Virus record (IMG/VR): IMGVR_UViG_2802429227_000005 | Coordinates: 1-16,099 of that record | DNA from: a virus | Lineage: Duplodnaviria > Heunggongvirae > Uroviricota > Caudoviricetes | Direction: 5' to 3' (one strand) | Length of the DNA: 16,099 bases | Part shown: positions 1-16,099 of the stretch, in pieces | How positions within the stretch are numbered: position 1 is the stretch's first letter | How the letters are laid out: every line of letters begins with the position of its first letter | Translations under genes and position numbers: made by a program | Notes under the pieces: generated by a model | The model's database searches: none | What the model was told of the DNA's origin: nothing | Seen by the model: the letters and a program-made list of their open reading frames with translations, nothing else

Positions 1-192
1 TCAGGAGCATTTCTGATTAACGCCACCGTTAAGAATCCACCCTTCAACAGCTTCACGAAGGTATGATTTGGGGTGGGTTCTGACTGGCTTCGGAAATCCG
101 TGCCGTTTGGTATAGTTCCAGATTGTCTGACGTGATGAAACACCGAGCTTGTTCATCACTTCTTTCTCAGGAATCAGGCTGGTATCGGTCAT
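1..192 (-). CDS. xis: Excisionase-like / AlpA-family small HTH DNA-binding protein (63 aa)
   Basis: Complete ORF in the six-frame track; small basic protein with an HTH-like core (LGVSSRQTIWNYTKRHGFPKP) typical of AlpA/Xis-type excisionases; sits at the left edge where an int-xis module is expected in a lambdoid prophage. Confidence 0.5.
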   Translation of the reverse strand: MTDTSLIPEKEVMNKLGVSSRQTIWNYTKRHGFPKPVRTHPKSYLREAVEGWILNGGVNQKCS

Positions 193-204
193 CTTAATTC
201 TCCA

Positions 205-232
205 GGCAAAAATAAACCGCCATATAGCGGCT
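205..232 (-). terminator. Rho-independent terminator candidate (short GC stem CCGC/GCGG followed by TTTATTTTT on the minus strand)
   Basis: Plus strand reads aaaaataaaccgccatatagcggc; on the minus strand this is a hairpin followed by a U-tract, downstream of the 293..508 ORF. The stem is short. Confidence 0.45.
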
Positions 233-292
233 CTATCAGATATGAACAGGCCTCATCGAGTGTGAGGCAGTGTGATTTCTTTATTTCCACTC

Positions 293-508
293 TTAATGTT
301 TGTCAGTGAATGGTTTCTCCATCTCCATTAATGCCTTATTCATCTCATTTCGTAACTCTATAGCCATCCTGACGGCTTCAACTTGTGCAGGATGTCGGTT
401 AATTGCTGGAGAATATCGTCGGGAGCGAAGGATTGAGAAAACAAAGATAATGCAAGCAACTATCTGAATTGCATTGCATGTTATTGATACAATGTTAATT
501 GCAGCCAT
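293..508 (-). CDS. Hypothetical small protein (71 aa), hydrophobic N-terminus, possible membrane protein
   Basis: ORF in the six-frame track; N-terminal hydrophobic stretch (IVSITCNAIQIVACIIFVFSIL); flanked by terminators on both sides. Confidence 0.4.
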   Translation of the reverse strand: MAAINIVSITCNAIQIVACIIFVFSILRSRRYSPAINRHPAQVEAVRMAIELRNEMNKALMEMEKPFTDKH

Positions 509-516
509 CTACTACC

Positions 517-540
517 CCCAAAAAAACCGCCATCAGGCGG
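517..540 (-). terminator. Rho-independent terminator (stem CCGCC/GGCGG, loop TGAT, then T7 on the minus strand)
   Basis: Plus strand aaaaaaaccgccatcaggcgg; perfect 5-bp GC stem plus U-tract on the minus strand; the stop codon of the 533..700 ORF lies in the loop. Confidence 0.6.
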
Positions 541-700
541 CTTGGTGTTCTTTCAGTTCTTCAATTCGAATATTGGTTACTTCTGCATGTGCTATCTGCG
601 CCCATATCATCCAGTGGTTATAGCAGTCATTGATATCCTCTGCTTCGATAACTCTGTCGAATGGCTCTCCATTCCATTCACCTGTGACTCGAAAGTGCAT
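533..700 (-). CDS. Hypothetical small protein (55 aa; below the ORF-track size cutoff)
   Basis: Manual translation of the minus strand: MHFRVTGEWNGEPFDRVIEAEDINDCYNHWMIWAQIAHAEVTNIRIEELKEHQAA; GGAG Shine-Dalgarno about 8 nt upstream of the ATG; ends inside a terminator hairpin. Confidence 0.4.
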   Translation of the reverse strand: MHFRVTGEWNGEPFDRVIEAEDINDCYNHWMIWAQIAHAEVTNIRIEELKEHQAA

Positions 701-740
701 TTATCATCTCCATAAAACAAAACCCGCCGTAGCGAGTTCA

Positions 741-768
741 GATAAAAGAAATCCCCGCGAGTGCGAGG
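741..768 (-). terminator. Rho-independent terminator candidate downstream of the 789..1088 ORF
   Basis: Minus strand reads CCTCGC-ACTC-GCGGGG (6-bp stem with one G-U pair) followed by ATTTCTTTTATC. Confidence 0.45.
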
Positions 769-788
769 ATAGTTACTTGTTCATATTA

Positions 789-1088
789 TTAATCGTCAAT
801 GTATTTTGAGCATTGTGGGCAATCATCAATCCCACAATACGATTCATATGCATCCTTTATTGCGTCGCGGGCTTCAGTAAGAGTATTGAATAAGTTGCAG
901 CTATTATCTTTTTGATATAGGTAAGTTCCTAATTTATAAGCAGAAGAAGCATCATTTCCGCTGTCTAAAATTACATCGTTATGGATTCTGCACCTTGCAA
1001 GAACTCCTGATCCCATAAGGGTCTGCATAGCCCATTGCTCTTGATCTTCACACAAATCATGAATGCTCATTTCAACACCTCTCTTCAC
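789..1088 (-). CDS. Hypothetical protein (99 aa), Cys-rich C-terminus (CGIDDCPQC)
   Basis: ORF in the six-frame track; preceded (1089..1184) by a markedly AT-rich intergenic stretch and followed by a terminator, i.e. it looks like an independent moron-like unit. Confidence 0.5.
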   Translation of the reverse strand: MKRGVEMSIHDLCEDQEQWAMQTLMGSGVLARCRIHNDVILDSGNDASSAYKLGTYLYQKDNSCNLFNTLTEARDAIKDAYESYCGIDDCPQCSKYIDD

Positions 1089-1184
1089 GTTTCACACACG
1101 TTAAGATTAACAGTGTTTTTACATGCTTTGGAAGATTTATTTTATAAAAACTCTTTTAATACAAATAGATATAATAGTTCACTA

Positions 1185-2009
1185 TTATAGCTCCTTTAAT
1201 CGAGGCGGTTCTGGTAGTGGCATCCAGTGTGACGGCTCACATACCCCCTCAACACCATTCATGTAAAAGAATTGAAATAACCCTTTACCTTTGTGAAACC
1301 CTACCATCTGCTCTTTTGTGTCTGAGCAATAAACCAAAACATCTTCTTCGTTCGGCATTCGCTCACTACAGCTTATCCAACCATCCGGAGTTACCGGATA
1401 GTTGCCATTCACAAGGTCAGATCGAACATATAGCGTGTCATCATGGTGCTGATTGTGGCTGCACCACGTTAATTCGCTTAACTCGCCATCTTCTGGCCAT
1501 ACTCCAGCCGTTTGCAGCCAGATATGGGCTGGCGCATCTTGGCAAGGTGTATTAACTGGCAACTTGTAAGTTTGGCTTACAGGTTCGGCACCATGAAGCA
1601 TGGCGTCGCTCCGCTCTATGCCATCCAGCGCGATTCGCAGTGCATGAATTGTGGTAGAGCTATCGTTTGGGGCTATTCCATATCGCTCGAATACAGCTAA
1701 ATGGTTGCGCATAATCTCAGGCGTAAGCTCTTTGTAAGCATAAGCAAGAGGCTCTGATGCATTATCCTGCACAACCGACGCAGGCGCGGCAGCATAAACA
1801 GGAATAACGTCCGCTTGCTCTTTATTGCTTTCATCCGTTAAAGCCCAGAATAATTTTCCAGCCGGATGTTTGAAAATATAAGCAACTGGTTCTGCTTCCA
1901 GCGATGCCAGTGCAATTCGTGCCAGTTCCATTTGTTCGCCACGGGTAAGCCCGTTTTCAAGCGGATTTTTAATGAACAATTCAATACGTTCTTTGGTAAT
2001 AGAATTCAT
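1185..2009 (-). CDS. Phage protein with a DUF551-like C-terminal domain (274 aa)
   Basis: C-terminal motif ...CEPSHWMPLPEPP matches the W-x-PLPEPP signature I recall for DUF551 prophage proteins; last gene of a translationally coupled leftward operon. Confidence 0.6.
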   Translation of the reverse strand: MNSITKERIELFIKNPLENGLTRGEQMELARIALASLEAEPVAYIFKHPAGKLFWALTDESNKEQADVIPVYAAAPASVVQDNASEPLAYAYKELTPEIMRNHLAVFERYGIAPNDSSTTIHALRIALDGIERSDAMLHGAEPVSQTYKLPVNTPCQDAPAHIWLQTAGVWPEDGELSELTWCSHNQHHDDTLYVRSDLVNGNYPVTPDGWISCSERMPNEEDVLVYCSDTKEQMVGFHKGKGLFQFFYMNGVEGVCEPSHWMPLPEPPRLKEL

Positions 2010-2010
2010 G

Positions 2011-2202
2011 CTATTTCACCTTAATCTCAACATTTCGCAGCTTTAGCTCTACTGGCAGGTCTGACTTTCCTGTTAATGCTAATGCGAGATTTTCTGGGGT
2101 AATGAGAGCAGTTATTGCTTTCCCCATTGCCAGACGAATAATTATTCGTATTTCGCGATCGTCACATGCTCCTGGTCGAACGATTGATATTTGTCCGTCC
2201 AT
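2011..2202 (-). CDS. Hypothetical small protein (63 aa)
   Basis: ORF in the six-frame track; its start is 1 nt from the upstream gene's end and its end 1 nt from the next gene's start, suggesting coupling. Confidence 0.45.
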   Translation of the reverse strand: MDGQISIVRPGACDDREIRIIIRLAMGKAITALITPENLALALTGKSDLPVELKLRNVEIKVK

Positions 2203-2203
2203 C

Positions 2204-2953
2204 TCACTCTCCTTTGATGCGAATGCCAGCGGCGCGGATTGCAGCGATGACCTCAGAAACTTTGTATGCCATTAGCGTTTGGTAATCCTCGTGAAAATCT
2301 GTTCGATGAAGCATGCTGCTACGTTCTGGGAGCGATATTTCCCGAGCATCCAGTTCCTTAACGCGTTCCTCCAGTTCGTAGACCCTGCATTGTTCTCTAT
2401 CATCAATCAGATATAACCCAAGACATTCGCTTTCTACCCAACCGCCAAAATCATGATCGTAACGCTCACATGAAAACTCACCGTCACCGTCCTTTGTTGG
2501 AATGGTGTAACTATCTAATGGGCCACCATATGTCGGCACATTTCCCAATGTTGGATGCTCAATCCACATGAAAAATGCACGTCCGGTTATTGGGCAAATA
2601 TCTGGCCGCCATTGGTTACGAACAGCCTTGGTTTCGGATAATTCTTCAGCGTGTTGTTTTACTTCCTCAAGCTCAACTCTCAGCTTCCCTACCGTTAGCG
2701 CAATATCCTCGTTCTCCTGATCGCGGCGTTTTATGTATTGCTGGTTTCTTTCCCGTTCATCCAGCAGCGCCAGCACGGTTTCTGGCCCTGCCAGAAGCTT
2801 GAAGGCGTTGAGCGCATCAATATCCACACCGTAATCTTTAAGTTCCTGTTCACTTAACAAATCATCATCAACTGGCAACATTAACAGGCGTTCCATTGCT
2901 GGAATTGCACGTTCCGCCGCCTCACGCAGTGCCTGGTAATTAATTTCGCTCAC
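2204..2953 (-). CDS. Hypothetical early-left (ea-region) protein, 249 aa, acidic coiled-coil-like N-terminus
   Basis: Long ORF with stop/start overlap to neighbours (2950..2953); position matches the ea/b2-type region of lambdoid phages; no family recognised with certainty. Confidence 0.55.
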   Translation of the reverse strand: MSEINYQALREAAERAIPAMERLLMLPVDDDLLSEQELKDYGVDIDALNAFKLLAGPETVLALLDERERNQQYIKRRDQENEDIALTVGKLRVELEEVKQHAEELSETKAVRNQWRPDICPITGRAFFMWIEHPTLGNVPTYGGPLDSYTIPTKDGDGEFSCERYDHDFGGWVESECLGLYLIDDREQCRVYELEERVKELDAREISLPERSSMLHRTDFHEDYQTLMAYKVSEVIAAIRAAGIRIKGE

Positions 2954-3450
2954 TGGTTGCCTCCTTTGCGAAGCTGGTCGGCGAACAAACGTACACCAGA
3001 CGCTTCACTGCGTAGAAACTTAACGGCATAATCAAAACCACCTCGTTCTGCGTCGTCTGCTGCGTTGTCGAGGTTATCTGCGTACATCTCTACCCCCTGC
3101 GCCCGTACTTCAGCCAGGAAAGCATCGGTGGCTGGGGTGTCTGATTGCAGAGACTTTGCGCGATAGTCATTCCACCCTCTTGCATACATGGGATTAACTT
3201 GCACTCCATCTTTTACGCAATATGCCTGCCCTCCACGGTTGATAACCTCAATTTCGCCCATAGCGCCAGACTTCAGCCCCGCATTCTCCGCCGCCAGCTC
3301 CGCGCACTTGGCCTCCGCTTCAGCAAATTTACGCACCAGATATTCAGCGTTTGTTTCGTTAACCTTTAGATCTCGTGGGATGCATTTACCTTTCAGAAAA
3401 CCATCCATCTCAATTAGTGACATTTGTTTCATTTCTTGCCACTCCGCCAC
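2950..3450 (-). CDS. Hypothetical early-left protein (166 aa from the GTG at 3450, or 160 aa from the ATG at 3432)
   Basis: ORF in the six-frame track; the start is ambiguous between GTG 3450 and an in-frame ATG at 3432 with GGAG upstream; overlaps the stop of the 3429..3593 small ORF. Confidence 0.5.
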
Positions 3451-3593
3451 ATCGCATTCAGATATTTGTTTTGATTCACTGAAGGAAAAGAATTTCTCTT
3501 AAGCAATTCCTCTCTCGATGGCATTGGCTTTACGCGTTGGCGAATAATCATTTCTGCCGGAAGAATGCCGGGATTGTATGCAAGTCCTCTCAT
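3429..3593 (-). CDS. Hypothetical small protein (54 aa; below the ORF-track cutoff)
   Basis: Manual translation: [54 protein letters not shown]; GAGGA Shine-Dalgarno 7 nt upstream of the ATG; fills the gap between flanking genes. Confidence 0.3.
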
Positions 3594-3609
3594 GGTAAAT
3601 TCCTCTTTG

Positions 3610-3924
3610 TTAATTTATTCGTATGCCTGCTCTTTCTTCATCGAGTTTTTTTAGCTTGTATCGCATAGCTCTTACTGAATAAATTGAGCGGCAGGTTGCA
3701 ATTGCTATTTCTTCTGCGGAGAACTTACCGAAAAGTGATACTTCGGCTCTTGTCCAGCGTCTTCCACGAAGTCGGCTAACAATGTCAGCGCCAATCCTTG
3801 TTGCTTTCGCCATTACTGCTTTTTCAGTCCTTCCCAGTTTTTCAGCGATAACTTCAACTGGCATTGTTGTCGCTACTTCGCGCAAGAAATCGACTTCCCA
3901 TTTCTCCCATGGAGTCTTTTTCAT
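3610..3924 (-). CDS. Hypothetical protein (104 aa) with two tandem W-x3-E...L repeats, possibly HTH/Myb-like DNA binding
   Basis: Internal repeat visible in the translation ([32 protein letters not shown] and [31 protein letters not shown]); immediately downstream of the Gp157-like gene. Confidence 0.5.
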
Positions 3925-3935
3925 AGGCGATACCG

Positions 3936-4424
3936 TTATTTGATAAGAAGTGAAGGTTTCCCAACTTTGAGTTGAGCGCCGGGGATATTTATTCCTGCTT
4001 TTAGTTGGTGTTTGATTGCCAGTTTGTCGGCTTTTATTGTTGTTTCAAACTCAACGTATTCTGGAGGAAGGGCGCTTGAGTCGATGATTTCTACAATTTC
4101 TGACGGTTTGCGGATTGTTACCTGGTGAATACCTGCTCGAATATTTTTCTTGCCAAACATTTCAAGCGATGACGCTATATATGATTTGATGCTGTCAATC
4201 TTATTTTGAATTACTGCAGCTCGCTCATTCAGTGACTTTGCCTCTTCCTTGAGGCGTTCGGCATAACCAGATTCATTTTTAATGACGGAAAGAAGTTGCT
4301 CTATTTTATCGGTAAATTCTCCTTCCATGCCTTCTATTGTGTCAGCAATCATCTCTGGTTCTAAATCTGAATCCATCAATTTTGCGTATTCATTGGCAAT
4401 TTCATACAGTTTGCTCACTGGCAA
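3936..4424 (-). CDS. Siphovirus Gp157-like protein (162 aa), recombination-associated partner often found next to RecT/Erf
   Basis: Coiled-coil N-terminus (LYEIANEYAKLMDSDLEPEMIADTIEGMEGEFTDKIEQL...) resembles the Gp157 family as I recall it; sits directly downstream of recT, overlapping its end. Confidence 0.5.
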   Translation of the reverse strand: MPVSKLYEIANEYAKLMDSDLEPEMIADTIEGMEGEFTDKIEQLLSVIKNESGYAERLKEEAKSLNERAAVIQNKIDSIKSYIASSLEMFGKKNIRAGIHQVTIRKPSEIVEIIDSSALPPEYVEFETTIKADKLAIKHQLKAGINIPGAQLKVGKPSLLIK

Positions 4425-5304
4425 CCTCCAGTTTCGCTTTGCATTCTATGTAAATGGCTTGTACGTTCTGCTGCAATTTCATTCCAGATGTCAGGCGATA
4501 TGCTTCTGCAAAATATCGCTTCAAATCATCCATGTTTTCTGCCTGAGCCATTTCATCACAAAGAAGTTGTGCTTTATCCATTATTTCCTGCTGGCGTTTC
4601 CGTTCATCTTCGCGGATATCTTCCTCTGATTTGTGCGGCATAACTGGTTCCTGATGCATACCTTCATCTTCGTTAAGCAGGTGAATGGCATTATCCAGTC
4701 GCTGGGCTTTAGGCCAGTATTTGCTGGCGCGTTTAACTATTGTTTTACGCGCCATCTCTTCCCAGAATGTTTTCCACGGTCCATTCTTTGCCTTGCTCGT
4801 TGCTTCCACAGCTTTAATTTCTGCCAGACTCATTTCTTCAGTCAGGTAGTCACCATCTGCTGTTTTAACCGTGCAATAACCACCAACAATAGAGCCTCGC
4901 TCACCAAATGCGTTGTATTTGTGGGTTGGTGCTGAATCAAGGCCATTTGATTCATAGGTGTCGTTTGAGTACACCAGTTTGCATTGCCCCCACTTAATTG
5001 ATCCTGTCGACTGTGCAAGGTGAAGTAATCCCATATAGCTGATATCAAGGCACACCATGCCGTCGCGCGGAACCAGATAAGCAAGTTTGCTGGCTGGGTT
5101 TAAGGTGATGCCGATCGCCGCAACATTGATGATGGCGTTCTGTGCGCTGGTTGGATTTGCCAGTGCCGTTTTAGCCAGGTAATCATTTTTCTGGAAATAC
5201 TGAATTGCAAACTGGCTTTCCTTAGCCCATGTCACCGTCTGTTCAGTCAATGCTCCGCAGAATAACTGCTCTTGCTGTTTAACGAATTCAACGATATTGC
5301 TCAT
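4402..5304 (-). CDS. recT: RecT-family single-strand annealing protein (300 aa)
   Basis: Motif NGPWKTFWEEMARKTIVKRASKYWP matches the conserved RecT core (E. coli RecT NGPWVTHWEEMAKKTAIRRLFKYLP); in the bet position of the early-left operon. Confidence 0.85.
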   Translation of the reverse strand: MSNIVEFVKQQEQLFCGALTEQTVTWAKESQFAIQYFQKNDYLAKTALANPTSAQNAIINVAAIGITLNPASKLAYLVPRDGMVCLDISYMGLLHLAQSTGSIKWGQCKLVYSNDTYESNGLDSAPTHKYNAFGERGSIVGGYCTVKTADGDYLTEEMSLAEIKAVEATSKAKNGPWKTFWEEMARKTIVKRASKYWPKAQRLDNAIHLLNEDEGMHQEPVMPHKSEEDIREDERKRQQEIMDKAQLLCDEMAQAENMDDLKRYFAEAYRLTSGMKLQQNVQAIYIECKAKLEVASEQTV

Positions 5305-5612
5305 GCTGCTTCTCCAAAAATGTGTCTGCGTTTGAATATTGCGAAGGCATATTCAGCCTTAACTCTTTCGGTTATTGCATCCCAGAACCATTCAGCGGCT
5401 TTTTCCTGATAGTTACAGTCATCATCTTCCAGCCAGTCGATAGCGTCCTTAGTGTGTTCATCTGGTTTATATGAGCGAAGCATTTCGCTTATTGGGTCGC
5501 AACGTTTGCAGAGGCGATCAACTTCACTGTTGATTCGTTCGTAATCTTCATCAGTAAAACTTGCGATTATTTGCGATATTTCACGCTTATCATTCAGAGT
5601 CAGAATCATCAT
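5301..5612 (-). CDS. Hypothetical acidic protein (103 aa) in the gam/arf position upstream of recT
   Basis: ORF with an AGGAG Shine-Dalgarno; ATGA stop/start overlap with recT; no resemblance to lambda Gam that I can see. Confidence 0.5.
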   Translation of the reverse strand: MMILTLNDKREISQIIASFTDEDYERINSEVDRLCKRCDPISEMLRSYKPDEHTKDAIDWLEDDDCNYQEKAAEWFWDAITERVKAEYAFAIFKRRHIFGEAA

Positions 5613-5693
5613 CTTTCTCCTGTTCTTTGTGCTGATTGAGCATTTTGTTCATCTGACGAATGAATTCTTCGTCTGACCAGTTATCTGTAAAAC

Positions 5694-5846
5694 TCATTTC
5701 CTGCGATACCACGGAAGGTTGATAGCTGATTTCATCGCTTTATTTGCTTCAAGCCACATTTTGGAATCACCAATAAATCTGGCTATTACTGCTTTGTTCT
5801 GTGCAGCACGAAGCATCTGGTGATTAATGGCTATTTCATTGCGCAT
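5694..5846 (-). CDS. Small hypothetical protein (50 aa) in the kil position
   Basis: Manual translation: MRNEIAINHQMLRAAQNKAVIARFIGDSKMWLEANKAMKSAINLPWYRRK; start overlaps the 3' end of the CIII-like gene; between cIII-like and the recombination genes as kil is in lambda. Confidence 0.3.
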   Translation of the reverse strand: MRNEIAINHQMLRAAQNKAVIARFIGDSKMWLEANKAMKSAINLPWYRRK

Positions 5847-5965
5847 AACGCCTCCAGTTGTTTCTTTGCTGCTCTGATTAATTGTTTAACTCGGCGTGAT
5901 AATTCAGATTCGTGCGGGTAGAAAGCGGACATGACGCCGCTACCCGCGAGCTGAAAGTGCATCAT
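5831..5965 (-). CDS. cIII: CIII-like protein (44 aa; putative FtsH inhibitor that would stabilise CII)
   Basis: Translation MMHFQLAGSGVMSAFYPHESELSRRVKQLIRAAKKQLEALCAMK aligns in pattern with lambda CIII (...AGWPVAGCPSESLLERITRKLRDGWKRL...); GGAG 6 nt upstream of the ATG-ATG. The ORF-track entry 5831..6070 has a longer, probably spurious N-terminal extension. Confidence 0.5.
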   Translation of the reverse strand: MMHFQLAGSGVMSAFYPHESELSRRVKQLIRAAKKQLEALCAMK

Positions 5966-6025
5966 GGGTAACTCCTTATATTTGATTGCATAACGAAAAC
6001 GCCTCGAGTGAAGCGTTATTGGTAT

Positions 6026-6055
6026 GCATATAAAAAGGCCCTCACATTGGAGGGC
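6026..6055 (-). terminator. Rho-independent terminator candidate in the PL operon (between ral and cIII-like)
   Basis: Minus strand GCCCTC-CAATGT-GAGGGC (6-bp stem) followed by CTTTTTATAT. Confidence 0.5.
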
Positions 6056-6191
6056 AAAGAAGATTTCCAATAATCAGAACAAGTCGGCTCCTGTTTAGTT
6101 ACGAGCGACATTGCTCCGTGTATTCACTCGTTGGAATGAATACACAGTGCAGTGTTTATTCTGTTGTTTATGCCAAAAATAAAGGCCACCA

Positions 6192-6392
6192 TCAGGCAGC
6201 CTTGTTATTCTGTTTACCAAGTTCTCTGGCAATCATTGCCGTAGTTCGTATTGCCCATTTATCGACATATTTCCCATCCTCCATTACAGGAAACATTTCT
6301 TCAGGCTTAACCATGCATTCCGATTGCAGCTTGCATCAATTGCATCGCTTGAATTGTCCACACCATTGATTTTTATCAATAGTCGTAGTCAT
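6192..6392 (-). pseudogene. ral: ral-like restriction-alleviation gene interrupted by an in-frame TGA at codon 19 (6336..6338)
   Basis: Minus-strand frame reads MTTTIDKNQWCGQFKRCN-TGA-CKLQSECMVKPEEMFPVMEDGKYVDKWAIRTTAMIARELGKQNNKAA: 66 codons in one frame with a single internal stop. The family assignment is from memory of lambda Ral. Confidence 0.5.
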
Positions 6393-6462
6393 ACGGATAG
6401 TCCTGGTATTGTTCCATCACATCCTGAGGATGCTCTTCGAACTCTTCAAATTCTTCTTCCAT
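6376..6462 (-). CDS. Very small acidic ORF (28 aa), orf28-like, overlapping the ral start
   Basis: Manual translation MEEEFEEFEEHPQDVMEQYQDYPYDYDY; AAGGTGA Shine-Dalgarno 5 nt upstream; its stop overlaps the ral ATG (6390..6392); position matches the small ORF between sieB/N and ral in lambda. Confidence 0.4.
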   Translation of the reverse strand: MEEEFEEFEEHPQDVMEQYQDYPYDYDY

Positions 6463-6608
6463 ATATCACCTTAAATAGTGGATTGCGGTAGTAAAGATTG
6501 TGCCTGTCTTTTAACCACATCAGGCTCGGTGGTTCTCGTGTACCCCTACAGCGAGAAATCGGATAAACTCTATTCACCCCCTACAGAGAGAATGATGGAG
6601 ATTCACCG

Positions 6609-7148
6609 ATGAGTAACTGGTGGCAGGAACTATTACGTTTCTTCCTGCGTGGTCTTACGCTACAACAGTTAATTCATATGCTTATTATTTTAATTGCCTT
6701 GATAATAATCACCCCTGCATCAATTAAAGAGTGGGTAGATATAAGGAACCCAGAAATACTTCCAGATCACTGGATGTATTACGCAATGCTTTTGTGTATC
6801 AGTTATGTTCTGAACAGGGTGATGGAGTTTATATTTCTGGCATCTTCAGACAGATATAAAAAATATCTCAGTAAGAGAGATGAGGCTAAAGTAATTGTGG
6901 AGACTGAGCGCCTGTTCAATTCTCTGAGTATTCAGGAAAAAGAGGTTTTAGCATTTGCTGTTATGGCAAATAACAAAATCGTACTTAAGCACGGCGATCC
7001 GGTCGCTTTATCTCTTATGAGAAAAGGCCTTCTCCATCGCTCAGGTGTGACTTACAGCGCGTCAGGTAAAGAGAAATTTGTTATACCTGACGTCTGGTTC
7101 CATGAGTGTTATATGCGCTTTGCTGGTAAAGCTGATGAGCTAATTTAG
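6609..7148 (+). CDS. sieB: Superinfection-exclusion protein B-like membrane protein (179 aa)
   Basis: N-terminal transmembrane segment (LIHMLIILIALIIITPA); rightward gene embedded in the leftward PL operon and ending 21 bp from the 3' end of N, as sieB does in lambda. Assignment is positional and topological, not by sequence identity. Confidence 0.45.
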   Translation: MSNWWQELLRFFLRGLTLQQLIHMLIILIALIIITPASIKEWVDIRNPEILPDHWMYYAMLLCISYVLNRVMEFIFLASSDRYKKYLSKRDEAKVIVETERLFNSLSIQEKEVLAFAVMANNKIVLKHGDPVALSLMRKGLLHRSGVTYSASGKEKFVIPDVWFHECYMRFAGKADELI

Positions 7149-7169
7149 TTCCTCGACGGCGGGGGATCG

Positions 7170-7442
7170 TCACCTCGCTGTCAGTTGTTTTGATTTCCGG
7201 TAGCCTGCCGCGTAAATGGCTACGTTTGGCAGGCAAATACTTCCACTGCATTCATCTGCCTTCTTGCAGCAAAGGCTTCCTAGTGATGCTGCTTTGTCTG
7301 CTCTGACGCAACCAGAGAGCTTTAGCGCAATTTTTCGCGCCAGTGCTTCATTACTGCGTCGCTCGGCAATAAGTTCTGCTCTGCGAGCTTTGTAGCGGCT
7401 TTTTGCCGTACCTTTGGATTCTTTCCAGACAATGGTTACCAT
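7170..7442 (-). CDS. N: N-like transcription antiterminator with an arginine-rich motif, phage-21 type (90 aa from the ATG at 7442)
   Basis: Arg-rich N-terminal segment GTAKSRYKARRAELIAERR matches the phi21 N RNA-binding peptide as I recall it; C-terminus YAAGYRKSKQLTAR resembles P22 gp24; GGAGA Shine-Dalgarno before the ATG at 7442; a nut site lies upstream. Confidence 0.7.
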   Translation of the reverse strand: MVTIVWKESKGTAKSRYKARRAELIAERRSNEALARKIALKLSGCVRADKAASLGSLCCKKADECSGSICLPNVAIYAAGYRKSKQLTAR

Positions 7443-7553
7443 GATGGTCTCCTTTAAGTGGCTTTGGCGCATGACGCGTCGAGGTGCTTATCTTCTCGAT
7501 CGCTGTCTTGCAGCTGCAATTCGCGCCATCCCCAAAACCACTCAAGTTCTGGT

Positions 7554-7593
7554 CTCAACGGTTAGGTTGAGAGTCCGTCGATGTTAAAGAGCC
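7554..7593 (-). promoter_or_regulatory. nutL site: boxA (GGCTCTTTAA) followed by a boxB hairpin (UCUCAAC-CUAACC-GUUGAGA)
   Basis: Minus strand reads GGCTCTTTAACATCGACGGACTCTCAACCTAACCGTTGAGA between PL and N; the boxB loop CUAACC matches the one in nutR. Confidence 0.6.
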
Positions 7594-7638
7594 TGCCAAT
7601 CTGTTCCGTTTGGCTTCCAGCGTCCTGCTGATGGCTTA

Positions 7639-7692
7639 AATTTAAGACTTCTTAATTTATTGGTCAAGTGCATTTTTGAAGAAAACTTAATT
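7639..7692 (-). promoter_or_regulatory. PL promoter (-35 TTGACC at 7662..7667, -10 TAAATT at 7639..7644, minus strand) with two OL operators of P22 type
   Basis: Operator-like TTAAG-N4-CTTAA palindromes at 7642..7655 and TGAAG-N4-CTTAA at 7677..7690, same pattern as the OR sites; 17-bp promoter spacer. Confidence 0.5.
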
Positions 7693-7729
7693 TTATGGAC
7701 GTTAATTTAGTTTGTCTTTGATTTTTAAC

Positions 7730-7756
7730 GGGAAATAAAAAAGGGGCGAAAGCCCC
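7730..7756 (-). terminator. Rho-independent terminator directly after the c2 stop codon (GGGGC-GAAA-GCCCC then T-run)
   Basis: Minus strand GGGGCTTTCGCCCC followed by TTTTTTATTTCC; the stem starts about 1 nt after the c2 stop. Confidence 0.7.
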
Positions 7757-8407
7757 TTAAGGAAGGTTTGCTAGCTTGGCATCAACGACAACGCCAATGA
7801 TTTTACAGTTCCCATTGATTTCAATCATTGGGTATTGTGGATTGAGTGGTTTCAGGAATTTTCTACCGGCATCAATAACTAACTTTTTGAATGTCGCCTC
7901 GTTTTCTCCTTCAAGTTTGGCGACTACCAGCTTTCCATTACGTGGTTCGACTTCTGGGTCGACGAGAATAATCATCCCCTCAGGAATACTCAGTCCTGCC
8001 GGGGCAGTCATTGAATCGCCTTTAACGTCGAGCCAAAAAGAGTCTTCAGAACAATCTACCGTTGTGTCGTACCAGTTATCTATTGCACGCCTATGATATG
8101 GCTCTACAGCTTCCATCCAACATCCTGCGCTTACCCAACTAATTAGAGGATACGAACCTCTTGGATCATGCCTGCTGTGATAGGCAATGTTTGAAAGACT
8201 ATCCTCTCCTTTCAACAGGTAATCAGGGGAGCACTGCAAAGCCTTGGCTAAGGCCAATAGGTTTTCGCCATTGGGCTCAGTTTCAGATCGCTCCCACTGG
8301 GAAATAGCAACATTAGACACGCCAACCATCTTGCCAAGGGCAGCCTGCCTAATCTTGAGTTCTTTTCTGCGAGCGCGAATACGCTCACCCATCAGTTGTG
8401 TATTCAT
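7757..8407 (-). CDS. c2: Phage repressor, P22 C2 type (HTH_XRE N-terminal domain plus LexA/S24-like C-terminal domain; 216 aa)
   Basis: Translation MNTQLMGERIRARRKELKIRQAALGKMVGVSNVAISQWERSETEP... matches the P22 c2 repressor almost residue for residue as I recall it; C-terminal GDSM and K (Ser-Lys dyad) self-cleavage motifs are present. Confidence 0.9.
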   Translation of the reverse strand: MNTQLMGERIRARRKELKIRQAALGKMVGVSNVAISQWERSETEPNGENLLALAKALQCSPDYLLKGEDSLSNIAYHSRHDPRGSYPLISWVSAGCWMEAVEPYHRRAIDNWYDTTVDCSEDSFWLDVKGDSMTAPAGLSIPEGMIILVDPEVEPRNGKLVVAKLEGENEATFKKLVIDAGRKFLKPLNPQYPMIEINGNCKIIGVVVDAKLANLP

Positions 8408-8473
8408 AGTTAAGACATCTTAAATAAACTTGACTTAAGATTCCTTTGGTGGATAATTTAAGTGTTCTTTAAT
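8408..8473 (+). promoter_or_regulatory. OR operator triplet with PR (-35 TTGACT at 8430..8435, -10 GATAAT at 8453..8458) and divergent PRM
   Basis: Three TTAAG-N4-CTT(A/T)(A/G) palindromes at 8410..8423, 8435..8448 and 8458..8471, spaced about 23-25 bp apart, overlapping PR; OR3 abuts the c2 start codon. Confidence 0.7.
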
Positions 8474-8487
8474 TTCGGAGCGAGTCT

Positions 8488-8673
8488 ATGTACAAAAAAG
8501 ATGTTATTGACCACTTCGGAACCCAGCGTGCTGTTGCTAAAGCACTAGGCATTAGCGATGCAGCAGTCTCTCAGTGGAAAGAAGTTATCCCAGAGAAAGA
8601 CGCCTATCGATTGGAAATCGTTACAGCTGGCGCCCTGAAGTATCAAGAAAGTGCTTACCGCCAAGCGGCATAA
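8488..8673 (+). CDS. cro: Cro repressor, P22 type (61 aa)
   Basis: Translation MYKKDVIDHFGTQRAVAKALGISDAAVSQWKEVIPEKDAYRLEIVTAGALKYQESAYRQAA matches P22 Cro as I recall it; GGAG Shine-Dalgarno; divergent from c2 across OR. Confidence 0.85.
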   Translation: MYKKDVIDHFGTQRAVAKALGISDAAVSQWKEVIPEKDAYRLEIVTAGALKYQESAYRQAA

Positions 8674-8680
8674 GCAAATT

Positions 8681-8720
8681 GCTCTTTAACAGTTCTGGCC
8701 TTTCACCTCTAACCGGGTGA
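8681..8720 (+). promoter_or_regulatory. nutR site: boxA (GCTCTTTAACA) plus a phi21-type boxB hairpin (TCACC-TCTAACC-GGGTGA)
   Basis: Read directly downstream of cro; boxB shares the CUAACC loop with nutL. Confidence 0.65.
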
Positions 8721-8778
8721 GCAAACATCAGCGGCAAATCCATTGGGTGTGCCGCTATAACTCAATATCAATATAGGA

Positions 8779-8811
8779 AAATTAACAAATGGCACAAGCA
8801 AGCTACAGCAA
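8779..8811 (-). promoter_or_regulatory. pRE-like CII-dependent promoter: TTGC-N6-TTGC (8798..8811) then 13 nt then -10 TAATTT (8779..8784), leftward
   Basis: Minus strand GCTTGCTGTAGCTTGC-TTGTGCCATTTGT-TAATTT; the TTGC repeats lie in the first codons of the cII-like gene, as in lambda pRE. Confidence 0.55.
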
Positions 8812-9085
8812 GCCAACACAGCGAGAAATTGATCGCGCTGAAACTGATTTACTCATCAACCTGTCAACGCTTACCCAGCGCGGTCTGGCAAAGATGATTG
8901 GCTGTCATGAATCGAAGATAAGCAGAACGGACTGGAGATTTATTGCTTCGGTCTTGTGTGCTTTCGGAATGGCATCAGACATCAGTCCGATTAGCAGGGC
9001 TTTTAAGTATGCGCTTGATGAAATCACAAAGAAAAAATCCCCGGTGGCCGCCGGGGACTCTAAGCAAATTGATATGCAATTCTGA
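8789..9085 (+). CDS. c1: CII-like transcriptional activator (P22 c1 type; 98 aa)
   Basis: Pattern similarity to lambda CII: ...ESKISRTDWRF... against ...KSQISRWKRDW..., and C-terminus TKKKSPVAAGDSKQIDMQF against TNKKRPAATERSEQIQMEF; position after cro and nutR. Confidence 0.75.
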   Translation: MAQASYSKPTQREIDRAETDLLINLSTLTQRGLAKMIGCHESKISRTDWRFIASVLCAFGMASDISPISRAFKYALDEITKKKSPVAAGDSKQIDMQF

Positions 9086-9108
9086 GGGAATTACTGGATC
9101 AATCCACA
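9031..9108 (-). ncRNA. OOP-like antisense RNA candidate (about 78 nt), with an extended -10 promoter and a terminator inside the 3' end of the cII-like gene
   Basis: Minus-strand hairpin CCCCGG-CGGCCA-CCGGGG (plus 9039..9056) followed by ATTTTTTC; about 77 nt upstream on the minus strand is TGtCATAAT (plus 9115..9123). Geometry mirrors lambda pO/OOP. Confidence 0.5.
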
Positions 9109-9117
9109 GGAGTCATT

Positions 9118-9279
9118 ATGACAAAACGTCGTAAGAAATACCAGGAAAAAGAAGAGATTCGACACCCTGATTCACCTGAGGGATTAGTGGTAGCCGCAGC
9201 AAATAACAGGGCGTTCGCAGAGCGCCTTGTTGGTGTTTACAGACTAGCCAAAGCAGGAGTGAAACATGGGCGTCGTTAA
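9118..9279 (+). CDS. Hypothetical small basic protein (53 aa; below the ORF-track cutoff) between c1 and the O-like gene
   Basis: Manual translation [53 protein letters not shown]; strong AGGAG Shine-Dalgarno 5 nt upstream of the ATG; overlaps the O-like start by 14 nt in another frame. Confidence 0.3.
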   Translation: MTKRRKKYQEKEEIRHPDSPEGLVVAAANNRAFAERLVGVYRLAKAGVKHGRR

Positions 9280-10096
9280 GTTAGCTGATTACAGGCCTCA
9301 ACTGGAGGTCGTGGAGCATCGCGTGGCAGAACTCGAAGATGGCTACACTCGGACTGCAAACACACTGTTAGAAGCCGCCATGCTTTCTGGACTTACTCTA
9401 CATCAGTTACTGATTGTTATGGCTGTGTGGCGCAAGACATACGGTTACAACAAAAAAATAGATTGGATCGGAAACGAACAGTTCGCTGAACTCACTGGCA
9501 TGGCACCAACCAAATGCTCTACCGCCAAAAACGAGCTTATCAGAATGGGAGTTCTCATTCAGGTGGGGCGTCAAGTTGGTATGAATACAAACATTTCCGA
9601 GTGGAAAACGAAAGTTAACGGATTCGGTAAAACATTTACCAATTCGGTAAAACAAACCTTCACCAAATCGGTAAAAAGCAATTTACCGAATCAGTCAAAC
9701 ACAAAAGACAATATACAAAAGACAATAAATACAAATACCCCCTTACCCCCTAACGGGGGCGGCGATGGGCAGGTTAAACCTGAACGTCGCAAGGCAGAAC
9801 GAATCGACTACGAATCCTTCCTGAACGCCTACAACACCGAAGTCGGTGACAGACTTCCACATGCTGTTGCGGTCAACGAGAAACGCAAACGCCGCCTGAA
9901 GAAAATCATCCCGCAACTGAAAACGCCAAACGTGGACGGTTTCAGAGCGTATGTCAGGGCGTTTGTGCATCAGGCCAAGCCGTTTTACTTCGGAGACAAC
10001 GACACGGGCTGGACGGCAGATTTTGATTACCTGCTGAGGGAAGATTCGTTAACGGGAGTGCGGGAAGGGAAGTTTGCAGACAGGGGGATTGCATGA
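9266..10096 (+). CDS. O: Replication initiator, lambda O-like N-terminal domain (P22 gene 18 type; 276 aa)
   Basis: N-terminal region aligns with lambda O ([18 protein letters not shown]...WRKTYGYNK...NISEW against VADLDDGYARLSNMLLEA...LRKTYGWNK...NISEW); iterons inside the gene. Confidence 0.8.
9622..9737. repeat. Origin of replication inside the O-like gene: ATTCGGTAAAAC iterons followed by an AT-rich stretch
   Basis: Direct repeats ATTCGGTAAAAC at 9622..9633 and 9642..9653, degenerate AATCGGTAAAAA at 9666..9677, inverted TTTACCGAAT at 9682..9691, then AT-rich 9700..9737. Confidence 0.6.
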
Positions 10097-11469
10097 AACA
10101 GGATATCGAAGCGAGCGTTATCGGTGGCTTGCTGATTGGTGGATTAACACCAACTGCCAGTGACGTTCTGGCAACGCTGGAGCCGGAAGCGTTTTCAATT
10201 CCGCTCTACCGGAAAGCCTTCGAGGTTATCCGCAAGCAGGCGAGAAACAGAAACCTAATCGACGCGCTGATGGTTGCCGAGGCGTGCGGAGAGGAGCATT
10301 TCACGTCAATCCTGATGACCAGCAAAAACTGCCCGAGTGCCGCAAACCTGAAGGGATATGCCGGAATGGTCGCGGATAACTATCACCGCCGTCTGGTGCT
10401 GGAAATCATGGATGAAATGCGTGAACCAATTCAGAGCGGAACCATCGACGCATCGAGTCAGGCGATGGATGAACTTGTAAAGCGTCTTTCAGCCATCAGA
10501 AAGCCACGTGACGAGGTTAAACCTGTACGGTTAGGGGAAATCATCACCGACTACACTGACACGCTTGACAGGCGTCTGAGGAACGGAGAAGAGTCCGATA
10601 CCCTGAAGACCGGAATCGAAGAACTTGATGCCATCACCGGAGGGATGAACGCGGAAGACCTTGTGATAATCGCTGCTCGTCCTGGTATGGGGAAAACCGA
10701 ACTGGCGCTGAAGATTGCCGAAGGCGTTGCAAGCCGCGTTATTCCTGGTTCTGACGTCCGGCGCGGAGTGTTGATTTTCTCGATGGAAATGAGCGCATTG
10801 CAGATTGCAGAGCGAAGCATTGCCAACGCCGGGAGGATGCCGGTTAGCGTGCTGCGAAATCCTGCTTCGATGGATGACGAAGGCTGGGCGCGCGTTGCTA
10901 ACGGCATGAGTCAGCTTGCAGATTTGGATGTATGGGTAGTCGATGCCTCGCGGTTATCGGTCGAAGAAATACGCTCAATCGCAGAACGGCACAAACAGGA
11001 AAATCCAAACCTGTCACTCATCATGGTGGATTATCTTGGCCTGATTGAGAAGCCGAAAGCAGATCGCAACGACCTCGCAATTGCTCACATCTCCGGAAGC
11101 CTGAAGGCGATGGCGAAAGACCTGAAAACACCGGTTATCCCCCTGAGTCAGCTTTCGCGCGATGTTGAGAAGCGACCAAACAAACGCCCGACAAACGCAG
11201 ATTTGCGTGATTCAGGAAGCATTGAACAGGACGCAGACTCAATCATCATGCTCTATCGGGAAGCGGTATATGACGAGAACAGTAGCGCCGCGCCATTTGC
11301 TGAAATCATCGTGACGAAAAACCGTTTTGGCTCACTTGGTACGGTTTACCAGCGGTTCTGCAACGGACACTTTGTTGCATGTGACCAGGATGAAGCCAGA
11401 CAGATTTGCACAACATCAAATGCACCCGCTGCACGTGGCAGACGATATGCACAAGGGGCTGACGTATGA
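10093..11469 (+). CDS. Replicative DNA helicase, DnaB-like (P22 gene 12 type; 458 aa)
   Basis: Walker A ([15 protein letters not shown]), DnaB-type architecture and length; ATGA overlap with the O-like stop. Confidence 0.85.
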
Positions 11470-11496
11470 CCATCTACATCACTGAGCTAATAACAG

Positions 11497-11526
11497 GCCT
11501 GCTGGTAATCGCAGGCTTTTTTATTT
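11497..11526 (+). terminator. Rho-independent terminator after the replication genes (tR2-like): GCCTGC-TGGTAATC-GCAGGC then TTTTTTATTT
   Basis: Perfect 6-bp GC-rich stem with a T-run on the plus strand, directly downstream of the helicase stop. Confidence 0.7.
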
Positions 11527-11541
11527 GGGGGAGAGTAAATC

Positions 11542-11748
11542 GTGGCTGAGTTTATGCTCGTCGCACTCAAATGCGTTGGCGTTGGATGGATTCTTCTGAC
11601 GTTTTTTATTGTTCTGCATGGCTACATTCGTCTTGTTAATGACGGTAAAGAGCCATGGTGTACGTTGTTTTGCGCTGCATTTGTCTGGGTGATTATCGGT
11701 GTTATGCCTGTCGCTGTAGCAAAAATGGCGTGGCGTTTTTTGAGTTGA
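11542..11748 (+). CDS. Hypothetical small membrane protein (68 aa, two predicted TM helices), GTG start
   Basis: ORF in the six-frame track; GGGGGAGAG Shine-Dalgarno 7 nt upstream of the GTG; two hydrophobic helices (LVALKCVGVGWILLTFFIVL and FCAAFVWVIIGVMPVAVA). Confidence 0.4.
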   Translation: MAEFMLVALKCVGVGWILLTFFIVLHGYIRLVNDGKEPWCTLFCAAFVWVIIGVMPVAVAKMAWRFLS

Positions 11749-11765
11749 ACTGAGGATAAGTATCG

Positions 11766-12080
11766 ATGGACGAATCAAGAAAGCAGTTTGAAGAAAGTTG
11801 GTTGCGACGTGGGGGCGAATCCTCAGACCTTATCCGTTACCCTGAAAATCACCATGAAATTGGCAGCGGTAATATTGGTGGTCAATACGTGATGGTCGAT
11901 GTTCAAGGCCACTGGCAAACGTGGCAGGCATCGCGAGCAGCTATTGAAATTGAGTTGCAAAAGCCAAAGAAAGGCCCACTTCCCGGTGATTATCACATTG
12001 GCTATGACTCAGGTGCAGAATCACAATACGAAAGCGATGTAGAGGCCATCCGCGCTGCTGGAGTCAAAGTGAAGGAGTAA
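11766..12080 (+). CDS. Hypothetical acidic protein (104 aa), nin-region accessory gene
   Basis: ORF in the six-frame track with plausible Shine-Dalgarno; immediately followed by ninB; no family recognised. Confidence 0.5.
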   Translation: MDESRKQFEESWLRRGGESSDLIRYPENHHEIGSGNIGGQYVMVDVQGHWQTWQASRAAIEIELQKPKKGPLPGDYHIGYDSGAESQYESDVEAIRAAGVKVKE

Positions 12081-12082
12081 CG

Positions 12083-12493
12083 ATGAAGCAAACAATCTTC
12101 CTCCGAACTAAGCAACAACAGCAAGCTGCAATAAATGCCATCCTCGCAACACCACTCGATAAAGACAAGCCAGTCACCATCCGCATTACTGACTACAAGC
12201 GCAACCTTGACCAGAACGCAAAATTTCACGCGATGGTCGCAGATATCGCCAGGCAAGTTCAGTGGCGCGATAAATGGTTAAAACCAGAACAATGGAAGGT
12301 TTTGTTGATCAGCGGTCATGCAGTGGCTACAAAGCAGGAAGCTGATGTTTTGCCCGGCCTTGAAGGCGAATACGTCAACATTCGCGAAAGCAGCGCGCAG
12401 ATGAGCGTGAAGCGTATGGCAAGTCTGATCGAGTACACAACAGCATGGGCTATTGGTCAGGGTGTCAGATTTACCGACAGGAGGTACGAATGA
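12083..12493 (+). CDS. ninB: NinB (Orf-family recombination mediator; 136 aa)
   Basis: Similarity to lambda NinB ([30 protein letters not shown] against VVTIQERNRSLDQNRKLWACLGDVSRQVEW); GAAGGAG Shine-Dalgarno. Confidence 0.8.
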
Positions 12494-12672
12494 GACGACA
12501 GCGACGAAGTTTCACCGACATCATCTGCGAAAACTGCAAATACCTTCCAACGAAACGCTCCAGAAATAAACGCAAGCCAATCCCAAAAGAATCTGACGTA
12601 AAAACCTTCAACTACACGGCTCACCTGTGGGATATCCGGTGGCTTAGAGAACGTGCGAGGAAAACAAGGTGA
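12490..12672 (+). CDS. ninE: NinE (60 aa)
   Basis: Translation [60 protein letters not shown] closely matches lambda NinE as I recall it; ATGA overlap with the ninB stop. The ORF-track entry starts earlier (12445) at a probably non-native start. Confidence 0.75.
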
Positions 12673-12839
12673 TTGACCAAAATCGAAGTTACGAACAAGG
12701 AAGTGTCGAGCGAGCTTTAACGTGCGCTAACTGCGGTCAGAAGCTGCATGTGCTGGAAGTTCACGTGTGTGAAGCGTGCTGCGCAGAACTGATGAGCGAT
12801 CCGAATAGCTCAATGTACGAGGAAGAAGACGATGAATGA
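12669..12839 (+). CDS. ninF: NinF (56 aa, GTG start; below the ORF-track cutoff)
   Basis: Manual translation [56 protein letters not shown], a Cys-rich zinc-ribbon-like protein matching lambda NinF as I recall it; GTGA overlap with the ninE stop. Confidence 0.65.
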
Positions 12840-13554
12840 GTTAATAAATGGCAATGCCATCAAAATGACAAGCATTGAAATCGCTGAGTTGGTTGGTAAG
12901 CGTCATGACAATGTGAAACGTACCATCGAAACGCTGGCTAAAAATGGTGTTATCCGGCTTCCTCAAATTGAGGATTGTGGAAGAATCAATGGGTTAGGCT
13001 TAAATCAAAGTTTTTGTGTGTATGTATTCGAAGGCGAACAAGGAAAGCGAGACAGTATTGTCGTTGTAGCCCAGTTGTCGCCGGAATTCACCGCTCGTCT
13101 TGTTGACCGTTGGCGAGAGCTTGAAGAAACTGCGGTTAATATCCCCAAAACGTTACCGGAAGCGTTGCGCCTTGCTGCTGATCTTGCTGAGCAGAAAATG
13201 CAACTGGAAAACCAGCTCGCAATTGCCGCACCTAAAGTTGAGTTTGCCGATCGAGTTGGCGAGGCCAGCGGAATTTTGATTGGAAACTATGCAAAGGTTG
13301 TTGGTATTGGTCCAAACAAACTGTTTGCATGGATGCGCGATCACAAAATCCTTATTGCTTCAGGTTCCCGGCGCAATGTGCCAATGCAGGAATATATGGA
13401 TCGCGGCTATTTCACAGTGAAAGAAACAGCGGTCAACACAAATCACGGAATACAGATATCGTTCACCACAAAAATCACCGGGCGTGGTCAACAGTGGCTG
13501 ACCAGAAAGCTGCTCGATAACGGAATGCTGAAAGTAACCGGGGAGGCTGCTTAA
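12832..13554 (+). CDS. Phage regulatory protein Rha / antirepressor (Rha N-terminal domain plus KilAC/ANT-like C-terminal domain; 240 aa)
   Basis: N-terminus MTSIEIAELVGKRHDNVKRTIETLAKNG matches the Rha domain; C-terminal LPEALRLAADLAEQ...AAPKVEFADRV matches the ANT/KilAC pattern; inserted between ninF and the YbcO-like gene. Confidence 0.7.
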   Translation: MNELINGNAIKMTSIEIAELVGKRHDNVKRTIETLAKNGVIRLPQIEDCGRINGLGLNQSFCVYVFEGEQGKRDSIVVVAQLSPEFTARLVDRWRELEETAVNIPKTLPEALRLAADLAEQKMQLENQLAIAAPKVEFADRVGEASGILIGNYAKVVGIGPNKLFAWMRDHKILIASGSRRNVPMQEYMDRGYFTVKETAVNTNHGIQISFTTKITGRGQQWLTRKLLDNGMLKVTGEAA

Positions 13555-13844
13555 TGGCTAATCTACGCAAAGAAGCACGCGGCAGAGAATGCCAGGTACG
13601 TATTTACGGCGTATGCAATGGCAATCCTGAAACTACAGTTCTGGCACATTACCGGATGGCTGGAATTTGCGGAACGGGAATGAAGCCTGACGACCTGATC
13701 GGTGCATGGGCTTGTAGTTCGTGTCACGATGAAATCGACCGACGCACCCATAACCTCGACAACAAAGACGCCAGACTTTACCACCTCGAAGGCGTGATCA
13801 GGACGCAGGCGATACTGCTGAAGGAGGGAAAGATTAAGCCATGA
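13554..13844 (+). CDS. ybcO: YbcO-like DUF1364 zinc-binding putative nuclease (96 aa)
   Basis: Translation MANLRKEARGRECQVRIYGVCNGNPETTVLAHYRMAGICGTG...CSSCHDEIDRR closely resembles E. coli DLP12 YbcO as I recall it. Confidence 0.7.
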   Translation: MANLRKEARGRECQVRIYGVCNGNPETTVLAHYRMAGICGTGMKPDDLIGAWACSSCHDEIDRRTHNLDNKDARLYHLEGVIRTQAILLKEGKIKP

Positions 13845-14203
13845 ACGAATATCAGTTTGTGCTTCCATACCCGCCGTCGGTGAATACCTACTGGCGAAGA
13901 CGAGGAAGCCAATACTACATCAGCGATAAAGGCCAGAAATACCGAAAAGACGTTCAGCAAATCATCCGCCAACTTAAGTTAGACATTTTCACCAAATCAC
14001 GACTCCGCATCAAAGTAATCGCAGACGTTCCAGACTCCCGCCGCCGCGACCTCGACAACATCCTGAAAGGTTTACTCGACTCCCTTATCCACGCCGGATT
14101 TGCGGAAGACGACGAGCAATTCGATGACATTCGCGTAATTCGTGGTGTGAAAGTACCAGGCGGACGGCTTGGAATAAAAATCACCGAACTGGAGAACGTA
14201 TGA
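13841..14203 (+). CDS. rusA: RusA Holliday-junction resolvase (120 aa)
   Basis: Similarity to E. coli RusA (LPYPPSVNTYWRRRG..., DLDNILKGLLDSLIHAGF..DDEQ against LPWPPSNNRYYRHNRG..., DLDNLQKAAFDALTKAGF..DDAQ); ATGA overlap with upstream gene. Confidence 0.85.
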   Translation: MNEYQFVLPYPPSVNTYWRRRGSQYYISDKGQKYRKDVQQIIRQLKLDIFTKSRLRIKVIADVPDSRRRDLDNILKGLLDSLIHAGFAEDDEQFDDIRVIRGVKVPGGRLGIKITELENV

Positions 14204-14388
14204 ACGCCACAATTCAAACGATACCAGAGCTTCTTATCCAGACACGAGGCAATCAGACCGAAGTGGCGAGGATGCTTTCCTGCGCAAGAGGAACAGTGCT
14301 CAAGTACAACCGAGACAGCAAAGGCGAGCGTCACGTAATAGTTAACGGCGTCCTGATGGTCACGCCAGGCAAAAAGGGAAGACGATGA
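14200..14388 (+). CDS. ninH: NinH-like small HTH protein (62 aa)
   Basis: TIPELLIQTRGNQTEVARMLSCARGTVLKYNRDSKGERHVIVNGVLMV against lambda NinH TIPDMLVEAYGNQTEVARRLKCSRGTVRKYVDDKDGKMHAIVNDVLMV. Confidence 0.7.
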   Translation: MNATIQTIPELLIQTRGNQTEVARMLSCARGTVLKYNRDSKGERHVIVNGVLMVTPGKKGRR

Positions 14389-14903
14389 GCATAAGAGAGC
14401 TAAACCTCACCAAAGAACAGCACGATTGGCTGAATGGCTGGCTTGAACTGTGGGGCGCATGGGTTTATTCAGGTCGTCTGGAAAAGCGCATGAGCAGCGT
14501 AATAGCGAAGTTCATGGAGAGCGTAGAGCCGGGAAGAGTTATGACAAGGCCAATGTGCAATGATGATGATGGAATGTTGATTTCTCAGGTCGTCGATTCT
14601 GTCATGTGCATTGACAAGAAAGCCTTTGGCATCCTCCTCAGCTACTACGCTCATGGTTCATCTAAGCGAGCAATTGCATCCTACTATCACGCGACTGCAA
14701 AGCCACGCAAGATGTGTGGACGCGGTGGCGAGGGATGGAGAAAACCTTCACTGGCAACCTGTAGAAACGAAATTGACGATATCCTGAAAGCGTCATTATT
14801 TGTTTTGTACCAACCAATGCAAAATGCTTTCAAAATGCGTAAACGTGTTGAGAAAGTTAAGCATGTTGCTGTTAAAAGCCTTGACATGCAATTAGCCATT
14901 TAG
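14385..14903 (+). CDS. Q: Late-gene antiterminator Q, non-lambda type (172 aa)
   Basis: Last gene before a PR'-like promoter and the lysis cassette; N-terminal LELWGAWV motif and Cys-rich segment resemble non-lambda Q families as I recall them; ATGA-coupled to ninH. Confidence 0.55.
   Translation: MSIRELNLTKEQHDWLNGWLELWGAWVYSGRLEKRMSSVIAKFMESVEPGRVMTRPMCNDDDGMLISQVVDSVMCIDKKAFGILLSYYAHGSSKRAIASYYHATAKPRKMCGRGGEGWRKPSLATCRNEIDDILKASLFVLYQPMQNAFKMRKRVEKVKHVAVKSLDMQLAI
14678..14710 (-). promoter_or_regulatory. paQ-like CII-dependent antisense promoter inside Q: TTGC-N6-TTGC (14697..14710) then 13 nt then -10 TAGGAT (14678..14683)
   Basis: Minus strand TTGCGTGGCTTTGC-AGTCGCGTGATAG-TAGGAT; identical spacing architecture to the pRE-like site at 8779..8811. 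Confidence 0.45.
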
Positions 14904-14910
14904 CCATAAT
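14881..14910 (+). promoter_or_regulatory. PR' late promoter candidate (-35 TTGACA at 14881..14886, 18-bp spacer, -10 CATAAT at 14905..14910); qut expected to overlap
   Basis: Consensus-like hexamers overlapping the Q stop codon; oriented toward S/R. Confidence 0.45.
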
Positions 14911-14920
14911 TAGAGGGTAA

Positions 14921-14962
14921 GCTGCCATTAGTGACTCTTAAGTTGCAACGGTGGCTTTTTTT
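14921..14962 (+). terminator. tR'-like terminator candidate: weak hairpin followed by a T7 run (14956..14962)
   Basis: GCCATT...GGTGGC imperfect stem (includes G-U pairs) then TTTTTTT; lies about 45 nt downstream of the predicted PR' start. The hairpin is weak. Confidence 0.3.
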
Positions 14963-15382
14963 GTTTGCACAACAGGTAAGAGCATTGAACCCTCAGACCT
15001 CGCGGAATTGGTGAAAGGTGCCGCGCAGTGCTCTTATCGTTGTGGTGAATGCACAGGCTGATGTGTAAGGGCAAGAATCTTTCGCTGGATTCGGTGTGGC
15101 CACGTAGCCCGCTGTAGGCAGTTGCAGCAAACCGGAGATCAGCACCGGTCGCCACAATCCAAACTGAGCCGTAGCCACTGGCTATCCTGAACTCATCAGT
15201 GATAGTTATGCTGCGGCCTTCTACATATGACCTTCGTGAAAGCGGGTGGCAAGAGGCTGCGCTAACAACCTCATGCCGTTTTGCCCGTGCATATCGGTCA
15301 CGAACAAATCTGATTACTAAACACAGTAGCCTGGATTTGTTCTATCAGTAATCGACCTTATTCCTAATTAAATAGAGCAAAT

Positions 15383-15396
15383 CCCCTTATTGGGGG
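15383..15396 (+). promoter_or_regulatory. sdi-like stem-loop (CCCC-TTATT-GGGG) immediately upstream of the dual start of S
   Basis: Hairpin overlapping the Shine-Dalgarno for the Met1/Met3 starts (ATGAAGATG at 15403..15411), as in lambda S translational control. Confidence 0.5.
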
Positions 15397-15402
15397 TAAG
15401 AC

Positions 15403-15726
15403 ATGAAGATGCCAGAAAAACATGACCTGTTAGCTGCCATTCTCGCGGCAAAGGAACAAGGCATCGGGGCAATCCTTGCGTTTGCAATGGCGTACCTTCG
15501 CGGCAGATATAATGGCGGTGCGTTTACAAAAACAGTAATCGACGCAACGATGTGCGCCATTATCGCCTGGTTCATTCGTGACCTTCTCGACTTCGCCGGA
15601 CTAAGTAGCAATCTCGCTTATATAACGAGCGTGTTTATCGGCTACATCGGTACTGACTCGATTGGTTCGCTTATCAAACGCTTCGCTGCTAAAAAAGCCG
15701 GAGTAGAAGATGGTGGAAATCAATAA
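15403..15726 (+). CDS. S: Holin S, lambda type, with dual start (S107 antiholin / S105 holin; 107 aa)
   Basis: Translation [107 protein letters not shown] is essentially lambda S as I recall it. Confidence 0.9.
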
Positions 15727-16045
15727 TCAACGTAAGGCGTTCCTCGATATGCTGGCGTGGTCAGAGGGAACTGATAACGGACGACAGAAAACCAGAAATC
15801 ATGGTTATGACGTCATTGTAGGCGGAGAGCTATTCACTGATTACTCAGATCACCCTCGCAAACTTGTCACGCTAAACCCAAAACTCAAATCAACAGCAGC
15901 CGGGCGCTATCAGCTTCTTTCCCGTTGGTGGGATGCCTATCGTAAGCAGCTTGGCCTGAAAGACTTCTCTCCGAAAAGCCAGGACGCTGTGGCACTGCAA
16001 CAGATTAAAGAGCGTGGCGCTTTACCGATGATTGATCGCGGTGAT
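15710..16045 (+). pseudogene. R: Endolysin R (lambda-type lytic transglycosylase) truncated after codon 112 by an IS2 insertion
   Basis: Translation [42 protein letters not shown]...IKERGALPMIDRGD matches lambda R, then at 16046 the frame runs into IS2 terminal sequence (WICPYISRHLL...) instead of continuing as lambda R does. Confidence 0.85.
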
Positions 16046-16099
16046 TGGATTTGCCCCTATATTTCCAGACATCTGTTATCACTTAACCCATTACAAGCC
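16046..16099 (-). mobile_element. IS2 right end (inverted repeat plus the 3' end of the transposase ORF), partial, cut by the window edge
   Basis: TGGATTTGCCCCTATATTTCCAGACATCTGTTATCACTTAACCCATTACAAGCC is the reverse complement of the IS2 right terminus as I recall it; minus strand 16057..16099 encodes ...ACNGLSDNRCLEI-stop, the transposase C-terminus. Confidence 0.8.

What the first reader, a model, noticed from the sequence alone, without database searches (positions are those of the whole stretch)
205..1184. Moron-like cluster of three small genes, each with its own terminator, plus a recurring terminator cassette
Between the xis-like gene and the early-left operon are three small minus-strand ORFs (99 aa Cys-rich; 55 aa; 71 aa hydrophobic) separated by terminators, preceded by a distinctly AT-rich promoter-like stretch (1089..1184). 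Two of the terminators share an almost identical sequence (AAAAA-ACCGCCAT-CAGGCGGC, at 205..232 and 517..540). A degenerate third copy (6177..6203) ends the ral-like gene with the stop codon in the loop, just as at 533..535. Independent promoter-gene-terminator units are typical of lysogenic-conversion or defence morons.
Basis: seen in the sequence. Interest (0 to 1): 0.55.

Follow-up and report, generated by a model that had tools for sequence, protein, structure and literature searches.

The report
Terminator-gated end of lambdoid early-left operon
The three small genes are the ordinary last genes of a lambda-like prophage's early-left operon (lambda ea8.5 and orf55 homologues plus one unannotated small membrane protein), and the repeated terminators mark the seams where gene modules have been swapped; there is no sign that each gene is a self-contained unit.

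Summary
Three minus-strand ORFs, four strong intrinsic terminators and an AT-rich spacer lie at the stated places. The interpretation as independent promoter-gene-terminator morons for lysogenic conversion or defence is not supported.

- **99-aa ORF:** the true start is probably M7, giving 93 aa at 789..1070. It is 100% identical to the solved Ea8.5 homologue PDB 2M7A.
- **55-aa ORF:** 93% identical to lambda Orf55.
- **Terminators:** 526-541, 720-739 and 751-770 correspond to lambda terminators t5, t4 and t3, already predicted in the literature.
- **No room for promoters:** orf55 and the 71-aa ORF start about 20 nt after a terminator stem. They can only be read by antiterminated pL transcription, and the N gene is present at 7170..7472.
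- **71-aa ORF:** a real add-on. It encodes a small membrane protein found in 79 of 5426 E. coli genomes and was unannotated in every listed match. It travels with a relic of a P22-type xis gene (238-290).
- **Two similar terminators:** this module sits between the orf55 terminator and the terminator belonging to the AlpA-type xis module.
- **Mosaic seams:** homology breakpoints in about 120 related contigs fall on these terminators and gene-end relics.

Overall this is an ordinary, mostly known architecture and of low interest.

The parts
1..192 (-). AlpA/HTH_17-type xis-like gene. It is the first gene of the int-xis module, which extends right to about 241.
   Evidence: 63 aa; weak Phage_AlpA match below the Pfam cut-off; phrog_66 excisionase. 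Window 1..232 is 98% identical to HK140. Annotated as an AlpA family regulatory protein in HK140, Sf101 and mEp234.
214..233 (-). Intrinsic terminator just upstream of xis (GAGCCGCTATATGGCGGTTT + ATTTTTG). It belongs to the AlpA-xis module, not to the 71-aa gene.
   Evidence: fold. The identical sequence follows a different gene in mEp234, and other contexts of the 71-aa module lack it.
238..290 (-). Relic of the 5' end of a P22-type (HTH_17) excisionase gene (..KKSHCLTLDEACSYL..). It contains the 250-268 inverted repeat that looks like a hairpin, and it is a shared recombination seam.
   Evidence: Translations. An intact homologue MESHSLTLDEACAFLKISRPT... lies directly after the 74-aa homologue in L131/L132. 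The same relic follows HK022 gp32 and mEp234 gp27. HSP starts fall at 238.
293..508 (-). 71-aa small membrane protein gene (phrog_15342): an N-terminal transmembrane helix, an RSRR stretch, then an amphipathic helix. It is the cargo gene in the slot between two terminators.
526..541 (-). Intrinsic terminator corresponding to lambda t5 (GCCGCCTGATGGCGG + U7). The orf55 stop codon (533..535) lies in its loop. It is a major mosaic junction.
   Evidence: Read from the sequence; not listed on the minus strand by the scan. Fold. Lambda t5 sequence in PMC4195576 Table 4. Alignment to lambda. Junction statistics.
533..700 (-). Homologue of lambda orf55 (lambdap35), 55 aa.
   Evidence: 93% identical to lambda Orf55; phrog_676; annotation notes in HK140 and HK022; Donaldson 2021, PMC8614690.
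720..739 (-). Intrinsic terminator corresponding to lambda t4, about 20 nt upstream of the orf55 ATG.
   Evidence: the tandem pair folds with z = -4.0.
751..770 (-). Intrinsic terminator corresponding to lambda t3, downstream of ea8.5.
   Evidence: Homology breakpoints fall at 747-779.
789..1070 (-). Ea8.5-family gene (93 aa; the 99-aa ORF starts at an upstream GTG).
   Evidence: PF20735 at 1.1e-15. 100% identical to PDB 2M7A residues 9-101. 41% identical to lambda Ea8.5.
1071..1184 (-). AT-rich spacer (GC 0.27) upstream of ea8.5, with only weak sigma-70-like matches. It travels with this ea8.5 allele.
   Evidence: Homology extends to 1229 in 9 loci.
1185..2009 (-). DUF551-domain protein gene, the upstream neighbour in the operon. 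Its 3' end (1204-1229) is another conserved seam.
6182..6203 (-). Terminator at the end of ral, with the stop codon 6192..6194 in its loop. This is the degenerate 'third copy'.
7170..7472 (-). N antiterminator gene. It supplies the read-through that the terminator-gated genes would need.
   Evidence: PF25694 N_peptide at 3.6e-16.

Best explanation
Positions 193..1184 are the distal ('exo-xis' or 'ea') end of the N-antiterminated early-left (pL) operon of a lambdoid prophage. They are not a set of autonomous units. In the direction of transcription the order is: DUF551 gene, AT-rich spacer, ea8.5 homologue, terminators t3 and t4, orf55, terminator t5, 71-aa membrane-protein gene, relic of a P22-type xis, terminator, AlpA-type xis.

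Inferred mechanism: the terminators stop any RNA polymerase that has not been modified by N at nutL. In that case orf55, the 71-aa gene and xis would be made only as delayed-early products after induction or infection, and xis/int would be insulated from stray upstream transcription.

Shown here: the two similar terminators are not a mobile cassette. They are the seams of a mosaic. The segment [71-aa gene + xis relic] lies between the terminator that ends orf55 and the terminator that precedes the AlpA-xis module. In other phages the same slot is empty (lambda, HK140) or holds a different gene (HK022 gp32, mEp234 gp27).

Exchange happens at short shared sequences: the last roughly 14 codons of orf55 plus its hairpin, the xis 5' relic, and the t3/t4 hairpins.

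Gene products, with no function tested here: Ea8.5 has a solved homeodomain/zinc-finger fold, lambda Orf55 has been modelled in the literature as T7 Gp2-like, and the 71-aa product is predicted to be a single-pass inner-membrane protein with a cytoplasmic helix.
For: **Homology to lambda**
- Window 521..835 is 89% identical to lambda 29106..29420.
- Orf55 is 93% identical to lambda Orf55.
- The Ea8.5 homologue is identical to PDB 2M7A.
- The lambda t3/t4/t5 sequences published in PMC4195576 Table 4 match those at 751-770, 720-739 and 526-541.

**Operon context**
- N, SieB, cI, Kil, RecT and Ea22-like genes lie upstream on the same strand.
- There are no minus-strand terminators between 770 and 5998 except one weak site.

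**No promoters**
- No site reaches 9 of 12 consensus positions on the minus strand in 1..1400.
- Only about 20 nt separate each terminator stem from the next ATG.

**Mosaic seams**
- HK140 aligns to window 1..232 and to 520..775, and the two alignments overlap at a single terminator.
- Of about 120 IMG/VR loci with the exact t5 sequence, 115 carry orf55 sequence on one side, while the other side falls into 9 unrelated groups: lambda xis 53, TorI 37, HK022-gp32-like 20, 71-aa gene 4, AlpA 2 and four singletons.
- About 25 of these loci keep only the last roughly 14 codons of orf55, fused behind other genes.
- Breakpoints cluster at 238, 520/521, 580-584 and 747-779.

**The 71-aa ORF is a real gene**
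- A 45%-identical 74-aa homologue has the same length and lies directly upstream of an intact P22-type xis and int.
- Five of 8 substitutions among close copies are synonymous.
- It matches a 71-aa PHROG family.
- AlphaFold2 predicts helices at 2-31 and 40-63.
Against: - No transcription data were available, so both terminator function and N-dependence are inferred from sequence and from lambda.
- The AT-rich spacer has several 8-of-12 promoter-like matches, including a perfect TATAAT at 1189..1184, so N-independent expression of ea8.5 is not excluded.
- The breakpoint sample was selected for the exact t5 sequence. This forces the 520/521 boundary, though not the other boundaries.
- The 71-aa ORF was unannotated in every listed RefSeq E. 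coli match and has only one distant relative among 1.8 billion representatives.
- The single hairpin contexts fold only modestly better than shuffles, with z -1.3 to -2.3.
Confidence: 0.75

Rival explanations
1. One reading: each small gene is an autonomous moron with its own promoter and terminator, expressed from the repressed prophage, and provides lysogenic conversion or phage defence.
For: - The 71-aa gene is an insertion relative to HK140 and lambda.
- The 71-aa and ea8.5 genes have lower GC (0.39 and 0.38) than their neighbours at 0.45-0.48.
- An AT-rich spacer with weak -10-like hexamers precedes ea8.5.
- A small membrane protein would suit a superinfection-exclusion role, by analogy with HK97 gp15 (PMC3594210).
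Against: - There is no space or signal for a promoter between t4 and orf55 or between t5 and the 71-aa gene.
- The diverged 74-aa homologue abuts its upstream gene with a 2-nt gap, and no terminator-like site was found on its coding strand in that locus.
- There are no PADLOC hits.
- The lambda exo-xis region is described as believed to be transcribed from pL (PMC4195576).
- Only cI, rexAB, lom and bor are listed as expressed in lambda lysogens (PMC7067206).
Confidence: 0.1
2. The hairpins act mainly on RNA that has already been read through, not as stop signals. They could serve as stabilising or processing elements, or as translation-sensitive attenuators. With the orf55 and ral stop codons inside the loops, a closely coupled ribosome would hold the hairpin open and let polymerase pass, so termination would occur only when the upstream gene is not being translated.
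For: - The stop codons of orf55 (533..535) and ral (6192..6194) both lie in the hairpin loop.
- The hairpins sit immediately 5' of the next gene's Shine-Dalgarno sequence.
- That a ribosome close to a terminator lowers its efficiency is established knowledge recalled from memory, not checked here.
Against: - All four hairpins carry canonical U-tracts.
- t3, t4 and the 214-233 hairpin do not overlap a stop codon.
- Lambda already has a dedicated read-through mechanism in N.
- This model adds to the best explanation more than it competes with it.
Confidence: 0.15
3. The 71-aa ORF is not a gene. On this view 242..520 is non-coding filler or a decayed remnant carried along with the xis relic.
For: - It is unannotated in every listed RefSeq E. 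coli match and in Sf101 and IME10.
- Only three 90%-identity clusters and one distant relative exist.
- The stop codon is lost or moved in some copies.
Against: - The 45%-identical homologue keeps the length, the transmembrane segment, the HPAQ motif and the position next to xis.
- Five synonymous against 3 non-synonymous changes.
- A GGGGG Shine-Dalgarno lies 7 nt before the ATG.
- It matches a full-length PHROG family.
Confidence: 0.1

Closest known systems
Lambda exo-xis region, ea8.5 - orf55 - xis segment, with predicted terminators t3, t4 and t5 (Bloch et al. 2014, PMC4195576; Donaldson 2021, PMC8614690)
   Same: Same gene order and strand. Orf55 is 93% identical. Window 521..835 is 89% identical in DNA and includes all three terminators. 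The stop codon sits in the t5 loop, and a terminator lies directly upstream of xis.
   Different: The Ea8.5 allele is only 41% identical to lambda's. The upstream neighbour is a DUF551 gene, not ea22. The xis is AlpA-type, not lambda-type. An extra 310-bp segment (71-aa gene plus xis relic plus a second terminator) lies between orf55 and xis.
HK022 gp33 - gp32 - xis and mEp234 gp27 - xis segments
   Same: Identical slot architecture: orf55 homologue, terminator, one cargo gene, the same P22-type xis relic, terminator, xis.
   Different: The cargo is an unrelated 114-aa protein ('N15 early protein homolog') rather than the 71-aa membrane protein. HK022 has a lambda-type xis.
Phage morons (HK97 gene 15 type; Cumby et al. 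2012, PMC3594210)
   Same: The 71-aa gene is extra DNA between genes that are adjacent in relatives. Its GC is somewhat lower, and a terminator follows it.
   Different: No promoter of its own was found, and a terminator sits immediately upstream instead. The downstream terminator belongs to the neighbouring module. Expression from the repressed prophage is not indicated.
Conserved boundary (linker) sequences as foci of homologous recombination in mosaic lambdoid genomes (model summarised in PMC3233612; original HK620 and modular-evolution papers recalled from memory)
   Same: Short conserved stretches at gene ends are flanked on both sides by unrelated sequence in different phages, and homology breakpoints pile up on them.
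   Different: Here the shared stretches are identifiable as terminator hairpins and as relics of truncated genes (orf55 3' end, xis 5' end). That fits repeated exchange at leftover homology rather than dedicated linker elements.
Lambda tL terminators overridden by N antitermination
   Same: Intrinsic terminators lie inside the pL operon, in a ral-proximal group (5998-6203) and a distal group (214-770), with N encoded upstream.
   Different: Function here is inferred only. The correspondence to the classical tL2 and tL3 names was not established. From memory, tL3 lies just downstream of exo, so it is not the xis-proximal terminator.

Membership tests
Moron (Juhala/Hendrix definition as restated by Cumby et al. 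2012, PMC3594210) | Extra DNA inserted between genes that are adjacent in related phages | tested here: met
   For the 71-aa segment only: in HK140 the AlpA-xis is directly adjacent to orf55, with one terminator between them. orf55 and ea8.5 are also variably present.
Moron (Juhala/Hendrix definition as restated by Cumby et al. 2012, PMC3594210) | Own promoter | tested here: not met
   No sigma-70-like site reaches 9 of 12 on the minus strand in 1..1400. Only about 20 nt lie between the terminator stem and the ATG for orf55 and for the 71-aa gene. For ea8.5 alone the result is inconclusive, with 8-of-12 matches in the AT-rich spacer.
Moron (Juhala/Hendrix definition as restated by Cumby et al. 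2012, PMC3594210) | Own terminator | tested here: inconclusive
   Terminators follow all three genes. However, the 214-233 terminator is part of the xis module, and t4/t3 mostly travel with orf55.
Moron (Juhala/Hendrix definition as restated by Cumby et al. 2012, PMC3594210) | Base composition different from neighbours | tested here: inconclusive
   GC is 0.389 (71 aa) and 0.383 (ea8.5) against 0.446-0.477 in the neighbours. orf55 at 0.446 is not different.
Moron (Juhala/Hendrix definition as restated by Cumby et al. 2012, PMC3594210) | Expressed from the repressed prophage | not testable with these tools
   Needs RNA-seq or reporter data from the lysogen.
Lambda Ea8.5 family (Pfam PF20735) | Profile match above the curated cut-off over the full length | tested here: met
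   58.4 bits against a cut-off of 27, covering profile positions 1-90 of 90. Identical to PDB 2M7A.
Lambda Orf55 (lambdap35; phrog_676) | Full-length sequence similarity and position immediately upstream of the pre-xis terminator | tested here: met
   51 of 55 residues identical to lambda Orf55. phrog_676 at 1.3e-38 over positions 1-55. Same position as in lambda.
Rho-independent (intrinsic) terminator | GC-rich hairpin followed directly by a U-tract on the transcribed strand | tested here: met
   for 233..214, 739..720, 770..751 and 6203..6182. Sequence and fold for 541..526, which the scan did not list on the minus strand.
Rho-independent (intrinsic) terminator | Demonstrated 3' ends or termination activity | not testable with these tools
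   Needs Term-seq or in vitro transcription.
N-antiterminated pL operon of lambdoid phages | N gene and immunity region upstream on the same strand, with uninterrupted co-oriented genes down to xis | tested here: met
   N_peptide at 7170..7472, cI-like repressor at 7757..8407, then Kil, RecT, Ea22-like and DUF551 genes. The nutL site itself was not located.

The most novel reading that the evidence does not exclude
The interval just upstream of xis may be a recurrent, terminator-bounded cargo slot in lambdoid phages. Alternative small genes would be swapped into it by recombination at terminator hairpins and gene-end relics, and would be expressed strictly under antitermination. Occupants seen here are none, the HK022 gp32 type, and the 71-aa membrane protein. 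On this reading the 71-aa protein, unannotated in every listed RefSeq E. coli match, is a new delayed-early membrane effector, for example acting on division, membrane potential or exclusion of other phages. The stop-codon-in-loop terminators of orf55 and ral would tie read-through to translation of the upstream gene.
Probability: 0.2. Interest if true: 0.4.

Novelty: new member of a known kind. Interest (0 to 1): 0.2.

Why it matters
- **Main value is corrective.** A terminator after every small gene does not make a moron. In N- or put-dependent operons such terminators enforce timing, and they become fossil seams of module exchange.
- **Annotation.** A conserved 71-aa membrane-protein gene is present in about 1.5% of complete E. 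coli genomes and in phages Sf101 and IME10, yet is unannotated in every listed RefSeq match.
- **Mosaicism.** The locus shows homologous exchange at leftover gene ends (orf55 3' end, P22-type xis 5' end). This bears on the long-running question of how lambdoid mosaicism arises.
- None of this changes current understanding.

Tried and rejected
- **Hairpin 250-268 as a plus-strand terminator for a convergent int transcript.** Rejected: the inverted repeat is the coding sequence LTLDEA of a truncated P22-type xis.
- **The xis-proximal terminator as lambda tL3.** Not supported: from memory tL3 lies just after exo. Literature searches for tL3 and tL4 returned only synthetic-biology or unrelated papers. 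I use the names t3 to t5 from PMC4195576.
- **Remote homology for the 71-aa protein.** Pfam gave only a sub-threshold Reticulon hit. NCBIfam gave nothing and PADLOC nothing. The word-indexed search found 3 near-identical clusters. The exhaustive HMMER search found one true relative and one spurious repeat protein. Foldseek against viral models gave no match.
- **Known RNA families in 1..8600.** Only a chance miRNA hit at E = 0.35.
- **Ribosome-profiling paper on lambda (PMC3718152).** Not held in the library.
- **A mobile 'terminator cassette'.** Rejected: the exact t5 sequence is tied to orf55 sequence in 115 of about 120 loci, and the few unrelated occurrences look convergent.
Full report
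**1. What is in the sequence**

Searches confirm three minus-strand ORFs: 293..508 (71 aa), 533..700 (55 aa) and 789..1088 (99 aa from a GTG). The terminator scan finds minus-strand hairpin-plus-U-tract sites at 233..214, 739..720 and 770..751, and a further group at 6203..6182, 6055..6038 and 6017..5998. That is 17 sites in 1..7000 against 5.9 +/- 2.2 in shuffles.

The scan did not list a minus-strand site at 541..526. That hairpin, GCCGCCUGAUGGCGG followed by seven U, is read from the sequence and appears in the minimum-energy fold. Only the tandem pair 705-790 folds clearly better than shuffles (z -4.0). The other hairpin contexts give z -1.3 to -2.3.

The stretch 1101-1200 has GC 0.21, and the spacer 1071..1184 has 0.27, against 0.463 for the window. 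The stop codons of the 55-aa ORF (533..535) and of ral (6192..6194) lie in the hairpin loops.

The two proximal terminators share the A-run and stem but not the loop. They are 72% identical over 25 nt. Allowing three free loop positions, the 20-nt pattern matches twice against 0.10 expected. The ral copy is 76% identical over 25 nt, which is no better than chance families in the same list. The shared 9-mer occurs twice against 0.13 expected, a post hoc test.

**2. Genomic context**

The window is the early-left arm of a lambdoid prophage. Pfam identifies:
- the N antiterminator (7170..7472);
- SieB (6609..7148, plus strand);
- a cI-type repressor (7757..8407);
- Kil, RecT, a Gp157-like protein and an Ea22-like protein;
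- a DUF551 protein (1185..2009) and an AlpA/HTH-type xis-like gene (1..192).

Apart from sieB these are co-oriented on the minus strand. The three small genes are therefore the last genes of the pL operon before xis. They are not a cluster lying between xis and that operon.

**3. Identity of the genes**

The 99-aa ORF is an Ea8.5-family protein (PF20735, 58 bits). From M7, which a GAGAGG Shine-Dalgarno precedes, its 93 residues are 100% identical to PDB 2M7A. That entry is cited as the Ea8.5 NMR structure with a hybrid homeodomain/zinc-finger fold in PMC8614690. It is 41% identical to lambda Ea8.5.

The 55-aa ORF is 93% identical to lambda Orf55/lambdap35. Window 521..835 is 89% identical to lambda 29106..29420. 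[quoted passage not shown] The paper also notes a partial orf55 near xis in phage 933W.

Bloch et al. 2014 (PMC4195576, Table 4) list predicted lambda terminators t3, t4 and t5. Their sequences match those at 751-770, 720-739 and 526-541. Two genes and three terminators of the finding are thus homologues of features already described in lambda.

**4. The 71-aa ORF**

It matches a 71-residue PHROG of unknown function. It has no Pfam, NCBIfam or PADLOC family.

Its DNA occurs in 79 of 5426 complete E. coli genomes and in phages Sf101 and IME10. No feature is annotated over it in any of the full-length matches listed.

An exhaustive HMMER search of 1.8 billion representatives found one true relative. 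This is a 74-aa protein, 45% identical. It shares the hydrophobic N-terminus, a conserved HPAQ..AV..A..LR.EM motif and a KP(F/Y) near the C-terminus. Its gene lies at the same place: it is the last gene before an intact 123-aa HTH_17 excisionase-like gene and an integrase gene.

Among close copies, 5 of 8 substitutions are synonymous. AlphaFold2 predicts helix 2-31 (the hydrophobic segment, followed by RSRR) and helix 40-63, with mean pLDDT 79. A Foldseek search of viral models found nothing.

I conclude it is a genuine small single-pass membrane protein of unknown function.

**5. Why there are two similar terminators**

Translating 290..238 gives ..KKSHCLTLDEACSYL... This is the N-terminus of the P22-type excisionase-like protein that follows the 74-aa homologue intact (MESHSLTLDEACAFLKISRPT...). 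The apparent hairpin at 250-268 is that coding relic, not a terminator.

The same relic, followed by a terminator, lies between HK022 gp32 and its lambda-type xis. It also lies between mEp234 gp27 and its AlpA-type xis.

HK140 has orf55, one terminator and the AlpA-type xis. Window 1..232 and window 520..775 both align to it and overlap at that terminator.

The window, like Sf101, therefore reads: orf55 with its terminator, then [71-aa gene + xis relic], then the terminator and ribosome-binding region that belong to the AlpA-xis module. Other copies of the 71-aa module sit next to TorI, a lambda-type xis or a third xis type, and they lack the 214-233 sequence.

**6. Terminators and gene-end relics as mosaic seams**

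A scan of IMG/VR for the exact 20-mer at 522-541 returned 120 stretches. In 115 of them, orf55 sequence follows on one side.

The other side falls into nine unrelated groups: lambda xis 53, TorI 37, the HK022-gp32-type gene 20, the 71-aa gene 4, AlpA-xis 2 and four singletons.

About 25 loci retain only the last roughly 14 codons of orf55 (VTNIRIEELKEHQAA*) plus the hairpin, fused behind unrelated genes such as Eag. This explains the homology ends at 580-584.

Other ends cluster at 747, 754/755, 770, 775 and 779, at or just beyond t4 and t3. A further block lies at 1204-1229, the 3' end of DUF551 genes.

The 520/521 boundary is forced by how the sample was chosen. The other boundaries are not. 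BLAST against GenBank phages shows the same query start points of 238, 520/521 and 737.

Four loci carry the same hairpin in unrelated surroundings. So the hairpin sequence also arises independently, which weakens the case that the 214-233 and ral copies share ancestry with it.

**7. Promoters**

The scan finds no minus-strand sigma-70-like site in 1..1400 at 9 of 12. A relaxed scan gives only 8-of-12 matches in the AT-rich spacer:
- TATAAT at 1189..1184 with a poor -35;
- TTAAAG-17-TATTAT;
- TTTGTA-15-TAAAAT.

It finds nothing usable upstream of orf55 or the 71-aa gene. Between the t4 stem and the orf55 ATG, and between the t5 stem and the 71-aa ATG, there are only about 20 nt, and these hold the U-tract and the Shine-Dalgarno sequence. 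Any promoter further upstream would face the terminator.

These two genes therefore cannot be promoter-gene-terminator units. Only ea8.5 could have a weak promoter of its own. The lambda spacer upstream of ea8.5 is not homologous and has GC 0.39.

**8. Mechanism (inferred)**

As in lambda, N-modified polymerase starting at pL would read through the ral-proximal and distal terminators. Unmodified polymerase would stop.

The distal terminators would make orf55, the slot gene and xis strictly delayed-early, and would shield xis/int from stray transcription. [quoted passage not shown]

A review of lambda expression studies lists only cI, rexAB, lom and bor as expressed in the lysogen (PMC7067206).

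A possible refinement is that the stop-in-loop arrangement lets a closely coupled ribosome suppress termination. This is untested.

**9. Comparison with morons**

Cumby et al. 2012 (PMC3594210) describe morons as obvious additions with deviant GC and their own promoter and terminator, allowing expression from the repressed prophage.
- Addition: met for the 71-aa gene.
- Deviant GC: weakly met, 0.39 against about 0.46.
- Own promoter: not met.
- Own terminator: ambiguous.
- Expression from the repressed prophage: not testable here.

The cluster works like the lambda exo-xis region, not like HK97 gene 15.

**10. Verdict**

Interest is low.

Noticed in passing
window 6192..6392 (-): The ral gene is identical to lambda Ral at every other codon but has an in-frame TGA where lambda has Gly19 (GGA). 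It is therefore probably a pseudogene, or is made only as a 40-aa product from M27. The same TGA variant occurs in one other, different IMG/VR phage contig (L133, 94% identical around ral).
   Followed up: partly
window 533..541 and 6192..6200 (-): Orf55 and Ral both end in ...AA-stop (KEHQAA*, QNNKAA*), with GC(C/T) GCC TGA forming the 5' arm and loop of the terminator. A C-terminal Ala-Ala resembles the end of the ssrA degradation tag. Whether this makes the proteins unstable was not examined.
   Followed up: no
window 5998..6055 (-): Two more terminator-like hairpins lie just downstream of the ral terminator. Together they form a three-terminator group that recalls the lambda tL2 cluster (from memory). 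The 79-aa ORF 5831..6070 overlaps them.
   Followed up: no
window 1204..1229: A short block at the 3' end of the DUF551 gene (encoding ..PLPEPPRLKEL*) is shared with many otherwise unrelated loci. It is another mosaic seam (HSP starts at 1204, ends at 1227-1229).
   Followed up: partly
L004 (Sf101) 2501..2848; L005 (IME10) 2501..2808; 79 E. coli genomes: The 71-aa membrane-protein gene has no annotated feature in any listed GenBank or RefSeq match. It is found next to four different xis/int types (AlpA, TorI at dsdC, lambda-type at ybhC, and a tRNA-Thr integrase).
   Followed up: yes
about 25 IMG/VR loci, e.g. L007, L008, L045: Only the last roughly 14 codons of orf55 plus its terminator survive, fused behind unrelated genes such as the zinc-ribbon Eag protein. 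This matches the 'portion of orf55' noted near xis in phage 933W by Donaldson 2021.
   Followed up: yes
window 9605..9676: Three to four tandem copies, about 20-24 nt apart, of a motif ending in (T/A)TCGGTAAAA lie inside the 276-aa ORF 9266..10096. They look like origin iterons inside a lambda O-type replication gene.
   Followed up: no
L054 and HK022/mEp234 (L002, L006): In other phages the slot between the orf55 terminator and xis holds other cargo: a 114-aa protein with no Pfam match (HK022 gp32 type, 20 of about 120 loci) or a 209-aa protein (L054).
   Followed up: partly

Follow-up and report, generated by a model that had tools for sequence, protein, structure and literature searches.

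Six early-left genes of a P22/HK620-like lambdoid prophage: a probable ea/exo-xis accessory segment of mosaic origin

The 16,099-nucleotide stretch of tailed phage DNA analyzed here (IMG/VR record IMGVR_UViG_2802429227_000005, positions 1 to 16,099; hereafter the window) carries on its minus strand a run of six ORFs that an earlier note had described as a translationally coupled early-left operon of unknown proteins. The locus raises the question of what these genes are, to which known phage region they belong and what they might do for the phage. Our analyses indicate, with a probability of about 0.75, that the block belongs to a P22/HK620-like lambdoid prophage, where it forms the accessory “ea”/exo-xis segment of the early-left (pL) operon, and that it was built by module shuffling. 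That shuffling would have drawn on genes already known from many Escherichia and Salmonella prophages.

Coding status, junctions and operon context

All six ORFs were found on the minus strand where the earlier note had placed them (Table 1), with one start codon revised as described below. Comparison with distinct homologous segments gave pooled pN/pS values of 0.14–0.22 for the six genes in the annotated frame (e.g., 0.14 for the DUF2737 gene and 0.20 for the 63-aa gene), versus 1.0–5.5 in the two shifted frames. Codon-level conservation, which the earlier note had left in question, is therefore evident, and the six ORFs are protein-coding genes under selection.

Table 1. Genes of the six-gene block and its immediate neighbors in the window.
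Feature	Coordinates	Strand	Basis
RecT (context, not block member)	4402-5304	minus	Pfam RecT 2.5e-33
Gp157 / Mu-Gam-like protein	3936-4424	minus	Sipho_Gp157 4e-37; PHROG 253 “Mu Gam-like end protection”
104-aa tandem HTH-like gene	3610..3924	minus	ORF list, PHROG, profile comparison, AF2 model
54-aa DUF2737 gene	3429..3593	minus	PF10930
160-aa EaE/hkaH-family gene	2950..3432 (earlier note: 2950..3450)	minus	PHROG 614, BLASTP
249-aa Ead/Ea22-like gene, GTG start	2204..2953	minus	PF13935
63-aa hkaF-type gene	2011..2202	minus	PHROG 1222
274-aa EaA-type gene, C-terminal DUF551	1185..2009	minus	PF04448
ea8.5-like gene (downstream context)	789..1070	minus	PF20735 1.1e-15

The low in-frame pN/pS values are the reason we reject, as highly improbable, the view that these are chance ORFs or pseudogene remnants acting as filler in a defective prophage. 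That view gains something from the truncated or frameshifted copies in some related prophages, such as E. coli HCP5S3_I4, whose DUF551 gene is partial, and the O145:H28 prophage, whose abc2 is disrupted by IS3. To our knowledge, moreover, no phage studied so far depends on any of the six genes, and this includes P22 and lambda with their ea and exo-xis regions. However, the reading frames in the window are intact, they have Shine-Dalgarno sequences and coupled stop-start junctions, their products gave strong Pfam and PHROG matches, and their database homologues number in the thousands.

Reading the sequence junction by junction revealed that the genes overlap or abut, as had been claimed, at four of the five internal junctions, whereas the remaining one has a 16-nt spacer. 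This spacer separates the stop of the 104-aa gene from the ATG of the DUF2737 gene, which is preceded by the Shine-Dalgarno sequence AAGAGGA; upstream, 11 nt lie between the Gp157 stop and the ATG of the 104-aa gene. The DUF2737 gene and the third gene share an ATGA overlap if the latter starts at ATG 3432 (22 nt if it starts at GTG 3450). The third gene in turn meets the Ea22-like gene in a GTGA overlap at 2950-2953, with AAAGGAGG upstream of it. Single-nucleotide spacers (2203 and 2010) separate the Ea22-like from the 63-aa gene and the 63-aa from the DUF551 gene. The start of the third gene had been set at GTG 3450 (166 aa), but it is most likely ATG 3432, 18 nt downstream, giving 160 aa. 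A GGAG lies 9 nt upstream of this ATG, HK620 hkaH and HK446 gp27 align from the corresponding methionine (Met7 of the 166-aa form), and 116 of the 120 best database matches are 160 aa long, the 166-aa form occurring in one.

The spacing is consistent with translational coupling, and the six genes would be translated as a largely coupled chain within the N-antiterminated pL transcript. A scan of the minus strand across 1185-3924 detected one minimal terminator-like hairpin (5-bp stem, 1902-1885, inside the DUF551 gene), no other terminator-like sites and no promoter-like site. Neither Rfam nor tRNA scanning of the full window gave a match.

The surroundings are those of a lambdoid early region. 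N, SieB, cI, cII, O and Q were recognized in the window, and its kil and cIII are 97–100% identical to those of HK446. N, cIII, kil, RecT and Gp157 precede the block and ea8.5 and xis follow it, which bears out its placement in the early-left operon after the recombination genes. Its assignment to an “ea/b-type region” was only half right, as the region is exo-xis/ea and not the lambda b region. Homologues of lambda orf55 and ea8.5 follow directly downstream; an AT-rich gap of ~115 nt separates the block from the ea8.5-like gene, whose product is 41% identical to lambda Ea8.5 in an alignment starting at Met7.

Relation to HK620, P22 and other prophages

Five of the six genes follow the HK620 order hkaI-hkaH-hkaG-hkaF-hkaE, with one extra gene, encoding the 104-aa protein, preceding them. 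The window and HK620 (NC_002730) share gene order, orientation and position between the recombination genes and xis/int. At the protein level, hkaI and hkaF are 100% identical to their counterparts, hkaH 60% and hkaG 42%, and hkaE shares its N-terminal 49 aa (78%) and the DUF551 domain. The two differ inside three of the genes, where other sequence stands in the window for the middle of hkaH, the C-terminal half of hkaG and most of hkaE. They also differ upstream of the block, where RecT, Gp157 and the 104-aa HTH protein of the window contrast with Abc2 and Sak4-/SSB-type recombination genes in HK620. The P22 region containing orf56, eaE, eaD, eaI and eaA also matches in positions and families (orf56, 75%, DUF2737; EaE, 34%; EaD, 71% over 45 aa; EaA, 32%). 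P22 departs from the window by two additional genes, orf45 and eaF, by an EaI without relation to the 63-aa protein, and by Abc1 and Abc2, which lack similarity to the 104-aa protein but stand in its place.

[quoted passage not shown] Likewise, the absence of an assigned function is outdated at the family level, as Ea22 is pro-lysogenic and an EaE-family member inhibits P2 OLD. None of the six matched a housekeeping phage function, and searches of the six proteins against NCBIfam and PADLOC profiles gave zero matches.

Proteins 91–100% identical to block members occur in public genomes, but no phage or E. coli record was found that covers at least 80% of positions 1100-4000, and the exact gene combination is a new mosaic of a known type. 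Variability was assessed in two sets of 80 viral loci, one of them the 80 most similar loci carrying the 104-aa gene. Synteny across these related prophages showed the block to be highly variable, with ~40 distinct arrangements among 62 viral loci in the first sample and 44 among 59 in the second. The 63-aa gene (phrog_1222, 1.9e-39) was present in only 9 of the 80 loci of each sample; its product occupies the position of P22 EaI but has zero sequence similarity to it, and that identity was rejected. A scan of genome contigs with DUF2737 yielded just 7 loci and contributed little. Literature searches on DUF2737, the hka gene names, GcrA/Myb proteins in prophages, and exo-xis together with anti-defense found nothing relevant.

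The 104-aa protein and the recombination module

The earlier note had proposed an internal duplication in the 104-aa protein, and this stands, as the protein appears to be a tandem of GcrA/Myb-like three-helix HTH repeats, one at residues ~6-45 and the other at ~56-95. The duplication is visible in profile comparison and in the AF2 model only; direct alignment of the two halves did not detect it (score 18 versus a shuffled mean of 21). In profile-profile comparison (hhalign), repeats 1 and 2 aligned with E = 7.5e-5, 37 columns being in register. Of the 859 matches obtained in a deep phmmer search, many were long proteins with up to 10 matching repeats of ~45 aa, which Pfam recognizes as Myb_DNA-binding (2e-41) and also as GcrA. 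An HMM built from 20 Myb-like repeats matched repeat 1 (residues 6-45) at 3.9e-15 but repeat 2 at only -0.8 bits (HMMER), whereas hhalign matched the repeat profile to repeat 2 with E = 3.9e-7 and a probability of 93%.

The AF2 model (pLDDT 86) has two three-helix bundles, with predicted helices at 8-17/23-30/34-44 and 59-66/70-77/81-99. Each half thus resembles GcrA/Myb/SANT domains as a predicted three-helix HTH, and the closest structural matches were the DNA-binding HTH domains of the GcrA DBD, Tc3 and Myb, although Foldseek against the PDB returned no significant match. The PDB sequence search gave no meaningful match, and the protein by itself fell under every Pfam threshold; PHROG 11492 and PHROG 323 (“transcriptional regulator, D5-like”) do match it. 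It differs from GcrA in having no counterpart of the sigma70-interacting C-terminal half, and from Myb/GcrA repeats in the strong divergence of repeat 2, which is also shorter by 4 residues.

The 104-aa gene had been counted as part of the variable block, but it proved to be linked instead to the RecT-Gp157 module, in the slot of Abc2. Gp157 was present in 80/80 and RecT in 79/80 of the loci carrying it, a sample that consists of the 80 most similar loci and may therefore share recent ancestry. Abc2 occurred alongside it in none of the loci of either sample (0/80 and 0/80), and the two are mutually exclusive. Judged by this linkage, the gene marks the border of the variable block with the recombination module and belongs genetically to the latter. 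In Salmonella phage SEN22, the homologue sits after a different, PD-(D/E)XK exonuclease module; the SEN22 gene upstream of it was considered as a Gp157 relative and rejected.

In a rival proposal, the 104-aa protein would be no DNA-binding regulator but would, like P22 Abc1/Abc2, counteract RecBCD or serve as an accessory factor of recombination. Its gene does occupy the exact Abc2 slot, between the recombinase genes and DUF2737, and the mutual exclusion with Abc2 agrees with such a role, as does the annotation “Anti-RecBCD protein 1” given to a 98% identical protein of phage Gally. Protein-protein contacts are another known use of SANT/Myb-type folds. However, the 104-aa protein has no sequence similarity to P22 Abc1 or Abc2, the nearest structural matches are DNA-binding HTH domains, and the slot replacement may only reflect an inherited recombination module. 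P22 was absent from the tblastn matches among 50,697 phage records. Identity with P22 Abc1 was rejected (no BLASTP match at E<=10), and on sequence grounds the “Abc1” label on the Gally homologue is unsupported. We consider equivalence to Abc1/Abc2 unlikely. More probably, the 104-aa protein would assist the RecT-Gp157 module by binding DNA or a partner protein; its gene fills the slot that Abc2 holds in modules of the Erf and Sak4 types.

EaE/Oad2-, Ea22- and DUF551-type proteins and the role of the block

The 54-aa protein is a DUF2737 protein (PF10930, 107.7 bits, E = 2.6e-31, threshold 25 bits; residues 1-52 cover positions 1-52 of the 53-position model), 100% identical to HK620 hkaI, 75% to P22 orf56 and 96% to HK446 gp28, with a further equivalent in HK97 gp38. 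Its gene adjoins the 104-aa gene in 79/80 viral loci. In the recombination-proximal part of the pL operon, a gene of the 160-aa type lies directly downstream of and overlaps the DUF2737 gene in HK446, HK620 and 78/80 viral loci as well, and the two form a conserved pair.

The 160-aa protein (PHROG 614, 1e-54) is 100% identical to an Escherichia marmotae protein, 60% to HK620 hkaH and 34% to P22 EaE (E = 2.4e-9). Its N-terminal 36 aa have a median identity of 97% across the viral loci; beyond residue 36 the protein is hypervariable (median 38–44%). The PDB sequence search, performed with the 166-aa form, gave no meaningful match. A 378-aa family, PHROG 14548, matches both this protein and the Ea22-like protein, linking the two by fusion. 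The relative of most interest is HK446 gp27 (Oad2), a direct inhibitor of the P2 OLD abortive-infection tRNase that is related to P22 EaE and to EaD/Ea22 fusions (bioRxiv 10.64898/2026.07.10.737580, July 2026 preprint). The two align with 41% identity (E = 1e-37, 32% gaps), the similarity being concentrated at the N-terminus and in a few short motifs: the first 36 residues are nearly identical and DQLRKGGNQ and another motif are shared, whereas the central and C-terminal segments are unlike those of gp27. The setting is also similar, with gp27 following the HK446 DUF2737 gene in a stop-start overlap. The Oad1 protein was rejected as a relevant relative, as it is an unrelated vibriophage protein.

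Based on this homology, the most likely reading of the 160-aa protein, held tentatively and at less than even odds, is that it would inhibit an abortive-infection nuclease of the OLD family (ABC-ATPase/TOPRIM) by binding to it directly. The DNA-end-protecting recombination functions of the phage would otherwise trigger that nuclease, and the variable C-terminal part would determine inhibitor specificity. The function cannot simply be transferred from Oad2, because the N-terminus is conserved, the rest is hypervariable and a closer homologue is inactive: the HK75 protein shares 54% identity with Oad2 and yet fails to inhibit P2 OLD (bioRxiv 10.64898/2026.07.10.737580). The conserved N-terminus could be a mere recombination linker.

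The 249-aa protein matches Ead_Ea22 (PF13935, 100.6 bits, E = 1.4e-28, residues 2-108; threshold 27 bits), and its gene is 98% identical to Ea22-like genes in the E. coli O145:H28 prophage and Stx2c phages. It is 55% identical to lambda Ea22 over residues 1-84, and its last 8 residues, AGIRIKGE, are those of lambda Ea22; there is no BLASTP alignment outside residues 1-107 and the last 17. Sequence comparison thus describes a lambda-type N-terminus and coiled coil (1-108) with an unrelated C-terminal region. Like lambda Ea22 and the Stx variants V1-V3, it has the Ead_Ea22 N-terminus, a coiled coil and a GTG start, and the same pattern of a conserved N-terminal part with swapped C-terminal domains (PMC7093339, PMC10834534). 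Unlike lambda Ea22, it has a 23-residue insertion within the N-terminal part of the alignment, and its C-terminal region (~109-240) matches neither 8DSX, the lambda Ea22 CTD, nor any other PDB chain at E<=1. In Stx V2 the CTD is itself a DUF551 domain, whereas in the window DUF551 is on a separate protein two genes downstream. Lambda Ea22 is a tetramer, and the window protein is probably an oligomeric coiled coil with a swapped C-terminal domain. Ea22 proteins are pro-lysogenic by experiment (PMC7093339, PMC10834534) and, by analogy, this one would bias infection towards lysogeny, although the phenotype may not carry over to it.

The 274-aa protein is 32% identical to P22 EaA over its full length, and its best database homologue is only 91% identical. 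It ends, as predicted, in a DUF551 motif (HWMPLPEPP, residues 261-269), within a PF04448 match of 68.4 bits (E = 1e-18, residues 210-269; threshold 22 bits). The presence of one DUF551 and one tandem HTH-like protein in the block is therefore borne out, by Pfam and by profiles and AF2, respectively. The motif is near-invariant among 27 homologues, and the two ends of the domain, GWISCSERMP and HWMPLPEPP, are conserved around a hypervariable middle. An AF2 model from the 27-sequence alignment was unusable (pLDDT 35.6), and we therefore draw no fold inference for DUF551. PDB sequence searches with the 249-aa and 274-aa proteins gave nothing meaningful. Published work connects YfdS, a DUF551 protein, with tolerance of oxidative stress and, in combination with YfdQR, with the inhibition of replication initiation (PMC4776307).

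[quoted passage not shown] This exo-xis literature, the Ea22-family N-terminal domain in the block, the ea8.5 and orf55 homologues directly downstream and the physiology of YfdS (PMC4776307) are all in its favor. However, lambda exo-xis offers a counterpart to just one of the six genes, the EaE family has a member with demonstrated anti-OLD activity, and extremely variable C-termini beside conserved N-termini are easier to square with an arms race than with conserved regulation. The regulatory and anti-defense roles are also not mutually exclusive. Taking the anti-defense role further, the whole block might be a modular counter-defense arsenal in which the 104-aa protein is an unrecognized functional replacement of Abc2 in RecT-Gp157-type modules; we regard this combination as rather improbable. 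In that case, the 160-aa protein would combine a conserved N-terminal or terminal “handle” with hypervariable target-binding parts, and the Ea22-like and DUF551 proteins might do likewise. Their targets would be different OLD-family or other DNA-end-sensing abortive-infection systems, which RecT/Gp157 functions would otherwise trigger.

Returning to the preferred reading, an accessory ea/exo-xis segment, the block is a routine case of a hypervariable accessory region in P22-like and lambdoid prophages, and its value lies mainly in annotation: the published names hkaI-hkaE, EaE, EaD/Ea22 and EaA can now be attached to six “hypothetical” genes, and one start codon is corrected. What is new here, as judged from homology, is that the 160-aa protein is an Oad2 homologue, the rest of the block being of an already known type. 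It is a diverged relative of the sole known inhibitor of the P2 OLD nuclease and, because the N-terminus is conserved and the remainder hypervariable, members of the EaE/Oad2 family form a natural panel with which the specificity of inhibitors towards OLD-family defenses could be mapped. The linkage of the 104-aa gene to RecT-Gp157, together with the exclusion of Abc2, suggests an uncharacterized accessory factor of that recombination system.

The distal pL operon and its six packed genes

The window is the early region of a lambdoid prophage. Its rightward genes encode a cI-type repressor, Cro, CII, O, a DnaB-type helicase, a nin-like region with YbcO and RusA, Q, and a holin-like ORF. The leftward set comprises N, SieB (on the other strand), cIII, kil, a 103-aa protein, RecT and Gp157 (annotated in PHROGs as Mu Gam-like), and then the block of six minus-strand ORFs, which is followed by ea8.5-like, lambda-orf55-like and excisionase-like genes. 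Because the block is flanked in this way, by N to Gp157 upstream and the ea8.5-like to excisionase-like genes downstream, it represents the distal pL operon, equivalent to the lambda exo-xis and P22 "ea" regions, and not the lambda b region. The 55-aa ORF closely resembles lambda orf55, and therefore the xis-proximal end is lambda-like, while the rest of the region is P22/HK620-like.

Features of the window discussed in the text, with percent identities to equivalents in the annotated phages HK620 and P22
Feature	Position	Strand	Remarks
104-aa protein gene	3610-3924	-	
DUF2737 gene (54 aa)	3429-3593	-	HK620 hkaI 100%; P22 orf56 75%
160-aa protein gene	2950-3432	-	HK620 hkaH 60%; P22 EaE 34%
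Ea22-like gene (249 aa)	2204-2953	-	HK620 hkaG 42%; P22 EaD 71% over 45 aa
63-aa protein gene	2011-2202	-	HK620 hkaF 100%; P22 EaI has the same position but is unrelated
DUF551 gene (274 aa)	1185-2009	-	HK620 hkaE, N-terminal 49 aa 78%, plus DUF551; P22 EaA 32% over full length
Site corresponding to HK620 tL3	3488-3500	-	within DUF2737 gene
Minimal hairpin, 5-bp stem	1902-1885	-	within DUF551 gene
AT-rich non-coding gap	1089-1184		between DUF551 stop and ea8.5-like gene
Stronger terminator-like hairpins	770-751, 739-720	-	right after ea8.5-like stop
55-aa ORF	533-700	-	near-identical to lambda orf55 (lambdap35, NP_597778)
Terminator-like hairpin	214-233	-	upstream of excisionase-like gene
40-aa ORF	5590-5712	-	between kil and 103-aa gene
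Kil	5697-5846	-	100% identical to HK446 protein
CIII	5834-6013	-	97% identical to HK446 protein; the listed 79-aa TTG ORF (5831-6070) is probably an over-extended CIII
SieB superinfection-exclusion gene	6609-7148	+	PF14163, 3e-20; between N and cIII, as in P22 and HK620
Rha/KilAC-type antirepressor gene	12832-13554	+	inside nin-like region; followed by YbcO and RusA nuclease genes, then Q

The six genes of the block are identifiable, coding and closely packed. Checking of the window sequence found the ORF coordinates in the earlier note to be exact. The ATG of the 104-aa gene lies 11 nt past the Gp157 stop, and the DUF2737 gene starts 16 nt past the 104-aa stop, with AAGAGGA ahead of its start. 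The start of the 160-aa gene overlaps the DUF2737 stop, the Ea22-like gene has a GTG start in a GTGA overlap with AAAGGAGG ahead of it, and the 63-aa and DUF551 genes each begin one base past the preceding stop. The start codon of the third gene, previously set at GTG 3450 (166 aa), was revised in favour of ATG 3432 (160 aa). This ATG forms an ATGA overlap with the DUF2737 stop and has GGAG 9 nt upstream; 116 of the 120 best database matches are 160 aa long, only one having the 166-aa form; and the alignments of HK620 hkaH and HK446 gp27 begin at its methionine. The third gene, judged from these features, probably starts there.

That any of the six might be a chance ORF was ruled out by their codon-level conservation. 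Each gene was compared with 16-107 distinct homologous segments, and the pooled pN/pS was 0.14-0.22 in the annotated frame of all six genes, versus 1.0-5.5 in the two shifted frames.

Scanning of the minus strand of the block (1185-3924) revealed no promoter-like sites, and the sole terminator-like site was the minimal hairpin within the DUF551 gene. Two stronger hairpins were found just past the block and a further terminator-like hairpin upstream of the excisionase-like gene, and N-modified polymerase presumably reads through these. HK620 has an annotated terminator, "tL3", inside hkaI, and the equivalent in the window (AAGAGAAATTCTTTTCC) was without a match in the terminator scan. The only sizeable spacer in that part of the operon is the gap after the block, which measures ~96 nt to the listed GTG of the ea8.5-like gene and ~115 nt to the ATG matching lambda Ea8.5. 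It contained no promoter-like site in the scan and therefore may be a mosaic junction. By analogy with established lambdoid biology, the block genes would be delayed-early products of an N-antiterminated pL transcript, with stop-start translational coupling likely through most of the six-gene chain.

A mosaic within a known kind of region

Pfam assigned three of the six proteins, to DUF2737 (2.6e-31), Ead_Ea22 (1.4e-28, residues 2-108 of the 249-aa protein) and DUF551 (1e-18, residues 210-269 of the 274-aa protein), the last having been anticipated in the earlier note. All six fell into PHROGs phage families; five of these have no assigned function, and the remaining one bears the label transcriptional regulator. 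The gene order of the block matches HK620, which makes it a region of known type, originally described in HK620 and P22.

No record among phage records or complete E. coli genomes spanned 80% of positions 1100-4000; the best coverage was 58-60%, in several pieces of 95-98% identity. Breakpoints were intragenic: the 160-aa gene, for instance, matches HK620 at ~96% over nucleotides 1-114 and 292-483 but not in the middle. The closest database homologue of the DUF551 protein was only 91% identical. Viral loci were retrieved in two sets of 80, one anchored on DUF2737 and the other on the 104-aa gene. Where the flanking sequence was long enough (62 loci of the DUF2737 set and 59 of the 104-aa set), the tested segments occurred in about 40 and 44 different arrangements, respectively.

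DUF2737 is very strongly conserved (pN/pS 0.14; 96-100% identity across HK620, HK446 and the viral loci), and the 63-aa hkaF-type protein is sporadic (9/80 loci in each of the two samples). In the EaE-family protein, residues 1-36 come after DUF2737 in 78/80 loci with a median identity of 97%; past residue 36 the median is 38-44%, and a single locus reaches 90% identity or more. Within the DUF551 domain (1185-1400), the ends GWISCSERMP and HWMPLPEPP are near-invariant among 27 homologues, and the ~40 residues between them are swapped for unrelated sequences of differing lengths, a pattern that could reflect cassette exchange or diversifying selection.

The 104-aa protein and the recombination module

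The 104-aa protein had been proposed to carry an internal duplication of paired DNA-binding-type motifs. Direct alignment of its halves did not support this, as the score was below the shuffled mean, but profiles and structure prediction did. The 859 relatives returned by an exhaustive phmmer search include many long proteins, along which the query matches as many as ten successive units of ~45 residues. These units match Pfam Myb_DNA-binding (2e-41) and, more weakly, GcrA and sigma-70 region 4. An HMM built from 20 units detected residues 6-45 of the 104-aa protein (3.9e-15), and the second half barely registered. In profile-profile comparison, however, the second half was in register with the Myb-like unit, with a 4-residue deletion (3.9e-7 versus the Myb-like profile; 7.5e-5 versus repeat 1). 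Relatives of ~150 aa have a third copy, and AlphaFold2 predicted two three-helix bundles, each with pLDDT ~90, joined by a flexible linker.

Across 80 loci with the 104-aa gene, Gp157 was upstream in 80, RecT was present in 79, DUF2737 was next in 79, and Abc2 was present in none; in the 80 DUF2737-anchored loci, Abc2 was upstream in 79 and the 104-aa gene was present in none. The gene is thus linked to Gp157/RecT and is not part of the variable block, to which it had been assigned. In the more distant Salmonella phage SEN22, the homologue instead follows a PD-(D/E)XK exonuclease module. These counts and the SEN22 arrangement thus place the gene at the boundary of certain recombination modules, in the Abc2 slot, and we characterised its product as a tandem GcrA/Myb-like HTH protein alternating with Abc2. 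Its predicted role is to support the RecT-Gp157 module by binding DNA or a partner protein. A 98%-identical protein of phage Gally (OV696608, 4388-4702) is annotated as "Anti-RecBCD protein 1, similar to P22 Abc1"; that label was not supported, there being no detectable sequence similarity to P22 Abc1.

Relatives of Ea22, DUF551 and an OLD inhibitor

Residues 1-107 of the Ea22-like protein are 55% identical to residues 1-84 of lambda Ea22, with a 23-residue insertion; the gene shares the lambda GTG start, and the last eight residues are identical. Residues ~109-240 matched neither the solved lambda C-terminal domain nor any other PDB chain. A 98%-identical gene occurs in an E. coli O145:H28 prophage and Stx2c-converting phages. 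Ea22 proteins of lambda and Stx phages favour lysogeny; they assemble into tetramers around a central coiled coil, and their acidic C-terminal domains are interchangeable, that of variant V2 being DUF551 (PMC7093339, PMC10834534). In the window, DUF551 belongs to a different protein, encoded two genes further downstream. The Ea22-like protein may, purely by analogy, be an oligomeric scaffold that biases towards lysogeny. The only functional hints for DUF551 come from YfdS of E. coli CPS-53, which has been implicated in tolerance of peroxide and, jointly with YfdQ and YfdR, in inhibiting the initiation of replication (PMC4776307). The predicted structure of the 274-aa protein was of low confidence (pLDDT 35.6).

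A July 2026 preprint (bioRxiv 10.64898/2026.07.10.737580) describes P2 OLD as an abortive-infection tRNase that is active once RecBCD is inhibited, and which phage HK446 evades via gp27, or Oad2. According to that preprint, Oad2 binds OLD directly and blocks its tetramer activation, gp27 alone being enough for inhibition; P22 EaE is a relative of Oad2, and certain phages encode Oad2 as a fusion with an HNH nuclease or an EaD/Ea22 protein. In HK446, gp27 directly follows a DUF2737 gene whose product is 96% identical to that of the window. The 160-aa protein aligns with gp27 at E=1e-37 and 41% identity, with gaps making up 32% of the alignment; their first 36 residues are almost identical, and common motifs include DQLRKGGNQ. 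PHROG 14548 (378 aa) matches the 160-aa and Ea22-like proteins alike, which agrees with the reported fusions and links two adjacent genes that overlap by GTGA here.

An HK75 homologue 54% identical to Oad2 did not inhibit P2 OLD (bioRxiv 10.64898/2026.07.10.737580). Therefore, while membership of the 160-aa protein in the Oad2/EaE family is established at the sequence level, the activity and target of Oad2 cannot be transferred to it. We tentatively consider it a putative direct-binding inhibitor of an OLD-family nuclease, or of a similar sensor of perturbed DNA-end processing, a role that we regard as possible but rather less than an even chance. Its gene would then be carried beside the recombination functions that would trigger OLD-type sensors.

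Separately, the first 21 residues of the 40-aa ORF are 76% identical to HK446 gp33, identified as a trigger of the P2 OLD nuclease (bioRxiv 10.64898/2026.07.10.737580), and the remainder differs.

Overall, the earlier observation of the block held up, and its interpretation was partly right. All six genes have close relatives in public prophages, and the block is an ordinary one, a hypervariable accessory region of long-known type in a new mosaic form. To this our analysis adds a corrected start codon, the recognition of tandem GcrA/Myb-like HTH repeats in the 104-aa protein and of its alternation with Abc2, and the link to Oad2.

What the first reader, a model, noticed from the sequence alone, without database searches (positions are those of the whole stretch)
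3936..5612. Recombination module has RecT but no exonuclease partner; flanked by a Gp157-like and an unknown 103-aa protein
RecT-family annealases normally pair with a 5'-3' exonuclease (RecE or lambda Exo type). Here recT is translationally coupled upstream to an uncharacterised acidic 103-aa protein (in the gam/arf position) and downstream to a Gp157-like coiled-coil protein, with no nuclease-like ORF in the operon. The 103-aa protein is a candidate host-nuclease (RecBCD) inhibitor or annealase accessory factor of unknown family.
Basis: partly seen in the sequence, partly recalled or inferred. Interest (0 to 1): 0.5.

Follow-up and report, generated by a model that had tools for sequence, protein, structure and literature searches.

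The report
Nuclease-less RecT module with hidden Gam
This prophage's recombination genes lack their own DNA-chewing enzyme, an arrangement already catalogued in related phages, but the small unnamed gene in front of them looks like an unrecognised relative of phage lambda's Gam protein, which blocks the host's main DNA-degrading enzyme.

Summary
On the minus strand, a 103-aa ORF (5301-5612), recT (4402-5304) and a Gp157-family gene (3936-4418) form an overlapping chain in the early-left operon of an E. coli lambdoid prophage. No nuclease domain was found in that operon.

The "missing exonuclease" is not new. The same module occurs in phages HK140, mEpX1, Kapi1 and Gally. Zheng et al. 2025 (PMC12315714) already list HK140 as annealase plus MuGam-type end-binding RecBCD inhibitor with no nuclease, and 84 of 246 lambdoid Rec modules lack one.

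It is most likely a third sequence family of Gam-fold RecBCD inhibitors. The downstream 104-aa gene is in the P22 Abc1 family. All functions are inferred.

The parts
5301..5612 (-). 103-aa (probably 102-aa, ATG 5609) acidic all-helical protein, called 'X' here. It is the first gene of the Rec module and a predicted Gam-fold host-nuclease (RecBCD) inhibitor. phrog_3486, unannotated.
4402..5304 (-). RecT-family single-strand annealing protein, 300 aa. Core about 1-215, plus a C-terminal tail (216-300) that is conserved only in Gp157-linked modules.
   Evidence: PF03837 E 2.5e-33, phrog_148 E 1.8e-91. It is 57% identical to phi80 RecT over residues 4-217 only, and 75-86% identical over full length to RecTs that are followed by Gp157.
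3936..4418 (-). Sipho_Gp157 / Mu Gam-like protein, 160 aa from GTG 4418 (162 aa from TTG 4424). Predicted DNA-end-binding, end-protecting protein. It occupies the slot that an exonuclease fills in sister modules.
   Evidence: PF05565 E 4e-37. Weak collinear PF07352 Phage_Mu_Gam match, E 0.006. phrog_253 'Mu Gam-like end protection', E 6.5e-54. The HK140 homologue is classed as MuGam in PMC12315714. GGAGG lies 6 nt before GTG 4418.
3610..3924 (-). 104-aa basic protein of the P22 Abc1 / Mu gp9 family (phrog_323). Likely an accessory gene of the module.
   Evidence: phrog_323 E 1.1e-20. P22 Abc1 hits the same PHROG at E 1.3e-23. Mu gp9, next to Mu gam, carries the same PHROG annotation and gives a pairwise BLASTP E of 1.5e-4. 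No direct BLAST or tblastn match to P22 Abc1.
5590..5697 (-). 35-aa chimeric ORF. It is coupled to the kil stop (ATGA) and overlaps the start of X. Its first 17 codons are those of HK75 gp33. It marks the mosaic junction (about 5648) where the X cassette joins the kil-cIII segment.
   Evidence: 100% DNA identity to HK75 gp33 over 68 nt, then divergence. phrog_17766 and phrog_2123 match the N-terminus only. HK97/HK75-type identity ends at window 5648.
5694..5846 (-). kil (context: the upstream neighbour, as for lambda gam).
   Evidence: Annotated as kil in matching RefSeq and phage records. Lambda order cIII-kil-gam-bet-exo is shown.
5831..5965 (-). cIII (context). The real start is probably the ATG at about 5965.
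   Evidence: PF08134 cIII E 7.8e-30, on residues 37-73 of the 79-aa maximal ORF.

Best explanation
This is a 'P22 functional type' recombination module of a lambdoid prophage: an annealase plus anti-RecBCD functions, with no nuclease of its own. It is transcribed from pL after N-cIII-kil.

Proposed mechanism:
1. The 103-aa protein X is a remote, unannotated homologue of lambda Gam. It is inferred to act as an acidic helical dimer that plugs the DNA-binding channel of host RecBCD, as lambda GamS does (PMC5218532).
2. Gp157, a Mu Gam/Ku-like protein, is inferred to cap double-strand ends.
3. RecT anneals single strands exposed by host enzymes or at replication forks. Its partner-specific C-terminal tail possibly docks on Gp157, as lambda Beta's C-terminal domain docks on Exo.
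4. The Abc1-family protein is an accessory factor of unknown action.

What is shown: gene content, order and coupling, family memberships, the predicted Gam-like fold, the weak sequence link to Gam, and the cassette behaviour.

What is inferred: dimerisation of X, RecBCD as its target, end binding by Gp157, and any RecT-Gp157 contact.
For: **Module identity**
- RecT, Gp157 and phrog_323 matches.
- Near-identical modules in HK140, mEpX1, Kapi1, Gally and Louie.
- At least 80% of the 2.5-kb region is present in 264 of 5426 complete E. coli genomes.
- HK140 is described as SAP-4 + MuGam without nuclease or SSB in PMC12315714.

**X is Gam-like**
- The AF2 model built on 25 sequences has pLDDT 89.5 and pTM 0.75.
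- The X-family HMM was run against 449 ORFs from lambdoid early regions. The first non-family hits are Dewey Gam (E 0.0012) and lambda Gam (E 0.016). The next decoy is at 0.15.
- The Gam HMM, run reciprocally, ranks phi80 GamL (7e-4) and then X members (0.001, 0.011, 0.084) before the first decoy at 0.3.
- The hhalign score is 20.6, against 11.2 ± 2.1 for 300 column shuffles. None of the shuffles reached it.
- The two families share a motif, DDDx[xF/Y]QE..AE, in the last helix, and the alignment is collinear end to end (103 vs 98 aa).
- All 33 X members are acidic (pI 4.4-5.5), like GamS (5.0) and GamL (4.7). Abc1 and Abc2 are basic.

**Position**
- X is the first gene of the module, overlapping the next start by 1-4 nt, in 12 of 12 contexts.
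- The following genes are RecT-Gp157, RecT-lambda-type Exo, ExoVIII-RecT, or ExoVIII-phrog_11517.
- Dewey replaces exactly window 5308-5690 with a canonical lambda-type gam, between the same kil and recT.
- SEN22 keeps X at 97% DNA identity but swaps out RecT-Gp157.
- X divergence is uncoupled from RecT divergence.
- SEN22-type phages, scored as lacking anti-RecBCD, have 0 Chi sites in Table 1 of PMC12315714. That fits a hidden inhibitor.
Against: - No standard HMMER search links X to Gam.
- The profile-level signal is weak and mostly confined to about 30-45 residues.
- The Gam alignment used has low diversity (Neff 1.8).
- Similarity to phi80 GamL alone is at noise level (E 0.012 for one comparison; E 1.6).
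- Foldseek against BFVD viral models returned no Gam or GamL hit. It gave only one unnamed 107-aa protein at E 0.013.
- The long N-terminal helix of GamS, which enters the RecB channel, is broken in two in the X model (H6-17, H21-35). X also lacks the N-terminal MNAYY..W signature that Gam and GamL share.
- Carrying a Gam-like and a MuGam-like inhibitor together looks redundant. The 2025 survey reported such a pairing only in HK639.
- The Gp157-Mu Gam link was not reproduced by my shallow hhalign (E 0.28).
Confidence: 0.65

Rival explanations
1. X is a recombination accessory factor that acts on the phage's own annealase or nuclease, as P22 Arf does for Erf, and not on a host nuclease. Under this reading the Gam-like fold is a coincidence of small helical bundles.
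For: X is translationally coupled to the next Rec gene in all 12 contexts, and RecT is present in 10 of the 12. The sequence link to Gam is weak. Foldseek on BFVD found no Gam.
Against: The gene immediately after X is RecT, ExoVIII or a PF27050 protein, which are unrelated folds. X occurs with two very different RecT lineages (19-22% identity to each other) and, in SEN22-type modules, with none. X and RecT identities are uncoupled: X is 25-32% identical where RecT is 75-77%. Cassette boundaries fall exactly between X and recT. A canonical gam substitutes for X in Dewey.
Confidence: 0.12
2. X has the Gam fold but targets something other than RecBCD, for example SbcCD, another end-processing enzyme, or a DNA-end-sensing defence nuclease. 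Gp157 would cover RecBCD, which would explain why both are kept.
For: X co-occurs with a MuGam-like gene in the HK140-type modules. X lacks the N-terminal Gam/GamL signature, and its first helix is broken in the model. Lambda Gam itself is reported to interact with SbcCD as well (PMC5218532). Early-left Rec loci are described as hotspots for anti-defence genes (bioRxiv 10.64898/2026.07.10.737580).
Against: Dewey carries a canonical lambda-type Gam together with the same Gp157, so the Gam + MuGam-like pairing occurs anyway. In modules that have an exonuclease, X is the only candidate inhibitor, exactly like gam in lambda.
Confidence: 0.15
3. The module is a decaying remnant. The exonuclease was lost, recT is functionless, and the 103-aa ORF is a fortuitous or degenerating reading frame.
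For: The window comes from a mosaic region with at least one chimeric ORF (5590-5697). [quoted passage not shown]
Against: The same arrangement occurs in plaque-forming phages (HK140, mEpX1, Kapi1, Gally, Louie). It also occurs in distant relatives, with X at 25-32% identity and RecT-Gp157 intact. All ORFs are full length with strong family matches. The X family keeps its length and a confidently predicted fold across about 50 clusters.
Confidence: 0.03

Closest known systems
Lambda Gam (PF06064, phrog_259; structures 2UUZ, 5MBV)
   Different: No match to the Pfam or PHROG Gam models. About 16% identity. X lacks the N-terminal MNAYY..W signature. Its first helix is predicted to be broken in two. 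Dimerisation and RecBCD binding are untested.
phi80 GamL (phrog_1050), RecBCD/SbcCD inhibitor
   Same: It is another Gam-fold protein with very different sequence that heads a module containing a RecT-type annealase. phi80 RecT is 57% identical to this RecT core. GamL is also acidic and about 93 aa.
   Different: A separate PHROG. Similarity to X is at noise level. phi80 has the Mog/agt antitoxin gene upstream of gamL, and no such gene is present here. The phi80 module has a lambda-type Exo and no Gp157.
HK140 / mEpX1 Rec module ('SAP-4 + MuGam', P22 functional type; Zheng et al. 2025, PMC12315714)
   Same: Essentially the same DNA (about 93% identity). The gene order X-RecT-Gp157-Abc1-like is identical. 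No nuclease and no SSB.
   Different: None in structure. The published description counts only RecT and MuGam as module genes. It does not assign a role to the upstream 103-aa gene or to the downstream Abc1-family gene.
P22 arf-erf-abc1-abc2 module
   Same: A nuclease-less lambdoid Rec module that relies on manipulating RecBCD. It contains a phrog_323 (Abc1-family) gene.
   Different: The annealase is Erf, not RecT. The RecBCD modifier is Abc2, which is basic and binds RecC, not a Gam-fold or MuGam-like protein. The arf slot here holds only a chimeric remnant.
Phage Mu Gam (PF07352), Ku-like end-binding protein
   Same: Gp157 gives a weak collinear match (E 0.006). It carries the PHROG label 'Mu Gam-like end protection'. 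It also has a phrog_323 neighbour, as Mu gam does (gp9).
   Different: The match is below the Pfam threshold. My own profile comparison was not significant. Gp157 is a separate Pfam family that was first described in Streptococcus phages.

Membership tests
Lambda Gam host-nuclease inhibitor (PF06064 / phrog_259) | Significant match to the family's sequence model | tested here: not met
   No PF06064 hit for X or for any of 33 family members at E <= 1. X falls in phrog_3486, not 259 or 1050. No PDB Gam hit by HMMER.
Lambda Gam host-nuclease inhibitor (PF06064 / phrog_259) | Remote homology detectable by profile methods | tested here: inconclusive
   Gam proteins are the best non-self hits in the forward search. 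In the reciprocal search X members follow phi80 GamL. E-values are only 0.001-0.08 in a database of about 450-480 sequences. hhalign P is 0.0034, and 0 of 300 column shuffles reach the score.
Lambda Gam host-nuclease inhibitor (PF06064 / phrog_259) | Gam fold (helical; long N-terminal helix plus C-terminal helical domain) | tested here: met
Lambda Gam host-nuclease inhibitor (PF06064 / phrog_259) | Small acidic protein (DNA-mimic charge pattern) | tested here: met
   pI 4.65, net charge -9. All 33 members have pI 4.4-5.5. GamS is 4.99 and GamL 4.70. The spatial charge pattern was not analysed.
Lambda Gam host-nuclease inhibitor (PF06064 / phrog_259) | Gene located between kil and the annealase/exonuclease genes of the pL operon | tested here: met
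   Window order is cIII-kil-(35 aa)-X-recT. Lambda order is cIII-kil-gam-bet-exo. X heads the module in 12 of 12 contexts. Dewey has gam in the same slot.
Lambda Gam host-nuclease inhibitor (PF06064 / phrog_259) | Homodimer that binds RecBCD and blocks DNA entry | not testable with these tools
Biochemistry is needed.
RecT family annealase (PF03837) | Match to the RecT domain model above threshold | tested here: met
   115.7 bits against a cut-off of 24. TIGR00616 gives 76.8 bits against 52.65.
RecET / Red-type two-component recombinase | Adjacent 5'-3' exonuclease gene (RecE/ExoVIII or lambda Exo/YqaJ type) | tested here: not met
   No nuclease family hit in any pL-operon ORF. Sister modules with the same X gene do carry ExoVIII or YqaJ-type genes.
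Sipho_Gp157 (PF05565) | Full-length match to the family model | tested here: met
   128.1 bits against a cut-off of 28.6, profile positions 1-162 of 162.
Mu Gam / Ku-like end-binding proteins (PF07352) | Sequence or fold match to Mu Gam | tested here: inconclusive
   PF07352 E 0.006, 17 bits, below the 28.3 cut-off but collinear over 115 residues. phrog_253 is labelled Mu Gam-like. My 4-sequence hhalign against Mu Gam gave E 0.28. No solved relative was found by sequence. The MuGam class assignment comes from PMC12315714.
P22 functional-type Rec module (annealase + anti-RecBCD, no nuclease, no SSB) | Annealase present, anti-RecBCD gene present, nuclease and SSB genes absent, contiguous in the early-left operon | tested here: met
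   The near-identical HK140 module is classified this way.
P22 Abc1 family (phrog_323) | Match to the same profile family as P22 Abc1 | tested here: met
   The window 104-aa protein scores E 1.1e-20 and P22 Abc1 scores E 1.3e-23 against phrog_323. There is no direct pairwise BLAST hit.

The most novel reading that the evidence does not exclude
X founds a third, so far unannotated sequence family of Gam-fold inhibitors, alongside lambda Gam and phi80 GamL. If so, HK140-type phages would deploy up to three layers aimed at host end-processing: Gam-like, MuGam-like and Abc1-like. Phages currently scored as having no anti-RecBCD gene, such as the SEN22 type, would actually carry one. A more radical variant is that X keeps the Gam fold but has been retargeted to a different host nuclease or defence sensor, which would explain why it coexists with Gp157.
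Probability: 0.6. Interest if true: 0.5.

Novelty: new member of a known kind. Interest (0 to 1): 0.38.

Why it matters
The headline anomaly, RecT without an exonuclease, is already documented and is ordinary for lambdoid phages.

The useful result is the assignment of the orphan family phrog_3486 as a probable Gam-type RecBCD inhibitor. This family has about 1000 near-identical copies in public data. A region at least 80% covering this module is present in 264 of 5426 complete E. coli genomes.

If the assignment is confirmed, it would:
- correct published tallies of which lambdoid phages carry anti-RecBCD functions, and thereby tighten the reported inverse correlation between such inhibitors and Chi-site density (SEN22-type phages have 0 Chi sites);
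- add a compact new inhibitor for recombineering toolkits that pair RecT with a RecBCD blocker;
- predict a new trigger for RecBCD-guarding defence systems such as retron Ec48, P2 Old and Gabija-type sensing;
- give a natural series of modules (X with Gp157, with lambda-type Exo, or with ExoVIII) for asking what Gp157 does when it replaces the nuclease.

Tried and rejected
**Searches that found nothing**
- Standard family searches for X were all negative: Pfam, NCBIfam and PADLOC, on the single sequence and on 33 members.
- HMMER against PDB sequences gave only noise: designed repeat proteins and ribosomal protein S15.
- Foldseek of the good model against BFVD gave no Gam or GamL hit. This is a negative result and weakens the fold claim somewhat.
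- The Rfam scan of the window found nothing.

**Technical dead ends**
- The search for related loci with the 33-sequence alignment failed for lack of a conserved stretch. I used the look-up of encoding contigs and phage tblastn instead.
- The first AF2 model, built from 5 close sequences, was mediocre (pLDDT 77, four of five models below 51). It was replaced by the 25-sequence model.
- No supplementary tables of PMC12315714 were available. I therefore could not confirm gene by gene how that paper treated the HK140 gene upstream of recT.

**Hypotheses considered and rejected**
- X as an Abc2-like protein: Abc2 is basic and scores at noise with the X HMM.
- X as a homologue of HK75 gp33, the reported Old trigger: there is no similarity to X itself. 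Only the neighbouring 35-aa chimeric ORF shares gp33's first 17 codons.
- The 35-aa ORF as P22 Arf: it shares only an SDEEFI motif and falls in different PHROGs.

**Checks that were uninformative or failed**
- An independent check of the Gp157-Mu Gam homology, using hhalign on 4 sequences, was not significant.
- There are no Chi sites in the window, but only about 0.5 are expected by chance, so the count is uninformative.
Full report
**1. What the window is**

The 16-kb window is the immunity and early region of an E. coli lambdoid prophage.

- A CI-like repressor lies at 7757-8407 (minus strand), with cro at 8488-8673.
- The rightward operon carries cII, O, a DnaB-type helicase, NinB, an antirepressor, RusA and Q.
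- The leftward operon runs from N (7170-7472) through cIII (5831-5965), kil (5694-5846) and the genes of the finding, then Ea22-like, DUF551 and ea8.5-like genes, to an excisionase-like ORF at 1-192.
- SieB lies on the opposite strand at 6609-7148.

**2. The observation**

All three ORFs exist as described.

| Gene | Coordinates (minus strand) | Match |
|---|---|---|
| RecT | 4402-5304 | PF03837, E 2.5e-33 |
| Gp157-like | 3936-4424 | PF05565, E 4e-37, full profile length |
| 103-aa ORF | 5301-5612 | No Pfam, NCBIfam or PADLOC hit; phrog_3486 'unknown function' |

The sequence shows an ATGA overlap between the 103-aa ORF and recT. The recT stop lies inside the Gp157 ORF. A GGAGG sits six bases before GTG 4418. 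That GTG gives a 160-aa product, the length of the homologues in other loci, so it is the likelier start. No ORF of the leftward operon matches a nuclease family.

**3. The missing exonuclease is already documented**

- The 2.5-kb region 3600-6100 is 92-94% identical to phages Kapi1, mEpX1, HK140, Gally and Louie.
- At least 80% of it is present in 264 of 5426 complete E. coli genomes.
- Zheng, Casjens, Davidson, Amundsen and Smith (Genome Res 2025, PMC12315714) surveyed 325 lambdoid genomes.
  - They name HK140 as an example of annealase 'SAP-4' working with no phage nuclease, no SSB and a MuGam-type anti-RecBCD protein.
  - In their table, annealase + anti-RecBCD without nuclease is the 'P22 functional type' (46 phages).
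  - 84 of 246 Rec modules lack a nuclease.
- Gp157 is therefore the gene that paper calls MuGam. PHROGs labels it 'Mu Gam-like end protection'.
- My own support for the Mu Gam link is weak. The PF07352 match is collinear but sub-threshold (E 0.006), and a 4-sequence hhalign was not significant.

**4. The 103-aa protein (X) is a real, narrow family**

- A word-indexed search found only 27 clusters, mostly E. coli.
- An exhaustive profile search of 1.84 billion representatives found 54 hits. About 35 of these are full-length proteins of 97-110 aa.
- These align end to end at 24-52% identity to X.
- Named sources are E. coli, Salmonella, Cronobacter, Erwinia and Pantoea.

**5. Fold**

- With a 25-sequence alignment, the model reached pLDDT 89.5 and pTM 0.75, and all five models scored 79 or higher.
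- Foldseek against BFVD viral models did not recover Gam or GamL. I report this as a negative.

**6. Sequence link to Gam**

Ordinary HMMER searches see nothing.

- The first non-family hits were the Gam of phage Dewey (E 0.0012) and lambda Gam (E 0.016).
- The next sequence was at 0.15.

The reciprocal search with a Gam HMM ranked phi80 GamL (7e-4), then X members (0.001, 0.011, 0.084), before the first unrelated ORF at 0.3.

hhalign gave a score of 20.6 (P 0.0034). Three hundred column shuffles of the X alignment averaged 11.2 ± 2.1, and none reached the observed value.

The aligned core is X 46-88 against Gam '...[29 protein letters not shown]...'. A relaxed alignment is collinear from the first Met to the C-terminus.

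All 33 family members are acidic (pI 4.4-5.5), like GamS and GamL. P22 Abc1 and Abc2 are basic.

**7. Genomic behaviour**

In 12 independent contexts, X is always the first gene of the recombination module. It sits just after cIII and a Kil-like peptide, and its stop overlaps or abuts the next start.

| Genes following X | Where seen |
|---|---|
| RecT-Gp157 | window group, L006, L007; L008 with a PF27050 gene interposed |
| RecT, then lambda/YqaJ-type Exo | Cronobacter ENT47670, Erwinia Midgardsormr38, L021 |
| ExoVIII/DUF3799, then RecT | phiEt88, L010, L011 |
| ExoVIII, then a phrog_11517 protein, no RecT | SEN22; L023 with a PF27050 gene interposed |

BLAST breakpoints show clean cassettes.
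- Dewey matches the window through recT (3319-5307) and again from kil (5691-6150). It replaces 5308-5690 with a canonical lambda-type gam.
- SEN22 keeps X at 97% identity and the Abc1-like gene, but replaces 3925-5300.

X and RecT divergence are uncoupled. RecT is 75-77% identical in loci where X is 25-32% identical. The ExoVIII-linked RecTs belong to a different lineage, about 20% identical.

This pattern is what one expects of a host-directed function such as Gam. It is not what one expects of an annealase-specific cofactor. In addition, Table 1 of PMC12315714 lists the SEN22 type as lacking anti-RecBCD yet having 0 Chi sites. A hidden inhibitor would resolve that exception.

**8. Other module members**

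- **The 104-aa gene downstream of Gp157 (3610-3924).** It falls in phrog_323, as does P22 Abc1 (E 1.3e-23). Mu gp9, which sits next to Mu gam, carries the same PHROG annotation and gives a pairwise E of 1.5e-4. The Gally annotators' label 'Abc1-like' is therefore supported at profile level, although direct BLAST finds nothing.
- **The RecT C-terminal tail (216-300).** It is conserved only among Gp157-linked RecTs. Alignment to phi80-type RecTs stops at about residue 217. By analogy with the partner-binding C-terminal domain of lambda Beta, this suggests a RecT-Gp157 contact. This is inference only.

**9. Mechanism proposed**

After pL transcription:
1. X, probably as a dimer, blocks the DNA channel of RecBCD, as GamS does (PMC5218532).
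2. Gp157 caps double-strand ends.
3. RecT anneals single strands produced by host activities or at forks.
4. The Abc1-family protein assists in an unknown way.

Gene content, fold prediction and cassette behaviour are shown. Every biochemical step is inferred.

**10. Novelty and score**

The architecture is known. The new element is the assignment of an orphan family to the Gam fold and slot.
- That family has no functional annotation in Pfam, NCBIfam, PADLOC or PHROGs.
- GenBank records call it 'hypothetical protein'.
- The main text of the 2025 survey does not count it among anti-RecBCD genes. Its supplement was not available to me.
- A 2026 preprint notes that these loci are a likely reservoir of new RecBCD inhibitors.

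I rate this as a new member of a known kind. Interest is 0.38. Confidence is 0.65 that X inhibits RecBCD and about 0.8 that it is Gam-related.

Noticed in passing
window 5590-5697 (-): A 35-aa ORF is coupled to the kil stop (ATGA) and overlaps the start of X. Its first 17 codons and 68 nt are 100% identical to HK75 gp33, after which it diverges. It is therefore a chimeric remnant marking the mosaic junction near 5648. [quoted passage not shown] Its N-terminus shares an SDEEFI motif with P22 Arf, but it falls in a different PHROG.
   Followed up: partly
window 3610-3924 (-); L019 2971-3255; L020 1983-2282: The 104-aa basic protein after Gp157 is in phrog_323, together with P22 Abc1 and Mu gp9. 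Mu gp9 lies immediately next to Mu gam, so a phrog_323 gene accompanies a Mu Gam-type gene in both Mu and this lambdoid module. In SEN22 it is retained without Gp157.
   Followed up: partly
window 4402-4659 (RecT residues about 216-300): The RecT C-terminal tail is conserved (75-86% overall identity) only in RecTs that are followed by Gp157. RecTs followed by a lambda-type Exo align only to about residue 217-230. This suggests a swapped partner-interaction domain and a possible RecT-Gp157 contact.
   Followed up: partly
L013 4630-5199 (SEN22); L023 3302-3856: SEN22-type modules read X-ExoVIII-(184-189 aa phrog_11517, unknown function), with no recognisable annealase. Going by the survey's Table 1 row for SEN22 (SSB +, SAP -), the third gene is presumably the one counted as an SSB. 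It could be an unrecognised annealase or SSB partner.
   Followed up: no
L008 4306-4629; L023 2201-2470; L005/L006 4248-4556: A roughly 90-107-aa PF27050 (Phage_P22_Y8K6, phrog_1273) gene is sometimes inserted between X and the next Rec gene. In other loci it lies upstream of cIII. Its function is unknown.
   Followed up: no
window 6609-7148 (+): A SieB superinfection-exclusion gene (PF14163, E 3e-20) lies antisense within the leftward operon, as in P22 and lambda.
   Followed up: no
window 12083-12493 (+) and 13841-14203 (+): NinB (Orf-family recombination mediator) and a RusA Holliday-junction resolvase lie in the rightward operon. The phage therefore carries further recombination functions outside the Rec module. 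RusA is the only nuclease found in the window.
   Followed up: no
E. coli genome hits H29-H31, H36; L010 3030-3395: Some otherwise near-identical E. coli prophages carry an extra DUF2528-family gene inserted within this 2.5-kb region. A DUF2528 gene also lies upstream of X in L010.
   Followed up: no
BFVD hit UPI001E6C2358: The only near-significant Foldseek hit of the X model among viral models is an unnamed 107-aa protein (E 0.013, probability 1.00, TM 0.59, 21% identity). It is possibly a distant family member and was not identified.
   Followed up: no

What the first reader, a model, noticed from the sequence alone, without database searches (positions are those of the whole stretch)
6192..6392. 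ral-like gene carries a single in-frame TGA at codon 19
On the minus strand a 66-codon frame with a good start (ATG at 6390..6392, overlapping the stop of a 28-aa upstream ORF) reads MTTTIDKNQWCGQFKRCN, then TGA, then CKLQSECMVKPEEMFPV... to a stop embedded in a terminator loop. The frame is continuous on both sides of the stop, so this is either a recent nonsense mutation in a restriction-alleviation gene or a programmed UGA readthrough. From memory, lambda Ral has Gly (GGA) at this position, which would make it a single G to T change; I cannot verify that here.
Basis: partly seen in the sequence, partly recalled or inferred. Interest (0 to 1): 0.6.

Follow-up and report, generated by a model that had tools for sequence, protein, structure and literature searches.

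The report
Nonsense-mutated ral gene in a prophage
A prophage copy of the well-known lambda anti-restriction gene ral has one G-to-T change that turns conserved glycine codon 19 into a stop, which is an ordinary knocked-out accessory gene and not a recoding signal.

Summary
On the minus strand, 6392..6192 is phage lambda's ral gene (Pfam PF11058). Codon 19 is TGA at 6338..6336, where lambda and all close relatives have GGA (Gly).

The allele is rare:
- 0 of 870 ral copies in complete E. coli genomes
- 0 of 55 phage records
- 0 in the genome and metagenome collections scanned
- 1 IMG/VR contig (L005), from an unrelated lambda-like phage with a different ral haplotype

Gly19 is nearly invariant and lies inside a conserved C-x5-C-x2-C-x5-C motif. 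No homologue ends at residue 18.

Nothing supports programmed recoding. The downstream RNA folds no better than shuffles. The context is UGA-U. The gene's own stop is TGA. The flanks are identical to wild type.

The other four differences from lambda are synonymous. All 27 phage Kapi1 proteins that match the window align without internal stops. ral decay is common elsewhere: R16*, W46*, frameshifts and fusions.

Best reading: a young loss-of-function nonsense allele of a dispensable anti-restriction gene. A 40-codon remnant ORF from the invariant Met27 could reinitiate, but that is untested. Interest is low.

The parts
6192..6392 (-). ral (restriction alleviation) reading frame: 66 codons plus stop, interrupted at codon 19
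   Evidence: Translation. The repaired protein scores 162.5 bits against PF11058. The surrounding 401-nt stretch (6100..6500) is 98.3% identical to lambda and 99.3% to E. coli prophages whose gene is annotated as 'antirestriction Ral family protein'.
6336..6338 (-). Premature TGA at codon 19; the minus-strand T at 6338 replaces the G of GGA (Gly19)
   Evidence: Alignment A1 shows GGA in lambda, GF4, MS 16-3 and O55:H7 and TGA only in the window. The T is found in 0 of 870 E. coli places and 0 of 55 phage records. Gly19 is at least 90% conserved.
6336..6392 (-). Residual 18-codon ORF (MTTTIDKNQWCGQFKRCN) plus the premature stop; the predicted primary translation product
   Evidence: It keeps only Cys11 and Cys17 of the four conserved cysteines.
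6192..6314 (-). 40-codon downstream ORF from the invariant Met27 (ATG 6314..6312), 21 nt after the premature stop; a possible reinitiation product (inferred, not shown)
   Evidence: the ORF listing reports it. It scores 90.3 bits against PF11058 positions 27-66. Its anti-SD pairing is -3.5 kcal/mol, against -4.0 for the true start. Gene callers chose this start even in four loci where ral is intact. Met27 is invariant.
6376..6462 (-). 28-codon upstream ORF (the orf28 of lambda), overlapping the ral start by 17 nt in another frame
   Evidence: Sequence. Lambda annotates it as orf28, lambdap47. It is 100% identical in lambda, the window and L005.
6173..6203 (-). Terminator-like hairpin with the natural ral TGA stop in its loop, followed by a T tract
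   Evidence: scan_promoters_terminators reports 9 pairs and a 4-nt loop followed by TATTTTT. The fold gives -16.8 kcal/mol, z = -3.41.

Best explanation
This is an ordinary loss-of-function allele of the lambda-type anti-restriction gene ral, in an otherwise intact-looking P22-like prophage. The prophage resembles phage Kapi1 (genus Lederbergvirus). The source is NCBI assembly GCA_002965925.2, contig PTSX02000020.1.

A single G-to-T transversion changed GGA (Gly19) to TGA. Gly19 sits inside the conserved Cys-x5-Cys-x2-Cys-x5-Cys motif.

What is shown:
- The gene's identity.
- The exact mutation.
- Its rarity.
- Conservation of the residue it replaces.
- The intactness of neighbouring genes.

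What is inferred:
- Ribosomes starting at the ral AUG terminate after 18 residues. No full-length Ral is then made beyond trace near-cognate readthrough.
- The phage therefore loses Ral's ability to switch type IA restriction-modification (R-M) enzymes (the EcoKI family) to de novo methylation of its unmodified DNA.
- ral is non-essential, so the prophage remains viable. The allele is neutral or mildly selected in a lysogen.
- The mutation is probably young, because the rest of the gene carries only synonymous differences.
For: - Identity and mutation. The window differs from lambda ral at nt 55 (nonsense) and at nt 114, 150, 186 and 192 (all synonymous).
- Rarity: 0 of 870 places in 781 complete E. 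coli genome records and 0 of 55 phage records. There were no exact matches in genome contigs or metagenome contigs. Viral contigs gave 1 match, against at least 120 (capped) wild-type matches.
- Conservation: Gly19 is at least 90% conserved and Cys11, Cys17, Cys20 and Cys26 are conserved in 25 to 31 homologues down to about 65% identity. No homologue ends at residue 18.
- No recoding signal: the 76 nt around and after the UGA fold at -15 kcal/mol, z = 0.00. Rfam finds nothing in the window. The gene's own terminator codon is TGA.
- Neighbours are intact: all 27 Kapi1 proteins with a match in the window align without internal stops. The called genes of the source contig have normal family sizes.
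- ral decay is common elsewhere. R16* (CGA>TGA) occurs in 5 draft assemblies. W46* and a frameshift occur in IMG/VR contigs. The protein database holds many frameshifted, fused or truncated Ral entries.
- Function: reviews state that Ral is non-essential and acts by enhancing modification by type IA R-M systems (PMC3874165; PMC12707154).
Against: - The same G>T occurs in a second, unrelated phage. L005 is a lambda/ev017-like phage with exo-bet-gam, and its ral haplotype differs at five downstream sites. The allele has therefore recurred or spread, which leaves room for selection or residual function.
- A second nonsense allele (R16*) lies only three codons upstream. Both leave the most conserved C-terminal 40 codons intact behind the invariant Met27.
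- No expression or phenotype data exist.
- The base call in this draft assembly could not be checked against reads.
Confidence: 0.82

Rival explanations
1. The allele is only partly null. After terminating at UGA19, ribosomes reinitiate at AUG27, 21 nt downstream, and make the 40-residue C-terminal part of Ral. That fragment would keep some activity or gain a different one. N-terminal stops (R16*, G19*) would then be tolerated or even selected.
For: - The 40-aa ORF holds most invariant family positions, including Met27.
- It scores 90.3 bits against PF11058 positions 27-66.
- It covers the better-predicted part of the AlphaFold model: a beta-hairpin at residues 36-43 and a helix at 45-64.
- Its SD-like pairing of -3.5 kcal/mol is similar to the true start's -4.0.
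- Gene finders choose this start even in intact genes.
- Two different nonsense alleles lie just upstream of it.
Against: - The four conserved cysteines are all lost. Their conservation implies the N-terminal part is needed.
- Other natural disruptions hit the C-terminal part too: W46*, frameshifts and fusions. The pattern therefore looks like general decay.
- Both alleles are very rare.
- There is no experimental evidence for an internal start in ral.
Confidence: 0.08
2. The T is a sequencing or assembly error in this draft genome, and the real prophage has GGA.
For: - The source is a draft assembly.
- The allele is absent from every complete E. coli genome and phage record searched.
- Reads cannot be inspected here.
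Against: - The identical change is present in an independent IMG/VR contig from a different phage.
- The site is not in a homopolymer or repeat.
- 27 other genes in the window show no stops.
- The source contig is recorded in 2 samples.
Confidence: 0.07
3. The UGA is programmed recoding, either selenocysteine insertion or efficient readthrough, and gives a full-length Ral with Sec or Trp between Cys17 and Cys20.
For: - The frame is open on both sides of the stop.
- The position lies in a Cys-rich motif where Sec would be chemically plausible.
- Escherichia has the Sec machinery (general knowledge).
Against: - The sequence around the stop is identical to wild-type ral, so no dedicated signal has evolved.
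- The downstream RNA shows no SECIS-like or otherwise unusual hairpin, z = 0.00.
- No Rfam match was found.
- TGA is not conserved: 0 of 870 plus 0 of 55 copies, and Gly in at least 90% of homologues.
- The fourth base is U. From memory of Poole, Brown and Tate 1995, that is the strongest-terminating context in E. coli. PMC5373646 confirms only that the fourth base affects termination.
- ral itself ends with TGA.
Confidence: 0.02

Closest known systems
Phage lambda ral (lambdap46, NP_040622.1; Pfam PF11058 'Antirestriction protein Ral')
   Same: It has the same 66-codon gene. Over the 201-nt gene it differs from lambda at only 5 positions. The upstream orf28 and the terminator hairpin over the stop codon are the same. 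It holds the same place in the leftward early operon, between N/sieB and cIII/kil.
   Different: Codon 19 is TGA instead of GGA, so only 18 residues can be made from the normal start. The host phage is P22-like (closest to phage Kapi1) with RecT, not lambda with exo-bet-gam.
Other natural ral nonsense and decay alleles: R16* (CGA>TGA) in five NCBI draft assemblies, W46* in IMG/VR locus L135, and frameshifted or fused Ral entries
   Same: These are single-step inactivations of the same accessory gene inside otherwise normal prophage early regions. R16* lies only three codons away and is also a TGA.
   Different: The position and mutation type differ: a G>T transversion here against a C>T transition for R16*. 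G19* is seen in only two contigs.
K60* (AAA>TAA) C-terminal truncation polymorphism of ral
   Same: It is also an in-frame stop created by a single transversion to T, and it co-occurs with TGA19 in L005.
   Different: K60* is common: 16 of 134 surveyed copies on several haplotypes. It removes only the variable last 7 residues, and natural homologues of 59 aa exist. It is probably functional, whereas G19* removes 48 of 66 residues.

Membership tests
Ral antirestriction family (PF11058) | Sequence match to the family profile above the curated cut-off | tested here: met
   The repaired 66-aa frame scores 162.5 bits against a cut-off of 25, covering profile positions 1-66. The 40-aa downstream ORF scores 90.3 bits.
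Ral antirestriction family (PF11058) | Position in the leftward (pL) early operon of a lambdoid phage, downstream of N and sieB and upstream of cIII and kil | tested here: met
   ORF map and called genes of the source contig: cI, N, sieB, ral, cIII, kil, recT. Lambda has the same order.
Ral antirestriction family (PF11058) | Uninterrupted ORF of about 59-67 codons encoding the conserved C-x5-C-x2-C-x5-C motif and the C-terminal RTTxMIxREL segment | tested here: not met
   TGA at codon 19 splits the motif. Homologues are 59-67 aa with Gly19 at least 90% conserved. This is therefore a ral pseudogene or null allele, not a functional member.
Ral antirestriction family (PF11058) | Restriction alleviation and modification enhancement of type IA R-M systems (EcoKI, EcoBI) | not testable with these tools
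   The activity is known only from experiments on lambda Ral (PMC3874165; PMC12707154).
Bacterial selenocysteine recoding | SECIS stem-loop immediately 3' of the UGA | tested here: not met
   The fold of 6345..6270 gives -15 kcal/mol, z = 0.00, and 92 of 200 shuffles fold at least as well. The UGA sits inside a weak local hairpin, and no distinct hairpin follows at SECIS distance. No Rfam hit was found.
Programmed stop-codon readthrough | The stop codon is conserved among homologues, with a leaky context | tested here: not met
   The TGA is absent from 870 E. coli and 55 phage copies and is Gly in homologues. The context is UGA-U. The strength of that context rests on general knowledge and was not measured here.

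The most novel reading that the evidence does not exclude
N-terminal stops in ral (G19* and R16*) may not be simple nulls. They could be tolerated or selected alleles that either (a) still yield the conserved 40-residue C-terminal module by reinitiation at the invariant Met27, or (b) are favoured in lysogens because leaky Ral weakens the host's own type IA restriction barrier. The occurrence of G19* on two ral haplotypes in two unrelated phages would then reflect selection or recombinational spread rather than coincidence.
Probability: 0.07. Interest if true: 0.4.

Novelty: already known. Interest (0 to 1): 0.1.

Why it matters
It matters little beyond annotation.
- The locus should be annotated as a ral pseudogene (G19*). 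It should not be called a 40-aa 'Ral family protein', which is what gene callers produce here.
- Phage induced from this lysogen would be predicted to lack Ral-mediated protection when it enters hosts with EcoKI-type (type IA) restriction systems.
- The side survey gives a small, usable picture of natural ral variation. There are rare N-terminal nonsense alleles, and there is a common K60* truncation that marks the last seven residues as probably dispensable.
- That picture could guide mutagenesis of a protein that still has no solved structure.

Tried and rejected
1. Selenocysteine or readthrough: rejected. The RNA fold around and after the UGA is no more stable than shuffles and Rfam finds nothing in the window.
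2. L005's two stops in ral as evidence of selection for inactivation or of secondary decay: rejected. Its TAA at codon 60 is a common polymorphism on several haplotypes (16 of 134 copies). L005 is simply the K60* haplotype plus G55T.
3. The 364 database blocks carrying the 40-aa ORF as a measure of how often ral is disrupted: rejected. Four of the ten loci examined have an intact ral that the gene caller started at Met27.
4. Structure route: there is no PDB relative. The AlphaFold2 model has mean pLDDT 62.6, with the Cys-rich N-terminus poorly predicted, so no fold search was run. Zinc binding by the four cysteines remains an inference.
5. Exact-match scans for the allele in genome contigs and metagenome contigs, with 34-mer and 24-mer patterns, found nothing.
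6. The query for R16* in complete E. coli genomes gave only 2 records at 99% identity or more. They were not listed among the full-length rows and are probably partial matches, so the result is inconclusive.
7. A literature search found nothing on natural ral nonsense alleles or on a defence system triggered by Ral.

Full report
**Observation**

The minus strand of 6392..6192 translates to MTTTIDKNQWCGQFKRCN*CKLQSECMVKPEEMFPVMEDGKYVDKWAIRTTAMIARELGKQNNKAA*.
- The start ATG is at 6392..6390.
- The internal TGA is at 6338..6336.
- The natural stop, also TGA, is at 6194..6192.

The 28-codon ORF that overlaps the start (6462..6376) is the annotated orf28 of lambda. The natural stop sits in the 4-nt loop of a 9-bp hairpin followed by TATTTTT (6203..6182). 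That hairpin is flagged as terminator-like and is much more stable than shuffles, at -16.8 kcal/mol, z = -3.4.

**Identity**

- The 401-nt stretch around the gene is 98.3% identical to phage lambda. There the gene is annotated ral, 66 codons.
- It is up to 99.3% identical to E. coli prophages annotated 'antirestriction Ral family protein'.
- With codon 19 repaired, the product matches Pfam PF11058 end to end, at 162.5 bits against a cut-off of 25.
- A five-way alignment shows GGA in lambda and three close prophages and TGA only in the window.
- Within the gene, the window differs from lambda at nt 55 (the nonsense change) and at nt 114, 150, 186 and 192. Those four are all synonymous.

**Source and context**

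- The window is 100% identical over 14,314 nt to NCBI GCA_002965925.2, contig PTSX02000020.1 (locus L008).
- It is the early region of a P22-like prophage. The closest phage is Kapi1 (genus Lederbergvirus), at 65% coverage and 96% identity.
- The gene order is int ... recT, kil, cIII, ral, sieB, N, cI, cro, cII, O, dnaB-like, the nin region and Q.
- All 27 Kapi1 proteins that match the window align without an internal stop. ral is the only visibly broken gene.
- The adjacent host gene sbcB is only about 94% identical to every complete E. coli genome. The host is therefore probably a non-coli Escherichia (inference).

**How common is the allele?**

I used a 61-nt query centred on the T, so that only an exact match reaches 99% identity.

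| Collection | Copies with the T |
|---|---|
| Complete E. coli genomes (870 places in 781 records) | 0 |
| Phage records (55) | 0 |
| genome contigs (34-mer and 24-mer exact scans) | 0 |
| metagenome contigs (34-mer and 24-mer exact scans) | 0 |
| IMG/VR viral contigs | 1 (L005) |
| IMG/VR, wild-type 24-mer for comparison | at least 120 (capped) |

L005 is a different phage.
- It resembles lambda, ev017 and PhiR57_1 and carries exo-bet-gam.
- It shares only the ral module with the window.
- Its ral haplotype differs from the window's at five sites downstream of the mutation.

The T is therefore very unlikely to be an artefact peculiar to one assembly. It either arose twice or moved between ral backgrounds. 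ral haplotypes are visibly mosaic, so recombination between nt 55 and nt 114 is plausible.

**Is the stop tolerated or programmed?**

- In 25 to 31 homologues down to about 65% identity, Gly19 is at least 90% conserved. Cys11, Cys17, Cys20 and Cys26 are conserved, forming a C-x5-C-x2-C-x5-C motif. No homologue ends at residue 18. That this motif binds zinc is my inference.
- There is no solved structure. The AlphaFold2 model is weak there: mean pLDDT 62.6, with better confidence only for the beta-hairpin at 36-43 and the helix at 45-64.
- The sequence flanking the TGA is identical to wild type.
- The 76 nt around and after the stop fold no better than shuffles, z = 0.00.
- Rfam finds nothing in the window.
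- The fourth base is U. From memory of Poole, Brown and Tate 1995, that is the best-terminating context in E. coli. PMC5373646 confirms only that the fourth base matters.
- ral itself uses TGA as its genuine stop.

Selenocysteine insertion or programmed readthrough is therefore not supported.

**Wider spectrum of ral variation**

Looking up the 40-aa downstream ORF (Met27 to the end) in public assemblies returned ten loci, which fall into three groups.

| Group | Loci |
|---|---|
| The window's own contig | 1 |
| A different nonsense allele, R16* (CGA>TGA) | 5 draft assemblies, in at least two prophage contexts |
| Intact ral that the gene caller started at Met27 | 4 |

- W46* in one contig.
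- A frameshift in one contig.
- K60* (AAA>TAA) in 16 copies on several haplotypes.

K60* is evidently a common, probably functional, C-terminal truncation, since 59-aa homologues exist. This removed my short-lived idea that L005's two stops indicate selection for inactivation or secondary decay. L005 is simply the K60* haplotype plus G55T.

The protein database also holds many frameshifted, IS- or deletion-fused and truncated Ral entries. ral is therefore a gene that decays sporadically in prophages, as expected for a non-essential accessory function (PMC12707154; PMC3874165).

**Mechanism**

The following is shown:
- The gene's identity.
- The mutation.
- The conservation of the replaced residue.
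- The absence of a recoding signal.

The following is inferred:
- Translation from the ral AUG ends after 18 residues.
- No functional Ral is made.
- On entering a host with a type IA R-M system, the induced phage loses Ral's conversion of the EcoKI-type methyltransferase to de novo activity.
- With only synonymous differences elsewhere in the gene, the event is probably young.

A residual possibility is reinitiation at AUG27, which lies 21 nt after the stop. Its SD-like pairing is -3.5 kcal/mol, against -4.0 for the true start. That would yield the conserved C-terminal 40 residues. Whether such a fragment is made or active is unknown. It would lack all four conserved cysteines.

**Comparison and novelty**

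This is lambda ral with a null mutation. It meets the sequence and synteny criteria of the family and fails the intact-ORF criterion. The correct label is ral pseudogene (G19*). Nothing here is a new kind of system.

**Verdict**

Interest is low (0.1). The most novel reading not excluded is functional or selected N-terminal stop alleles. I give it about 7% probability.

Noticed in passing
ral nt 178 (codon 60) in related loci, e.g. L005:7831, L026, L035, L040, L058, L073, L081; the window itself has AAA at 6213-6215 (-): K60* (AAA>TAA) is a common natural ral allele: 16 of 134 surveyed copies, on at least six haplotypes. Together with natural 59-aa homologues, this suggests the last seven residues of Ral are dispensable.
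   Followed up: partly
L006, L009, L011, L013, L014 at 7968-7970 (ral codon 16): A second N-terminal nonsense allele, R16* (CGA>TGA), occurs in five NCBI draft assemblies. They represent at least two different prophage contexts (ERF/anti-RecBCD type, Rad52/SSB type, and one remnant) and all carry the same ral haplotype.
   Followed up: partly
L007, L010, L012, L015 at 8001-8123; window 6192-6314 (-): Gene callers start ral at Met27, giving a 40-aa product, even where the full 66-codon frame is intact. This 40-aa 'protein' is recorded in 364 blocks of the assembly collection. It is mostly an annotation artefact, not a truncation.
   Followed up: yes
L008:15500-16123 (host flank of the window's source contig): The sbcB gene next to the prophage integrase is only about 94% identical to all complete E. 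coli genomes. The lysogen is therefore probably a non-coli Escherichia species or cryptic clade.
   Followed up: partly
window 6203-6182, 6055-6038, 6017-5998 (- strand): Three terminator-like hairpins in a row lie between ral and cIII. Four were found in 5900-6800, against 0.6 expected from shuffles. From memory, this corresponds to the tL2 terminator cluster of lambda.
   Followed up: no
window 6147-6116 (- strand): There is an inverted repeat CTGTGTATTCA...TGAATACACGG (about 11 pairs, 10-nt loop) with no T tract after it. It is identical in lambda and L005. Its function is unknown to me.
   Followed up: no
window about 6575-6028 (- strand): The whole ral module is nearly identical in lambda, the window and L005. 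It comprises about 190 nt upstream, orf28, ral and the terminator region. The adjacent sieB side diverges sharply, which marks a clear mosaic boundary near 6575.
   Followed up: no
window 14903-15403: No tRNA genes lie in the gap between Q and the holin gene, whereas the closest phage, Kapi1, carries tRNA-Asn and tRNA-Thr there.
   Followed up: no

What the first reader, a model, noticed from the sequence alone, without database searches (positions are those of the whole stretch)
7170..8720. Mosaic immunity region: phi21-type N and boxB, P22-type repressor, Cro and operators, lambda-type flanking genes
The N protein's arginine-rich motif and both nut boxB loops (CUAACC) look like the phage-21 type, while c2, cro and the TTAAG-N4-CTTAA operators look like P22. 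The ral/orf28/cIII-like genes on one side and S/R on the other are lambda-like. The matching N and boxB specificity argues that the antitermination module travelled as a unit. The window therefore shows at least three recombination junctions between lambdoid modules.
Basis: partly seen in the sequence, partly recalled or inferred. Interest (0 to 1): 0.45.

Follow-up and report, generated by a model that had tools for sequence, protein, structure and literature searches.

The report
Ordinary phage 21 immunity cassette
This stretch is the long-known immunity region of coliphage 21 (repressor, Cro, operators, N antiterminator and its two nut sites), nearly base-for-base identical to phage 21 and sitting in an otherwise shuffled lambdoid prophage, so it is ordinary.

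Summary
It is the native arrangement of phage 21.

- **Match to phage 21:** window 7251-9020 differs from the phage 21 genome (OL657228) at 9 of 1770 bases, in one uninterrupted alignment. That alignment covers N, nutL, pL/OL1-3, cI, OR1-3, cro, nutR and most of cII.
- **Match to HK629:** phage HK629 covers the whole finding (7172-8800) at 99.3% in one piece.
- **Match to P22:** P22 is only a relative. It is 83.6% identical over 7578-8691, from boxA-L to boxA-R. C2 is 94% and Cro 98% identical in protein.
- **The one internal junction:** it lies inside N, at about 7236-7251. The last ~25 codons are the P22/HK620/VT1-Sakai type, not phage 21's lambda-like C-terminus. This N allele already exists in VT1-Sakai (99%) and HK629 (98%).
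- **Flanks:** they are mosaic. A lambda-like ral/orf28 (with ral carrying a stop codon) and an HK97-type kil/cIII lie to the left. A divergent SieB allele sits next to N. HK97/P22-type replication genes and lambda-like S/R lie to the right.

Verdict: already known; low interest.

The parts
6609..7148 (+). SieB-family superinfection exclusion gene (179 aa). It lies just outside the cassette on the left. The internal Met25, the Esc start in P22, is conserved.
   Evidence: Pfam SieB 3e-20 and phrog_1301 3.6e-94. It is 49% identical to P22 SieB. The exact protein occurs in 1363 blocks of public assemblies, next to many different N and immunity types.
7170..7250 (-). 3' end of N: the C-terminal module ending ...GSICLPNVAIYAAGYRKSKQLTAR. 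It is the P22/HK620/VT1-Sakai type, not the phage 21/lambda type. It acts as a recurrent recombination linker.
   Evidence: Phage 21 homology starts at 7251, whereas HK629 and VT1-Sakai run through to 7170-7172. Five prophages with unrelated N N-termini share 6501-7236 at 98-99.6% identity, and all break at 7235/7236.
7251..7442 (-). N codons 1-64: the arginine-rich RNA-binding motif (residues 8-29, bases 7356-7421) and the central region, phage 21 type.
   Evidence: It matches the phage 21 N protein over residues 1-63 except Cys58 (Arg in phage 21). Residues 8-29 are 100% identical to PDB 1NYB. Pfam N_peptide 2.2e-16.
7553..7572 (-). nutL boxB hairpin, stem UCUCAAC/GUUGAGA with loop CUAACC.
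   Evidence: Identical to the annotated phage 21 nutL. Folds at -8.0 kcal/mol.
7583..7592 (-). nutL boxA, GCTCTTTAAC.
   Evidence: 2 copies found, 0.04 expected. P22 homology begins close by, at 7578.
7640..7721 (.). OL1 (7640-7657), OL2 (7675-7692) and OL3 (7704-7721), with pL. The pL transcription start is at about 7632.
   Evidence: Coordinates transferred from the phage 21 annotation (offset -1750). Alignment; pattern test.
7733..7756 (+). GC-rich hairpin terminator just downstream of the cI stop codon; annotated on the + strand in phage 21.
   Evidence: Phage 21 annotation. The sequence reads aaaaaggggcgaaagcccctt.
7757..8407 (-). Prophage repressor CI (216 aa): an N-terminal HTH domain and a C-terminal S24 self-cleavage domain (Ala94-Gly95, Ser132, Lys174 by inspection).
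   Evidence: 100% protein identity to phage 21 and HK629, 94% to P22 C2. Pfam HTH_3 and Peptidase_S24. The DNA-binding domain differs from PDB 2R1J/1ADR (P22 C2) at 2 of 68 residues.
8408..8473 (.). OR3 (8408-8425), OR2 (8433-8450) and OR1 (8456-8473), with divergent pRM and pR.
   Evidence: 100% identical to phage 21; 4 base differences from P22. Pattern test.
8488..8673 (+). Cro (61 aa).
   Evidence: 100% identical to phage 21 Cro; one residue different from P22 Cro, PDB 1RZS. Pfam P22_Cro 5.7e-28.
8681..8690 (+). nutR boxA, GCTCTTTAAC.
   Evidence: P22 homology ends at 8691.
8703..8720 (+). nutR boxB hairpin, UCACCU-CUAACC-GGGUGA.
   Evidence: Identical to the annotated phage 21 nutR. The fold recovers a 6-bp stem with a hexaloop.
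8789..9085 (+). cII. The CII site TTGC-N6-TTGC of pRE lies at 8798-8811 (-). The right-hand edge of the phage 21-identical block falls in its 3' part, at about 9020.
   Evidence: Pfam Phage_CII 2.5e-32. Phage 21 differences cluster at 9021-9105. HK97-type cII homology starts at 8759.

Best explanation
The finding is the intact immunity cassette of coliphage 21 (imm21), carried by a lambdoid or P22-like prophage whose other modules come from other members of the lambdoid gene pool.

**How it works (mechanism inferred from the known biology of 21, P22 and lambda, not tested here)**
- In the lysogen, the 216-aa CI repressor binds OL1-3 and OR1-3. It shuts off pL and pR and regulates its own pRM transcript. 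Its S24 domain allows RecA-stimulated self-cleavage at induction.
- After induction or infection, Cro is made from pR and N from pL.
- N binds the CUAACC-loop boxB hairpins of nutL and nutR RNA through its arginine-rich motif. With the Nus factors bound at boxA, it converts RNA polymerase to a terminator-resistant form that reads through tL and tR1.
- CII activates pRE for the establishment of lysogeny.

**Why P22 looks similar**
- The resemblance reflects old common ancestry of the 21 and P22 repressor/Cro/operator cores (about 16% nucleotide divergence), not a recent exchange.

**The one departure from phage 21**
- The 3' end of N encodes a P22-type C-terminal (RNA polymerase-binding) tail.
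- This conserved ~66-nt segment is shared by N genes with unrelated N-termini. It is the homology patch through which the cassette was joined to its present left arm (sieB-ral).
For: - Phage 21 (OL657228) aligns in a single piece over 7251-9125, with only 9 differences in 7251-9020.
- HK629 aligns over 7172-9296 in a single piece.
- 14 phage records, including lambda imm21, DE3, mEp235 and Kapi1, match the 1.7-kb query at 99% or more.
- Many complete E. coli genomes carry 7172-8800 in one piece at 99.2-99.7%.
- CI and Cro are 100% identical in protein to those of phage 21. The OR region is 100% identical to phage 21's.
- N residues 8-29 equal the phi21 N peptide of PDB 1NYB.
- Both boxA and both boxB elements are identical to the annotated phage 21 nut sites.
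- P22 homology is limited to 7578-8691 at 83.6%.
- The junction inside N is shown.
- The P22/21 operator relationship is old literature: Poteete, Ptashne, Ballivet and Eisen 1980, J Mol Biol 137:81, as cited in PMC1151598. The phage 21 genome paper is PMC9119081.
Against: - Nothing in the sequence contradicts this reading.
- Function (immunity to phage 21, N activity at these nut sites) is inferred from identity, not tested.
- The window differs from phage 21 at two bases between OL2 and OL3 (7699, 7703), one base just before the pRE -10 (8778) and one residue of N (Cys58 versus Arg). The effects of these changes are unknown.
- ral next door is interrupted by a stop codon, so the prophage may carry other defects.
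Confidence: 0.95

Rival explanations
1. One reading: a recombinant in which a phage 21 antitermination module (N, nutL, nutR) was joined to a P22 immC module (c2, cro, operators).
For: C2 and Cro are 94% and 98% identical in protein to those of P22, and the operators are nearly the same. P22 homology stops exactly at the two boxA elements, so the boxB hairpins and N are non-homologous between P22 and the window.
Against: Phage 21 itself has the very same arrangement at 99.5% nucleotide identity, with no break between N and cI. P22 is only 83.6% identical across the core. Any exchange of that kind predates phage 21 and is not a feature of this window.
Confidence: 0.02
2. Laboratory origin: the region comes from lambda imm21 or the DE3 prophage of BL21(DE3)-type strains.
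For: DE3 and lambda imm21 match 7251-8800 at 99.4%. BL21(DE3) genomes appear among the E. coli hits.
Against: The match to DE3 and imm21 stops at 7251, inside N. The window's N tail, SieB allele, HK97-type kil/cIII, DnaB-type replication genes and Q21-like Q are absent from lambda imm21 and DE3. The same hybrid-N cassette is found in many wild E. coli from animals and humans.
Confidence: 0.01
3. The cassette is a decaying remnant of a defective prophage and no longer functions as an immunity switch.
For: ral, about 0.8 kb to the left, carries a premature TGA at codon 19. ea10 is missing relative to lambda and phage 21.
Against: N, cI, cro and cII are all full length. cI and cro are identical in protein to their phage 21 counterparts, and the OR operators and both nut sites are identical to phage 21's. 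Replication, nin, Q and lysis genes are also intact ORFs.
Confidence: 0.1

Closest known systems
Immunity region of coliphage 21 (imm21; OL657228, also in lambda imm21 and DE3)
   Same: The region 7251-9020 is 99.5% identical in nucleotides. The N arginine-rich motif, the OR operators, Cro and CI are identical, and so are boxA and boxB at both nut sites. Gene order is the same.
   Different: The last ~25 codons of N are replaced: the protein is 90 aa with a P22-like tail, against 99 aa with a lambda-like tail in phage 21. The window has a sieB gene between ral and N, which phage 21 lacks. The cII 3' end (9021-9105) is a different allele.
HK629 and VT1-Sakai (CP-933V) N genes, and the HK629 immunity region
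   Same: HK629 matches 7172-9296 in one piece at 98.1%, including the hybrid N (98% protein identity). VT1-Sakai N is 99% identical, and its N-nutL DNA is 97.9% identical over 7170-7634.
   Different: VT1-Sakai has a different repressor and operators beyond 7634. HK629 has a C-to-A change in the nutR boxB loop (8714) and a different gene left of N.
Salmonella phage P22 immC (c2, cro, OL/OR) and gene 24
   Same: The repressor/Cro/operator family is the same: C2 94% and Cro 98% protein identity, with 2 of 68 differences in the DNA-binding domain. The last 24 residues of N are 75% identical (18 of 24) to the C-terminal tail of gp24. sieB sits in the same place.
   Different: Nucleotide identity is only 83.6% and is limited to 7578-8691. 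The N arginine-rich motif and both boxB hairpins are unrelated. SieB is only 49% identical.
Lambda N/nut antitermination system
   Same: [quoted passage not shown]
   Different: The arginine-rich motif and the boxB loop differ (CUAACC hexaloop against lambda's GAAAA pentaloop). The C-terminus is not lambda-like, unlike that of authentic phage 21 N.

Membership tests
Phage 21 immunity cassette (imm21) | Contiguous high nucleotide identity to phage 21 from N through cro and nutR | tested here: met
   7251-9020 shows 9 differences in 1770 nt, in one alignment.
Phage 21 immunity cassette (imm21) | Repressor, Cro and the six operators of phage 21 | tested here: met
   CI and Cro are 100% identical in protein. 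The OR region is 100% identical. The OL region is identical except for two bases (7699, 7703) between OL2 and OL3.
Phage 21 immunity cassette (imm21) | phi21-type N arginine-rich motif with matching CUAACC-loop boxB at both nutL and nutR | tested here: met
   N residues 8-29 equal PDB 1NYB. The boxB sequences are identical to the phage 21 annotation.
Phage 21 immunity cassette (imm21) | Full-length phage 21 N, including its lambda-like C-terminus | tested here: not met
   The C-terminal ~25 residues are P22/HK620-type. The junction lies at 7236-7251. The same allele occurs in HK629 and VT1-Sakai.
Phage 21 immunity cassette (imm21) | Lysogen immune to phage 21 and lambda imm21 | not testable with these tools
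   Needs a superinfection assay.
P22 immC | C2/Cro protein family and TTAAG-N4-CTTAA type operators | tested here: met
   94% and 98% protein identity. The OR region differs at 4 bases.
P22 immC | Near-identity at DNA level to P22, and a gp24-type arginine-rich motif and boxB | tested here: not met
   83.6% nucleotide identity over 7578-8691 only. The arginine-rich motif and the boxB hairpins are unrelated.
Lambdoid N-type processive antitermination | N_peptide family protein, with boxA and a boxB hairpin downstream of both early promoters | tested here: met
   Pfam PF25694 2.2e-16. boxA occurs twice. boxB folds.

The most novel reading that the evidence does not exclude
The only mildly new angle concerns N, which is a sub-genic chimera. 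It combines a phage 21 arginine-rich motif and central region with a P22-type C-terminal tail. The conserved ~66-nt 3' end of N (7170-7236) may serve as a general recombination linker that lets any left arm (sieB/ral) be joined to any immunity cassette. The arginine-rich motif and both boxB hairpins co-vary around one conserved repressor core in 21, P22 and JEP4. If this has not been described systematically, it would be a small addition to lambdoid mosaic theory.
Probability: 0.08. Interest if true: 0.2.

Novelty: already known. Interest (0 to 1): 0.08.

Why it matters
It matters little beyond correct annotation.
- The prophage should be labelled as imm21-type. It is predicted to be immune to phage 21 and lambda imm21, with N of phi21 boxB specificity.
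- The region illustrates well-known lambdoid modular exchange. The junctions fall in short conserved patches: the 3' end of N, boxA, and the region around cII.
- No new mechanism or family is involved.

Tried and rejected
- **Rfam scan of the whole window:** no family reached its threshold.
- **tRNA scan:** none found. Phage 21 and Kapi1 carry tRNA-Asn and tRNA-Thr between Q and the holin gene.
- **Was N the H-19B N?** Rejected. The H-19B arginine-rich motif is RSRRRER (PMC3526286), unlike this one. One sieB-linked prophage (L014) has an N with that motif and the same C-terminal tail.
- **Literature on P22/21 co-immunity:** full-text searches found no explicit statement in the held library. 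Only the citation of Poteete et al. 1980 could be confirmed. Co-immunity itself rests on my own recollection.
- **Was the SieB segment (6587-7171) new DNA?** It gave no megablast hit in the phage collection. Rejected: the exact protein is in 1363 blocks of public assemblies.
- **Is cIII lambda-like?** Rejected.
- **Exact arrangement in complete E. coli genomes:** a search for sieB allele plus hybrid N plus imm21 found only near-misses, the best being JKHS016 at 79% coverage in 2 pieces. This particular permutation is uncommon, but every part of it is common.

Full report
**What is at 7170-8720.**
- The ORF list and sequence show a small leftward gene at 7170-7442, a 216-aa leftward gene at 7757-8407, a 61-aa rightward gene at 8488-8673, and cII at 8789-9085.
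- Pfam assigns them to N_peptide, HTH_3 plus Peptidase_S24, P22_Cro and Phage_CII. PHROGs agrees.
- The real N start is the ATG at 7442, behind AAGGAG, giving 90 aa. This is the length annotated in HK629, HK620 and VT1-Sakai.

- N residues 8-29 (ESKGTAKSRYKARRAELIAERR) are identical to the phi21 N peptide crystallised with boxB in PDB 1NYB.
- nutL boxB (7553-7572, minus strand) and nutR boxB (8703-8720) both fold into hairpins closed by the hexaloop CUAACC.
- Each boxB is preceded by the identical boxA GCTCTTTAAC. There are 2 copies in the window against 0.04 expected.
- TTAAG-N4-CTTAA with at most one mismatch occurs four times, all within the two operator clusters, against 0.55 expected.
- The repressor is 94% and Cro 98% identical to the P22 proteins. 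The repressor's DNA-binding domain differs from the solved P22 C2 domain at two of 68 residues.

**This combination is not a recombinant between phage 21 and P22: it is phage 21.**
- A megablast of 7100-8800 against 50,697 phage records found 14 records at 99% identity or more. They include phage 21 itself, lambda imm21, lambda h434 imm21, DE3, mEp235, Kapi1, phiv205-1 and HK629.
- Against the phage 21 genome (OL657228; PMC9119081) the window aligns in one piece from 7251 to 9125. Only nine differences fall between 7251 and 9020.
- That stretch contains two thirds of N, nutL, pL, OL1-3, the terminator, cI, OR1-3, cro, nutR and most of cII, exactly as annotated in phage 21.
- CI and Cro are 100% identical in protein to those of phage 21, and the OR region is 100% identical in DNA.
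- HK629 covers 7172-9296 in one piece.
- P22 aligns only over 7578-8691 at 83.6%. Its homology starts and stops at the two boxA elements.
- The kinship of the P22 and 21 operators has been in the literature since Poteete, Ptashne, Ballivet and Eisen (1980, J Mol Biol 137:81; citation confirmed in PMC1151598).
- That the two repressors share binding specificity is my recollection. I could not find it stated in the held library.

**The one junction inside the finding.**
- Phage 21 homology ends at 7251, inside N.
- The window's N matches phage 21 N through about residue 63 (apart from Cys58, which is Arg in phage 21) and then switches to ...CSGSICLPNVAIYAAGYRKSKQLTAR.
- That tail resembles the P22 gp24 tail (GSVLLPGVALYAAGHRKSKQITAR). 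Authentic phage 21 N ends like lambda N.
- The allele is not new: VT1-Sakai N is 99% and HK629 N 98% identical.
- HK620 and JEP4 N share the central and C-terminal parts but carry a different, lambda-like arginine-rich motif.

**The left arm.**
- Looking up the adjacent SieB protein in public assemblies returned six prophages. In five of them the sieB allele plus the last ~66 nt of N (window 6501-7236) is 98-99.6% identical to the window, and homology breaks at 7235/7236 in every case.
- In the four that carry a called N and an unrelated immunity region, that N has a completely different N-terminus.
- The 3' end of N is therefore a recurrent homology patch at which left arms and immunity cassettes are exchanged.

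**N and boxB as a unit.**
- Three phage types share the same repressor/Cro core (94% protein identity or more) but have different antitermination specificities:
  - P22 has the motif GNAKTRRHERRRK and GACAAAG/GACAACG-type boxB loops.
  - Phage 21 and the window have the motif GTAKSRYKARRAE and the loop CUAACC.
  - JEP4 has the motif DNARNRRRARRQ and boxB CCGCCGAAATGCGG at both nut sites.
- In each phage the arginine-rich motif and both boxB hairpins change together.
In this window, however, the unit that moved is the entire cassette including the repressor, not an antitermination module on its own.
- VT1-Sakai shows the other possibility. It has the same N-nutL block (97.9% over 7170-7634) next to an unrelated repressor.

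**Flanks.**
- 5648-6150 is 99.4% HK97 (kil, cIII and the downstream region).
- 6028-6586 is 97.3% lambda (ral, orf28). The lambda/21 ea10 gene is missing, with the junction at 6027/6028.
- 6609-7148 is a SieB-family gene only 49% identical to P22 SieB.
- From 8759 rightward, cII, a gp53-like ORF, an O-like initiator and a DnaB-type helicase follow HK97 (91.7%) and P22 (83%).
- Q is 83.8% identical to phage 21 Q at the nucleotide level.
- 15153-16045 is 96.4% lambda S/R.
- The window is thus a typical lambdoid mosaic with well over three junctions. The best single phage match, Kapi1, covers only 65% of it.

**Mechanism.**
- By identity with phage 21 and close kinship with P22 and lambda, CI bound at OL and OR represses pL and pR and maintains lysogeny. 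Its S24 domain (Ala94-Gly95, Ser132, Lys174 by inspection) provides SOS-inducible self-cleavage.
- Cro and N are the first lytic products. N binds the boxB RNA hairpins and, with the Nus factors at boxA, makes RNA polymerase read through the early terminators.
- CII acts at the TTGC-N6-TTGC site of pRE (8798-8811, minus strand).
- These steps are inferred from established knowledge of the family. None was tested here.

**Verdict.**
- The object is the classical imm21 cassette with a known N allele.
- It is widespread: many complete E. coli genomes carry 7172-8800 in one piece at 99.2-99.7%.
- Already known; low interest.

Noticed in passing
window 6336-6338 (ral, 6192-6392, minus strand): ral is 97% identical to lambda ral in DNA but carries a premature TGA in place of Gly19 (KRCN*CKLQ). 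Only a 40-aa ORF, matching Ral residues 27-66, remains open. It is probably a pseudogene.
   Followed up: partly
window 6609-7148 (+): This is a divergent SieB allele: 49% identical to P22 and VT1-Sakai SieB, with a conserved N-terminal 70 aa and Met25 (the Esc start). It has no megablast hit in 50,697 phage records, yet the exact protein is present in 1363 blocks of public assemblies, next to many different N and immunity types.
   Followed up: partly
window 6027/6028: The ea10 (ssb-like) gene present in lambda, phage 21 and VT1-Sakai between cIII and ral is absent here. HK97-type kil/cIII DNA (99.4%) abuts lambda-type ral DNA, with a ~120-bp zone (6028-6150) shared by both.
   Followed up: no
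window 14385-15400: The late antiterminator Q (172 aa, Pfam Phage_antitermQ) is 83.8% identical in DNA to phage 21 Q rather than lambda Q. The Q-to-holin interval has no tRNA genes, unlike phage 21 and Kapi1. It also lacks the HNH endonuclease gene that HK629 carries there.
   Followed up: partly
window 7699, 7703, 8778 and N codon 58 (7269-7271): These are private differences from both phage 21 and HK629: two bases between OL2 and OL3, one base next to the pRE -10, and Cys58 in N where all relatives have Arg. Their effect is unknown.
   Followed up: no
L007 (JEP4) 2272-2490 and 3489-3625; L012: JEP4-type prophages combine a 97%-identical C2-type repressor and Cro with an HK620-type N arginine-rich motif and CCGCCGAAATGCGG boxB hairpins. 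This is a third antitermination specificity around the same repressor core.
   Followed up: partly

What the first reader, a model, noticed from the sequence alone, without database searches (positions are those of the whole stretch)
8779..8811. pRE-like CII-activated promoter with TTGC-N6-TTGC inside the first codons of the cII-like gene
The minus strand carries TTGC TGTAGC TTGC, then 13 nt, then TAATTT. This is the tetramer-repeat architecture of lambda CII-dependent promoters and sits where pRE sits in lambda, in the 5' end of cII and pointing back through cro toward the repressor gene. It implies the CII-like c1 protein here uses the same DNA recognition logic and that c2 establishment transcription is antisense to cro.
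Basis: partly seen in the sequence, partly recalled or inferred. Interest (0 to 1): 0.55.

Follow-up and report, generated by a model that had tools for sequence, protein, structure and literature searches.

The report
Known CII-activated repressor-establishment promoter (pRE)
This is the ordinary, already annotated promoter that a lambda-like phage uses to switch on its repressor gene when it decides to go dormant; it is real and well conserved, but not new.

Summary
The minus strand reads TTGC(8811-8808) TGTAGC TTGC(8801-8798), then 13 nt, then TAATTT (8784-8779). The repeats cover codons 4-8 of a Pfam Phage_CII gene (8789-9085).

Thirteen phages, including lambda and P22, carry TTGC-N6-TTG(C/T) at the same offset from the cII ATG (+9 to +22), followed by 13 nt and an NANNNT -10. 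The tetramers stay fixed while the spacer and the encoded amino acids vary.

The composite motif TTGC-N6-TTGC-N13-TANNNT occurs 3 times in the window against 0.022 expected (0 of 3000 shuffles reached 3). One copy is this site. A second lies antisense inside the Q gene (14710-14678), exactly where the phage 21 record annotates paQ. The third (5561-5593) is unexplained.

GenBank records for phage 21, VT1-Sakai, HK629 and HK75 already annotate this same site as pRE/pE or a CII binding site.

One correction: c2 and cro are P22-type (94% and 98% identical), but the activator is HK022/HK97/VT1-Sakai-type CII, with no BLASTP alignment to P22 C1.

The feature is already known and of low interest. Activation by CII was not tested here and cannot be with these tools.

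The parts
8798..8811 (-). CII binding site, TTGC-TGTAGC-TTGC (direct tetramer repeats at 8811-8808 and 8801-8798). It lies in codons 4-8 of cII on the antisense strand.
   Evidence: The same offset is annotated as a CII or C1 binding site in phage 21, HK629, VT1-Sakai and P22.
8802..8807 (-). Weak -35 region (TGTAGC, 2 of 6 matches to TTGACA) between the repeats.
   Evidence: Annotated as the pRE -35 in phage 21 at the equivalent position. The sigma-70 consensus scan does not pick up this promoter, as expected for an activator-dependent promoter.
8779..8784 (-). -10 hexamer TAATTT, 13 nt downstream of the proximal repeat.
   Evidence: Phage 21 annotates the pRE -10 at this offset. In the 13 phages compared the hexamer is NANNNT at the same spacing.
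8772..8772 (-). Inferred transcription start, 7 nt past the -10 and 17 nt upstream of the cII ATG. This is by analogy with the lambda pRE start (recalled as coordinate 38343; cII ATG at 38360).
   Evidence: Inference from the alignment plus textbook knowledge of lambda. Not measured.
8789..9085 (+). cII-like activator gene (98 aa).
   Evidence: Pfam PF05269 Phage_CII, E = 2.5e-32. 33% identical to lambda CII. Matches PDB 1xwr/1zpq/8igr. 99% identical to VT1-Sakai CII.
8488..8673 (+). cro, read in antisense by the pRE transcript.
   Evidence: Pfam P22_Cro. 98% identical to P22 Cro.
7757..8407 (-). c2/cI prophage repressor gene, the target of establishment transcription.
   Evidence: Pfam HTH_3 plus Peptidase_S24. 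94% identical to P22 C2.
7741..7758 (-). Terminator-like hairpin with a T run at the end of c2. It is the first such site downstream of pRE on this strand.
14678..14710 (-). Companion paQ-like promoter: TTGC GTGGCT TTGC (14710-14697), 13 nt, TAGGAT (14683-14678). It is antisense inside the Q21-type antiterminator gene (14385-14903).
   Evidence: Phage 21 annotates paQ at the identical offset in Q, 312-325. The tetramers and -10 are conserved in Sf6, SF3 and GF-2 while the spacers vary.

Best explanation
This is the repressor-establishment promoter (pRE, also called pE) of a lambdoid phage.

Proposed mechanism, by homology with lambda and P22:
1. After infection, CII is made from the pR transcript.
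2. CII binds the two TTGC tetramers that flank a poor -35 region.
3. CII recruits or stabilises sigma-70 RNA polymerase at the TAATTT -10.
4. Transcription fires leftward from about position 8772.
5. The transcript runs antisense through cro and then, in the sense direction, through the c2 repressor gene. This gives the first burst of repressor needed for lysogeny.

The same activator probably also fires an antisense promoter inside Q (14710-14678), which would delay late gene expression.

What is shown and what is inferred:
- Shown here: the sequence architecture, its position, its conservation, the presence of a CII-family gene, and an unobstructed path to c2.
- Inferred by homology: CII binding, activation, and the start site.
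For: - Exact motif and spacing.
- The composite motif occurs 3 times against 0.022 expected; 0 of 3000 shuffles reached 3.
- All 13 phages compared, including lambda and P22, have TTGC-N6-TTG(C/T) at ATG+9..+22 of cII on the antisense strand, then 13 nt, then NANNNT. Seven of the 8 repeat positions are invariant and the eighth is C or T. All 6 spacer positions vary.
- The encoded residues vary while the tetramers are kept: Ala/Thr at codon 4; Ser/Asn/Thr at codon 5; Ser/Arg at codon 7; Lys/Asn at codon 8. The constraint is therefore on the DNA.
- All 80 IMG/VR relatives keep the site.
- A positive control scan of lambda recovers pRE, pI and paQ. Three other bare TTGY-N6-TTGY matches in that stretch have no -10-like hexamer at 13 nt.
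- GenBank annotations place pRE, pE or a CII/C1 site at the same offset in phage 21, HK629, VT1-Sakai, HK75 and P22.
- The ORF is a CII-family protein.
- There is no terminator-like site on the minus strand between the promoter and the end of c2.
- A companion paQ is at the annotated phage 21 position and is conserved.
- Literature: CII binds TTGCN6TTGC at PRE, PI and PaQ (PMC4651098). P22-like phages have TTGCN6TTGC/T at PRE and PaQ, citing Ho et al. 1992 (PMC2629481).
Against: - No experiment on this phage or this CII type was retrieved. Activation is inferred.
- The CII here is only 33% identical to lambda CII and does not align with P22 C1 by BLASTP, so shared DNA specificity rests on site conservation rather than protein identity.
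- The -10 matches TATAAT at only 3 of 6 positions.
- The bare 14-bp motif alone is not significantly enriched in the window.
Confidence: 0.93

Rival explanations
1. The repeat is a by-product of the coding sequence. A conserved CII N-terminus (MAQASYSK) happens to encode GCAA-N6-GCAA, and no promoter is present.
For: - The site is inside a coding region.
- The bare motif is expected about 1.3-1.5 times per window by chance.
- Close relatives share the N-terminus.
Against: - In diverged CII genes the amino acids at codons 4, 5, 7 and 8 change while the tetramers are preserved (Arg CGC for Ser AGC, Asn AAC for Lys AAG, and so on).
- The NANNNT hexamer at exactly 13 nt lies outside the ORF and is also kept.
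- The composite motif is found 3 times against 0.022 expected.
- The same composite recurs in Q, where a different protein is encoded.
Confidence: 0.03
2. CII binds here, but the main role is not repressor establishment. It could act instead by convergent-transcription or antisense damping of cro, cII, O and P expression, or by autoregulating cII as a roadblock to pR transcription.
For: The promoter faces pR transcription and its RNA is antisense to cro. The companion site in Q is purely antisense.
Against: - The transcript has an unobstructed path through the whole c2 gene, with a terminator-like hairpin only after it.
- The records for P22 and phage 21 describe this promoter as the establishment promoter.
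- Antisense effects on cro would add to c2 expression rather than replace it.
Confidence: 0.04
3. The site is a degenerate or non-functional copy in a defective prophage, where cII or the promoter is no longer used.
For: The origin of the window is unknown and it may be a prophage. No experiments are available.
Against: - cII, cro, c2, Q and the replication genes are all intact ORFs.
- The 33-bp promoter is identical to that in 34 of 80 viral contigs and, over the repeats through the -10, to phage 21, VT1-Sakai and HK629.
Confidence: 0.03

Closest known systems
Phage 21 pRE (GenBank OL657228.1), VT1-Sakai 'CII protein binding site', HK629 'putative lambda cII binding site', and HK022/HK75 pE
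   Same: - The repeats through the -10 hexamer (window 8779-8811) are identical in phage 21, VT1-Sakai and HK629. HK75 has the same repeats and spacer but a different -10 (TACTAT).
- Same offset from the cII ATG.
- Same CII type: 99% identical to VT1-Sakai, 94-95% to HK97 and HK022, 89% to phage 21.
- Phage 21 has the same P22-type c2/cro immunity region and the same paQ offset in a Q21-type gene.
   Different: Nothing material at the promoter. The surrounding mosaic differs: replication genes, nin region, and no tRNA genes after Q.
Bacteriophage lambda pRE, with pI and paQ (the CII regulon)
   Same: - TTGC-N6-TTGC flanking a weak -35, then 13 nt to the -10.
- Located at cII ATG+9..+22 on the antisense strand.
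- The transcript is antisense to cro and sense for the repressor gene.
- A companion antisense promoter sits in Q.
- The activator belongs to the same Pfam family and matches the solved CII structures.
   Different: - The spacer (TGTAGC against GTTTGT) and the -10 (TAATTT against AAGTAT) differ.
- CII is only 33% identical.
- The repressor and cro are P22-type, not lambda-type.
- No pI is seen in the window, and int lies outside it.
Salmonella phage P22 PRE, activated by C1
   Same: - c2 is 94% and cro 98% identical to P22.
- The P22 record annotates the C1 binding site at the same offset in the activator gene.
- The motif is TTGC-N6-TTGT.
   Different: The activator protein here has no BLASTP alignment to P22 C1. 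The proximal tetramer is TTGC here and TTGT in P22.

Membership tests
Lambda-type CII-dependent promoters (pRE class) | Direct tetramer repeats TTGC-N6-TTGC flanking the -35 region | tested here: met
   TTGC TGTAGC TTGC at 8811-8798 on the minus strand.
Lambda-type CII-dependent promoters (pRE class) | Poor -35 hexamer, with a -10 hexamer 13 nt downstream of the proximal repeat | tested here: met
   TGTAGC matches TTGACA at 2 of 6 positions. TAATTT lies at 13 nt. The spacing is the same in lambda pRE, pI and paQ and in the 13 phages compared. The consensus sigma-70 scan does not find it.
Lambda-type CII-dependent promoters (pRE class) | Position in the 5' end of cII, antisense, directed through cro to the repressor gene | tested here: met
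   The offset is ATG+9..+22, as in lambda and P22. There is no terminator-like site before the end of c2.
Lambda-type CII-dependent promoters (pRE class) | A CII-family activator encoded by the same phage | tested here: met
   PF05269, E = 2.5e-32. Matches the lambda CII structures 1xwr, 1zpq and 8igr.
Lambda-type CII-dependent promoters (pRE class) | Evolutionary conservation of the tetramers independent of the coding constraint | tested here: met
   Seven of 8 repeat positions are invariant and the eighth is C or T, while all spacer positions and the encoded residues vary. All 80 of 80 related loci keep the site.
Lambda-type CII-dependent promoters (pRE class) | Transcription depends on CII, and CII binds the site | not testable with these tools
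   This needs a reporter fusion, footprinting or 5'-end mapping. It is known for lambda and P22 from the literature (PMC4651098; Ho et al. 1992 as cited in PMC2629481).
CII regulon (co-regulated promoters paQ and pI) | The same composite motif antisense inside the Q gene | tested here: met
   Window 14710-14678 on the minus strand. The offset is identical to the annotated phage 21 paQ. It is conserved in Sf6, SF3 and GF-2.
CII regulon (co-regulated promoters paQ and pI) | The same motif upstream of int (pI) | tested here: inconclusive
   int is outside the window. No site is found near the xis-like ORF at 1-192, even with one mismatch allowed. Lambda-identical pI is present in 14 of 80 related loci.
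P22 c1 / PRE module specifically | The activator is homologous in sequence to P22 C1 | tested here: not met
   BLASTP finds no alignment at E <= 100. P22 is absent from the rows shown of the tblastn hits of this CII. c2 and cro are P22-type.

The most novel reading that the evidence does not exclude
The third perfect composite site may be a real, undescribed CII-dependent antisense promoter inside the early-left (pL) operon. It reads TTGC GATTAT TTGC, 13 nt, TATCAT at 5561-5593 on the + strand. It would fire against pL transcription toward kil and cIII. Such a promoter would damp host-killing and early-left functions once CII accumulates, a left-arm counterpart of paQ.
Probability: 0.2. Interest if true: 0.45.

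Novelty: already known. Interest (0 to 1): 0.1.

Why it matters
The finding mostly serves as a sanity check. It shows that the first-stage reader can recognise a textbook regulatory element from raw sequence.

Three points of modest value follow:
- The activator gene and its own promoter site travel as one cassette. Here an HK022/21-type cII with its embedded pRE is joined to a P22-type c2/cro immunity module. This works because the TTGC-N6-TTGC code is shared across otherwise unalignable CII and C1 proteins.
- The composite motif (repeats, 13 nt, then TANNNT) is very specific. In 1.2 Mb of related phage DNA it marks only pRE, paQ and one other site. Lambda-type pI carries the repeats but has a TGTACT -10, so it is found only when the -10 rule is dropped.
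- That one other site, at 5561-5593, is a cheap candidate to test.

Tried and rejected
- Rfam scan of the whole window at gathering thresholds: no hits. It gave no help with oop or other RNAs.
- ARAGORN: no tRNA genes.
- First IMG/VR fetch with the CII protein returned only relatives at 94% identity or more. This was too close to test conservation, so I added diverged CII genes from the phage collection.
- Search for a pI-like site at the left end of the window (1-700), allowing one mismatch in the repeats and requiring an NANNNT hexamer 12-14 nt downstream: nothing found. int is not in the window.
- Conservation test of the third site (5561-5593): it is identical in near-identical modules (SEN22). 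It is absent from the only diverged homologues of the host ORF, Cronobacter ENT47670 (49% aa identity) and Erwinia Midgardsormr38 (39%). In the 80-locus set it is the only non-canonical composite among about 35 bare-motif classes, roughly what chance gives. I therefore did not promote it to a finding.
- No + strand terminator lies close downstream of that site.
- Literature search for the work on altered lambda CII / P22 C1 specificity (recalled as Retallack et al. 1993) found nothing in the held library, so it is not cited as evidence.
- I rejected the idea that the activator is P22 c1.

Full report
**What is in the window.** The window is the early region of a mosaic lambdoid (P22-like/Kapi1-like) enterobacterial phage or prophage. 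Its best overall matches are E. coli phages Kapi1, Gally, 611R6, CUS-3 and HK629, at 93-96% identity over 44-65% of the window.

The genes around the finding are as follows.

| Gene | Coordinates | Evidence |
|---|---|---|
| Repressor (c2/cI) | 7757-8407, minus strand | HTH_3 plus Peptidase_S24; 94% identical to P22 C2 |
| cro | 8488-8673 | Pfam P22_Cro; 98% identical to P22 Cro |
| cII-like gene | 8789-9085 | Pfam Phage_CII, E = 2.5e-32 |
| Q antiterminator | 14385-14903 | Phage 21 type |

**Checking the observation.** The minus strand reads TTGC (8811-8808), TGTAGC, TTGC (8801-8798), then TTGTGCCATTTGT (13 nt), then TAATTT (8784-8779). The repeats occupy codons 4-8 of cII. The -10 hexamer lies between the ribosome-binding site and the ATG.

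The bare 14-bp motif is not striking by itself: 4 copies against 1.3-1.5 expected. The composite motif TTGCN6TTGC-N13-TANNNT is another matter. It occurs three times against 0.022 expected, and none of 3000 dinucleotide-preserving shuffles reached three.

**What it is: comparison across phages.** I compared the 5' end of cII in 13 phages: the window, phage 21, HK629, VT1-Sakai, HK75, lambda, P22, 24B, GF-2, POCJ13, yong1, phiEt88 and 2G7b. They span close relatives to proteins that barely align.

Every one has TTGC-N6-TTG(C/T) on the antisense strand at ATG+9..+22. This is followed by 13 nt and a hexamer with A at position 2 and T at position 6. Across the seven distinct versions, seven of the eight repeat positions never change and the eighth is C or T. 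All six spacer positions vary.

The encoded residues also change, but only in ways that keep the tetramers:
- Codon 4 is Ala or Thr.
- Codon 5 is Ser, Asn or Thr.
- Codon 7 is Ser AGC or Arg CGC.
- Codon 8 is Lys AAR or Asn AAC.

The selection therefore acts on the DNA and not on the peptide. All 80 related viral contigs from IMG/VR keep the site and a -10 of the form TAATTT, TAAGAT, TACTAT, TATGAT or TAATAT.

**What it is: the path of the transcript.** The simple sigma-70 consensus scan does not call this promoter. That fits a weak -35 that needs an activator. On the minus strand there is no terminator-like site between the promoter and the end of c2, and there is a hairpin with a T run at 7758-7741 directly after c2. 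A transcript started here would therefore run antisense through cro and then through the whole repressor gene.

As a positive control I scanned lambda 27000-46000. The repeat motif recovers pRE (AAGTAT -10), pI (TGTACT) and paQ (TAGTAT). Three other bare TTGY-N6-TTGY matches in that stretch have no -10-like hexamer at 13 nt.

In the window, the second composite site is TTGC GTGGCT TTGC, 13 nt, TAGGAT at 14710-14678 on the minus strand, antisense inside Q. Its offset in Q (312-325, with the -10 at 293-298) is identical to the paQ annotated in the phage 21 record. The tetramers and the TA(A/G)GAT -10 are kept in Sf6, phage 21, SF3 and GF-2 while the spacer and flanks vary.

In 1.2 Mb of 20-kb loci around this CII type, the strict composite motif falls only in three places:
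- at pRE, in all 80 loci;
- in Q genes of several types, about 44 hits;
- at one further site, in 6 loci.

Dropping the -10 rule also shows lambda-identical pI in 14 loci, to the left of cII. The window itself does not contain int, and it has no pI-like site near its xis-like ORF at 1-192. The motif is thus positionally enriched exactly as the CII-regulon model predicts.

**How it most likely works.** By homology with lambda and P22, CII made from the pR transcript binds the two tetramers that flank the poor -35. It helps sigma-70 RNA polymerase use the TAATTT -10. Transcription starts leftward near 8772, seven nt past the -10. This start is inferred from my recollection of the lambda pRE start (coordinate 38343) and was not measured.

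The RNA is antisense to cro and then encodes the c2 repressor. This gives the burst of repressor that establishes lysogeny. The companion promoter in Q would make anti-Q RNA.

The architecture, position, conservation, activator gene and open path are shown here. Binding, activation and the start site are inferred.

The literature in the held library states that lambda CII binds TTGCN6TTGC at PRE, PI and PaQ, and that phage 24B has a one-base variant at the same locations (PMC4651098). That agrees with the TTGT I see in 24B. The epsilon34 genome paper reports TTGCN6TTGC/T at PRE and PaQ in a P22-like phage and cites Ho et al. 1992 for P22 C1 (PMC2629481). Solved structures of lambda CII exist (1xwr, 1zpq, 8igr).

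**Comparison with what is known.** The site is already annotated in public records:
- Phage 21 (OL657228.1) annotates the pRE -10, the -35 and a 'CII binding site matches ttgynnnnnnttgy' at offsets that map exactly onto 8779-8784, 8802-8807 and 8798-8811.
- HK629 annotates a 'putative coliphage lambda cII binding site'.
- VT1-Sakai, whose CII is 99% identical, annotates a 'CII protein binding site'.
- HK75 annotates pE by similarity to HK022.
- P22 annotates its C1 binding site and PRE at the same offset.

The finding is therefore an already known element.

c2 and cro are P22-type, but the activator is not a P22 c1 homologue in sequence. BLASTP gives no alignment. The protein is 33% identical to lambda CII and 89-99% identical to the phage 21, HK97, HK022 and VT1-Sakai CII proteins. 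The cII gene and its embedded promoter behave as one cassette joined to a P22-type immunity module, as in phage 21.

**The unexplained third site.** The site is TTGC GATTAT TTGC, 13 nt, TATCAT (5 of 6 matches to consensus) at 5561-5593 on the + strand. It lies antisense in the 5' end of ORF 5301-5612. It points against pL transcription toward kil (5694-5846) and the cIII-like ORF.

Within this window its chance probability is about 0.02. However, it is identical only in near-identical modules. It is absent from the two diverged homologues of the host ORF. Among roughly 35 classes of bare-motif hits in the 80 loci, it is the only non-canonical one with a good -10, which is about what chance predicts. 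I put it at about 0.2 probability of being a real CII-dependent antisense promoter.

**Verdict.** The element is already known and already annotated, so interest is low.

Noticed in passing
window 5561-5593 (+): A third perfect CII-type composite: TTGC GATTAT TTGC, 13 nt, TATCAT. It is antisense in the 5' end of ORF 5301-5612 (minus strand) and points against pL transcription toward kil and cIII. Chance within the window is about 0.02. It is not conserved in diverged homologues, and across 1.2 Mb of related loci it is compatible with a chance hit.
   Followed up: partly
window 14678-14710 (-): A paQ-like CII-dependent antisense promoter inside the Q21-type antiterminator gene. It sits at the same offset as the paQ annotated in phage 21 and is conserved in Sf6, SF3 and GF-2.
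   Followed up: yes
window 9034-9125 (-): An oop-like antisense RNA unit overlapping the 3' end of cII. The terminator hairpin is at 9061-9034 and the upstream promoter region aligns with lambda oop/pO. HK629 annotates the same. Rfam gave no hit.
   Followed up: partly
window 8674-8788 (between cro and cII): A mosaic joint. c2 and cro are 94% and 98% identical to P22, but the adjacent cII has no BLASTP alignment to P22 C1 and is HK022/HK97/VT1-Sakai/21-type. The activator gene and its embedded promoter move as one cassette.
   Followed up: partly
window 14881-14975 (+): A pR'-like late promoter (TTGACA, 18 nt, CATAAT) with tandem AATTAGCC/ATTTAGCC. These resemble the Q-binding element described for phage L rather than that of phage 21. 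A stem with a T run follows. Unlike phage 21 and Sf6, no tRNA genes follow Q.
   Followed up: no
window 1-192 (-) and loci L100-L179: The left end of the window has a small xis/AlpA-like ORF but no int and no pI-like CII site. Fourteen of 80 related loci carry a pI identical to lambda's (TTGCGTGTAATTGC...TGTACT).
   Followed up: partly

What the first reader, a model, noticed from the sequence alone, without database searches (positions are those of the whole stretch)
9118..9279. Unannotated 53-aa basic ORF with a strong Shine-Dalgarno between cII-like and O-like genes, overlapping the OOP promoter
AGGAG lies 5 nt upstream of an ATG that opens a 53-codon frame ending 14 nt into the O-like gene. 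Lambda has only a short spacer between cII and O, and the gap here is about 180 bp. The putative pO -10 overlaps this ORF's start codon, so sense translation and antisense transcription would compete at the same nucleotides.
Basis: seen in the sequence. Interest (0 to 1): 0.4.

Follow-up and report, generated by a model that had tools for sequence, protein, structure and literature searches.

The report
Known small phage gene (HK97 gp53)
The 53-codon frame is a real small protein gene under purifying selection, already catalogued as gene 53 of phage HK97 and widespread in E. coli and Salmonella prophages; its function is still unknown.

Summary
AGGAG (9108-9112) lies 5 nt upstream of ATG 9118. 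The 53-codon frame ends at TAA 9277-9279, 14 nt into the O-like gene (ATG 9266).

The ORF is not new. It is HK97 gene 53, Sf6 gene 42 and ES18 gp58, and matches PHROG 1331 at E = 1e-37. It occurs in 97 phage records and in 571 of 5426 complete E. coli genomes, almost always annotated "hypothetical protein". Hayes et al. 2012 already describe the cII-oop-"orf"-O layout.

It is a real coding gene:
- It is intact in 17 divergent Enterobacterales loci, down to 57% amino-acid identity.
- All indels are in frame.
- dN/dS is about 0.12, against more than 1.5 in the other two frames.

The Shine-Dalgarno, the ATG and the first codons are the same conserved "boundary sequence" that starts gene O in lambda. 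The pO -10 overlap with a start codon is therefore ancestral, not special to this ORF.

In sampled phage contigs with this boundary sequence, that ATG opens gp53 in 41, the unrelated P22 orf48 in 27, or O directly in about 38.

The protein is 6 kDa with pI 10.7. It is predicted to have a disordered basic tail and an amphipathic helix. It has no homologue of known function.

I infer an accessory role tied to the replication initiator. That role is not shown.

The parts
9118..9279 (+). 53-codon gene of the HK97 gp53 family (PHROG 1331). It encodes a 6.1-kDa protein, pI 10.7: [53 protein letters not shown].
   Evidence: ORF list. PHROG 1331 matches full length at E = 1.4e-37. It is identical in amino-acid sequence to HK97 Gp53 and Sf6 gene 42. 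dN/dS is about 0.12 and the frame is intact in 17 divergent loci.
9108..9112 (+). Shine-Dalgarno AGGAG for the 53-aa gene, 5-nt spacer. It is homologous to the Shine-Dalgarno of lambda gene O.
   Evidence: Sequence and alignment with lambda.
9093..9125 (.). Conserved lambdoid 'boundary sequence' (Sf6 bsq5, 'sequence 5' of the HK620 paper). It comprises the oop 5' end, the Shine-Dalgarno, the ATG and codons 1-3.
   Evidence: Sf6 annotates bsq5 from -25 to +8 around the gene 42 ATG. Hayes 2012 describes a 33-bp region conserved in 23 lambdoid phages. It is shared with lambda and with 120 IMG/VR contigs.
9128..9296 (+). Mosaic cassette: the gp53 body plus the first 10 codons ([10 protein letters not shown]) of the initiator gene. 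This is the unit that is present or absent between relatives.
   Evidence: Homology break-points fall at query positions 339, 508 and 554. Cassette-linked initiators share only [10 protein letters not shown].
9255..9259 (+). Shine-Dalgarno AGGAG of the O-like initiator gene, inside the 3' end of the 53-aa gene, 6 nt upstream of ATG 9266.
   Evidence: Sequence. It is conserved as GGAG or GGGG in all 17 loci, and synonymous change is reduced here (pS 0.40 against about 0.69).
9266..10096 (+). O-like replication initiator (276 aa) containing four iterons at 9610-9699.
   Evidence: Pfam PF04492 at E = 4e-36. PHROG 345. Repeats.
8789..9085 (+). cII-like transcriptional activator gene.
   Evidence: Pfam PF05269 at E = 2.5e-32.
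9034..9061 (-). oop-type intrinsic terminator hairpin, followed by a T-run at about 9024-9033, overlapping the 3' end of cII.
   Evidence: Terminator scan. Inverted repeat. Aligns with lambda tO.
9029..9107 (-). Predicted oop-like antisense RNA of about 79 nt. The 5' end is placed by homology to lambda oop +1. No transcript has been observed.
   Evidence: Alignment with lambda. P22 and HK629 records annotate oop at the equivalent place. Rfam has no model that matches.
9115..9123 (-). pO-like extended -10 (TGTCATAAT on the minus strand), overlapping ATG 9118-9120 and codon 2.
   Evidence: Identical to lambda over this stretch. The lambda pO -10 has been mutated experimentally at or next to the O start codon. 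Reading it as an extended -10 is my inference.
9138..9143 (-). Only candidate pO -35 (TGGTAT, 2 of 6 matches, 17-nt spacer), lying in codons 7-9 of the 53-aa gene. It is weak.
   Evidence: Sequence. The consensus scan finds no sigma-70 promoter in 8700-9500. Hayes 2012 notes that the -35 regions differ once the sequence diverges from lambda.

Best explanation
The frame 9118-9279 is a genuine small protein gene of the HK97 gp53 family (PHROG 1331). It is a dispensable accessory gene of the lambdoid early-right (pR) operon and belongs to the replication module.

Shown:
- It is translated from the conserved 'boundary-sequence' initiation region (AGGAG, 5 nt, ATG) that in lambda starts gene O itself.
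- Its amino-acid sequence is under strong purifying selection, in both the basic tail and the helix.
- It always ends 14 nt inside a replication-initiator gene whose own Shine-Dalgarno lies in its last codons.
- It travels as a cassette with the first 10 codons of that initiator ([10 protein letters not shown]). The cassette is joined to at least three different initiator bodies.
- An unrelated but equally small and basic ORF (P22 orf48) occupies the same slot in other phages. In lambda the slot is empty.

Inferred:
- The gene is expressed with cII, O and the helicase after N-mediated antitermination.
- Ribosomes finishing it deliver or boost initiation at the initiator start (translational coupling).
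- The 6-kDa product has a disordered K/R-rich tail and an amphipathic helix with a heptad pattern. It probably acts by binding nucleic acid or a replication or host protein, and so tunes the amount or activity of the initiator rather than being essential.

I put about 0.9 on 'real, conserved, already-catalogued gene'. I put about 0.35 on the specific replication-tuning role. The confidence of 0.8 given for this explanation refers to the shown part.

The pO/oop antisense unit next to it is the ordinary lambda arrangement and is not functionally tied to this ORF.
For: Identity:
- PHROG 1331 matches full length at E = 1.4e-37.
- The protein is 100% identical to HK97 Gp53, Sf6 gene 42 and others, in 97 phage records.
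- It occurs in 571 of 5426 complete E. coli genomes.

Coding:
- The frame is intact in 17 loci from Edwardsiella, Serratia, Rahnella, Brenneria and others, at 57-100% amino-acid identity. Only 3- and 6-nt indels occur.
- Nucleotide diversity by codon position is 0.23, 0.15 and 0.46.
- dN/dS is 0.13-0.18 in this frame and 1.5-2.7 in the other two.
- The bootstrap estimate is 0.12 (0.06-0.23). The tail gives 0.117 and the helix 0.113.
- Conserved residues use several synonymous codons.

Linkage to the initiator:
- The 14-nt overlap ATGGGCGTCGTTAA is present in every locus.
- The downstream genes are Phage_rep_O types or the Sf6 gp43/HK022 gp54 type, which has no Pfam hit. These share only [10 protein letters not shown].
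- The upstream gene varies: cII, YdaT-like, KilAC antirepressor domain or DnaN-like.

Slot:
- In 120 IMG/VR contigs with the boundary sequence, the ATG opens gp53 in 41, orf48 in 27, and O directly in about 38.

Literature:
- The cII-oop-'orf'-O-P organisation is described, and lambda is 'naturally missing' the orf (PMC3349717).

Protein:
- AlphaFold2 predicts residues 1-20 disordered and helices at 21-29 and 31-49, with pLDDT 68.
- pI is 10.7.
- Invariant and hydrophobic residues fall at 23, 27, 30, 34, 37, 41, 44 and 48.
Against: - There is no expression, proteomic or genetic evidence for this gene in anything I could search.
- There is no homologue of known function. Pfam, NCBIfam, PADLOC, PDB Foldseek and an HMM search of 1.84 billion proteins gave nothing informative.
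- The structure model has only moderate confidence.
- The initiator has its own canonical Shine-Dalgarno, so coupling is not required.
- No conserved mRNA structure sequesters that Shine-Dalgarno. The RNAalifold consensus is only -5 kcal/mol.
- Phages lacking the gene, such as lambda, replicate normally, so any replication role is modulatory at most.
- Synonymous sites are near saturation (pS about 0.7), so the dN/dS value is approximate, though its direction is not in doubt.
Confidence: 0.8

Rival explanations
1. It is a real gene, but its product is a host-directed or phage-competition accessory factor (anti-defence, exclusion or host takeover). Its position next to the initiator would then be only a convenient insertion slot at a recombination-prone boundary sequence.
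For: - Presence or absence varies between close relatives, and an unrelated ORF replaces it in the same slot.
- The taxonomic range is narrow: 24 clusters in 1.84 billion proteins.
- It is small and basic with no known domain. Many such phage ORFs turn out to be counter-defence or takeover factors (general knowledge; screens such as PMC12373910).
Against: - The 14-nt overlap with an initiator gene is invariant, and the gene is co-inherited with the initiator's first 10 codons, whatever lies upstream.
- It has no promoter or terminator of its own, unlike classical morons.
- PADLOC has no match.
- It is absent from the accessory-gene screen whose supplements I could search.
Confidence: 0.3
2. 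It is a purely cis-acting leader ORF. Only the act of translating it matters, to carry ribosomes to the initiator start or to unfold the mRNA. The peptide itself would have no function.
For: - The stop and start overlap, and the initiator's Shine-Dalgarno lies inside the ORF.
- The strong initiation region that serves O in lambda is used by this ORF instead.
- P22 orf48 has the same topology with an 8-nt overlap.
Against: - dN/dS is about 0.12 across both tail and helix.
- Several residues are invariant over genera (L23, A27, F33, A34, R36).
- No conserved structure masks the initiator's Shine-Dalgarno.
- A pure leader would not keep its amino-acid sequence.
Confidence: 0.1
3. It is a lysis-lysogeny modulator acting on CII, oop or FtsH, in the manner of the small amphipathic-helix protein CIII. 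This would explain its place right after cII and on top of pO.
For: - Its size and predicted amphipathic helix resemble CIII.
- It is adjacent to cII and oop in most phages.
Against: - It has no sequence similarity to the window's own CIII-like ORF (hhalign probability 0.2%).
- The phage already carries a CIII-like gene, within 5831-6070 on the minus strand.
- In 4 of 17 loci the upstream gene is not cII, while the downstream initiator is constant.
Confidence: 0.08
4. It is not a gene. The frame would be open by chance, with the sequence conserved for DNA- or RNA-level reasons such as the pO promoter, spacing between pO and ori, or an RNA structure.
For: - A 53-codon open frame has about an 8% chance per frame.
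- The pO -10 and the putative -35 lie in its first 9 codons.
- A local hairpin at about 9204-9230 folds well in this window (z = -2.6).
Against: - Variation is concentrated at third codon positions and indels are in frame only.
- dN/dS is far below 1 in this frame alone.
- The frame is intact in 17 of 17 divergent loci and 41 of 42 viral contigs. The one exception is a 1-nt loss in an A5 run.
- The hairpin and any long-range structure are not conserved.
Confidence: 0.02

Closest known systems
HK97 gene 53 (Gp53, AAF31131), also Sf6 gene 42, ES18 gp58 and epsilon34 gene 49; PHROG 1331
   Same: It is the same protein: 100% amino-acid identity to HK97 and Sf6. The length, the position between cII/oop and the initiator, and the 14-nt overlap are also the same.
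   Different: Nothing of substance. The family has no assigned function, so membership names the ORF but does not explain it.
P22 orf48 (NP_059609; PHROG 1913, labelled 'tail protein' there, probably wrongly)
   Same: - It occupies the same slot and uses the same boundary-sequence Shine-Dalgarno and ATG.
- An oop promoter is annotated over its start.
- It is small (48 aa) and equally basic (pI 10.4).
- Its stop overlaps the start of initiator gene 18.
- It is joined to the same sets of initiator bodies.
   Different: - It has no detectable sequence relationship (hhalign probability 0.05%).
- The overlap is 8 nt, not 14.
- It travels with a different initiator leader (MSN..., not [10 protein letters not shown]).
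- It is an analogue by position, not a homologue.
Lambda gene O translation start with the pO/oop unit
   Same: The cII 3' end, the oop terminator, the oop 5' end, AGGAG, the 5-nt spacer, the ATG and ACA-AA are homologous and nearly identical. The pO -10 CATAAT overlaps the start codon in both.
   Different: In lambda that ATG opens the 299-aa O protein directly. Here it opens the 53-aa gene, and the initiator starts 148 nt further on from its own Shine-Dalgarno. The pO -35 region therefore lies in unrelated sequence and matches consensus poorly (TGGTAT).
Lambda CIII / P22 C3 (small amphipathic-helix regulators of FtsH)
   Same: It is a small early lambdoid protein of about 50 aa with a predicted amphipathic helix.
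   Different: It has no sequence similarity. It lies in a different operon (pR, not pL). The window has its own CIII-like ORF. This is a resemblance of size only.

Membership tests
HK97 gp53 family (PHROG 1331) | Full-length match to the family profile | tested here: met
   E = 1.4e-37, residues 1-53 on profile positions 1-53 of 53. 68 homologues at E <= 1e-3.
HK97 gp53 family (PHROG 1331) | Length of 52-55 aa with a basic N-terminus, PDSP[ED]GL and N..FAER...G..RLA motifs | tested here: met
   Alignment A1. Invariant residues are L23, A27, F33, A34, R36 and R52.
HK97 gp53 family (PHROG 1331) | Lies immediately upstream of a replication-initiator gene that starts [10 protein letters not shown], with a 14-nt overlap | tested here: met
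   Window positions 9266 and 9279. The same holds in the 17 genome loci and in the viral contigs.
HK97 gp53 family (PHROG 1331) | A defined biochemical activity | not testable with these tools
   None is known for any member. All source names are 'hypothetical protein'.
P22 orf48 family (PHROG 1913) | Sequence similarity to orf48 | tested here: not met
   hhalign probability 0.05%. orf48 maps to a different PHROG.
Lambda-type oop/pO antisense unit | Intrinsic terminator on the minus strand overlapping the cII 3' end | tested here: met
   An 11-bp G+C-rich stem at 9061-9034 followed by a T-run. Aligns with lambda tO.
Lambda-type oop/pO antisense unit | pO -10 hexamer homologous to lambda, overlapping the downstream start codon | tested here: met
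   CATAAT is the complement of 9115-9120, identical to lambda. The lambda -10 mutations lie at or next to the O ATG.
Lambda-type oop/pO antisense unit | Recognisable -35 hexamer at 16-18 nt | tested here: not met
   The best candidate is TGGTAT, 2 of 6 matches. The consensus scan finds no promoter in 8700-9500. A TG extended -10 may compensate, which is my inference.
Lambda-type oop/pO antisense unit | An oop transcript of about 77 nt is made | not testable with these tools
   Rfam has no matching model. This needs 5'-RACE or RNA-seq.
Translationally coupled upstream ORF (leader ORF) | The stop of the upstream ORF overlaps or abuts the start of the downstream gene | tested here: met
   A 14-nt overlap conserved in all loci.
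Translationally coupled upstream ORF (leader ORF) | Downstream translation depends on upstream translation, for example through a masked Shine-Dalgarno | tested here: inconclusive
   The initiator has an exposed canonical AGGAG. The consensus fold is only -5.2 kcal/mol. One conserved 4-bp contact (UCAC with GUGA) lies next to the Shine-Dalgarno but shows no covariation. Dependence needs reporter fusions.
Translationally coupled upstream ORF (leader ORF) | The peptide sequence itself is unconstrained (pure cis role) | tested here: not met
   dN/dS is about 0.12 in both the tail and the helix.
Moron (autonomous accessory cassette) | Own promoter and terminator flanking the gene | tested here: not met
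   There is no plus-strand promoter or terminator around 9100-9300. The gene is embedded in the pR operon and overlaps its neighbour.
CIII-type FtsH inhibitor | Sequence similarity to the CIII amphipathic region | tested here: not met
   hhalign probability 0.2% against the window's CIII-like ORF.

The most novel reading that the evidence does not exclude
gp53 and the unrelated P22 orf48 may be convergent, functionally equivalent small basic proteins that control the replication initiator they are fused to. They could set its translation, protect or expose its conserved N-terminal leader ([10 protein letters not shown] or MSN...), or load it on ori. The cII/O slot would then encode a previously unrecognised, exchangeable regulatory layer of lambdoid replication that lambda itself has lost.
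Probability: 0.2. Interest if true: 0.45.

Novelty: already known. Interest (0 to 1): 0.15.

Why it matters
For the scan, this closes the finding. The ORF is real but already catalogued, and its overlap with pO is the ordinary lambda architecture.

More broadly, the gene sits in about a tenth of complete E. coli genomes, including Stx-converting prophages of O157:H7. It is under strong purifying selection and is physically welded to the replication initiator. Yet nobody knows what it does.

The comparative picture assembled here makes a simple genetic test worthwhile in HK97, Sf6 or P22:
- There is one slot with three states: gp53, orf48 or empty.
- Each small ORF is co-inherited with its own initiator leader.
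- Each is joined to several initiator bodies.

The expected payoff is modest. At best the gene is a modulator of phage replication or of early gene dosage.

Tried and rejected
- Known domains. Pfam, NCBIfam and PADLOC gave no hit.
- Remote homology. A profile HMM search of 1.84 billion representatives found only 24 small proteins of the same family and no fusion to a larger protein. This rejects the idea that it is a split-off N-terminal domain of an initiator.
- Structure. The AlphaFold2 model has pLDDT 68, and Foldseek against the PDB found nothing. I did not pursue further fold searches because a single helix is uninformative.
- Homology to P22 orf48 or to CIII. Both rejected by hhalign.
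- RNA element.
  - Rfam gave only chance hits.
  - The window's hairpin at about 9204-9230 and a long-range pairing to the initiator's Shine-Dalgarno are not conserved.
  - One local stem shows GC/CG exchange, but within one clade and coupled to an Ala-to-Pro change. I treat that as unproven.
- CII-binding sites or other repeats inside the ORF. None found. The only exact TTGC-N6-TTGC nearby is the pRE-type site at 8798-8811.
- Consensus sigma-70 promoter for pO. The scan did not find one, so pO is assigned by homology only.
- Literature. Searches for HK97 gp53, PHROG 1331, 'between cII and O' and P22 orf48 gave no functional study. The 'orf48' of the accessory-gene screen PMC12373910 uses that paper's own numbering (gnarl1), and the gp53 sequence is not in its supplements.
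- One search failed on syntax and was not repeated.

Full report
**1. What is in the sequence**

The window is the immunity and replication region of a P22-like/lambdoid coliphage. Its genes are:
- a cI-type repressor at 7757-8407 on the minus strand
- a P22-type cro at 8488-8673
- cII at 8789-9085 (Pfam Phage_CII)
- the 53-codon frame at 9118-9279
- an O-like initiator at 9266-10096 (Pfam Phage_rep_O)
- a DnaB-like helicase at 10093-11469

The closest complete phage is Kapi1, at 96% identity over 65% of the window.

- AGGAG lies at 9108-9112, with a 5-nt spacer before ATG 9118.
- TAA lies at 9277-9279, giving a 14-nt overlap with the initiator ATG at 9266.
- The cII-to-O gap is 180 nt, against 32 nt in lambda.

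An open frame of this length has about an 8% chance per frame. The ORF alone therefore proves little.

**2. It is a known, annotated gene family**

- The protein matches PHROG 1331 over its whole length, E = 1.4e-37.
- It is identical to Gp53 of HK97, annotated in AF069529, and to Sf6 gene 42, described there as 'Phage HK97 53 protein homolog'.
- tblastn finds it in 97 phage records. These include HK97, Sf6, ES18, epsilon34, g341c, the HK and mEp series and many Stx-converting phages. It is nearly always 'hypothetical protein'.
- Its DNA is present at 99% identity or more in 571 of 5426 complete E. coli genomes, where PGAP annotates it. A few records omit it.
- Hayes et al. [quoted passage not shown]
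  - They say lambda is 'naturally missing' the orf.
  - They mention the 162-nt HK97 ORF.
  - They describe the 33-bp conserved oop/pO segment, in which position 1 is the ATG of lambda O, of P22 orf48 homologues or of HK97 gp53 homologues.

**3. It is a real coding gene**

Seventeen loci from different Enterobacterales genera carry a homologue at 57-100% amino-acid identity. They include Edwardsiella, Trabulsiella, Yokenella, Enterobacter, Citrobacter, Chimaeribacter, Serratia, Rahnella and Brenneria.
- The frame is intact in all 17, at 52-55 codons, and indels are only 3 or 6 nt.
- Diversity by codon position is 0.23, 0.15 and 0.46.
- Nei-Gojobori dN/dS is 0.18 overall and 0.13 for the core. 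The two other frames give 1.5-2.7.
- A codon bootstrap gives 0.12 (0.06-0.23). The basic tail (0.117) and the helix (0.113) are equally constrained.
- Invariant residues are encoded by several synonymous codons.
- In the last codons synonymous change drops (pS 0.40 against about 0.69). This is expected where the initiator's Shine-Dalgarno and start are embedded.
- Among 42 copies in IMG/VR contigs, only one is broken, by loss of one A in an A5 run.

**4. The start region is lambda's O start**

Alignment with lambda shows that window 9030-9126 is homologous to lambda. This stretch covers the cII 3' end, the oop terminator, the oop 5' end, AGGAG, the spacer, the ATG and ACA-AA. In lambda that ATG (38686) starts O. 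Sf6 annotates the same 33 nt as 'bsq5; boundary sequence'.

The minus-strand terminator is at 9061-9034. By homology, oop would start at 9107 and run about 79 nt.

The pO -10 (CATAAT, preceded by TG) is the complement of 9115-9123, so it overlaps the start codon. The same is true in lambda, where -10 mutations lie at or 2 bp from the O start (PMC3985674; PMC3349717).

The -35 falls in gp53 codons 7-9 and is poor (TGGTAT). The consensus scan calls no promoter. pO activity here is therefore assumed, not shown.

The idea that translation and antisense transcription compete 'at the same nucleotides' mixes mRNA and DNA. The documented effect is pR/pO convergent-transcription interference.

**5. The slot and the cassette**

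I scanned IMG/VR for the boundary sequence and read what the ATG opens in 120 contigs:

| What the ATG opens | Contigs |
|---|---|
| gp53 type | 41, plus 1 frameshifted |
| P22 orf48 type | 27 |
| lambda-type O directly, always followed by lambda P | about 38 |
| a 214-aa protein | 3 |

The remainder are truncated copies or chimeras.

P22 orf48 is 48 aa with pI 10.4. It shows no similarity to gp53 (hhalign probability 0.05%) and belongs to a different PHROG.

gp53 is always followed, with the same 14-nt overlap, by an initiator that begins [10 protein letters not shown]. After that leader the initiator continues as one of three types:
- a P22 gp18/HK97 gp54-type body
- an Sf6 gp43/HK022 gp54-type body, which has no Pfam hit and is 22% identical to the window's O
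- a lambda-O-type body

orf48 is likewise always followed, with an 8-nt overlap, by initiators beginning MSN.

The upstream neighbour of gp53 varies: cII, a YdaT-like protein, a KilAC antirepressor domain or a DnaN-like protein.

Homology break-points at window positions 9127, 9296 and 9342 delimit the cassette. The gene is thus tied to the initiator, not to cII or oop.

**6. The protein**

- It is 6.1 kDa with pI 10.7 and net charge of about +8.
- AlphaFold2, run with a 35-sequence alignment, predicts residues 1-20 disordered and helices at 21-29 and 31-49. Mean pLDDT is 68.
- The conserved or hydrophobic residues at 23, 27, 30, 34, 37, 41, 44 and 48 follow a 4-3 heptad spacing. This hints at helix-helix packing and is my inference.
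- No domain, structure or remote homologue was found.
- The family is confined to Enterobacterales, and all members are small.

**7. Mechanism**

Shown: this is a small protein gene under purifying selection, translated from the ancestral O initiation region and overlapping the initiator start.

Inferred: it is expressed from pR with the replication genes. It may be translationally coupled to the initiator. Its basic tail and helix probably bind nucleic acid or a partner protein and tune the initiator's level or activity. Because lambda lacks it and an unrelated ORF can replace it, it is an accessory gene.

Rivals, with my confidence in each:
- a host-directed accessory factor that merely uses the slot (0.3)
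- a pure cis-acting leader ORF (0.1, argued against by dN/dS)
- a CIII-like lysogeny modulator (0.08). There is no similarity, the phage has its own CIII-like ORF, and the upstream gene is not always cII.
- not a gene at all (0.02)

**8. Verdict**

The feature is already known as an uncharacterised conserved phage ORF, and its overlap with pO is the ordinary lambda arrangement. Interest is low. The only open question is the function of a very common small prophage protein.

Noticed in passing
window 8798-8811 (-): An exact TTGC-N6-TTGC motif (TTGCTGTAGCTTGC) lies inside the 5' end of cII. This is the position of the CII-activated pRE promoter in lambda and P22.
   Followed up: partly
window 9610-9699: Four iteron-like direct repeats of about 23 nt, spaced 20-24 nt apart, lie inside the O-like gene. 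A tandem 14-mer follows at 9701-9728. This is presumably the replication origin. A weak, spurious Rfam MIR8706 hit sits on the repeats.
   Followed up: partly
L142 (phage Kapi1) 8780-9052, equivalent to the window's cII/O slot: Kapi1, the closest complete phage, carries yet another occupant of the slot. It is a 90-aa ORF (phrog_2519, with a CDD Phage_rep_O fragment) upstream of a 315-aa O.
   Followed up: no
IMG/VR loci such as L060: In 3 contigs the same boundary-sequence ATG opens a 214-aa protein (MTYENDKFQVLKSMKVPDDF...) instead of a small ORF or O.
   Followed up: no
L016 2455-2991 (Serratia fonticola): A 178-aa ORF with weak similarity to the DNA polymerase III beta-clamp central domain (PF02767, E = 7e-4, below the Pfam cut-off) sits directly upstream of the gp53 homologue, where cII normally is.
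   Followed up: no
L001 (MAG 'Bacillota bacterium') and L004 ('Chryseobacterium sp. 18061'): Contigs assigned to non-enterobacterial organisms carry enterobacterial-type cII-gp53-O loci, at 100% and 83% amino-acid identity. Contamination or mis-binning is likely.
   Followed up: no
L115 (IMG/VR): This is the only broken gp53 copy seen. One A is lost from the run GGAAAAAG, giving a 22-codon frame. It could be a homopolymer sequencing error or real decay.
   Followed up: yes
window 9266-9295 and the equivalent in L002-L017: The first 10 codons of the initiator ([10 protein letters not shown]) are conserved and co-inherited with gp53 across initiators that are otherwise unrelated. orf48-linked initiators all start MSN[LI]. 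The role of these leaders is unknown. A degradation or regulatory tag is possible.
   Followed up: partly
window 5694-5846 (-) and 5831-6070 (-): A Kil-like 50-aa ORF and a CIII-like ORF (MMHFQLAGSGVMSAFYPHESELSRRVKQLIRAAKKQLEALCAMK) lie in the leftward operon.
   Followed up: partly
RefSeq NC_002371 (P22) orf48 and NC_019708 (mEp235): The orf48-type small ORF is labelled 'tail protein' through PHROG 1913. For an early-operon gene next to the replication initiator, this is almost certainly an annotation error that has been propagated.
   Followed up: no

Follow-up and report, generated by a model that had tools for sequence, protein, structure and literature searches.

A probable theta-type replication origin with P22-like iterons inside the initiator gene of a lambdoid prophage

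The window, by which we mean the whole 16,099-nucleotide stretch of DNA that was analysed, contains a lambdoid early-right operon (Table 1). Its immunity genes are of P22 type, and they are followed by a replication initiator gene and a helicase gene that were recognized from the ORF list and by Pfam searches. The initiator is a Phage_rep_O protein (aa 19-113, E=4e-36) with 92% amino acid identity to BTP1 O, 76% to P22 gp18, 71% to HK446 O and 30% to lambda O, while the helicase is 99% identical to that of HK446 and 89% identical to P22 gp12. Rightward transcription, through which the O-like gene would be expressed, probably starts at the pR-like promoter. The small ORF overlapping the start of the O gene has no Pfam match, and a counterpart is absent in lambda; the product of its P22 counterpart, orf48, is named 'tail protein' in RefSeq, which seems to be an annotation error. 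The interval between the CII-family gene and the O gene holds an oop-like antisense RNA unit (9034-9125, minus strand). The unit includes a terminator-like hairpin with a T-run (9061..9034, minus strand), and a 33-nt block at 9093-9125, ACTGGATCAATCCACAGGAGTCATTATGACAAA, matches a conserved 5′ motif of pO/oop that is given in PMC3349717. A search of the full window against Rfam at gathering thresholds yielded no match, the oop-like RNA included.

Table 1. Coordinates of the genes and sequence elements in and around the predicted origin.
Feature	Position	Strand	Details
P22-type c2 repressor	7757-8407	-	202/216 residues identical to P22
pR-like promoter upstream of cro	8430..8457	+	TTGACT-16-GATAAT, 10/12 consensus positions; same position as P22 pR
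cro	8488-8673		60/61 identical to P22
CII-family gene	8789-9085
Small ORF, 53 aa, overlapping the O gene start	9118-9279		counterparts HK97 gp53 and P22 orf48
O-like / P22 gp18-like replication initiator gene, 276 aa, with the predicted origin inside	9266..10096	+	ORF list, Pfam
Phage_rep_O N-terminal domain coding region, presumed iteron-binding	9320..9604	+	Pfam aa 19-113
Iteron 1	9615..9631		TTAACGGATTCGGTAAA; the P22 rep_origin annotation starts at the same base
Iteron 2	9635..9651		TTTACCAATTCGGTAAA; half-sites perfect, 14/17 positions self-complementary
Iteron 3	9659..9675		TTCACCAAATCGGTAAA
Iteron 4	9682..9698		TTTACCGAATCAGTCAA
A+T-rich, A-strand-biased segment, 39 bp, presumed DNA-unwinding element	9699..9737		starts with ACACAAAAGA
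G/C-rich inverted repeat	9738..9759		ACCCCCTTACCCCCTAACGGGGG; coincides with the right end of the annotated P22 origin
DnaB-type replicative helicase, P22 gp12-like	10093..11469	+	Pfam DnaB_C E=3e-78 plus DnaB N-terminal domain

Within the initiator gene, a repeat finder and a dyad scan revealed four 17-bp iterons with internal dyad symmetry and the consensus TTTACC-N5-GGTAAA, each with 12-14 of its 17 positions self-complementary. Their start-to-start spacing of 20, 24 and 23 bp, roughly two helical turns, is the same as that of the four lambda iterons. Phased A-tracts (at 9629, 9649 and 9673) mark the right edge of iterons 1-3. The array encodes aa 117-145 and sits between the Phage_rep_O N-terminal domain and the C-terminal domain, and the origin as a whole (9615-9759) ends at aa 165 of the O-like protein. 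The N-terminal domain is presumably a winged-helix or HTH fold. The original prediction had placed two perfect direct repeats, a degenerate third copy and an inverted copy, followed by an AT-rich stretch, in a linker region of the O-like ORF. These elements are present: ATTCGGTAAAAC occurs exactly at 9622-9633 and 9642-9653, copies with two mismatches lie at 9666-9677 (plus strand, AATCGGTAAAAA) and 9680-9691 (minus strand), and the G+C content over 9660-9739 is 0.27-0.32 versus about 0.5 in the flanks. The repeats do follow directly on the Pfam domain and precede the C-terminal half, and aa 114-165 would probably form a linker. What had to be redrawn was the repeat unit, which is 17 bp long, dyad-symmetric and present four times, so that the supposed inverted copy is actually the left half of iteron 4. 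The extent also changed, since the feature begins 7 bp further left than the predicted 9622, so as to take in the left half of iteron 1, and continues to 9759 instead of ending at 9737.

The 16-kb window holds no matches to ATTCGGTAAAAC with up to two mismatches beyond the four named above, and 500 dinucleotide shuffles never gave more than two such matches per 80-bp span, versus four observed. A scan with TTTACC-N5-GGTAAA at up to two mismatches, which is biased in its own favour because the iterons themselves supplied the motif, found only the four iterons in 16 kb (shuffles: mean 0.48, maximum 3). This 2-mismatch scan replaced a dyad scan at up to four mismatches, in which shuffles gave clusters as large as the observed one.

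The origin of the Salmonella phage P22 was reportedly first described by Backhaus and Petri in 1984. In the RefSeq record of this phage a rep_origin inside gene 18 (NC_002371, 32840-32984), annotated as 'similar to phage lambda' and thus by similarity, aligns to exactly 9615-9759, with 140 of 145 bases identical (96.6%) and full co-linearity. The two regions share the same start, end, layout and place in the gene (offset about 350-495). Of the five differences, two change the middle of iteron 2, two fall in separate spacers and the last is in the hairpin loop; all eight half-sites are identical between the window and P22. At the centre of iteron 2 (9641-9645) the window has AATTC, where P22 (32866-32870) and BTP1 have AGATC; a Dam GATC site therefore lies inside iteron 2 of P22, and the window's iteron 2 is without it. 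P22 gene 18 has been described as carrying four repeats of ~20 bp that are distinct from those of lambda, and P22 gp12 as a DnaB-type helicase (PMC8022706; phage L genome paper). Further, a lambda hybrid in which O-P was swapped for orf48-18-12 of P22 is viable, which places the P22 origin inside the orf48-18-12 segment (PMC3349717).

To the right of iteron 4, the segment at 9699-9737 has a G+C content of about 0.23-0.27 and an AT skew above 0.5. It includes a 14-bp tandem repeat, ACAAAAGACAATAT/ACAAAAGACAATAA, at 9701-9728 that is identical in P22, BTP1 and HK446 and occurs in a looser version in lambda. The inverted repeat that follows has CCCCC arms at 9738-9742 and 9746-9750 and a GGGGG arm at 9755-9759. 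Nearly all relatives keep an inverted repeat right of the A-rich segment, although its sequence differs among them. When the window, three IMG/VR loci (L057, L071 and L081) and lambda were compared, the arms read CCCCC/GGGGG in the window, GTCATC/GATGAC in L057 and TCAGAG/CTCTGA in lambda, with ATCCCC/GGGGAT as another variant. Since the structure is kept while the sequence changes, this looks like a compensatory pattern at the level of the DNA. The right arm of the lambda origin is likewise a palindrome.

The overall layout is that of the lambda origin, as the original prediction had proposed. In lambda, four dyad iterons (starting at 39034, 39054, 39078 and 39101 of the lambda record) with the 20/24/23 spacing are followed directly by ACACAAAAGACA, an A-rich stretch of ~40 bp and an inverted repeat, and the whole is flanked by the coding regions for the N- and C-terminal domains of a Phage_rep_O protein. 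The half-sites are different, however, being TCCCTC in lambda and TTTACC in the window, and the two proteins share only 30% identity overall. The two systems also differ in how they obtain a helicase: lambda O recruits the host's DnaB through the loader P, whereas the phage in the window encodes a DnaB-type helicase of its own.

Because the array is coding sequence, it could in principle have been selected as protein. The original prediction held that the repeats are read in frame and generate a repeated peptide. The 18-letter peptide is indeed present (aa 120-137), but the two perfect 12-mers, which are 20 bp apart, are read in different frames and give GFGK and NSVK. A common frame, and with it a repeated peptide of 16 letters, is found only for iterons 2 and 3, which are 24 bp apart. 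One could argue from this peptide, and from where the region lies, with the Pfam domain on one side and the conserved C-terminal half on the other, that the repeats are maintained as a repeated peptide in a flexible initiator linker and that the repetition in the DNA simply follows from it, without a role in cis. Several observations speak against this. Iterons 1-4 begin at codon positions 2, 1, 1 and 3, so that all three frames are used; every unit is a DNA palindrome, a property without meaning for a peptide; and other iteron classes (see below) change the peptide yet keep the dyad layout and spacing. Compared with the window, three loci of the P22 class (L014, L015 and L084) have changes at 54-59 of the 98 third codon positions of the N-terminal domain, but at 0 of 48 half-site positions, and so also at none of the 16 third positions among these (Fisher p about 1e-5), while their iteron centres and spacers do vary. 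Half-sites that stay invariant amid synonymous divergence of ~55%, and that are read in three frames, point to constraint on the DNA and not on the peptide. In these sequence comparisons, the invariance, the frames and the palindromic form together rule out a purely peptide-level explanation; we consider selection for the peptide effectively refuted and its probability very slight.

We compared 85 sequences, consisting of 80 IMG/VR loci with O relatives, P22, BTP1, HK446, lambda and the window. The motif ACACAAAAGA was found in 85 of 85, three loci having a single mismatch and none more. It is always read in the same frame and, with few exceptions, corresponds to about aa 141-145; in lambda it is exact. 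Reading back from this motif at the offsets seen in the window recovered four dyad units in nearly every locus. By their half-sites, the units, all in one register, belong to at least seven iteron classes: TTTACC (P22 and the window), TTAGCY (HK97/HK446), TTAGCA, GTCACC, GTTMCC, TTACCC and TCCCTC (lambda).

The iteron class follows the N-terminal domain of the initiator. Among 1770 pairs of distinct loci, which are not phylogenetically independent, a shared iteron class was predicted by N-domain identity with an AUC of 0.985 and by C-domain identity with an AUC of 0.71. In 189 of 189 pairs whose C-domains are at least 90% identical but whose iterons are different, the N-domains are no more than 53% identical. 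The window itself illustrates both sides of this relationship. It has the same iterons as the P22-like loci, with an N-domain that is 95% identical and a C-domain that is only about 59% identical (P22-type loci L020-L022). In contrast, its C-domain and A+T-rich segment are about 100% identical to those of HK446, whose N-domain is 43% identical and whose four iterons, TTAGCC-N5-GGCTAA, occupy the same positions; HK97 and HK446 carry TTAGCC/TTAGCT half-sites, with an identical or nearly identical inverted repeat and helicase. The original prediction had named absence of the repeats from O genes with conserved flanks as a finding that would count against it. Taken literally, HK446 is such a case, yet there the repeats have been replaced and not lost. 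Since HK446 shares the C-terminal domain and the flanks but differs in both the N-domain and the iterons, it supports the view that the N-domain reads the iterons. These natural domain swaps thus support a role in iteron recognition for the N-terminal domain, as far as comparison of sequences can. Class-specific residues of the O-like protein, which stay constant inside one iteron class and change from class to class, cluster at aa 80, 82 and 86 (window 9503-9523), and aa 51 and 55 are two others of this kind; the cluster at aa 80-86 would fit a putative recognition helix.

The initiator gene (9266-10096) can be described as a three-part mosaic. Its first ~70 nt and everything from about 9697 on are HK97/HK446-like (about 100%), and its middle, comprising the N-domain and the iterons, is P22/BTP1-like. 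The right-hand junction falls at ACACAAAAGA, after iteron 4, which suggests that this conserved DNA may act as a recombination joint between modules. Because the C-domain and the helicase are HK446-like and not P22-like, the replicon as a whole is a P22/HK97 mosaic. The Salmonella phage BTP1 is the same kind of mosaic, with an origin of P22 specificity and an HK97-type helicase-recruitment module. The TTTACC-N5-GGTAAA half-sites and the P22-type N-domain agree with the P22 specificity class (repP22), whereas the C-terminal domain and the helicase are not those of P22. Judged by its sequence, the window is 'repP22' in its origin specificity but not in its whole replicon. More distant variants of the same logic also exist. 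The Stx phages 933W and P27 resemble the window in gene context and in combining iterons with an AT-rich region, but they have six iterons of lambda type, versus four in the window, and an O protein that is 13 aa longer (PMC7466680). Two IMG/VR loci (L069 and L070) have seven TTAGC-N7-GCTAA iterons, spaced 20, 24, 24, 24, 33 and 23, and a longer O protein. Their arrays lie 165 bp upstream of an anchor, CCACAAAAGA, that resembles ACACAAAAGA, and they recall the six-iteron origins of 933W and P27.

The gene context, the iterons, the A+T-rich segment, the inverted repeat and the co-variation with the N-domain are the sequence features expected of a lambdoid origin, and all of them are present. 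On account of the near-identity and co-linearity with the P22 origin, the lambda spacing, the survey of iteron classes, the co-variation and the constraint on the half-sites, we conclude that positions 9615-9759 are very probably the theta-type replication origin of a P22-like lambdoid prophage, located inside its own initiator gene. The interpretation given in the original prediction is thereby supported as essentially right, for a feature that was already known.

Two other readings of the locus need to be considered. One is that the array serves as a different regulatory element, either an intragenic terminator or attenuator or a set of sites for a regulator other than the O-like protein. 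A consensus scan does mark 9675..9635 on the minus strand as terminator-like. We rejected this candidate: it consists of iterons 2 and 3 pairing together on the antisense strand, only 4 of the 18 pairs in its stem are G-C, and terminator-like matches in the region are no more numerous than in shuffles. The co-variation, moreover, is specific to the N-domain of O. A search for DnaA boxes (TTWTNCACA) found no match in the window and gives no evidence for DnaA involvement. We therefore regard a regulatory element of another kind as highly improbable. The second reading accepts a bona fide P22-type origin by descent but holds that it is inactive, as part of a defective or cryptic prophage. This would be in keeping with the 99% identity of the O region to prophages in the chromosomes of 34 complete E. 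coli genomes, and with the coverage of the window by sequenced free phages, which reaches 65% at most (in Kapi1, the closest). However, the O-like ORF, the helicase ORF, the eight half-sites, the AT-rich segment and the immunity genes are all intact, an O protein that is 100% identical occurs on four IMG/VR viral contigs, and the half-sites are still under purifying selection in the family. An inactive origin thus seems unlikely, if less so than the regulatory alternative, and we favour a functional replication origin.

In lambda, O dimers bind inverted-repeat iterons and open an adjacent A+T region of 40 bp; the binding bends the DNA, and the opening takes place on supercoiled DNA (PMC5043065; PMC7466680). 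For the window, we infer binding, bending, unwinding, helicase recruitment and transcriptional activation from the literature on lambda and P22. By this analogy, dimers of the O-like protein would bind each of the four iterons (9615-9698) through the N-terminal Phage_rep_O domain, and the bound array would wrap into an 'O-some', possibly helped by the phased A-tracts to the right of iterons 1-3. On supercoiled DNA the O-some would then melt the A-rich segment of 39 bp at 9699-9737. The HK97-type C-terminal domain would bring in the phage's own DnaB-type helicase (10093-11469), its presumed partner, and not a loader of the lambda P type. Rightward transcription from the pR-like promoter would supply the proteins and, as in lambda, would probably activate the origin as well. 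A PDB sequence search with the O-like protein returned only chance GPCR matches (E about 0.3), and the single-sequence AlphaFold2 model had a mean pLDDT of 40, which is too low to use.

The lambdoid origin picture was established by about 1980. The kind of feature described here, its position and its near-exact sequence have already been annotated or described, and in this respect the origin is a known and ordinary one that adds nothing to the understanding of lambdoid replication. Its value for annotation is that a prophage origin can be placed at 9615-9759, in a replicon that combines the specificity module of P22 with the helicase-recruitment module of HK97. The survey of iteron classes extends the established picture. 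At least seven classes in one register, their co-variation with the N-domain and the constraint on the DNA may together help in the typing of prophage replicons. We can also speculate, quite tentatively and with doubts that outweigh our confidence, that these origins are built on a fixed chassis, made up of the 20/24/23 slots, ACACAAAAGA, the A-rich DNA-unwinding element and the inverted repeat, into which at least seven cassettes of N-domain plus iterons have been swapped by recombination at ACACAAAAGA, and that aa 80, 82 and 86 may largely set the specificity. If this is true, if some of the classes (GTCACC, GTTMCC, TTACCC and TTAGCA) are undescribed, and if a code relating residues to half-sites is valid, the specificity of lambdoid origins would become predictable, and could be re-engineered, from sequence.

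What the first reader, a model, noticed from the sequence alone, without database searches (positions are those of the whole stretch)
14678..14710. Second CII-type site (paQ-like) inside a non-lambda Q gene
Inside the Q ORF, on the antisense strand, is TTGC GTGGCT TTGC, then 13 nt, then TAGGAT: the same spacing as the pRE-like site. Lambda has a CII-dependent antisense promoter (paQ) inside Q that delays late gene expression. Here the Q protein is of a different family, so this would be convergent or recombination-preserved placement of the antisense control. Chance occurrence of one such motif in 16 kb is not negligible (expected roughly 0.5), which tempers confidence.
Basis: inference. Interest (0 to 1): 0.6.

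Follow-up and report, generated by a model that had tools for sequence, protein, structure and literature searches.

The report
CII-activated antisense promoter inside Q
The motif is real and almost certainly a working copy of lambda's "anti-Q" promoter, here inside an unrelated type of Q gene and kept by selection across many gut-bacterial prophages; curators have already predicted the same site in phage 21.

Summary
Observation confirmed. The minus strand 14710..14678 reads TTGC-GTGGCT-TTGC, 13 nt, TAGGAT, inside Q (14385..14903, Q21 family, PF06530).

The full pattern TTGC-N6-TTGC-N13-TAnnnT is expected 0.02 times per window and occurs 3 times.

In 40 diverged Q21-family genes (down to 60% nt identity, Escherichia to Proteus and Xenorhabdus), 34 keep the exact repeat at the same codons:
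- The three synonymous positions it needs are frozen: Ala105 GCA 37/37, Arg108 CGC 36/40, Ala98 GCA 32/37.
- The N6 spacer varies freely.

In 818 kb of such loci the pattern occurs 60 times, only in Q (44) or at the cII 5' end (16). Control spacings give 0-3.

Linked to one cII allele, lambda-type Q (23/23) and Q21-type Q (22/22) both carry a site, although the two Q proteins are non-homologous. The placement is therefore convergent.

Prior art is limited to GenBank OL657228, which annotates a predicted paQ at the identical offset in phage 21 Q. No experiment is known.

Extras:
- A 21-nt invariant block (14571..14591) co-varies with the site.
- A third CII-type site lies at 5561..5593 (+).

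Verdict: a real, ordinary-in-kind paQ analogue; new member of a known kind.

The parts
14697..14710 (-). CII-type binding site: direct repeat TTGC-GTGGCT-TTGC; the N6 (14701-14706) is the weak -35 region
   Evidence: Searches show the sequence. The exact repeat sits at the same codons in 34 of 40 diverged Q21-family representatives. Ala105 is GCA 37/37 and Arg108 is CGC 36/40, against family-wide usage of 30% and 20%. GenBank OL657228 annotates the same offset in phage 21 Q as a CII binding site and paQ -35.
14678..14683 (-). -10 hexamer TAGGAT, 13 nt downstream of the proximal TTGC
   Evidence: One search shows the sequence. TAnnnT is kept across the family (TAAGAT, TACGAT, TAGGAT, TACACT, TAGACT), even where residue 99 changes. 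The T at -7 is the third base of Ala98, which is GCA 32/37. Lambda paQ and the window's pRE-like site have the same spacing.
14671..14671 (-). Predicted start of the antisense (aQ-like) RNA, about 7 nt after the -10, at Q nt ~287. The transcript would run leftward over Q codons 1-96 and into ninH.
   Evidence: Inferred from promoter geometry only. No intrinsic terminator or conserved RNA structure was found downstream.
14385..14903 (+). Q late-gene antiterminator, Q21 family, 172 aa; the target of the antisense promoter
   Evidence: PF06530 at E 1.5e-25. PDB 6jnx/6p18 at about 4e-90, with residues 1-102 nearly identical to phage 21 Q and the C-terminal part diverged.
14571..14591 (.). 21-nt invariant block GGAATGTTGATTTCTCAGGTC (Q codons 63-69; +81..+101 of the predicted antisense RNA). 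Candidate second element of the antisense module; function unknown.
   Evidence: All third positions are frozen in paQ-bearing genes. 33 of 34 paQ-bearing representatives have 0 synonymous changes, while 6 of 6 paQ-lacking ones have at least 2 (Fisher 1.8e-6, phylogeny ignored). Of 118 viral contigs with the exact 21-mer, 116 have enough sequence to check, and all 116 carry it inside a Q21-type gene together with the composite paQ.
8789..9085 (+). cII (P22 c1-type) activator gene, the presumed regulator of the site
   Evidence: PF05269 at E 2.5e-32. Distant match to the lambda CII structure 1xwr at E 0.0033, with the ...SxISR... recognition segment aligned.
8779..8811 (-). pRE-like CII-dependent promoter in the first codons of cII (TTGCTGTAGCTTGC-N13-TAATTT). 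It shows that this phage's CII regulon uses the same architecture.
   Evidence: The same placement (repeat ending 22 nt into cII) recurs in most diverged loci.

Best explanation
The site is a CII-dependent antisense promoter inside the Q gene, a functional analogue of lambda paQ.

Proposed mechanism: when CII (8789..9085) accumulates during an infection heading for lysogeny, it binds the TTGC-N6-TTGC repeat that straddles a poor -35. It then recruits RNA polymerase to the weak -10 (TAGGAT), and transcription starts near 14671 and runs leftward. The antisense RNA and/or the convergent transcription lowers Q production. This delays or blocks Q-dependent read-through from pR' (14881..14910) into the lysis and late genes.

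Shown here: the architecture, its statistical specificity, purifying selection on it across the Q21 family, its linkage to cII-bearing phages, and its independent presence in non-homologous lambda-type Q genes.

Inferred from lambda: CII binding, the transcription start, and the effect on Q.
For: 1. Exact architecture, shared with the window's pRE-like site and with lambda paQ.

2. The composite pattern occurs 3 times in the window against 0.02 expected.

3. In 818 kb of 54 diverse Q21-type loci the composite occurs 60 times, all on the antisense strand: 44 at this position in Q and 16 at the cII 5' end. 34 control spacings give 0-3 hits each.

4. Synonymous-site selection. Among 47 highly degenerate, amino-acid-conserved codon columns, the 8 with the lowest third-position entropy are exactly the three motif positions (Ala105 0.0, Arg108 0.55, Ala98 0.70 bits) plus five in the 21-nt block. 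Typical values are 1.4-2.0 bits. Pro107, in the N6 spacer, is free (1.75 bits). Three pre-specified sites falling among the lowest 7 of 47 has probability 35/16215 = 0.002.

5. Codon 106 changes amino acid (K/N/S/I/R) in the 34 motif-bearing genes but always keeps A as its first base (34/34). Ser is AGT, never TCN; Arg there is AGA.

6. Given the protein sequence and family codon usage, the motif is expected in 6% of genes. It is observed in 34 of 40.

7. The site is not a good constitutive sigma-70 promoter (the consensus scan does not call it). That fits dependence on an activator.

8. A CII-like ORF lies upstream in 26 of 27 motif-bearing representatives with enough flank. 24 of 29 candidate ORFs hit PF05269. 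Most carry a pRE-type repeat 22 nt into cII.

9. Linked to the same cII allele, lambda-type Q (23/23) and Q21-type Q (22/22) both carry a composite site.

10. Curators independently annotated the same offset in phage 21 as paQ.
Against: - There is no experimental evidence for any Q21-family gene. The phage 21 annotation is a pattern match (ttgynnnnnnttgy), and the same curators marked several such matches in phage 434.
- No intrinsic terminator or conserved structure was found for the antisense RNA, whereas lambda-type Q genes have an annotated PaQ terminator near the Q 5' end.
- This phage's CII is only distantly similar to lambda CII (E 0.0033), so its DNA specificity is inferred from its own pRE-like site.
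- The control is not universal. 933W-type Q genes (PF06530, 31% identical) linked to the same cII allele have no site, not even with one mismatch. Three Q21-type representatives with a CII-like gene upstream also lack it.
- The BTP1 prophage transcriptome (Q 93.6% identical) lists no ncRNA inside Q. This is expected, because CII is off in lysogens, so it is uninformative.
Confidence: 0.85

Rival explanations
1. Chance occurrence of a short motif with no function.
For: The bare TTGCN6TTGC is expected 1.3 times per window. A fourth copy at 1815..1828 (+) has no -10 and looks like chance.
Against: The composite is expected 0.02 times per window. It is conserved at the same codons in 34 of 40 diverged homologues, with frozen synonymous positions and a free spacer. 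There are 60 hits against 0-3 for control spacings.
Confidence: 0.01
2. The nucleotides are conserved for a reason unrelated to CII. Candidates are a codon or mRNA-structure constraint on Q translation, or a short conserved 'linker' that promotes recombination at the mosaic joint between the conserved N-terminal part and the variable C-terminal part of Q.
For: Identity to phage 21 Q drops exactly after residue 102, next to the site, so the site does sit at a mosaic boundary. A nearby 21-nt block is also frozen for unknown reasons.
Against: The conservation pattern is discontinuous and matches the promoter template position by position: TTGC frozen, N6 free with 16 variants, TTGC frozen, 13-nt spacer variable, TAnnnT frozen even across amino-acid changes. 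A recombination linker or an RNA helix would need a contiguous or paired block. RNAalifold finds no conserved structure. The same template recurs at cII in the same genomes.
Confidence: 0.05
3. A genuine CII binding site that does not act as a promoter, for example a roadblock to rightward pR transcription through Q, or a CII sink.
For: The -10 (TAGGAT) is weak. No terminator defines a discrete antisense RNA. In Q82-type genes a conserved antisense TTGC-N6-TTGC exists without a correctly spaced -10.
Against: In the Q21 family, TAnnnT at exactly N13 is conserved, including its synonymous T at -7 (Ala98 GCA 32/37). A pure binding site would not need this. The geometry is identical to proven CII promoters.
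Confidence: 0.07

Closest known systems
Lambda paQ / aQ RNA (CII-dependent antisense promoter inside lambda Q)
   Same: TTGC-N6-TTGC, 13 nt, TAnnnT on the antisense strand of Q. It lies a similar distance into the gene: predicted start about 261 nt into lambda Q against about 286 nt here. It belongs to the same regulon as pRE. Its role of lowering Q and late-gene expression during lysogenisation is described in PMC2327240 and PMC12197685.
   Different: The host gene is non-homologous: PF03589 against PF06530, with no structural similarity (PMC9388147). The sites therefore cannot be homologous by descent. Lambda-type Q genes have an annotated antisense terminator near the Q 5' end; none was found here.
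Predicted paQ in phage 21 Q (GenBank OL657228, Feiss et al. 2022, PMC9119081)
   Same: Homologous gene and identical codon offset: CII site at Q nt 313-326 and -10 at nt 294-299. The phage 21 sequence is TTGCGAGGTCTTGC-N13-TAAGAT.
   Different: It is a database annotation by pattern match only. The paper's text does not discuss it and no experiment is cited. The window's Q has a different C-terminal half, N6 and -10 variant. Near-identical Q genes in Sf6, HK629, HK75 and CUS-3 are not annotated with it.
P22 / epsilon34 PaQ (C1-dependent anti-gene-23 promoter)
   Same: A P22-type c1/CII activator with a TTGCN6TTGC target and an antisense promoter in the late regulator gene. Predicted for epsilon34 in PMC2629481. 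The P22 case is from my own knowledge (Ho et al. 1992, J Biol Chem) and was not checked here.
   Different: Those Q/23 genes are lambda-type.
Lambda pRE and the window's own pRE-like site
   Same: The same activator and the same composite architecture.
   Different: pRE drives cI expression, and only incidentally anti-cro RNA. It sits in cII, not in Q.

Membership tests
CII-dependent promoters (lambda pRE / pI / paQ class) | Direct repeat TTGC-N6-TTGC flanking a poor -35 | tested here: met
   14710-14697 reads TTGCGTGGCTTTGC. The N6 GTGGCT matches TTGACA at 3 of 6 positions. The sigma-70 consensus scan does not call the site.
CII-dependent promoters (lambda pRE / pI / paQ class) | -10 hexamer 13 nt downstream of the proximal TTGC | tested here: met
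   TAGGAT at 14683-14678. Same spacing as lambda paQ (TAGTAT) and the window's pRE-like site (TAATTT). Conserved as TAnnnT across the family.
CII-dependent promoters (lambda pRE / pI / paQ class) | A cognate CII-family activator encoded by the same element | tested here: met
   ORF 8789..9085 hits PF05269 at E 2.5e-32. A CII-like ORF lies upstream in 26 of 27 motif-bearing representatives with enough flank.
CII-dependent promoters (lambda pRE / pI / paQ class) | Transcription that depends on CII, in vitro or in vivo | not testable with these tools
   No transcript data cover the lysogenic-establishment phase. The BTP1 lysogen data are uninformative.
paQ-type anti-Q control | Located inside the Q gene and oriented antisense to it | tested here: met
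   Q nt 294-326 of 519, minus strand.
paQ-type anti-Q control | Under selection as a DNA element, beyond the protein code | tested here: met
   (see the For line).
paQ-type anti-Q control | Discrete antisense RNA ending at an intrinsic terminator near the Q 5' end (lambda aQ about 220 nt; PaQ terminator annotated in epsilon34) | tested here: inconclusive
   No terminator-like site found on the minus strand. No consensus structure. The scan also missed tR', so its sensitivity is limited.
paQ-type anti-Q control | Antisense transcription lowers Q activity or delays late genes | not testable with these tools
   Needs genetics and reporter assays.
Homologue by descent of lambda paQ | Embedded in homologous coding sequence | tested here: not met
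   The window Q is PF06530 and lambda Q is PF03589. The two are structurally unrelated. It works like paQ but is an independent acquisition.
Q21 family of antiterminators | Match to PF06530 and to the Q21 structures | tested here: met

The most novel reading that the evidence does not exclude
Anti-Q control has been invented independently in structurally unrelated Q genes, at nearly the same distance from the start codon. In the Q21 family it is a two-part module: the CII promoter plus a 21-nt invariant, unstructured stretch about 85 nt into the antisense RNA. That stretch would be needed for the RNA's action, for example as the seed for pairing, or as a processing or Rho/Hfq site. In addition, this phage's CII regulon would include a further, undescribed antisense promoter in the leftward operon (5561..5593, aimed at kil and cIII).
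Probability: 0.3. Interest if true: 0.6.

Novelty: new member of a known kind. Interest (0 to 1): 0.4.

Why it matters
The result shows that CII-driven antisense repression of the late-gene switch is not peculiar to lambda and P22. It is held by purifying selection across a second, non-homologous Q family, in prophages of Escherichia, Salmonella, Yersinia, Pantoea, Serratia, Proteus, Providencia, Xenorhabdus and others. That makes anti-Q control look like a core, convergently evolved part of the lysis-lysogeny decision.

It also gives annotators a highly specific rule. TTGC-N6-TTGC-N13-TAnnnT gave essentially no false positives in about 2 Mb examined here.

The co-varying 21-nt block offers a concrete handle on how the little-studied aQ RNA works. 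Because the key bases sit at synonymous positions, clean knock-outs can be made without changing Q.

Tried and rejected
- **Rfam.** Search of 14000-15400 at E up to 1 gave no hit.
- **Antisense RNA structure.** RNAalifold on 34 antisense sequences found no conserved structure. Local folds show the block region of the antisense RNA is unstructured (-0.6 kcal/mol, z +1.26). The sense hairpin is not significant.
- **Terminator for the antisense RNA.** Neither the consensus scan nor a T-run plus hairpin scan found one.
- **Antisense ORF 14654..14469 (61 aa) as a coding target of the promoter.** Rejected. In many homologues the same antisense frame is broken by stops. Sense TCA, TTA and CTA codons are common at codons 29, 72, 84 and 85.
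- **Experimental support from the BTP1 transcriptome** (Q 93.6% identical). No ncRNA is listed inside Q, but the data come from lysogens, where CII is off.
- **epsilon34 'PaQ' as prior art for this family.** Rejected. Its Q is lambda-type.
- **E. coli K-12 QuuQ as a seed for the Q82 family.** It turned out to be PF03589. Phage 434 Q (PF06323) was used instead.
- **A shared CTGNNAAA motif about +85 downstream of the three predicted CII-type promoters.** Considered and dropped. At pRE it is simply the complement of the nutR boxA (GCTCTTTAACAG).
- **Second copy or complementary target of the 21-mer in the window.** None within 3 mismatches.
- **Retrieval bias as the cause of the frozen block.** Rejected. 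Flanking codons covered by the same retrieval peptides (D60, D62, V70, S72) vary freely at third positions.

Full report
**What is in the sequence.** On the minus strand, 14710-14697 reads TTGC GTGGCT TTGC. It is followed by 13 nt (AGTCGCGTGATAG) and then TAGGAT at 14683-14678. The site lies inside, and antisense to, the 172-codon ORF 14385..14903.

That ORF is a Q antiterminator of the phage 21 family. It hits PF06530 at E 1.5e-25 and the Q21 structures 6jnx/6p18 at E about 4e-90. Residues 1-102 are almost identical to phage 21 Q, and the C-terminal part is diverged.

The window is a lambdoid early region with these genes:
- N-like 7170-7472 (-)
- CI-type repressor 7757-8407 (-)
- P22-type cro 8488-8673 (+)
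- cII 8789-9085 (+)
- replication and nin genes
- Q
- pR' at 14881-14910
.

The cII ORF hits PF05269 at E 2.5e-32. In its first codons, on the minus strand, it carries TTGCTGTAGCTTGC-N13-TAATTT (8811..8779). This is the classical pRE arrangement, with the same spacing as the site in Q.

**Is it more than chance?** The bare repeat TTGCN6TTGC is common: 4 hits against 1.3 expected. The whole architecture, TTGC-N6-TTGC-N13-TAnnnT, is expected 0.02 times per window and is found three times. None of 200 shuffles gives more than one hit. The three hits are the pRE-like site, the Q site, and a third site at 5561..5593 (+), discussed below.

I collected Q21-family genes from three sources: 54 species-level genome loci, viral contigs and phage records. 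I codon-aligned 113 unique genes and reduced them to 40 representatives below 95% nucleotide identity.

Thirty-four of the 40 keep an exact TTGC-N6-TTGC at the same codons. They go down to 60% nucleotide identity and span Escherichia, Salmonella, Atlantibacter, Pantoea, Yersinia, Rahnella, Erwinia, Serratia, Edwardsiella, Morganella, Proteus, Providencia, Xenorhabdus and Photorhabdus.

The peptide A-x-P-R-K is invariant, so only some bases are informative. Those bases behave as a promoter predicts:
- Ala105 is GCA in 37/37 genes; family-wide usage elsewhere is 30%.
- Arg108 is CGC in 36/40; usage elsewhere is 20%.
- Ala98, whose third base is the -7 T of the -10, is GCA in 32/37.
- Pro107, inside the N6 spacer, uses all four codons.

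Residue 106 changes among K, N, S, I and R in the 34 motif-bearing genes, yet its codon always begins with A (34/34). Ser is AGT and never TCN; Arg there is AGA. The N6 has 16 different sequences and the 13-nt spacer varies. The -10 remains TAnnnT even where residue 99 is replaced, for example TACACT and TAGACT.

Among the 47 amino-acid-conserved, highly degenerate codon columns, the eight lowest third-position entropies are the three motif positions plus five positions of a neighbouring block. All the rest lie between 0.84 and 1.98 bits. Three pre-specified sites falling among the lowest 7 of 47 has probability 35/16215 = 0.002. Given the protein sequence and family codon usage, the motif would be expected in about 6% of genes, not 85%.

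**Specificity of the composite.** The 54 genome loci total 818 kb, scanned on both strands. The composite occurs 60 times, always on the strand antisense to the early-right operon: 44 times at this position in Q and 16 times at the 5' end of cII. Thirty-four control patterns with other repeat or -10 spacings give 0-3 hits each.

**Link to CII.** A CII-like ORF lies 4-8 kb upstream in 26 of the 27 motif-bearing representatives with enough flank. Of the 29 candidate ORFs, 24 hit PF05269. Most have a TTGC repeat ending 22 nt into the gene. The three most divergent Q genes without the site (L134-L136) have no CII-like gene within 9 kb. Three others (L110, L117, L130) have one but lack the site, so the control is common but not obligatory.

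Eighty viral contigs carrying essentially this window's cII allele (at least 94% identity) give a natural mosaic experiment:
- All 23 complete lambda-type Q genes carry a lambda-type paQ site; 20 have TTGCGAGCACTTGC-N13-TAGTAT exactly, the rest close variants.
- All 22 Q21-type Q genes carry the site studied here.
- The five 933W-type Q genes (144 aa, PF06530, 31% identical to Q21) have nothing, even allowing one mismatch.
In these contigs the composite occurs nowhere else except at cII and at the third site.

**Comparison with lambda.** Lambda paQ sits at Q nt 288-301 of 624, with a predicted start about 261 nt into the gene. The window site is at nt 313-326 of 519, with a start about 286 nt in. 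Q-lambda and Q21 share neither sequence nor fold and are described as purely functional analogues (PMC9388147). The two antisense promoters must therefore have arisen independently, so the placement is convergent.

In lambda, CII-activated paQ transcription reduces Q function and late-gene expression during the lysogenic response (PMC2327240). The aQ RNA is about 220 nt and is thought to act in cis (PMC12197685).

One difference stands out. Lambda-type Q genes have an annotated antisense terminator near the Q 5' end (epsilon34 record). I found no terminator or conserved structure for the predicted RNA here.

**Prior knowledge.** The complete phage 21 record (OL657228) annotates a 'CII binding site matches ttgynnnnnnttgy', a paQ -35 and a paQ -10 at exactly the homologous offsets of Q21. 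The accompanying announcement does not discuss it (PMC9119081). The same curators marked every such pattern match in phage 434, so this is a prediction and not a finding.

Records with near-identical Q genes (Sf6, HK629, HK75, CUS-3) do not annotate it. The epsilon34 paper's PaQ concerns a lambda-type Q. I found no paper reporting the family-wide conservation or any experiment.

The feature is therefore a new member of a known kind. It has been predicted once in a database, and here it is supported by strong comparative evidence.

**A second element that goes with it.** Codons 63-69 (14571..14591, GGAATGTTGATTTCTCAGGTC) are frozen at every position, including all third positions, in the paQ-bearing genes. 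Neighbouring codons in the same conserved peptide vary freely, which rules out retrieval bias.

The block co-varies with the promoter:
- 33 of 34 paQ-bearing representatives have no synonymous change in it.
- All 6 paQ-lacking ones have at least 2, including L110, which keeps the identical peptide (Fisher 1.8e-6, phylogeny not corrected).
- Conversely, of 118 viral contigs containing the exact 21-mer, 116 have enough sequence to check. All 116 have it in a Q21-type gene with the composite paQ downstream.

The block lies at +81..+101 of the predicted antisense RNA, in an A/C-rich stretch that folds less well than shuffled controls. It has no second copy in the window and no Rfam match. Its role is unexplained. 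An accessible pairing seed, a processing site, or a Rho/Hfq entry site on the antisense RNA are hypotheses only.

**A third CII-type site.** 5561..5593 (+) reads TTGCGATTATTTGC-N13-TATCAT. It lies antisense inside the 5' end of a 103-codon gene of unknown function (phrog_3486), just upstream of recT in the leftward operon. It points at kil (5694-5846) and cIII (5831 to about 5966).

In four diverged homologue lineages it is kept in three. L387 is 77% identical at the protein level, has 7 of 13 spacer bases changed, and keeps both TTGC repeats and TATCAT intact. The site is lost in one lineage. This suggests, without proving, a further CII-dependent antisense promoter acting on the pL operon.

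**Other Q families.** Phage 434-type Q (PF06323, the Q82 family) has an antisense TTGC-N6-TTGC at nt 666-679 of 690 in 80 of 80 contigs sampled, with variation in the N6. It has no TAnnnT at the canonical spacing. Those genes are only 87-100% identical, so conservation there is not yet informative.

**Verdict.** The most likely function is a CII-dependent anti-Q promoter (confidence about 0.85). It works like lambda paQ but is not its homologue. Interest is moderate: a specialist would expect it, and curators have already guessed it for phage 21. The convergent origin, the strength of selection, the co-varying 21-nt block and the extra site in the left operon are new, testable details.

Noticed in passing
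window 5561..5593 (+): A third full CII-type promoter pattern (TTGCGATTATTTGC-N13-TATCAT). It lies antisense inside the 5' end of the unknown gene 5301..5612 (-) in the leftward operon and points at kil and cIII. It is kept in 3 of 4 diverged homologue lineages despite spacer changes. It may be an undescribed CII-dependent antisense promoter against the pL operon.
   Followed up: partly
window 14571..14591: A 21-nt block, GGAATGTTGATTTCTCAGGTC (Q codons 63-69), is invariant at all positions in paQ-bearing Q21-family genes. It accumulates synonymous changes exactly where the paQ site is absent (33/34 against 0/6). The 21-mer was found only in Q21-type genes (all 118 viral contigs), and all 116 with enough sequence also carry the paQ site. 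Function unknown.
   Followed up: yes
window 14891..14906 (+), between the pR' -35 (14881-14886) and -10 (14905-14910): The direct repeat ATTAGCCA/TTTAGCCA occupies the place of the phage 21 Q-binding element, annotated in OL657228 as ATTGAGCA/AATGAGCA. Together with the diverged C-terminal half of this Q, this suggests a Q variant with a different DNA specificity.
   Followed up: no
window 14688..14700 (Q residues ~102-106): Near-identity to phage 21 Q ends at residue 102 and the proteins diverge from there. The mosaic joint within Q therefore coincides with the paQ site.
   Followed up: no
window 1815..1828 (+): A fourth TTGCN6TTGC (TTGCTCTTTATTGC) inside the minus-strand ORF 1185..2009. It has no TAnnnT at the right spacing and is probably chance.
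   Followed up: yes
L304 762..775 (-) (phage 434 Q, Q82 family) and loci L305-L384: An antisense TTGC-N6-TTGC at nt 666-679 of the 690-nt Q82-type gene in 80 of 80 contigs. The N6 varies but there is no correctly spaced -10. OL657226 annotates it as the paQ -35.
   Followed up: partly
L148, L149, L161, L186, L191 (933W-type Q, 141-158 aa as called; one truncated): These Q genes are linked to the same cII allele as the window but have no CII-type site, even with one mismatch. Anti-Q control is not universal among cII-bearing lambdoid phages.
   Followed up: partly
window 14900..16099: There are no tRNA genes downstream of the late terminator, unlike phage 21 and Sf6, which carry tRNA-Asn and tRNA-Thr there.
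   Followed up: no

What the first reader, a model, noticed from the sequence alone, without database searches (positions are those of the whole stretch)
14881..15302. Q-PR' module of non-lambda type with a possibly very short early-terminated transcript and a junction to lambda-like sequence
The PR' candidate overlaps the Q stop codon. A T7 run preceded by only a weak hairpin lies about 45 nt downstream, so the terminated transcript would be much shorter than lambda's 6S RNA. From about 14963 onward the sequence resembles what I recall of the lambda region upstream of S. This suggests a recombination junction at the terminator, pairing a foreign Q/qut with lambda lysis genes.
Basis: partly seen in the sequence, partly recalled or inferred. 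Interest (0 to 1): 0.4.

Follow-up and report, generated by a model that had tools for sequence, protein, structure and literature searches.

The report
Phage 21-type late gene switch
This is an ordinary, already described copy of the phage 21-type late-gene switch (antiterminator Q, its promoter and a very short terminated leader), joined at the terminator to lambda-type lysis genes in a damaged E. coli prophage.

Summary
The features are real, and they are known. The 172-aa protein encoded at 14385-14903 belongs to the phage 21 Q family. It matches PF06530 and the solved Q21 structures at E~1e-90, and it has no similarity to lambda Q.

The 3' end of the Q gene runs into a strong sigma-70 promoter (TTGACA, 18 nt, CATAAT, 14881-14910). 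This promoter holds two 8-bp direct repeats in the register of the phage 21 Q-binding element.

From 14918 to 14962 the sequence equals the annotated pause element and terminator tR' of phage 21, apart from one base. The terminated RNA would therefore be about 46 nt, against about 194 nt for lambda 6S RNA. The same elements are annotated in the Sf6 and HK75 records.

The hairpin is a 15-pair interrupted stem, not a weak one. A rare G-to-A change at 14927 costs about 6 kcal/mol.

Lambda similarity starts in the terminator's T tract but is patchy:
- 14956-14988: 30 of 33 bases match.
- 15027-15051: 22 of 25 bases match.
- 15153-16045: 96.4% identical, ungapped, through S and into R, where IS2 interrupts R at 16046.
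- Two blocks totalling 139 nt are not lambda-like.

In 120 viral contigs, both flanks of the 46-nt pause/terminator block reassort freely. Novelty is low.

The parts
14385..14903 (+). Q antiterminator gene, phage 21 family, Sf6 gp59 / HK75 allele. It is 172 aa, and its last 10 codons read through the -35 element and the upstream Q-binding subsite.
   Evidence: ORF list. PF06530 at 1.5e-25. Q21 structures 6JNX/6P18 at about 1e-90. Versus Q21: 4 differences in residues 1-102 and 22 in residues 103-162, including the base-reading residues H95R and R128N.
14881..14886 (+). PR' -35 element, TTGACA
   Evidence: Promoter scan, 11 of 12. Aligned with the annotated -35 of phage 21 and with the pR' features of Sf6 and HK75.
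14890..14905 (+). Q-binding element: two direct 8-bp repeats, AATTAGCC (14890-14897) and ATTTAGCC (14898-14905)
   Evidence: Same register as phage 21 QBEu ATTGAGCA and QBEd AATGAGCA. The C residues at -21 and -13, shown essential for Q21 (PMC6606751), are kept (C14896, C14904). The core is TTAGCC here against TGAGCA in phage 21.
14905..14910 (+). PR' -10 element, CATAAT
   Evidence: Aligned with the annotated -10 of phage 21 (AACACT) and with the Sf6/HK75 promoter features.
14917..14917 (+). Inferred transcription start (G), 7 nt after the -10 element
   Evidence: Homologous to the annotated late start site of phage 21, OL657228 position 39541. Inferred by alignment; not mapped here.
14918..14924 (+). 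Sigma-dependent pause element, TAAGCTG (a -10-like sequence at +2 to +8)
   Evidence: Identical to the annotated phage 21 pause element.
14921..14966 (+). Intrinsic terminator tR': stem-loop 14921-14955, T7 run 14956-14962, then GTTT. Carries a G-to-A change at 14927.
   Evidence: Identical to the phage 21 terminator (record feature at +3 to +50, PMID 1704887) except at 14927. Folding energies. The A variant is in 1 of 120 viral contigs and in at most 3 of 713 E. coli records.
14956..14988 (+). First lambda-like linker. It starts in the T tract and forms the 5' arm of the next hairpin.
   Evidence: 30/33 identical to lambda 44774-44806.
14967..15045 (+). Long leader hairpin with a lambda-like stem of about 19 pairs (arms 14967-14987 and 15026-15045) around a non-lambda loop (14989-15025)
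   Evidence: Folds at -34.1 kcal/mol; the lambda counterpart folds at -34.3, z = -4.4. The same stem carries at least 4 unrelated loop fillings in viral contigs.
15052..15152 (+). Non-lambda block in the late leader, shared with HK629 and with E. coli prophages
   Evidence: 44/101 identical in a forced global alignment with lambda. HK629 matches window 14917-15420 at 96.8%. The overlapping small ORFs have no Pfam match.
15153..15402 (+). Lambda-type late leader directly upstream of S
   Evidence: 237/250 identical to lambda 44936-45185. Annotated as boundary sequence bsq3 in CUS-3.
15403..15726 (+). Lambda-type holin gene S (107 aa)
   Evidence: PF05106 at 2.4e-30. Lies within the ungapped 96.4% match to lambda.
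15710..16045 (+). Lambda-type endolysin gene R, cut after codon 112 by IS2
   Evidence: The match to lambda ends at 16045 and all phage matches end there too. Bases 16046-16099 match IS2 ends.

Best explanation
This is the late-gene switch of a lambdoid prophage, of the phage 21 type.

How it works, taken from the phage 21 literature and inferred here by homology:
1. PR' fires constitutively.
2. Sigma-70 RNA polymerase pauses a few bases after the start, at the -10-like element TAAGCT.
3. Without Q, the polymerase terminates at the hairpin plus T7 run and releases an RNA of about 46 nt.
4. When Q is made from the early rightward transcript, two Q protomers bind the two 8-bp repeats between the -35 and -10 elements.
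5. Q engages the paused polymerase and forms a narrow ring at the RNA exit channel that stops hairpins from forming.
6. The polymerase then reads through tR' into the holin and endolysin genes.

The cassette is joined at the terminator's T tract to a lambda-type late leader and S-R lysis genes. The joins are short shared linker sequences at which lambdoid phages recombine.

What is shown here: sequence identity of every element to annotated and solved counterparts, the fold of the terminator, and the mosaic map.

What is inferred: the start site, the pause, termination, and Q action in this particular copy. This copy has a weakened terminator stem, and its R gene is broken by IS2.
For: Protein: Q21-family membership and no similarity to lambda Q.

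Promoter: an 11 of 12 match to consensus.

Phage 21 genome record: it annotates the -35, QBEu/QBEd, -10, start site, pause element and terminator in the same order and spacing. Alignment shows window 14918-14962 is identical to phage 21 except at 14927.

Other records: Sf6 and HK75 annotate pR', qut and tR' on the same sequence.

Folding: the stem-loop gives -11.6 to -20.2 kcal/mol depending on variant and tail.

Mechanism: two protomers on direct repeats, essential C at -21 and -13, and the exit-channel ring are described in PMC6606751 and bioRxiv 10.1101/651190.

Mosaic map against lambda.

Reassortment: in 120 viral contigs both flanks of the block vary independently.

Frequency: the 50-mer (start site through T tract) matches in 707 of 5,426 complete E. 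coli genomes.
Against: - Nothing was measured in this copy.
- The Q-binding repeats differ from those of phage 21 (TTAGCC against TGAGCA). Two of the four base-reading residues of Q also differ (H95R, R128N). Binding is therefore inferred for this allele, not demonstrated.
- The A.C mismatch at 14927 weakens the terminator by about 6 kcal/mol, so termination may be less efficient here.
- The prophage is lysis-defective because IS2 interrupts R, so the switch may no longer be under selection.
- I could not read Guo et al. 1991. The terminator position rests on the genome record's citation of that paper.
Confidence: 0.9

Rival explanations
1. The cassette is a decaying relic. The G-to-A change in the terminator stem and the IS2 insertion in R are both decay in a defective prophage, and the switch no longer controls anything useful. 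This is compatible with the best explanation of what the element is. It is a rival only about present function.
For: The A at 14927 is rare: 1 of 120 viral contigs and at most 3 of 713 E. coli records. It removes about 6 kcal/mol. IS2 cuts R after codon 112.
Against: The Q reading frame is intact at 172 aa. The promoter, Q-binding repeats and pause element are all intact. A second E. coli strain carries the same A variant in a copy 99.2% identical. The lower six pairs of the stem and the T7 run are unchanged.
Confidence: 0.4
2. The short terminated PR' RNA is itself a trans-acting regulatory small RNA, as shown for StxS of Shiga-toxin phages, and is not just a by-product of antitermination control.
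For: PMC7547250 shows this for Stx phages and proposes it for the short PR' RNAs of lambda, 21, 82 and P22. PR' is a near-consensus promoter expected to be active in lysogens. The 46-nt block is very strongly conserved.
Against: Almost the entire 46-nt RNA is locked in the terminator stem. Only about 4 nt at the 5' end and a 4-nt loop are free, which leaves little room for a seed region. The conservation is fully explained by the pause-element and terminator functions. Rfam gave no match.
Confidence: 0.05
3. The short lambda-like patches after the terminator (14956-14988 and 15027-15051) are kept because they form a functional RNA stem in the late leader, for example an RNase III processing site. 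On this view they are not simply recombination linkers.
For: The two patches pair into a stem of about 19 pairs in the window and in lambda, with unrelated loops: -34.1 and -34.3 kcal/mol, lambda z = -4.4. At least 4 unrelated loop fillings sit between the same arms. A 1988 paper on RNase III processing sites in the lambda late transcript exists (reference list). That its sites lie in this hairpin is only my recollection.
Against: The arms hardly vary, so there is no covariation to test. Of five single changes seen, two break a pair. Phage 21 and Sf6 do without the hairpin altogether and carry tRNA genes at that place. The window's fold has z = -2.6 and the CUS-3 version only -1.2.
Confidence: 0.3
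4. The T7 run at 14956-14962 is not the working terminator, and the true tR' lies further downstream as in lambda.
For: The simple terminator scan reported nothing in 14300-15500. This copy's stem has a mismatch.
Against: The sequence is identical to the terminator annotated in phage 21 with a literature citation, and in Sf6 and HK75. The scan cannot see bulged stems. No other hairpin followed by a T run lies between 14963 and S.
Confidence: 0.03

Closest known systems
Phage 21 late regulatory region (Q21, PR'21, QBE, SDPE, tR'21; Guo, Kainz and Roberts 1991; structures 6JNX, 6P18-6P1C)
   Same: Same protein family. Residues 1-102 are nearly identical to Q21. The order is the same: -35, two 8-bp direct repeats, -10, start site, pause element, terminator. 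The pause element and terminator are identical apart from one base, and the leader is about 46 nt.
   Different: - The Q C-terminal DNA-binding half is diverged: 22 differences in residues 103-162, including H95R and R128N.
- Q is 10 aa longer and overlaps the promoter.
- The repeats have TTAGCC where phage 21 has TGAGCA.
- The spacer is 18 nt, not 17, and the -10 is CATAAT, not AACACT.
- Downstream there is a lambda-like leader and S-R genes, where phage 21 has tRNA-Asn/Thr and its pinholin/SAR endolysin genes.
Sf6 gene 59 / HK75 gp51 / CUS-3 Q late regions (annotated pR', qut, tR', boundary sequences bsq3 and bsq4)
   Same: Same Q allele, same promoter and Q-binding repeats, same terminator, at 95.5-97.5% DNA identity. 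HK75 and CUS-3 share the lambda-like hairpin after the terminator. All share the lambda-type S and R genes.
   Different: Sf6 has tRNA-Asn/Thr after the terminator. HK75 and CUS-3 have other fillings in 15067-15132. HK75 and CUS-3 have TTATCC in the upstream repeat. The window has A instead of G at 14927 and an IS2 in R.
Lambda Q / PR' / 6S RNA / tR'
   Same: Same logic: a constitutive late promoter, a sigma-dependent pause, an intrinsic terminator and Q-dependent read-through. Sequence is shared from the terminator's T tract onward in patches, and at 96.4% identity from 250 nt upstream of S through S and R.
   Different: The two Q proteins show no sequence similarity. The lambda leader is about 194 nt against about 46 nt here. 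The promoter, Q-binding site and terminator stem sequences are unrelated.

Membership tests
Phage 21-type Q antitermination cassette | Q protein homologous to Q21 (PF06530 fold, sigma region 4-like helix-turn-helix) | tested here: met
   PF06530 at 1.5e-25. PDB 6JNX/6P18 at about 1e-90 over residues 1-162. 136 of 162 residues identical.
Phage 21-type Q antitermination cassette | Sigma-70 late promoter directly after, or overlapping, the 3' end of Q | tested here: met
   TTGACA / 18 nt / CATAAT at 14881-14910, 11 of 12. Aligned with the annotated phage 21, Sf6 and HK75 promoters.
Phage 21-type Q antitermination cassette | Q-binding element: two direct 8-bp repeats between -35 and -10, with C at -21 and -13 | tested here: met
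   AATTAGCC and ATTTAGCC at 14890-14905. The C residues fall at -21 and -13 relative to G14917. The core sequence differs from phage 21 at 2 of 6 positions, so this is an allele of the site, not the same site.
Phage 21-type Q antitermination cassette | A -10-like sigma-dependent pause element in the first transcribed bases | tested here: met
   TAAGCTG at 14918-14924, identical to the annotated phage 21 element.
Phage 21-type Q antitermination cassette | Intrinsic terminator within about 50 nt of the start site | tested here: met
   Stem 14921-14955 plus T7 at 14956-14962. Identical to the phage 21 terminator except at 14927. Energy -11.6 to -14.4 kcal/mol here against -17.4 to -20.2 canonical.
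Phage 21-type Q antitermination cassette | Q-dependent read-through of the terminator; pause at about +18 | not testable with these tools
   Needs in vitro or in vivo transcription. Demonstrated for phage 21 itself (PMC6606751).
Lambda-type Q cassette | Q protein homologous to lambda Q | tested here: not met
   BLASTP of the window Q against lambda Q gave a best E of 4.6.
Lambda-type Q cassette | Promoter, qut site and 6S RNA leader sequence similar to lambda | tested here: not met
   No similarity upstream of 14956. The lambda leader (44587-44780) does not align with the window.
Lambda-type lysis cassette (S, R) | Holin S and endolysin R with their upstream leader at high identity to lambda | tested here: met
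   Window 15153-16045 matches lambda 44936-45828 at 96.4%, ungapped. S matches PF05106 at 2.4e-30. R is truncated by IS2.

The most novel reading that the evidence does not exclude
The Sf6/window allele of Q (R95, N128) and its TTAGCC repeats may be a specificity pair distinct from Q21 (H95, R128) with TGAGCA repeats. The two alleles would then be orthogonal antiterminators that share one pause element and terminator.

In the viral contigs where Q could be read, the protein allele and the site allele were linked without exception: 42 of 42 for one pair and 59 of 59 for the other. They lie within a few hundred bases of each other, so linkage alone does not prove co-adaptation.
Probability: 0.4. 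Interest if true: 0.3.

Novelty: already known. Interest (0 to 1): 0.1.

Why it matters
It matters little. The window holds one more copy of a textbook phage switch whose parts are annotated in public records and whose mechanism is solved structurally.

Its modest value is as a clean example of lambdoid mosaicism. A 46-nt pause/terminator block is shared by two Q alleles and by at least two kinds of downstream leader, with joins at the promoter side and exactly at the T tract.

The paired differences between Q residues and binding-site bases could guide a test of Q-DNA recognition rules.

Tried and rejected
- **tRNA scan of the window:** none found. Phage 21 and Sf6 carry tRNA-Asn and tRNA-Thr right after the terminator; the window has a hairpin there instead.
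- **Rfam at permissive threshold on 14300-16099:** only a chance snoRNA hit (E = 0.2).
- **Simple terminator scan:** no hits. This is a limit of the scan, which cannot see bulges or mismatches. It is not evidence of absence.
- **Pfam on the three small ORFs between the terminator and S:** nothing. The region is treated as non-coding leader.
- **Guo et al. 1991 (PMC207295):** not held. The terminator position rests on the phage 21 record's citation of it.
- **Location of the lambda late-leader RNase III sites:** searches found only the citation, so the link to the hairpin stays a recollection.
- **Exact-pattern scan of species-representative genomes for the A variant:** one short E. coli contig only, so it was uninformative on frequency. 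Frequency came instead.
- **Loop inversion:** I checked by eye whether the variable hairpin loops are inversions of each other. They are not.
- **The 46-nt RNA as a regulatory small RNA:** considered, and rated unlikely because almost all of it is base-paired.

Full report
**What is in the sequence**

The ORF at 14385-14903 encodes a 172-aa protein. It matches Pfam PF06530, phage antitermination protein Q, at 1.5e-25. It also matches the solved structures of phage 21 Q (6JNX, 6P18 and others) at about 1e-90 over residues 1-162. It shows no similarity to lambda Q (BLASTP best E = 4.6).

The flanking genes fit the nin-to-lysis stretch of a lambdoid phage. RusA and NinH lie upstream and a lambda-type holin lies downstream.

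The promoter scan finds TTGACA (14881-14886), an 18-nt spacer and CATAAT (14905-14910), 11 of 12 matches to consensus. A T7 run lies at 14956-14962.

**Comparison with phage 21**

The complete phage 21 genome (OL657228) annotates these features in order:
- the pR' -35 element;
- a Q-binding element made of QBEu ATTGAGCA and QBEd AATGAGCA;
- the -10 element;
- the late start site;
- the sigma-dependent pause element;
- a terminator from +3 to +50, citing PMID 1704887 (Guo, Kainz and Roberts 1991);
- tRNA-Asn and tRNA-Thr.

Aligned with the window, the stretch TAAGCTGCCGTTAGTGACTCTTAAGTTGCAACGGTGGCTTTTTTT is identical except for one base, G to A at window 14927.

By register the window elements are:
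- start site, G14917;
- pause element, 14918-14924;
- terminator stem, 14921-14955;
- expected release point, about 14962-14964.

This gives an RNA of about 46 nt. The 'very short terminated transcript' is thus the known design of phage 21. The Sf6 record annotates the same sequence as late promoter, qut site and tR' 'similar to phage 21'. The HK75 record annotates pR' and Tr' there.

**The terminator**

Folding shows a 15-pair stem with one bulged A and a CUUA loop. The energies are:

| Version | Hairpin alone (kcal/mol) | With A-U extension into the tail (kcal/mol) | z-score |
|---|---|---|---|
| Phage 21, HK75 | -17.4 | -20.2 | -4.3 to -4.7 |
| Window | -11.6 | -14.4 | -2.3 |

The window is weaker because A14927 faces C14949.

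The A variant is rare. It is in 1 of 120 viral contigs that carry the element. At most 3 of 713 E. coli records match the window's 50-mer at 99% or better. One E. coli draft contig shares it within a copy 99.2% identical. 'Weak hairpin' is therefore true only of this copy, and only relatively.

**The Q allele and its binding site**

The window's repeats are AATTAGCC and ATTTAGCC (14890-14905), with core TTAGCC where phage 21 has TGAGCA. The C residues at -21 and -13 are required for Q21 action (PMC6606751), and they are kept.

Compared with Q21, the protein has only 4 differences in residues 1-102 but 22 in residues 103-162. Of the four residues reported to read bases (H95, A124, R127, R128), two differ: H95R and R128N.

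In viral contigs carrying the terminator, the site type and the protein type were linked wherever Q could be read:
- all 42 with the TGAGCA-type site have H95 and R128;
- all 59 with the TTAGCC-type site have R95 and N128.

This fits a co-adapted protein-site pair. Close physical linkage could give the same pattern.

In this allele the Q reading frame is 10 codons longer than Q21 and runs through the -35 element and the upstream repeat.

**The junction with lambda**

BLAST and a global alignment give this map:

| Window segment | Relation to lambda |
|---|---|
| 14956-14988 | 30/33 identical to lambda 44774-44806; starts inside the T tract of each phage's tR' |
| 14989-15026 | unrelated |
| 15027-15051 | 22/25 identical |
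| 15052-15152 | unrelated |
| 15153-16045 | 96.4% identical to lambda 44936-45828, ungapped, through S and into R |

The 'lambda-like' leader is itself a mosaic, with 139 of its 447 bases not lambda-like.

The two short lambda-like patches are the two arms of a stem of about 19 pairs (14967-15045). It folds at -34.1 kcal/mol here and -34.3 in lambda, around unrelated loops.

**How general the junctions are**

An exact search for the 38-nt pause/terminator core found at least 120 viral contigs.

Upstream of the core there are three types:
- the phage 21 promoter and site (48 contigs);
- the Sf6/window type (62 contigs);
- no promoter directly upstream (10 contigs).

The third type is as in HK629. 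There an extra terminator and an HNH endonuclease gene lie between the -10 element and the pause element.

Downstream of the T tract there are two types:
- tRNA-Asn/Thr (80 contigs);
- the lambda-like hairpin (40 contigs), with at least four unrelated loop fillings.

Both promoter types occur with both downstream types. The 46-nt block therefore acts as a shared linker, with recombination joins on each side. The CUS-3 record marks these places as 'boundary sequences' bsq4 and bsq3. The idea that short conserved boundary sequences mediate module exchange in lambdoid phages is established (quoted in PMC3029335).

**Mechanism**

The following is established for phage 21 and inferred here by homology. 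PR' is constitutive. Sigma-70 holoenzyme pauses at the -10-like element. Two Q protomers bound to the direct repeats engage the paused complex. One of them forms a narrow ring at the RNA exit channel that prevents hairpin formation, so the polymerase ignores tR' and later terminators. Without Q the polymerase releases the short leader RNA.

**State of this copy**

The prophage is damaged. IS2 begins at 16046, after codon 112 of R, and the terminator stem carries the rare mismatch. Whether the switch still works here cannot be told from sequence.

**Verdict**

The element is already known, annotated in several phage records, and its 50-mer matches in 13% of complete E. coli genomes. Interest is low.

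Noticed in passing
window 16046-16099: An IS2 end begins at 16046 and interrupts the lambda-type endolysin gene R after codon 112, so the prophage is lysis-defective. All phage matches to the window stop at 16045.
   Followed up: partly
window 14927: A G-to-A change in the 5' arm of tR' creates an A.C mismatch and costs about 6 kcal/mol. It is rare: 1 of 120 viral contigs (an independent occurrence in L083) and at most 3 of 713 E. coli records. It is shared by E. coli SCPM-O-B-8794 contig L007.
   Followed up: yes
window 14967-15045; lambda 44785-44865 (L005 986-1066): A long hairpin sits directly after tR'. Its stem of about 19 pairs is shared with lambda, and the loop is filled by at least four unrelated sequences in different phages. 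It may be a recombination linker, or the RNase III site reported for the lambda late leader. The latter is from memory only and was not verified.
   Followed up: partly
L092 10476-10522: In one viral contig the loop of that hairpin is replaced by a longer insert. The insert starts with a complete hammerhead type I-like core (CUGACGAG...CGAAAC...GUC). Rfam RF00163 scores it at 24.7 bits, below the gathering score of 34, with E = 0.027.
   Followed up: partly
L004 (HK629) 1027-1730, and 10 viral contigs: About 700 bp lie between the PR' -10 element and the pause element/tR' block. They carry a second intrinsic terminator and an HNH endonuclease gene, so these phages have two leader terminators in tandem behind one Q-dependent promoter.
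   Followed up: no
window 14890-14905 and Q residues 95 and 128 (codons at 14667-14669 and 14766-14768): The Q-binding repeats (TTAGCC against TGAGCA) and two base-reading residues of Q (H95R, R128N) differ together from phage 21. The linkage held in every viral contig where Q could be read (42 of 42 and 59 of 59), which suggests two specificity alleles in the Q21 family.
   Followed up: partly
window 14697-14710, minus strand: The CII-binding motif TTGCN6TTGC of the antisense promoter paQ inside the Q gene is kept at exactly the position annotated in phage 21.
   Followed up: partly
window 1-16045: The window as a whole is a mosaic lambdoid early-to-late region. The best single phage match, Kapi1, covers only 65% of it at 96% identity. 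No complete E. coli genome in the collection matched 14860-15420 better than 98.4%.
   Followed up: no
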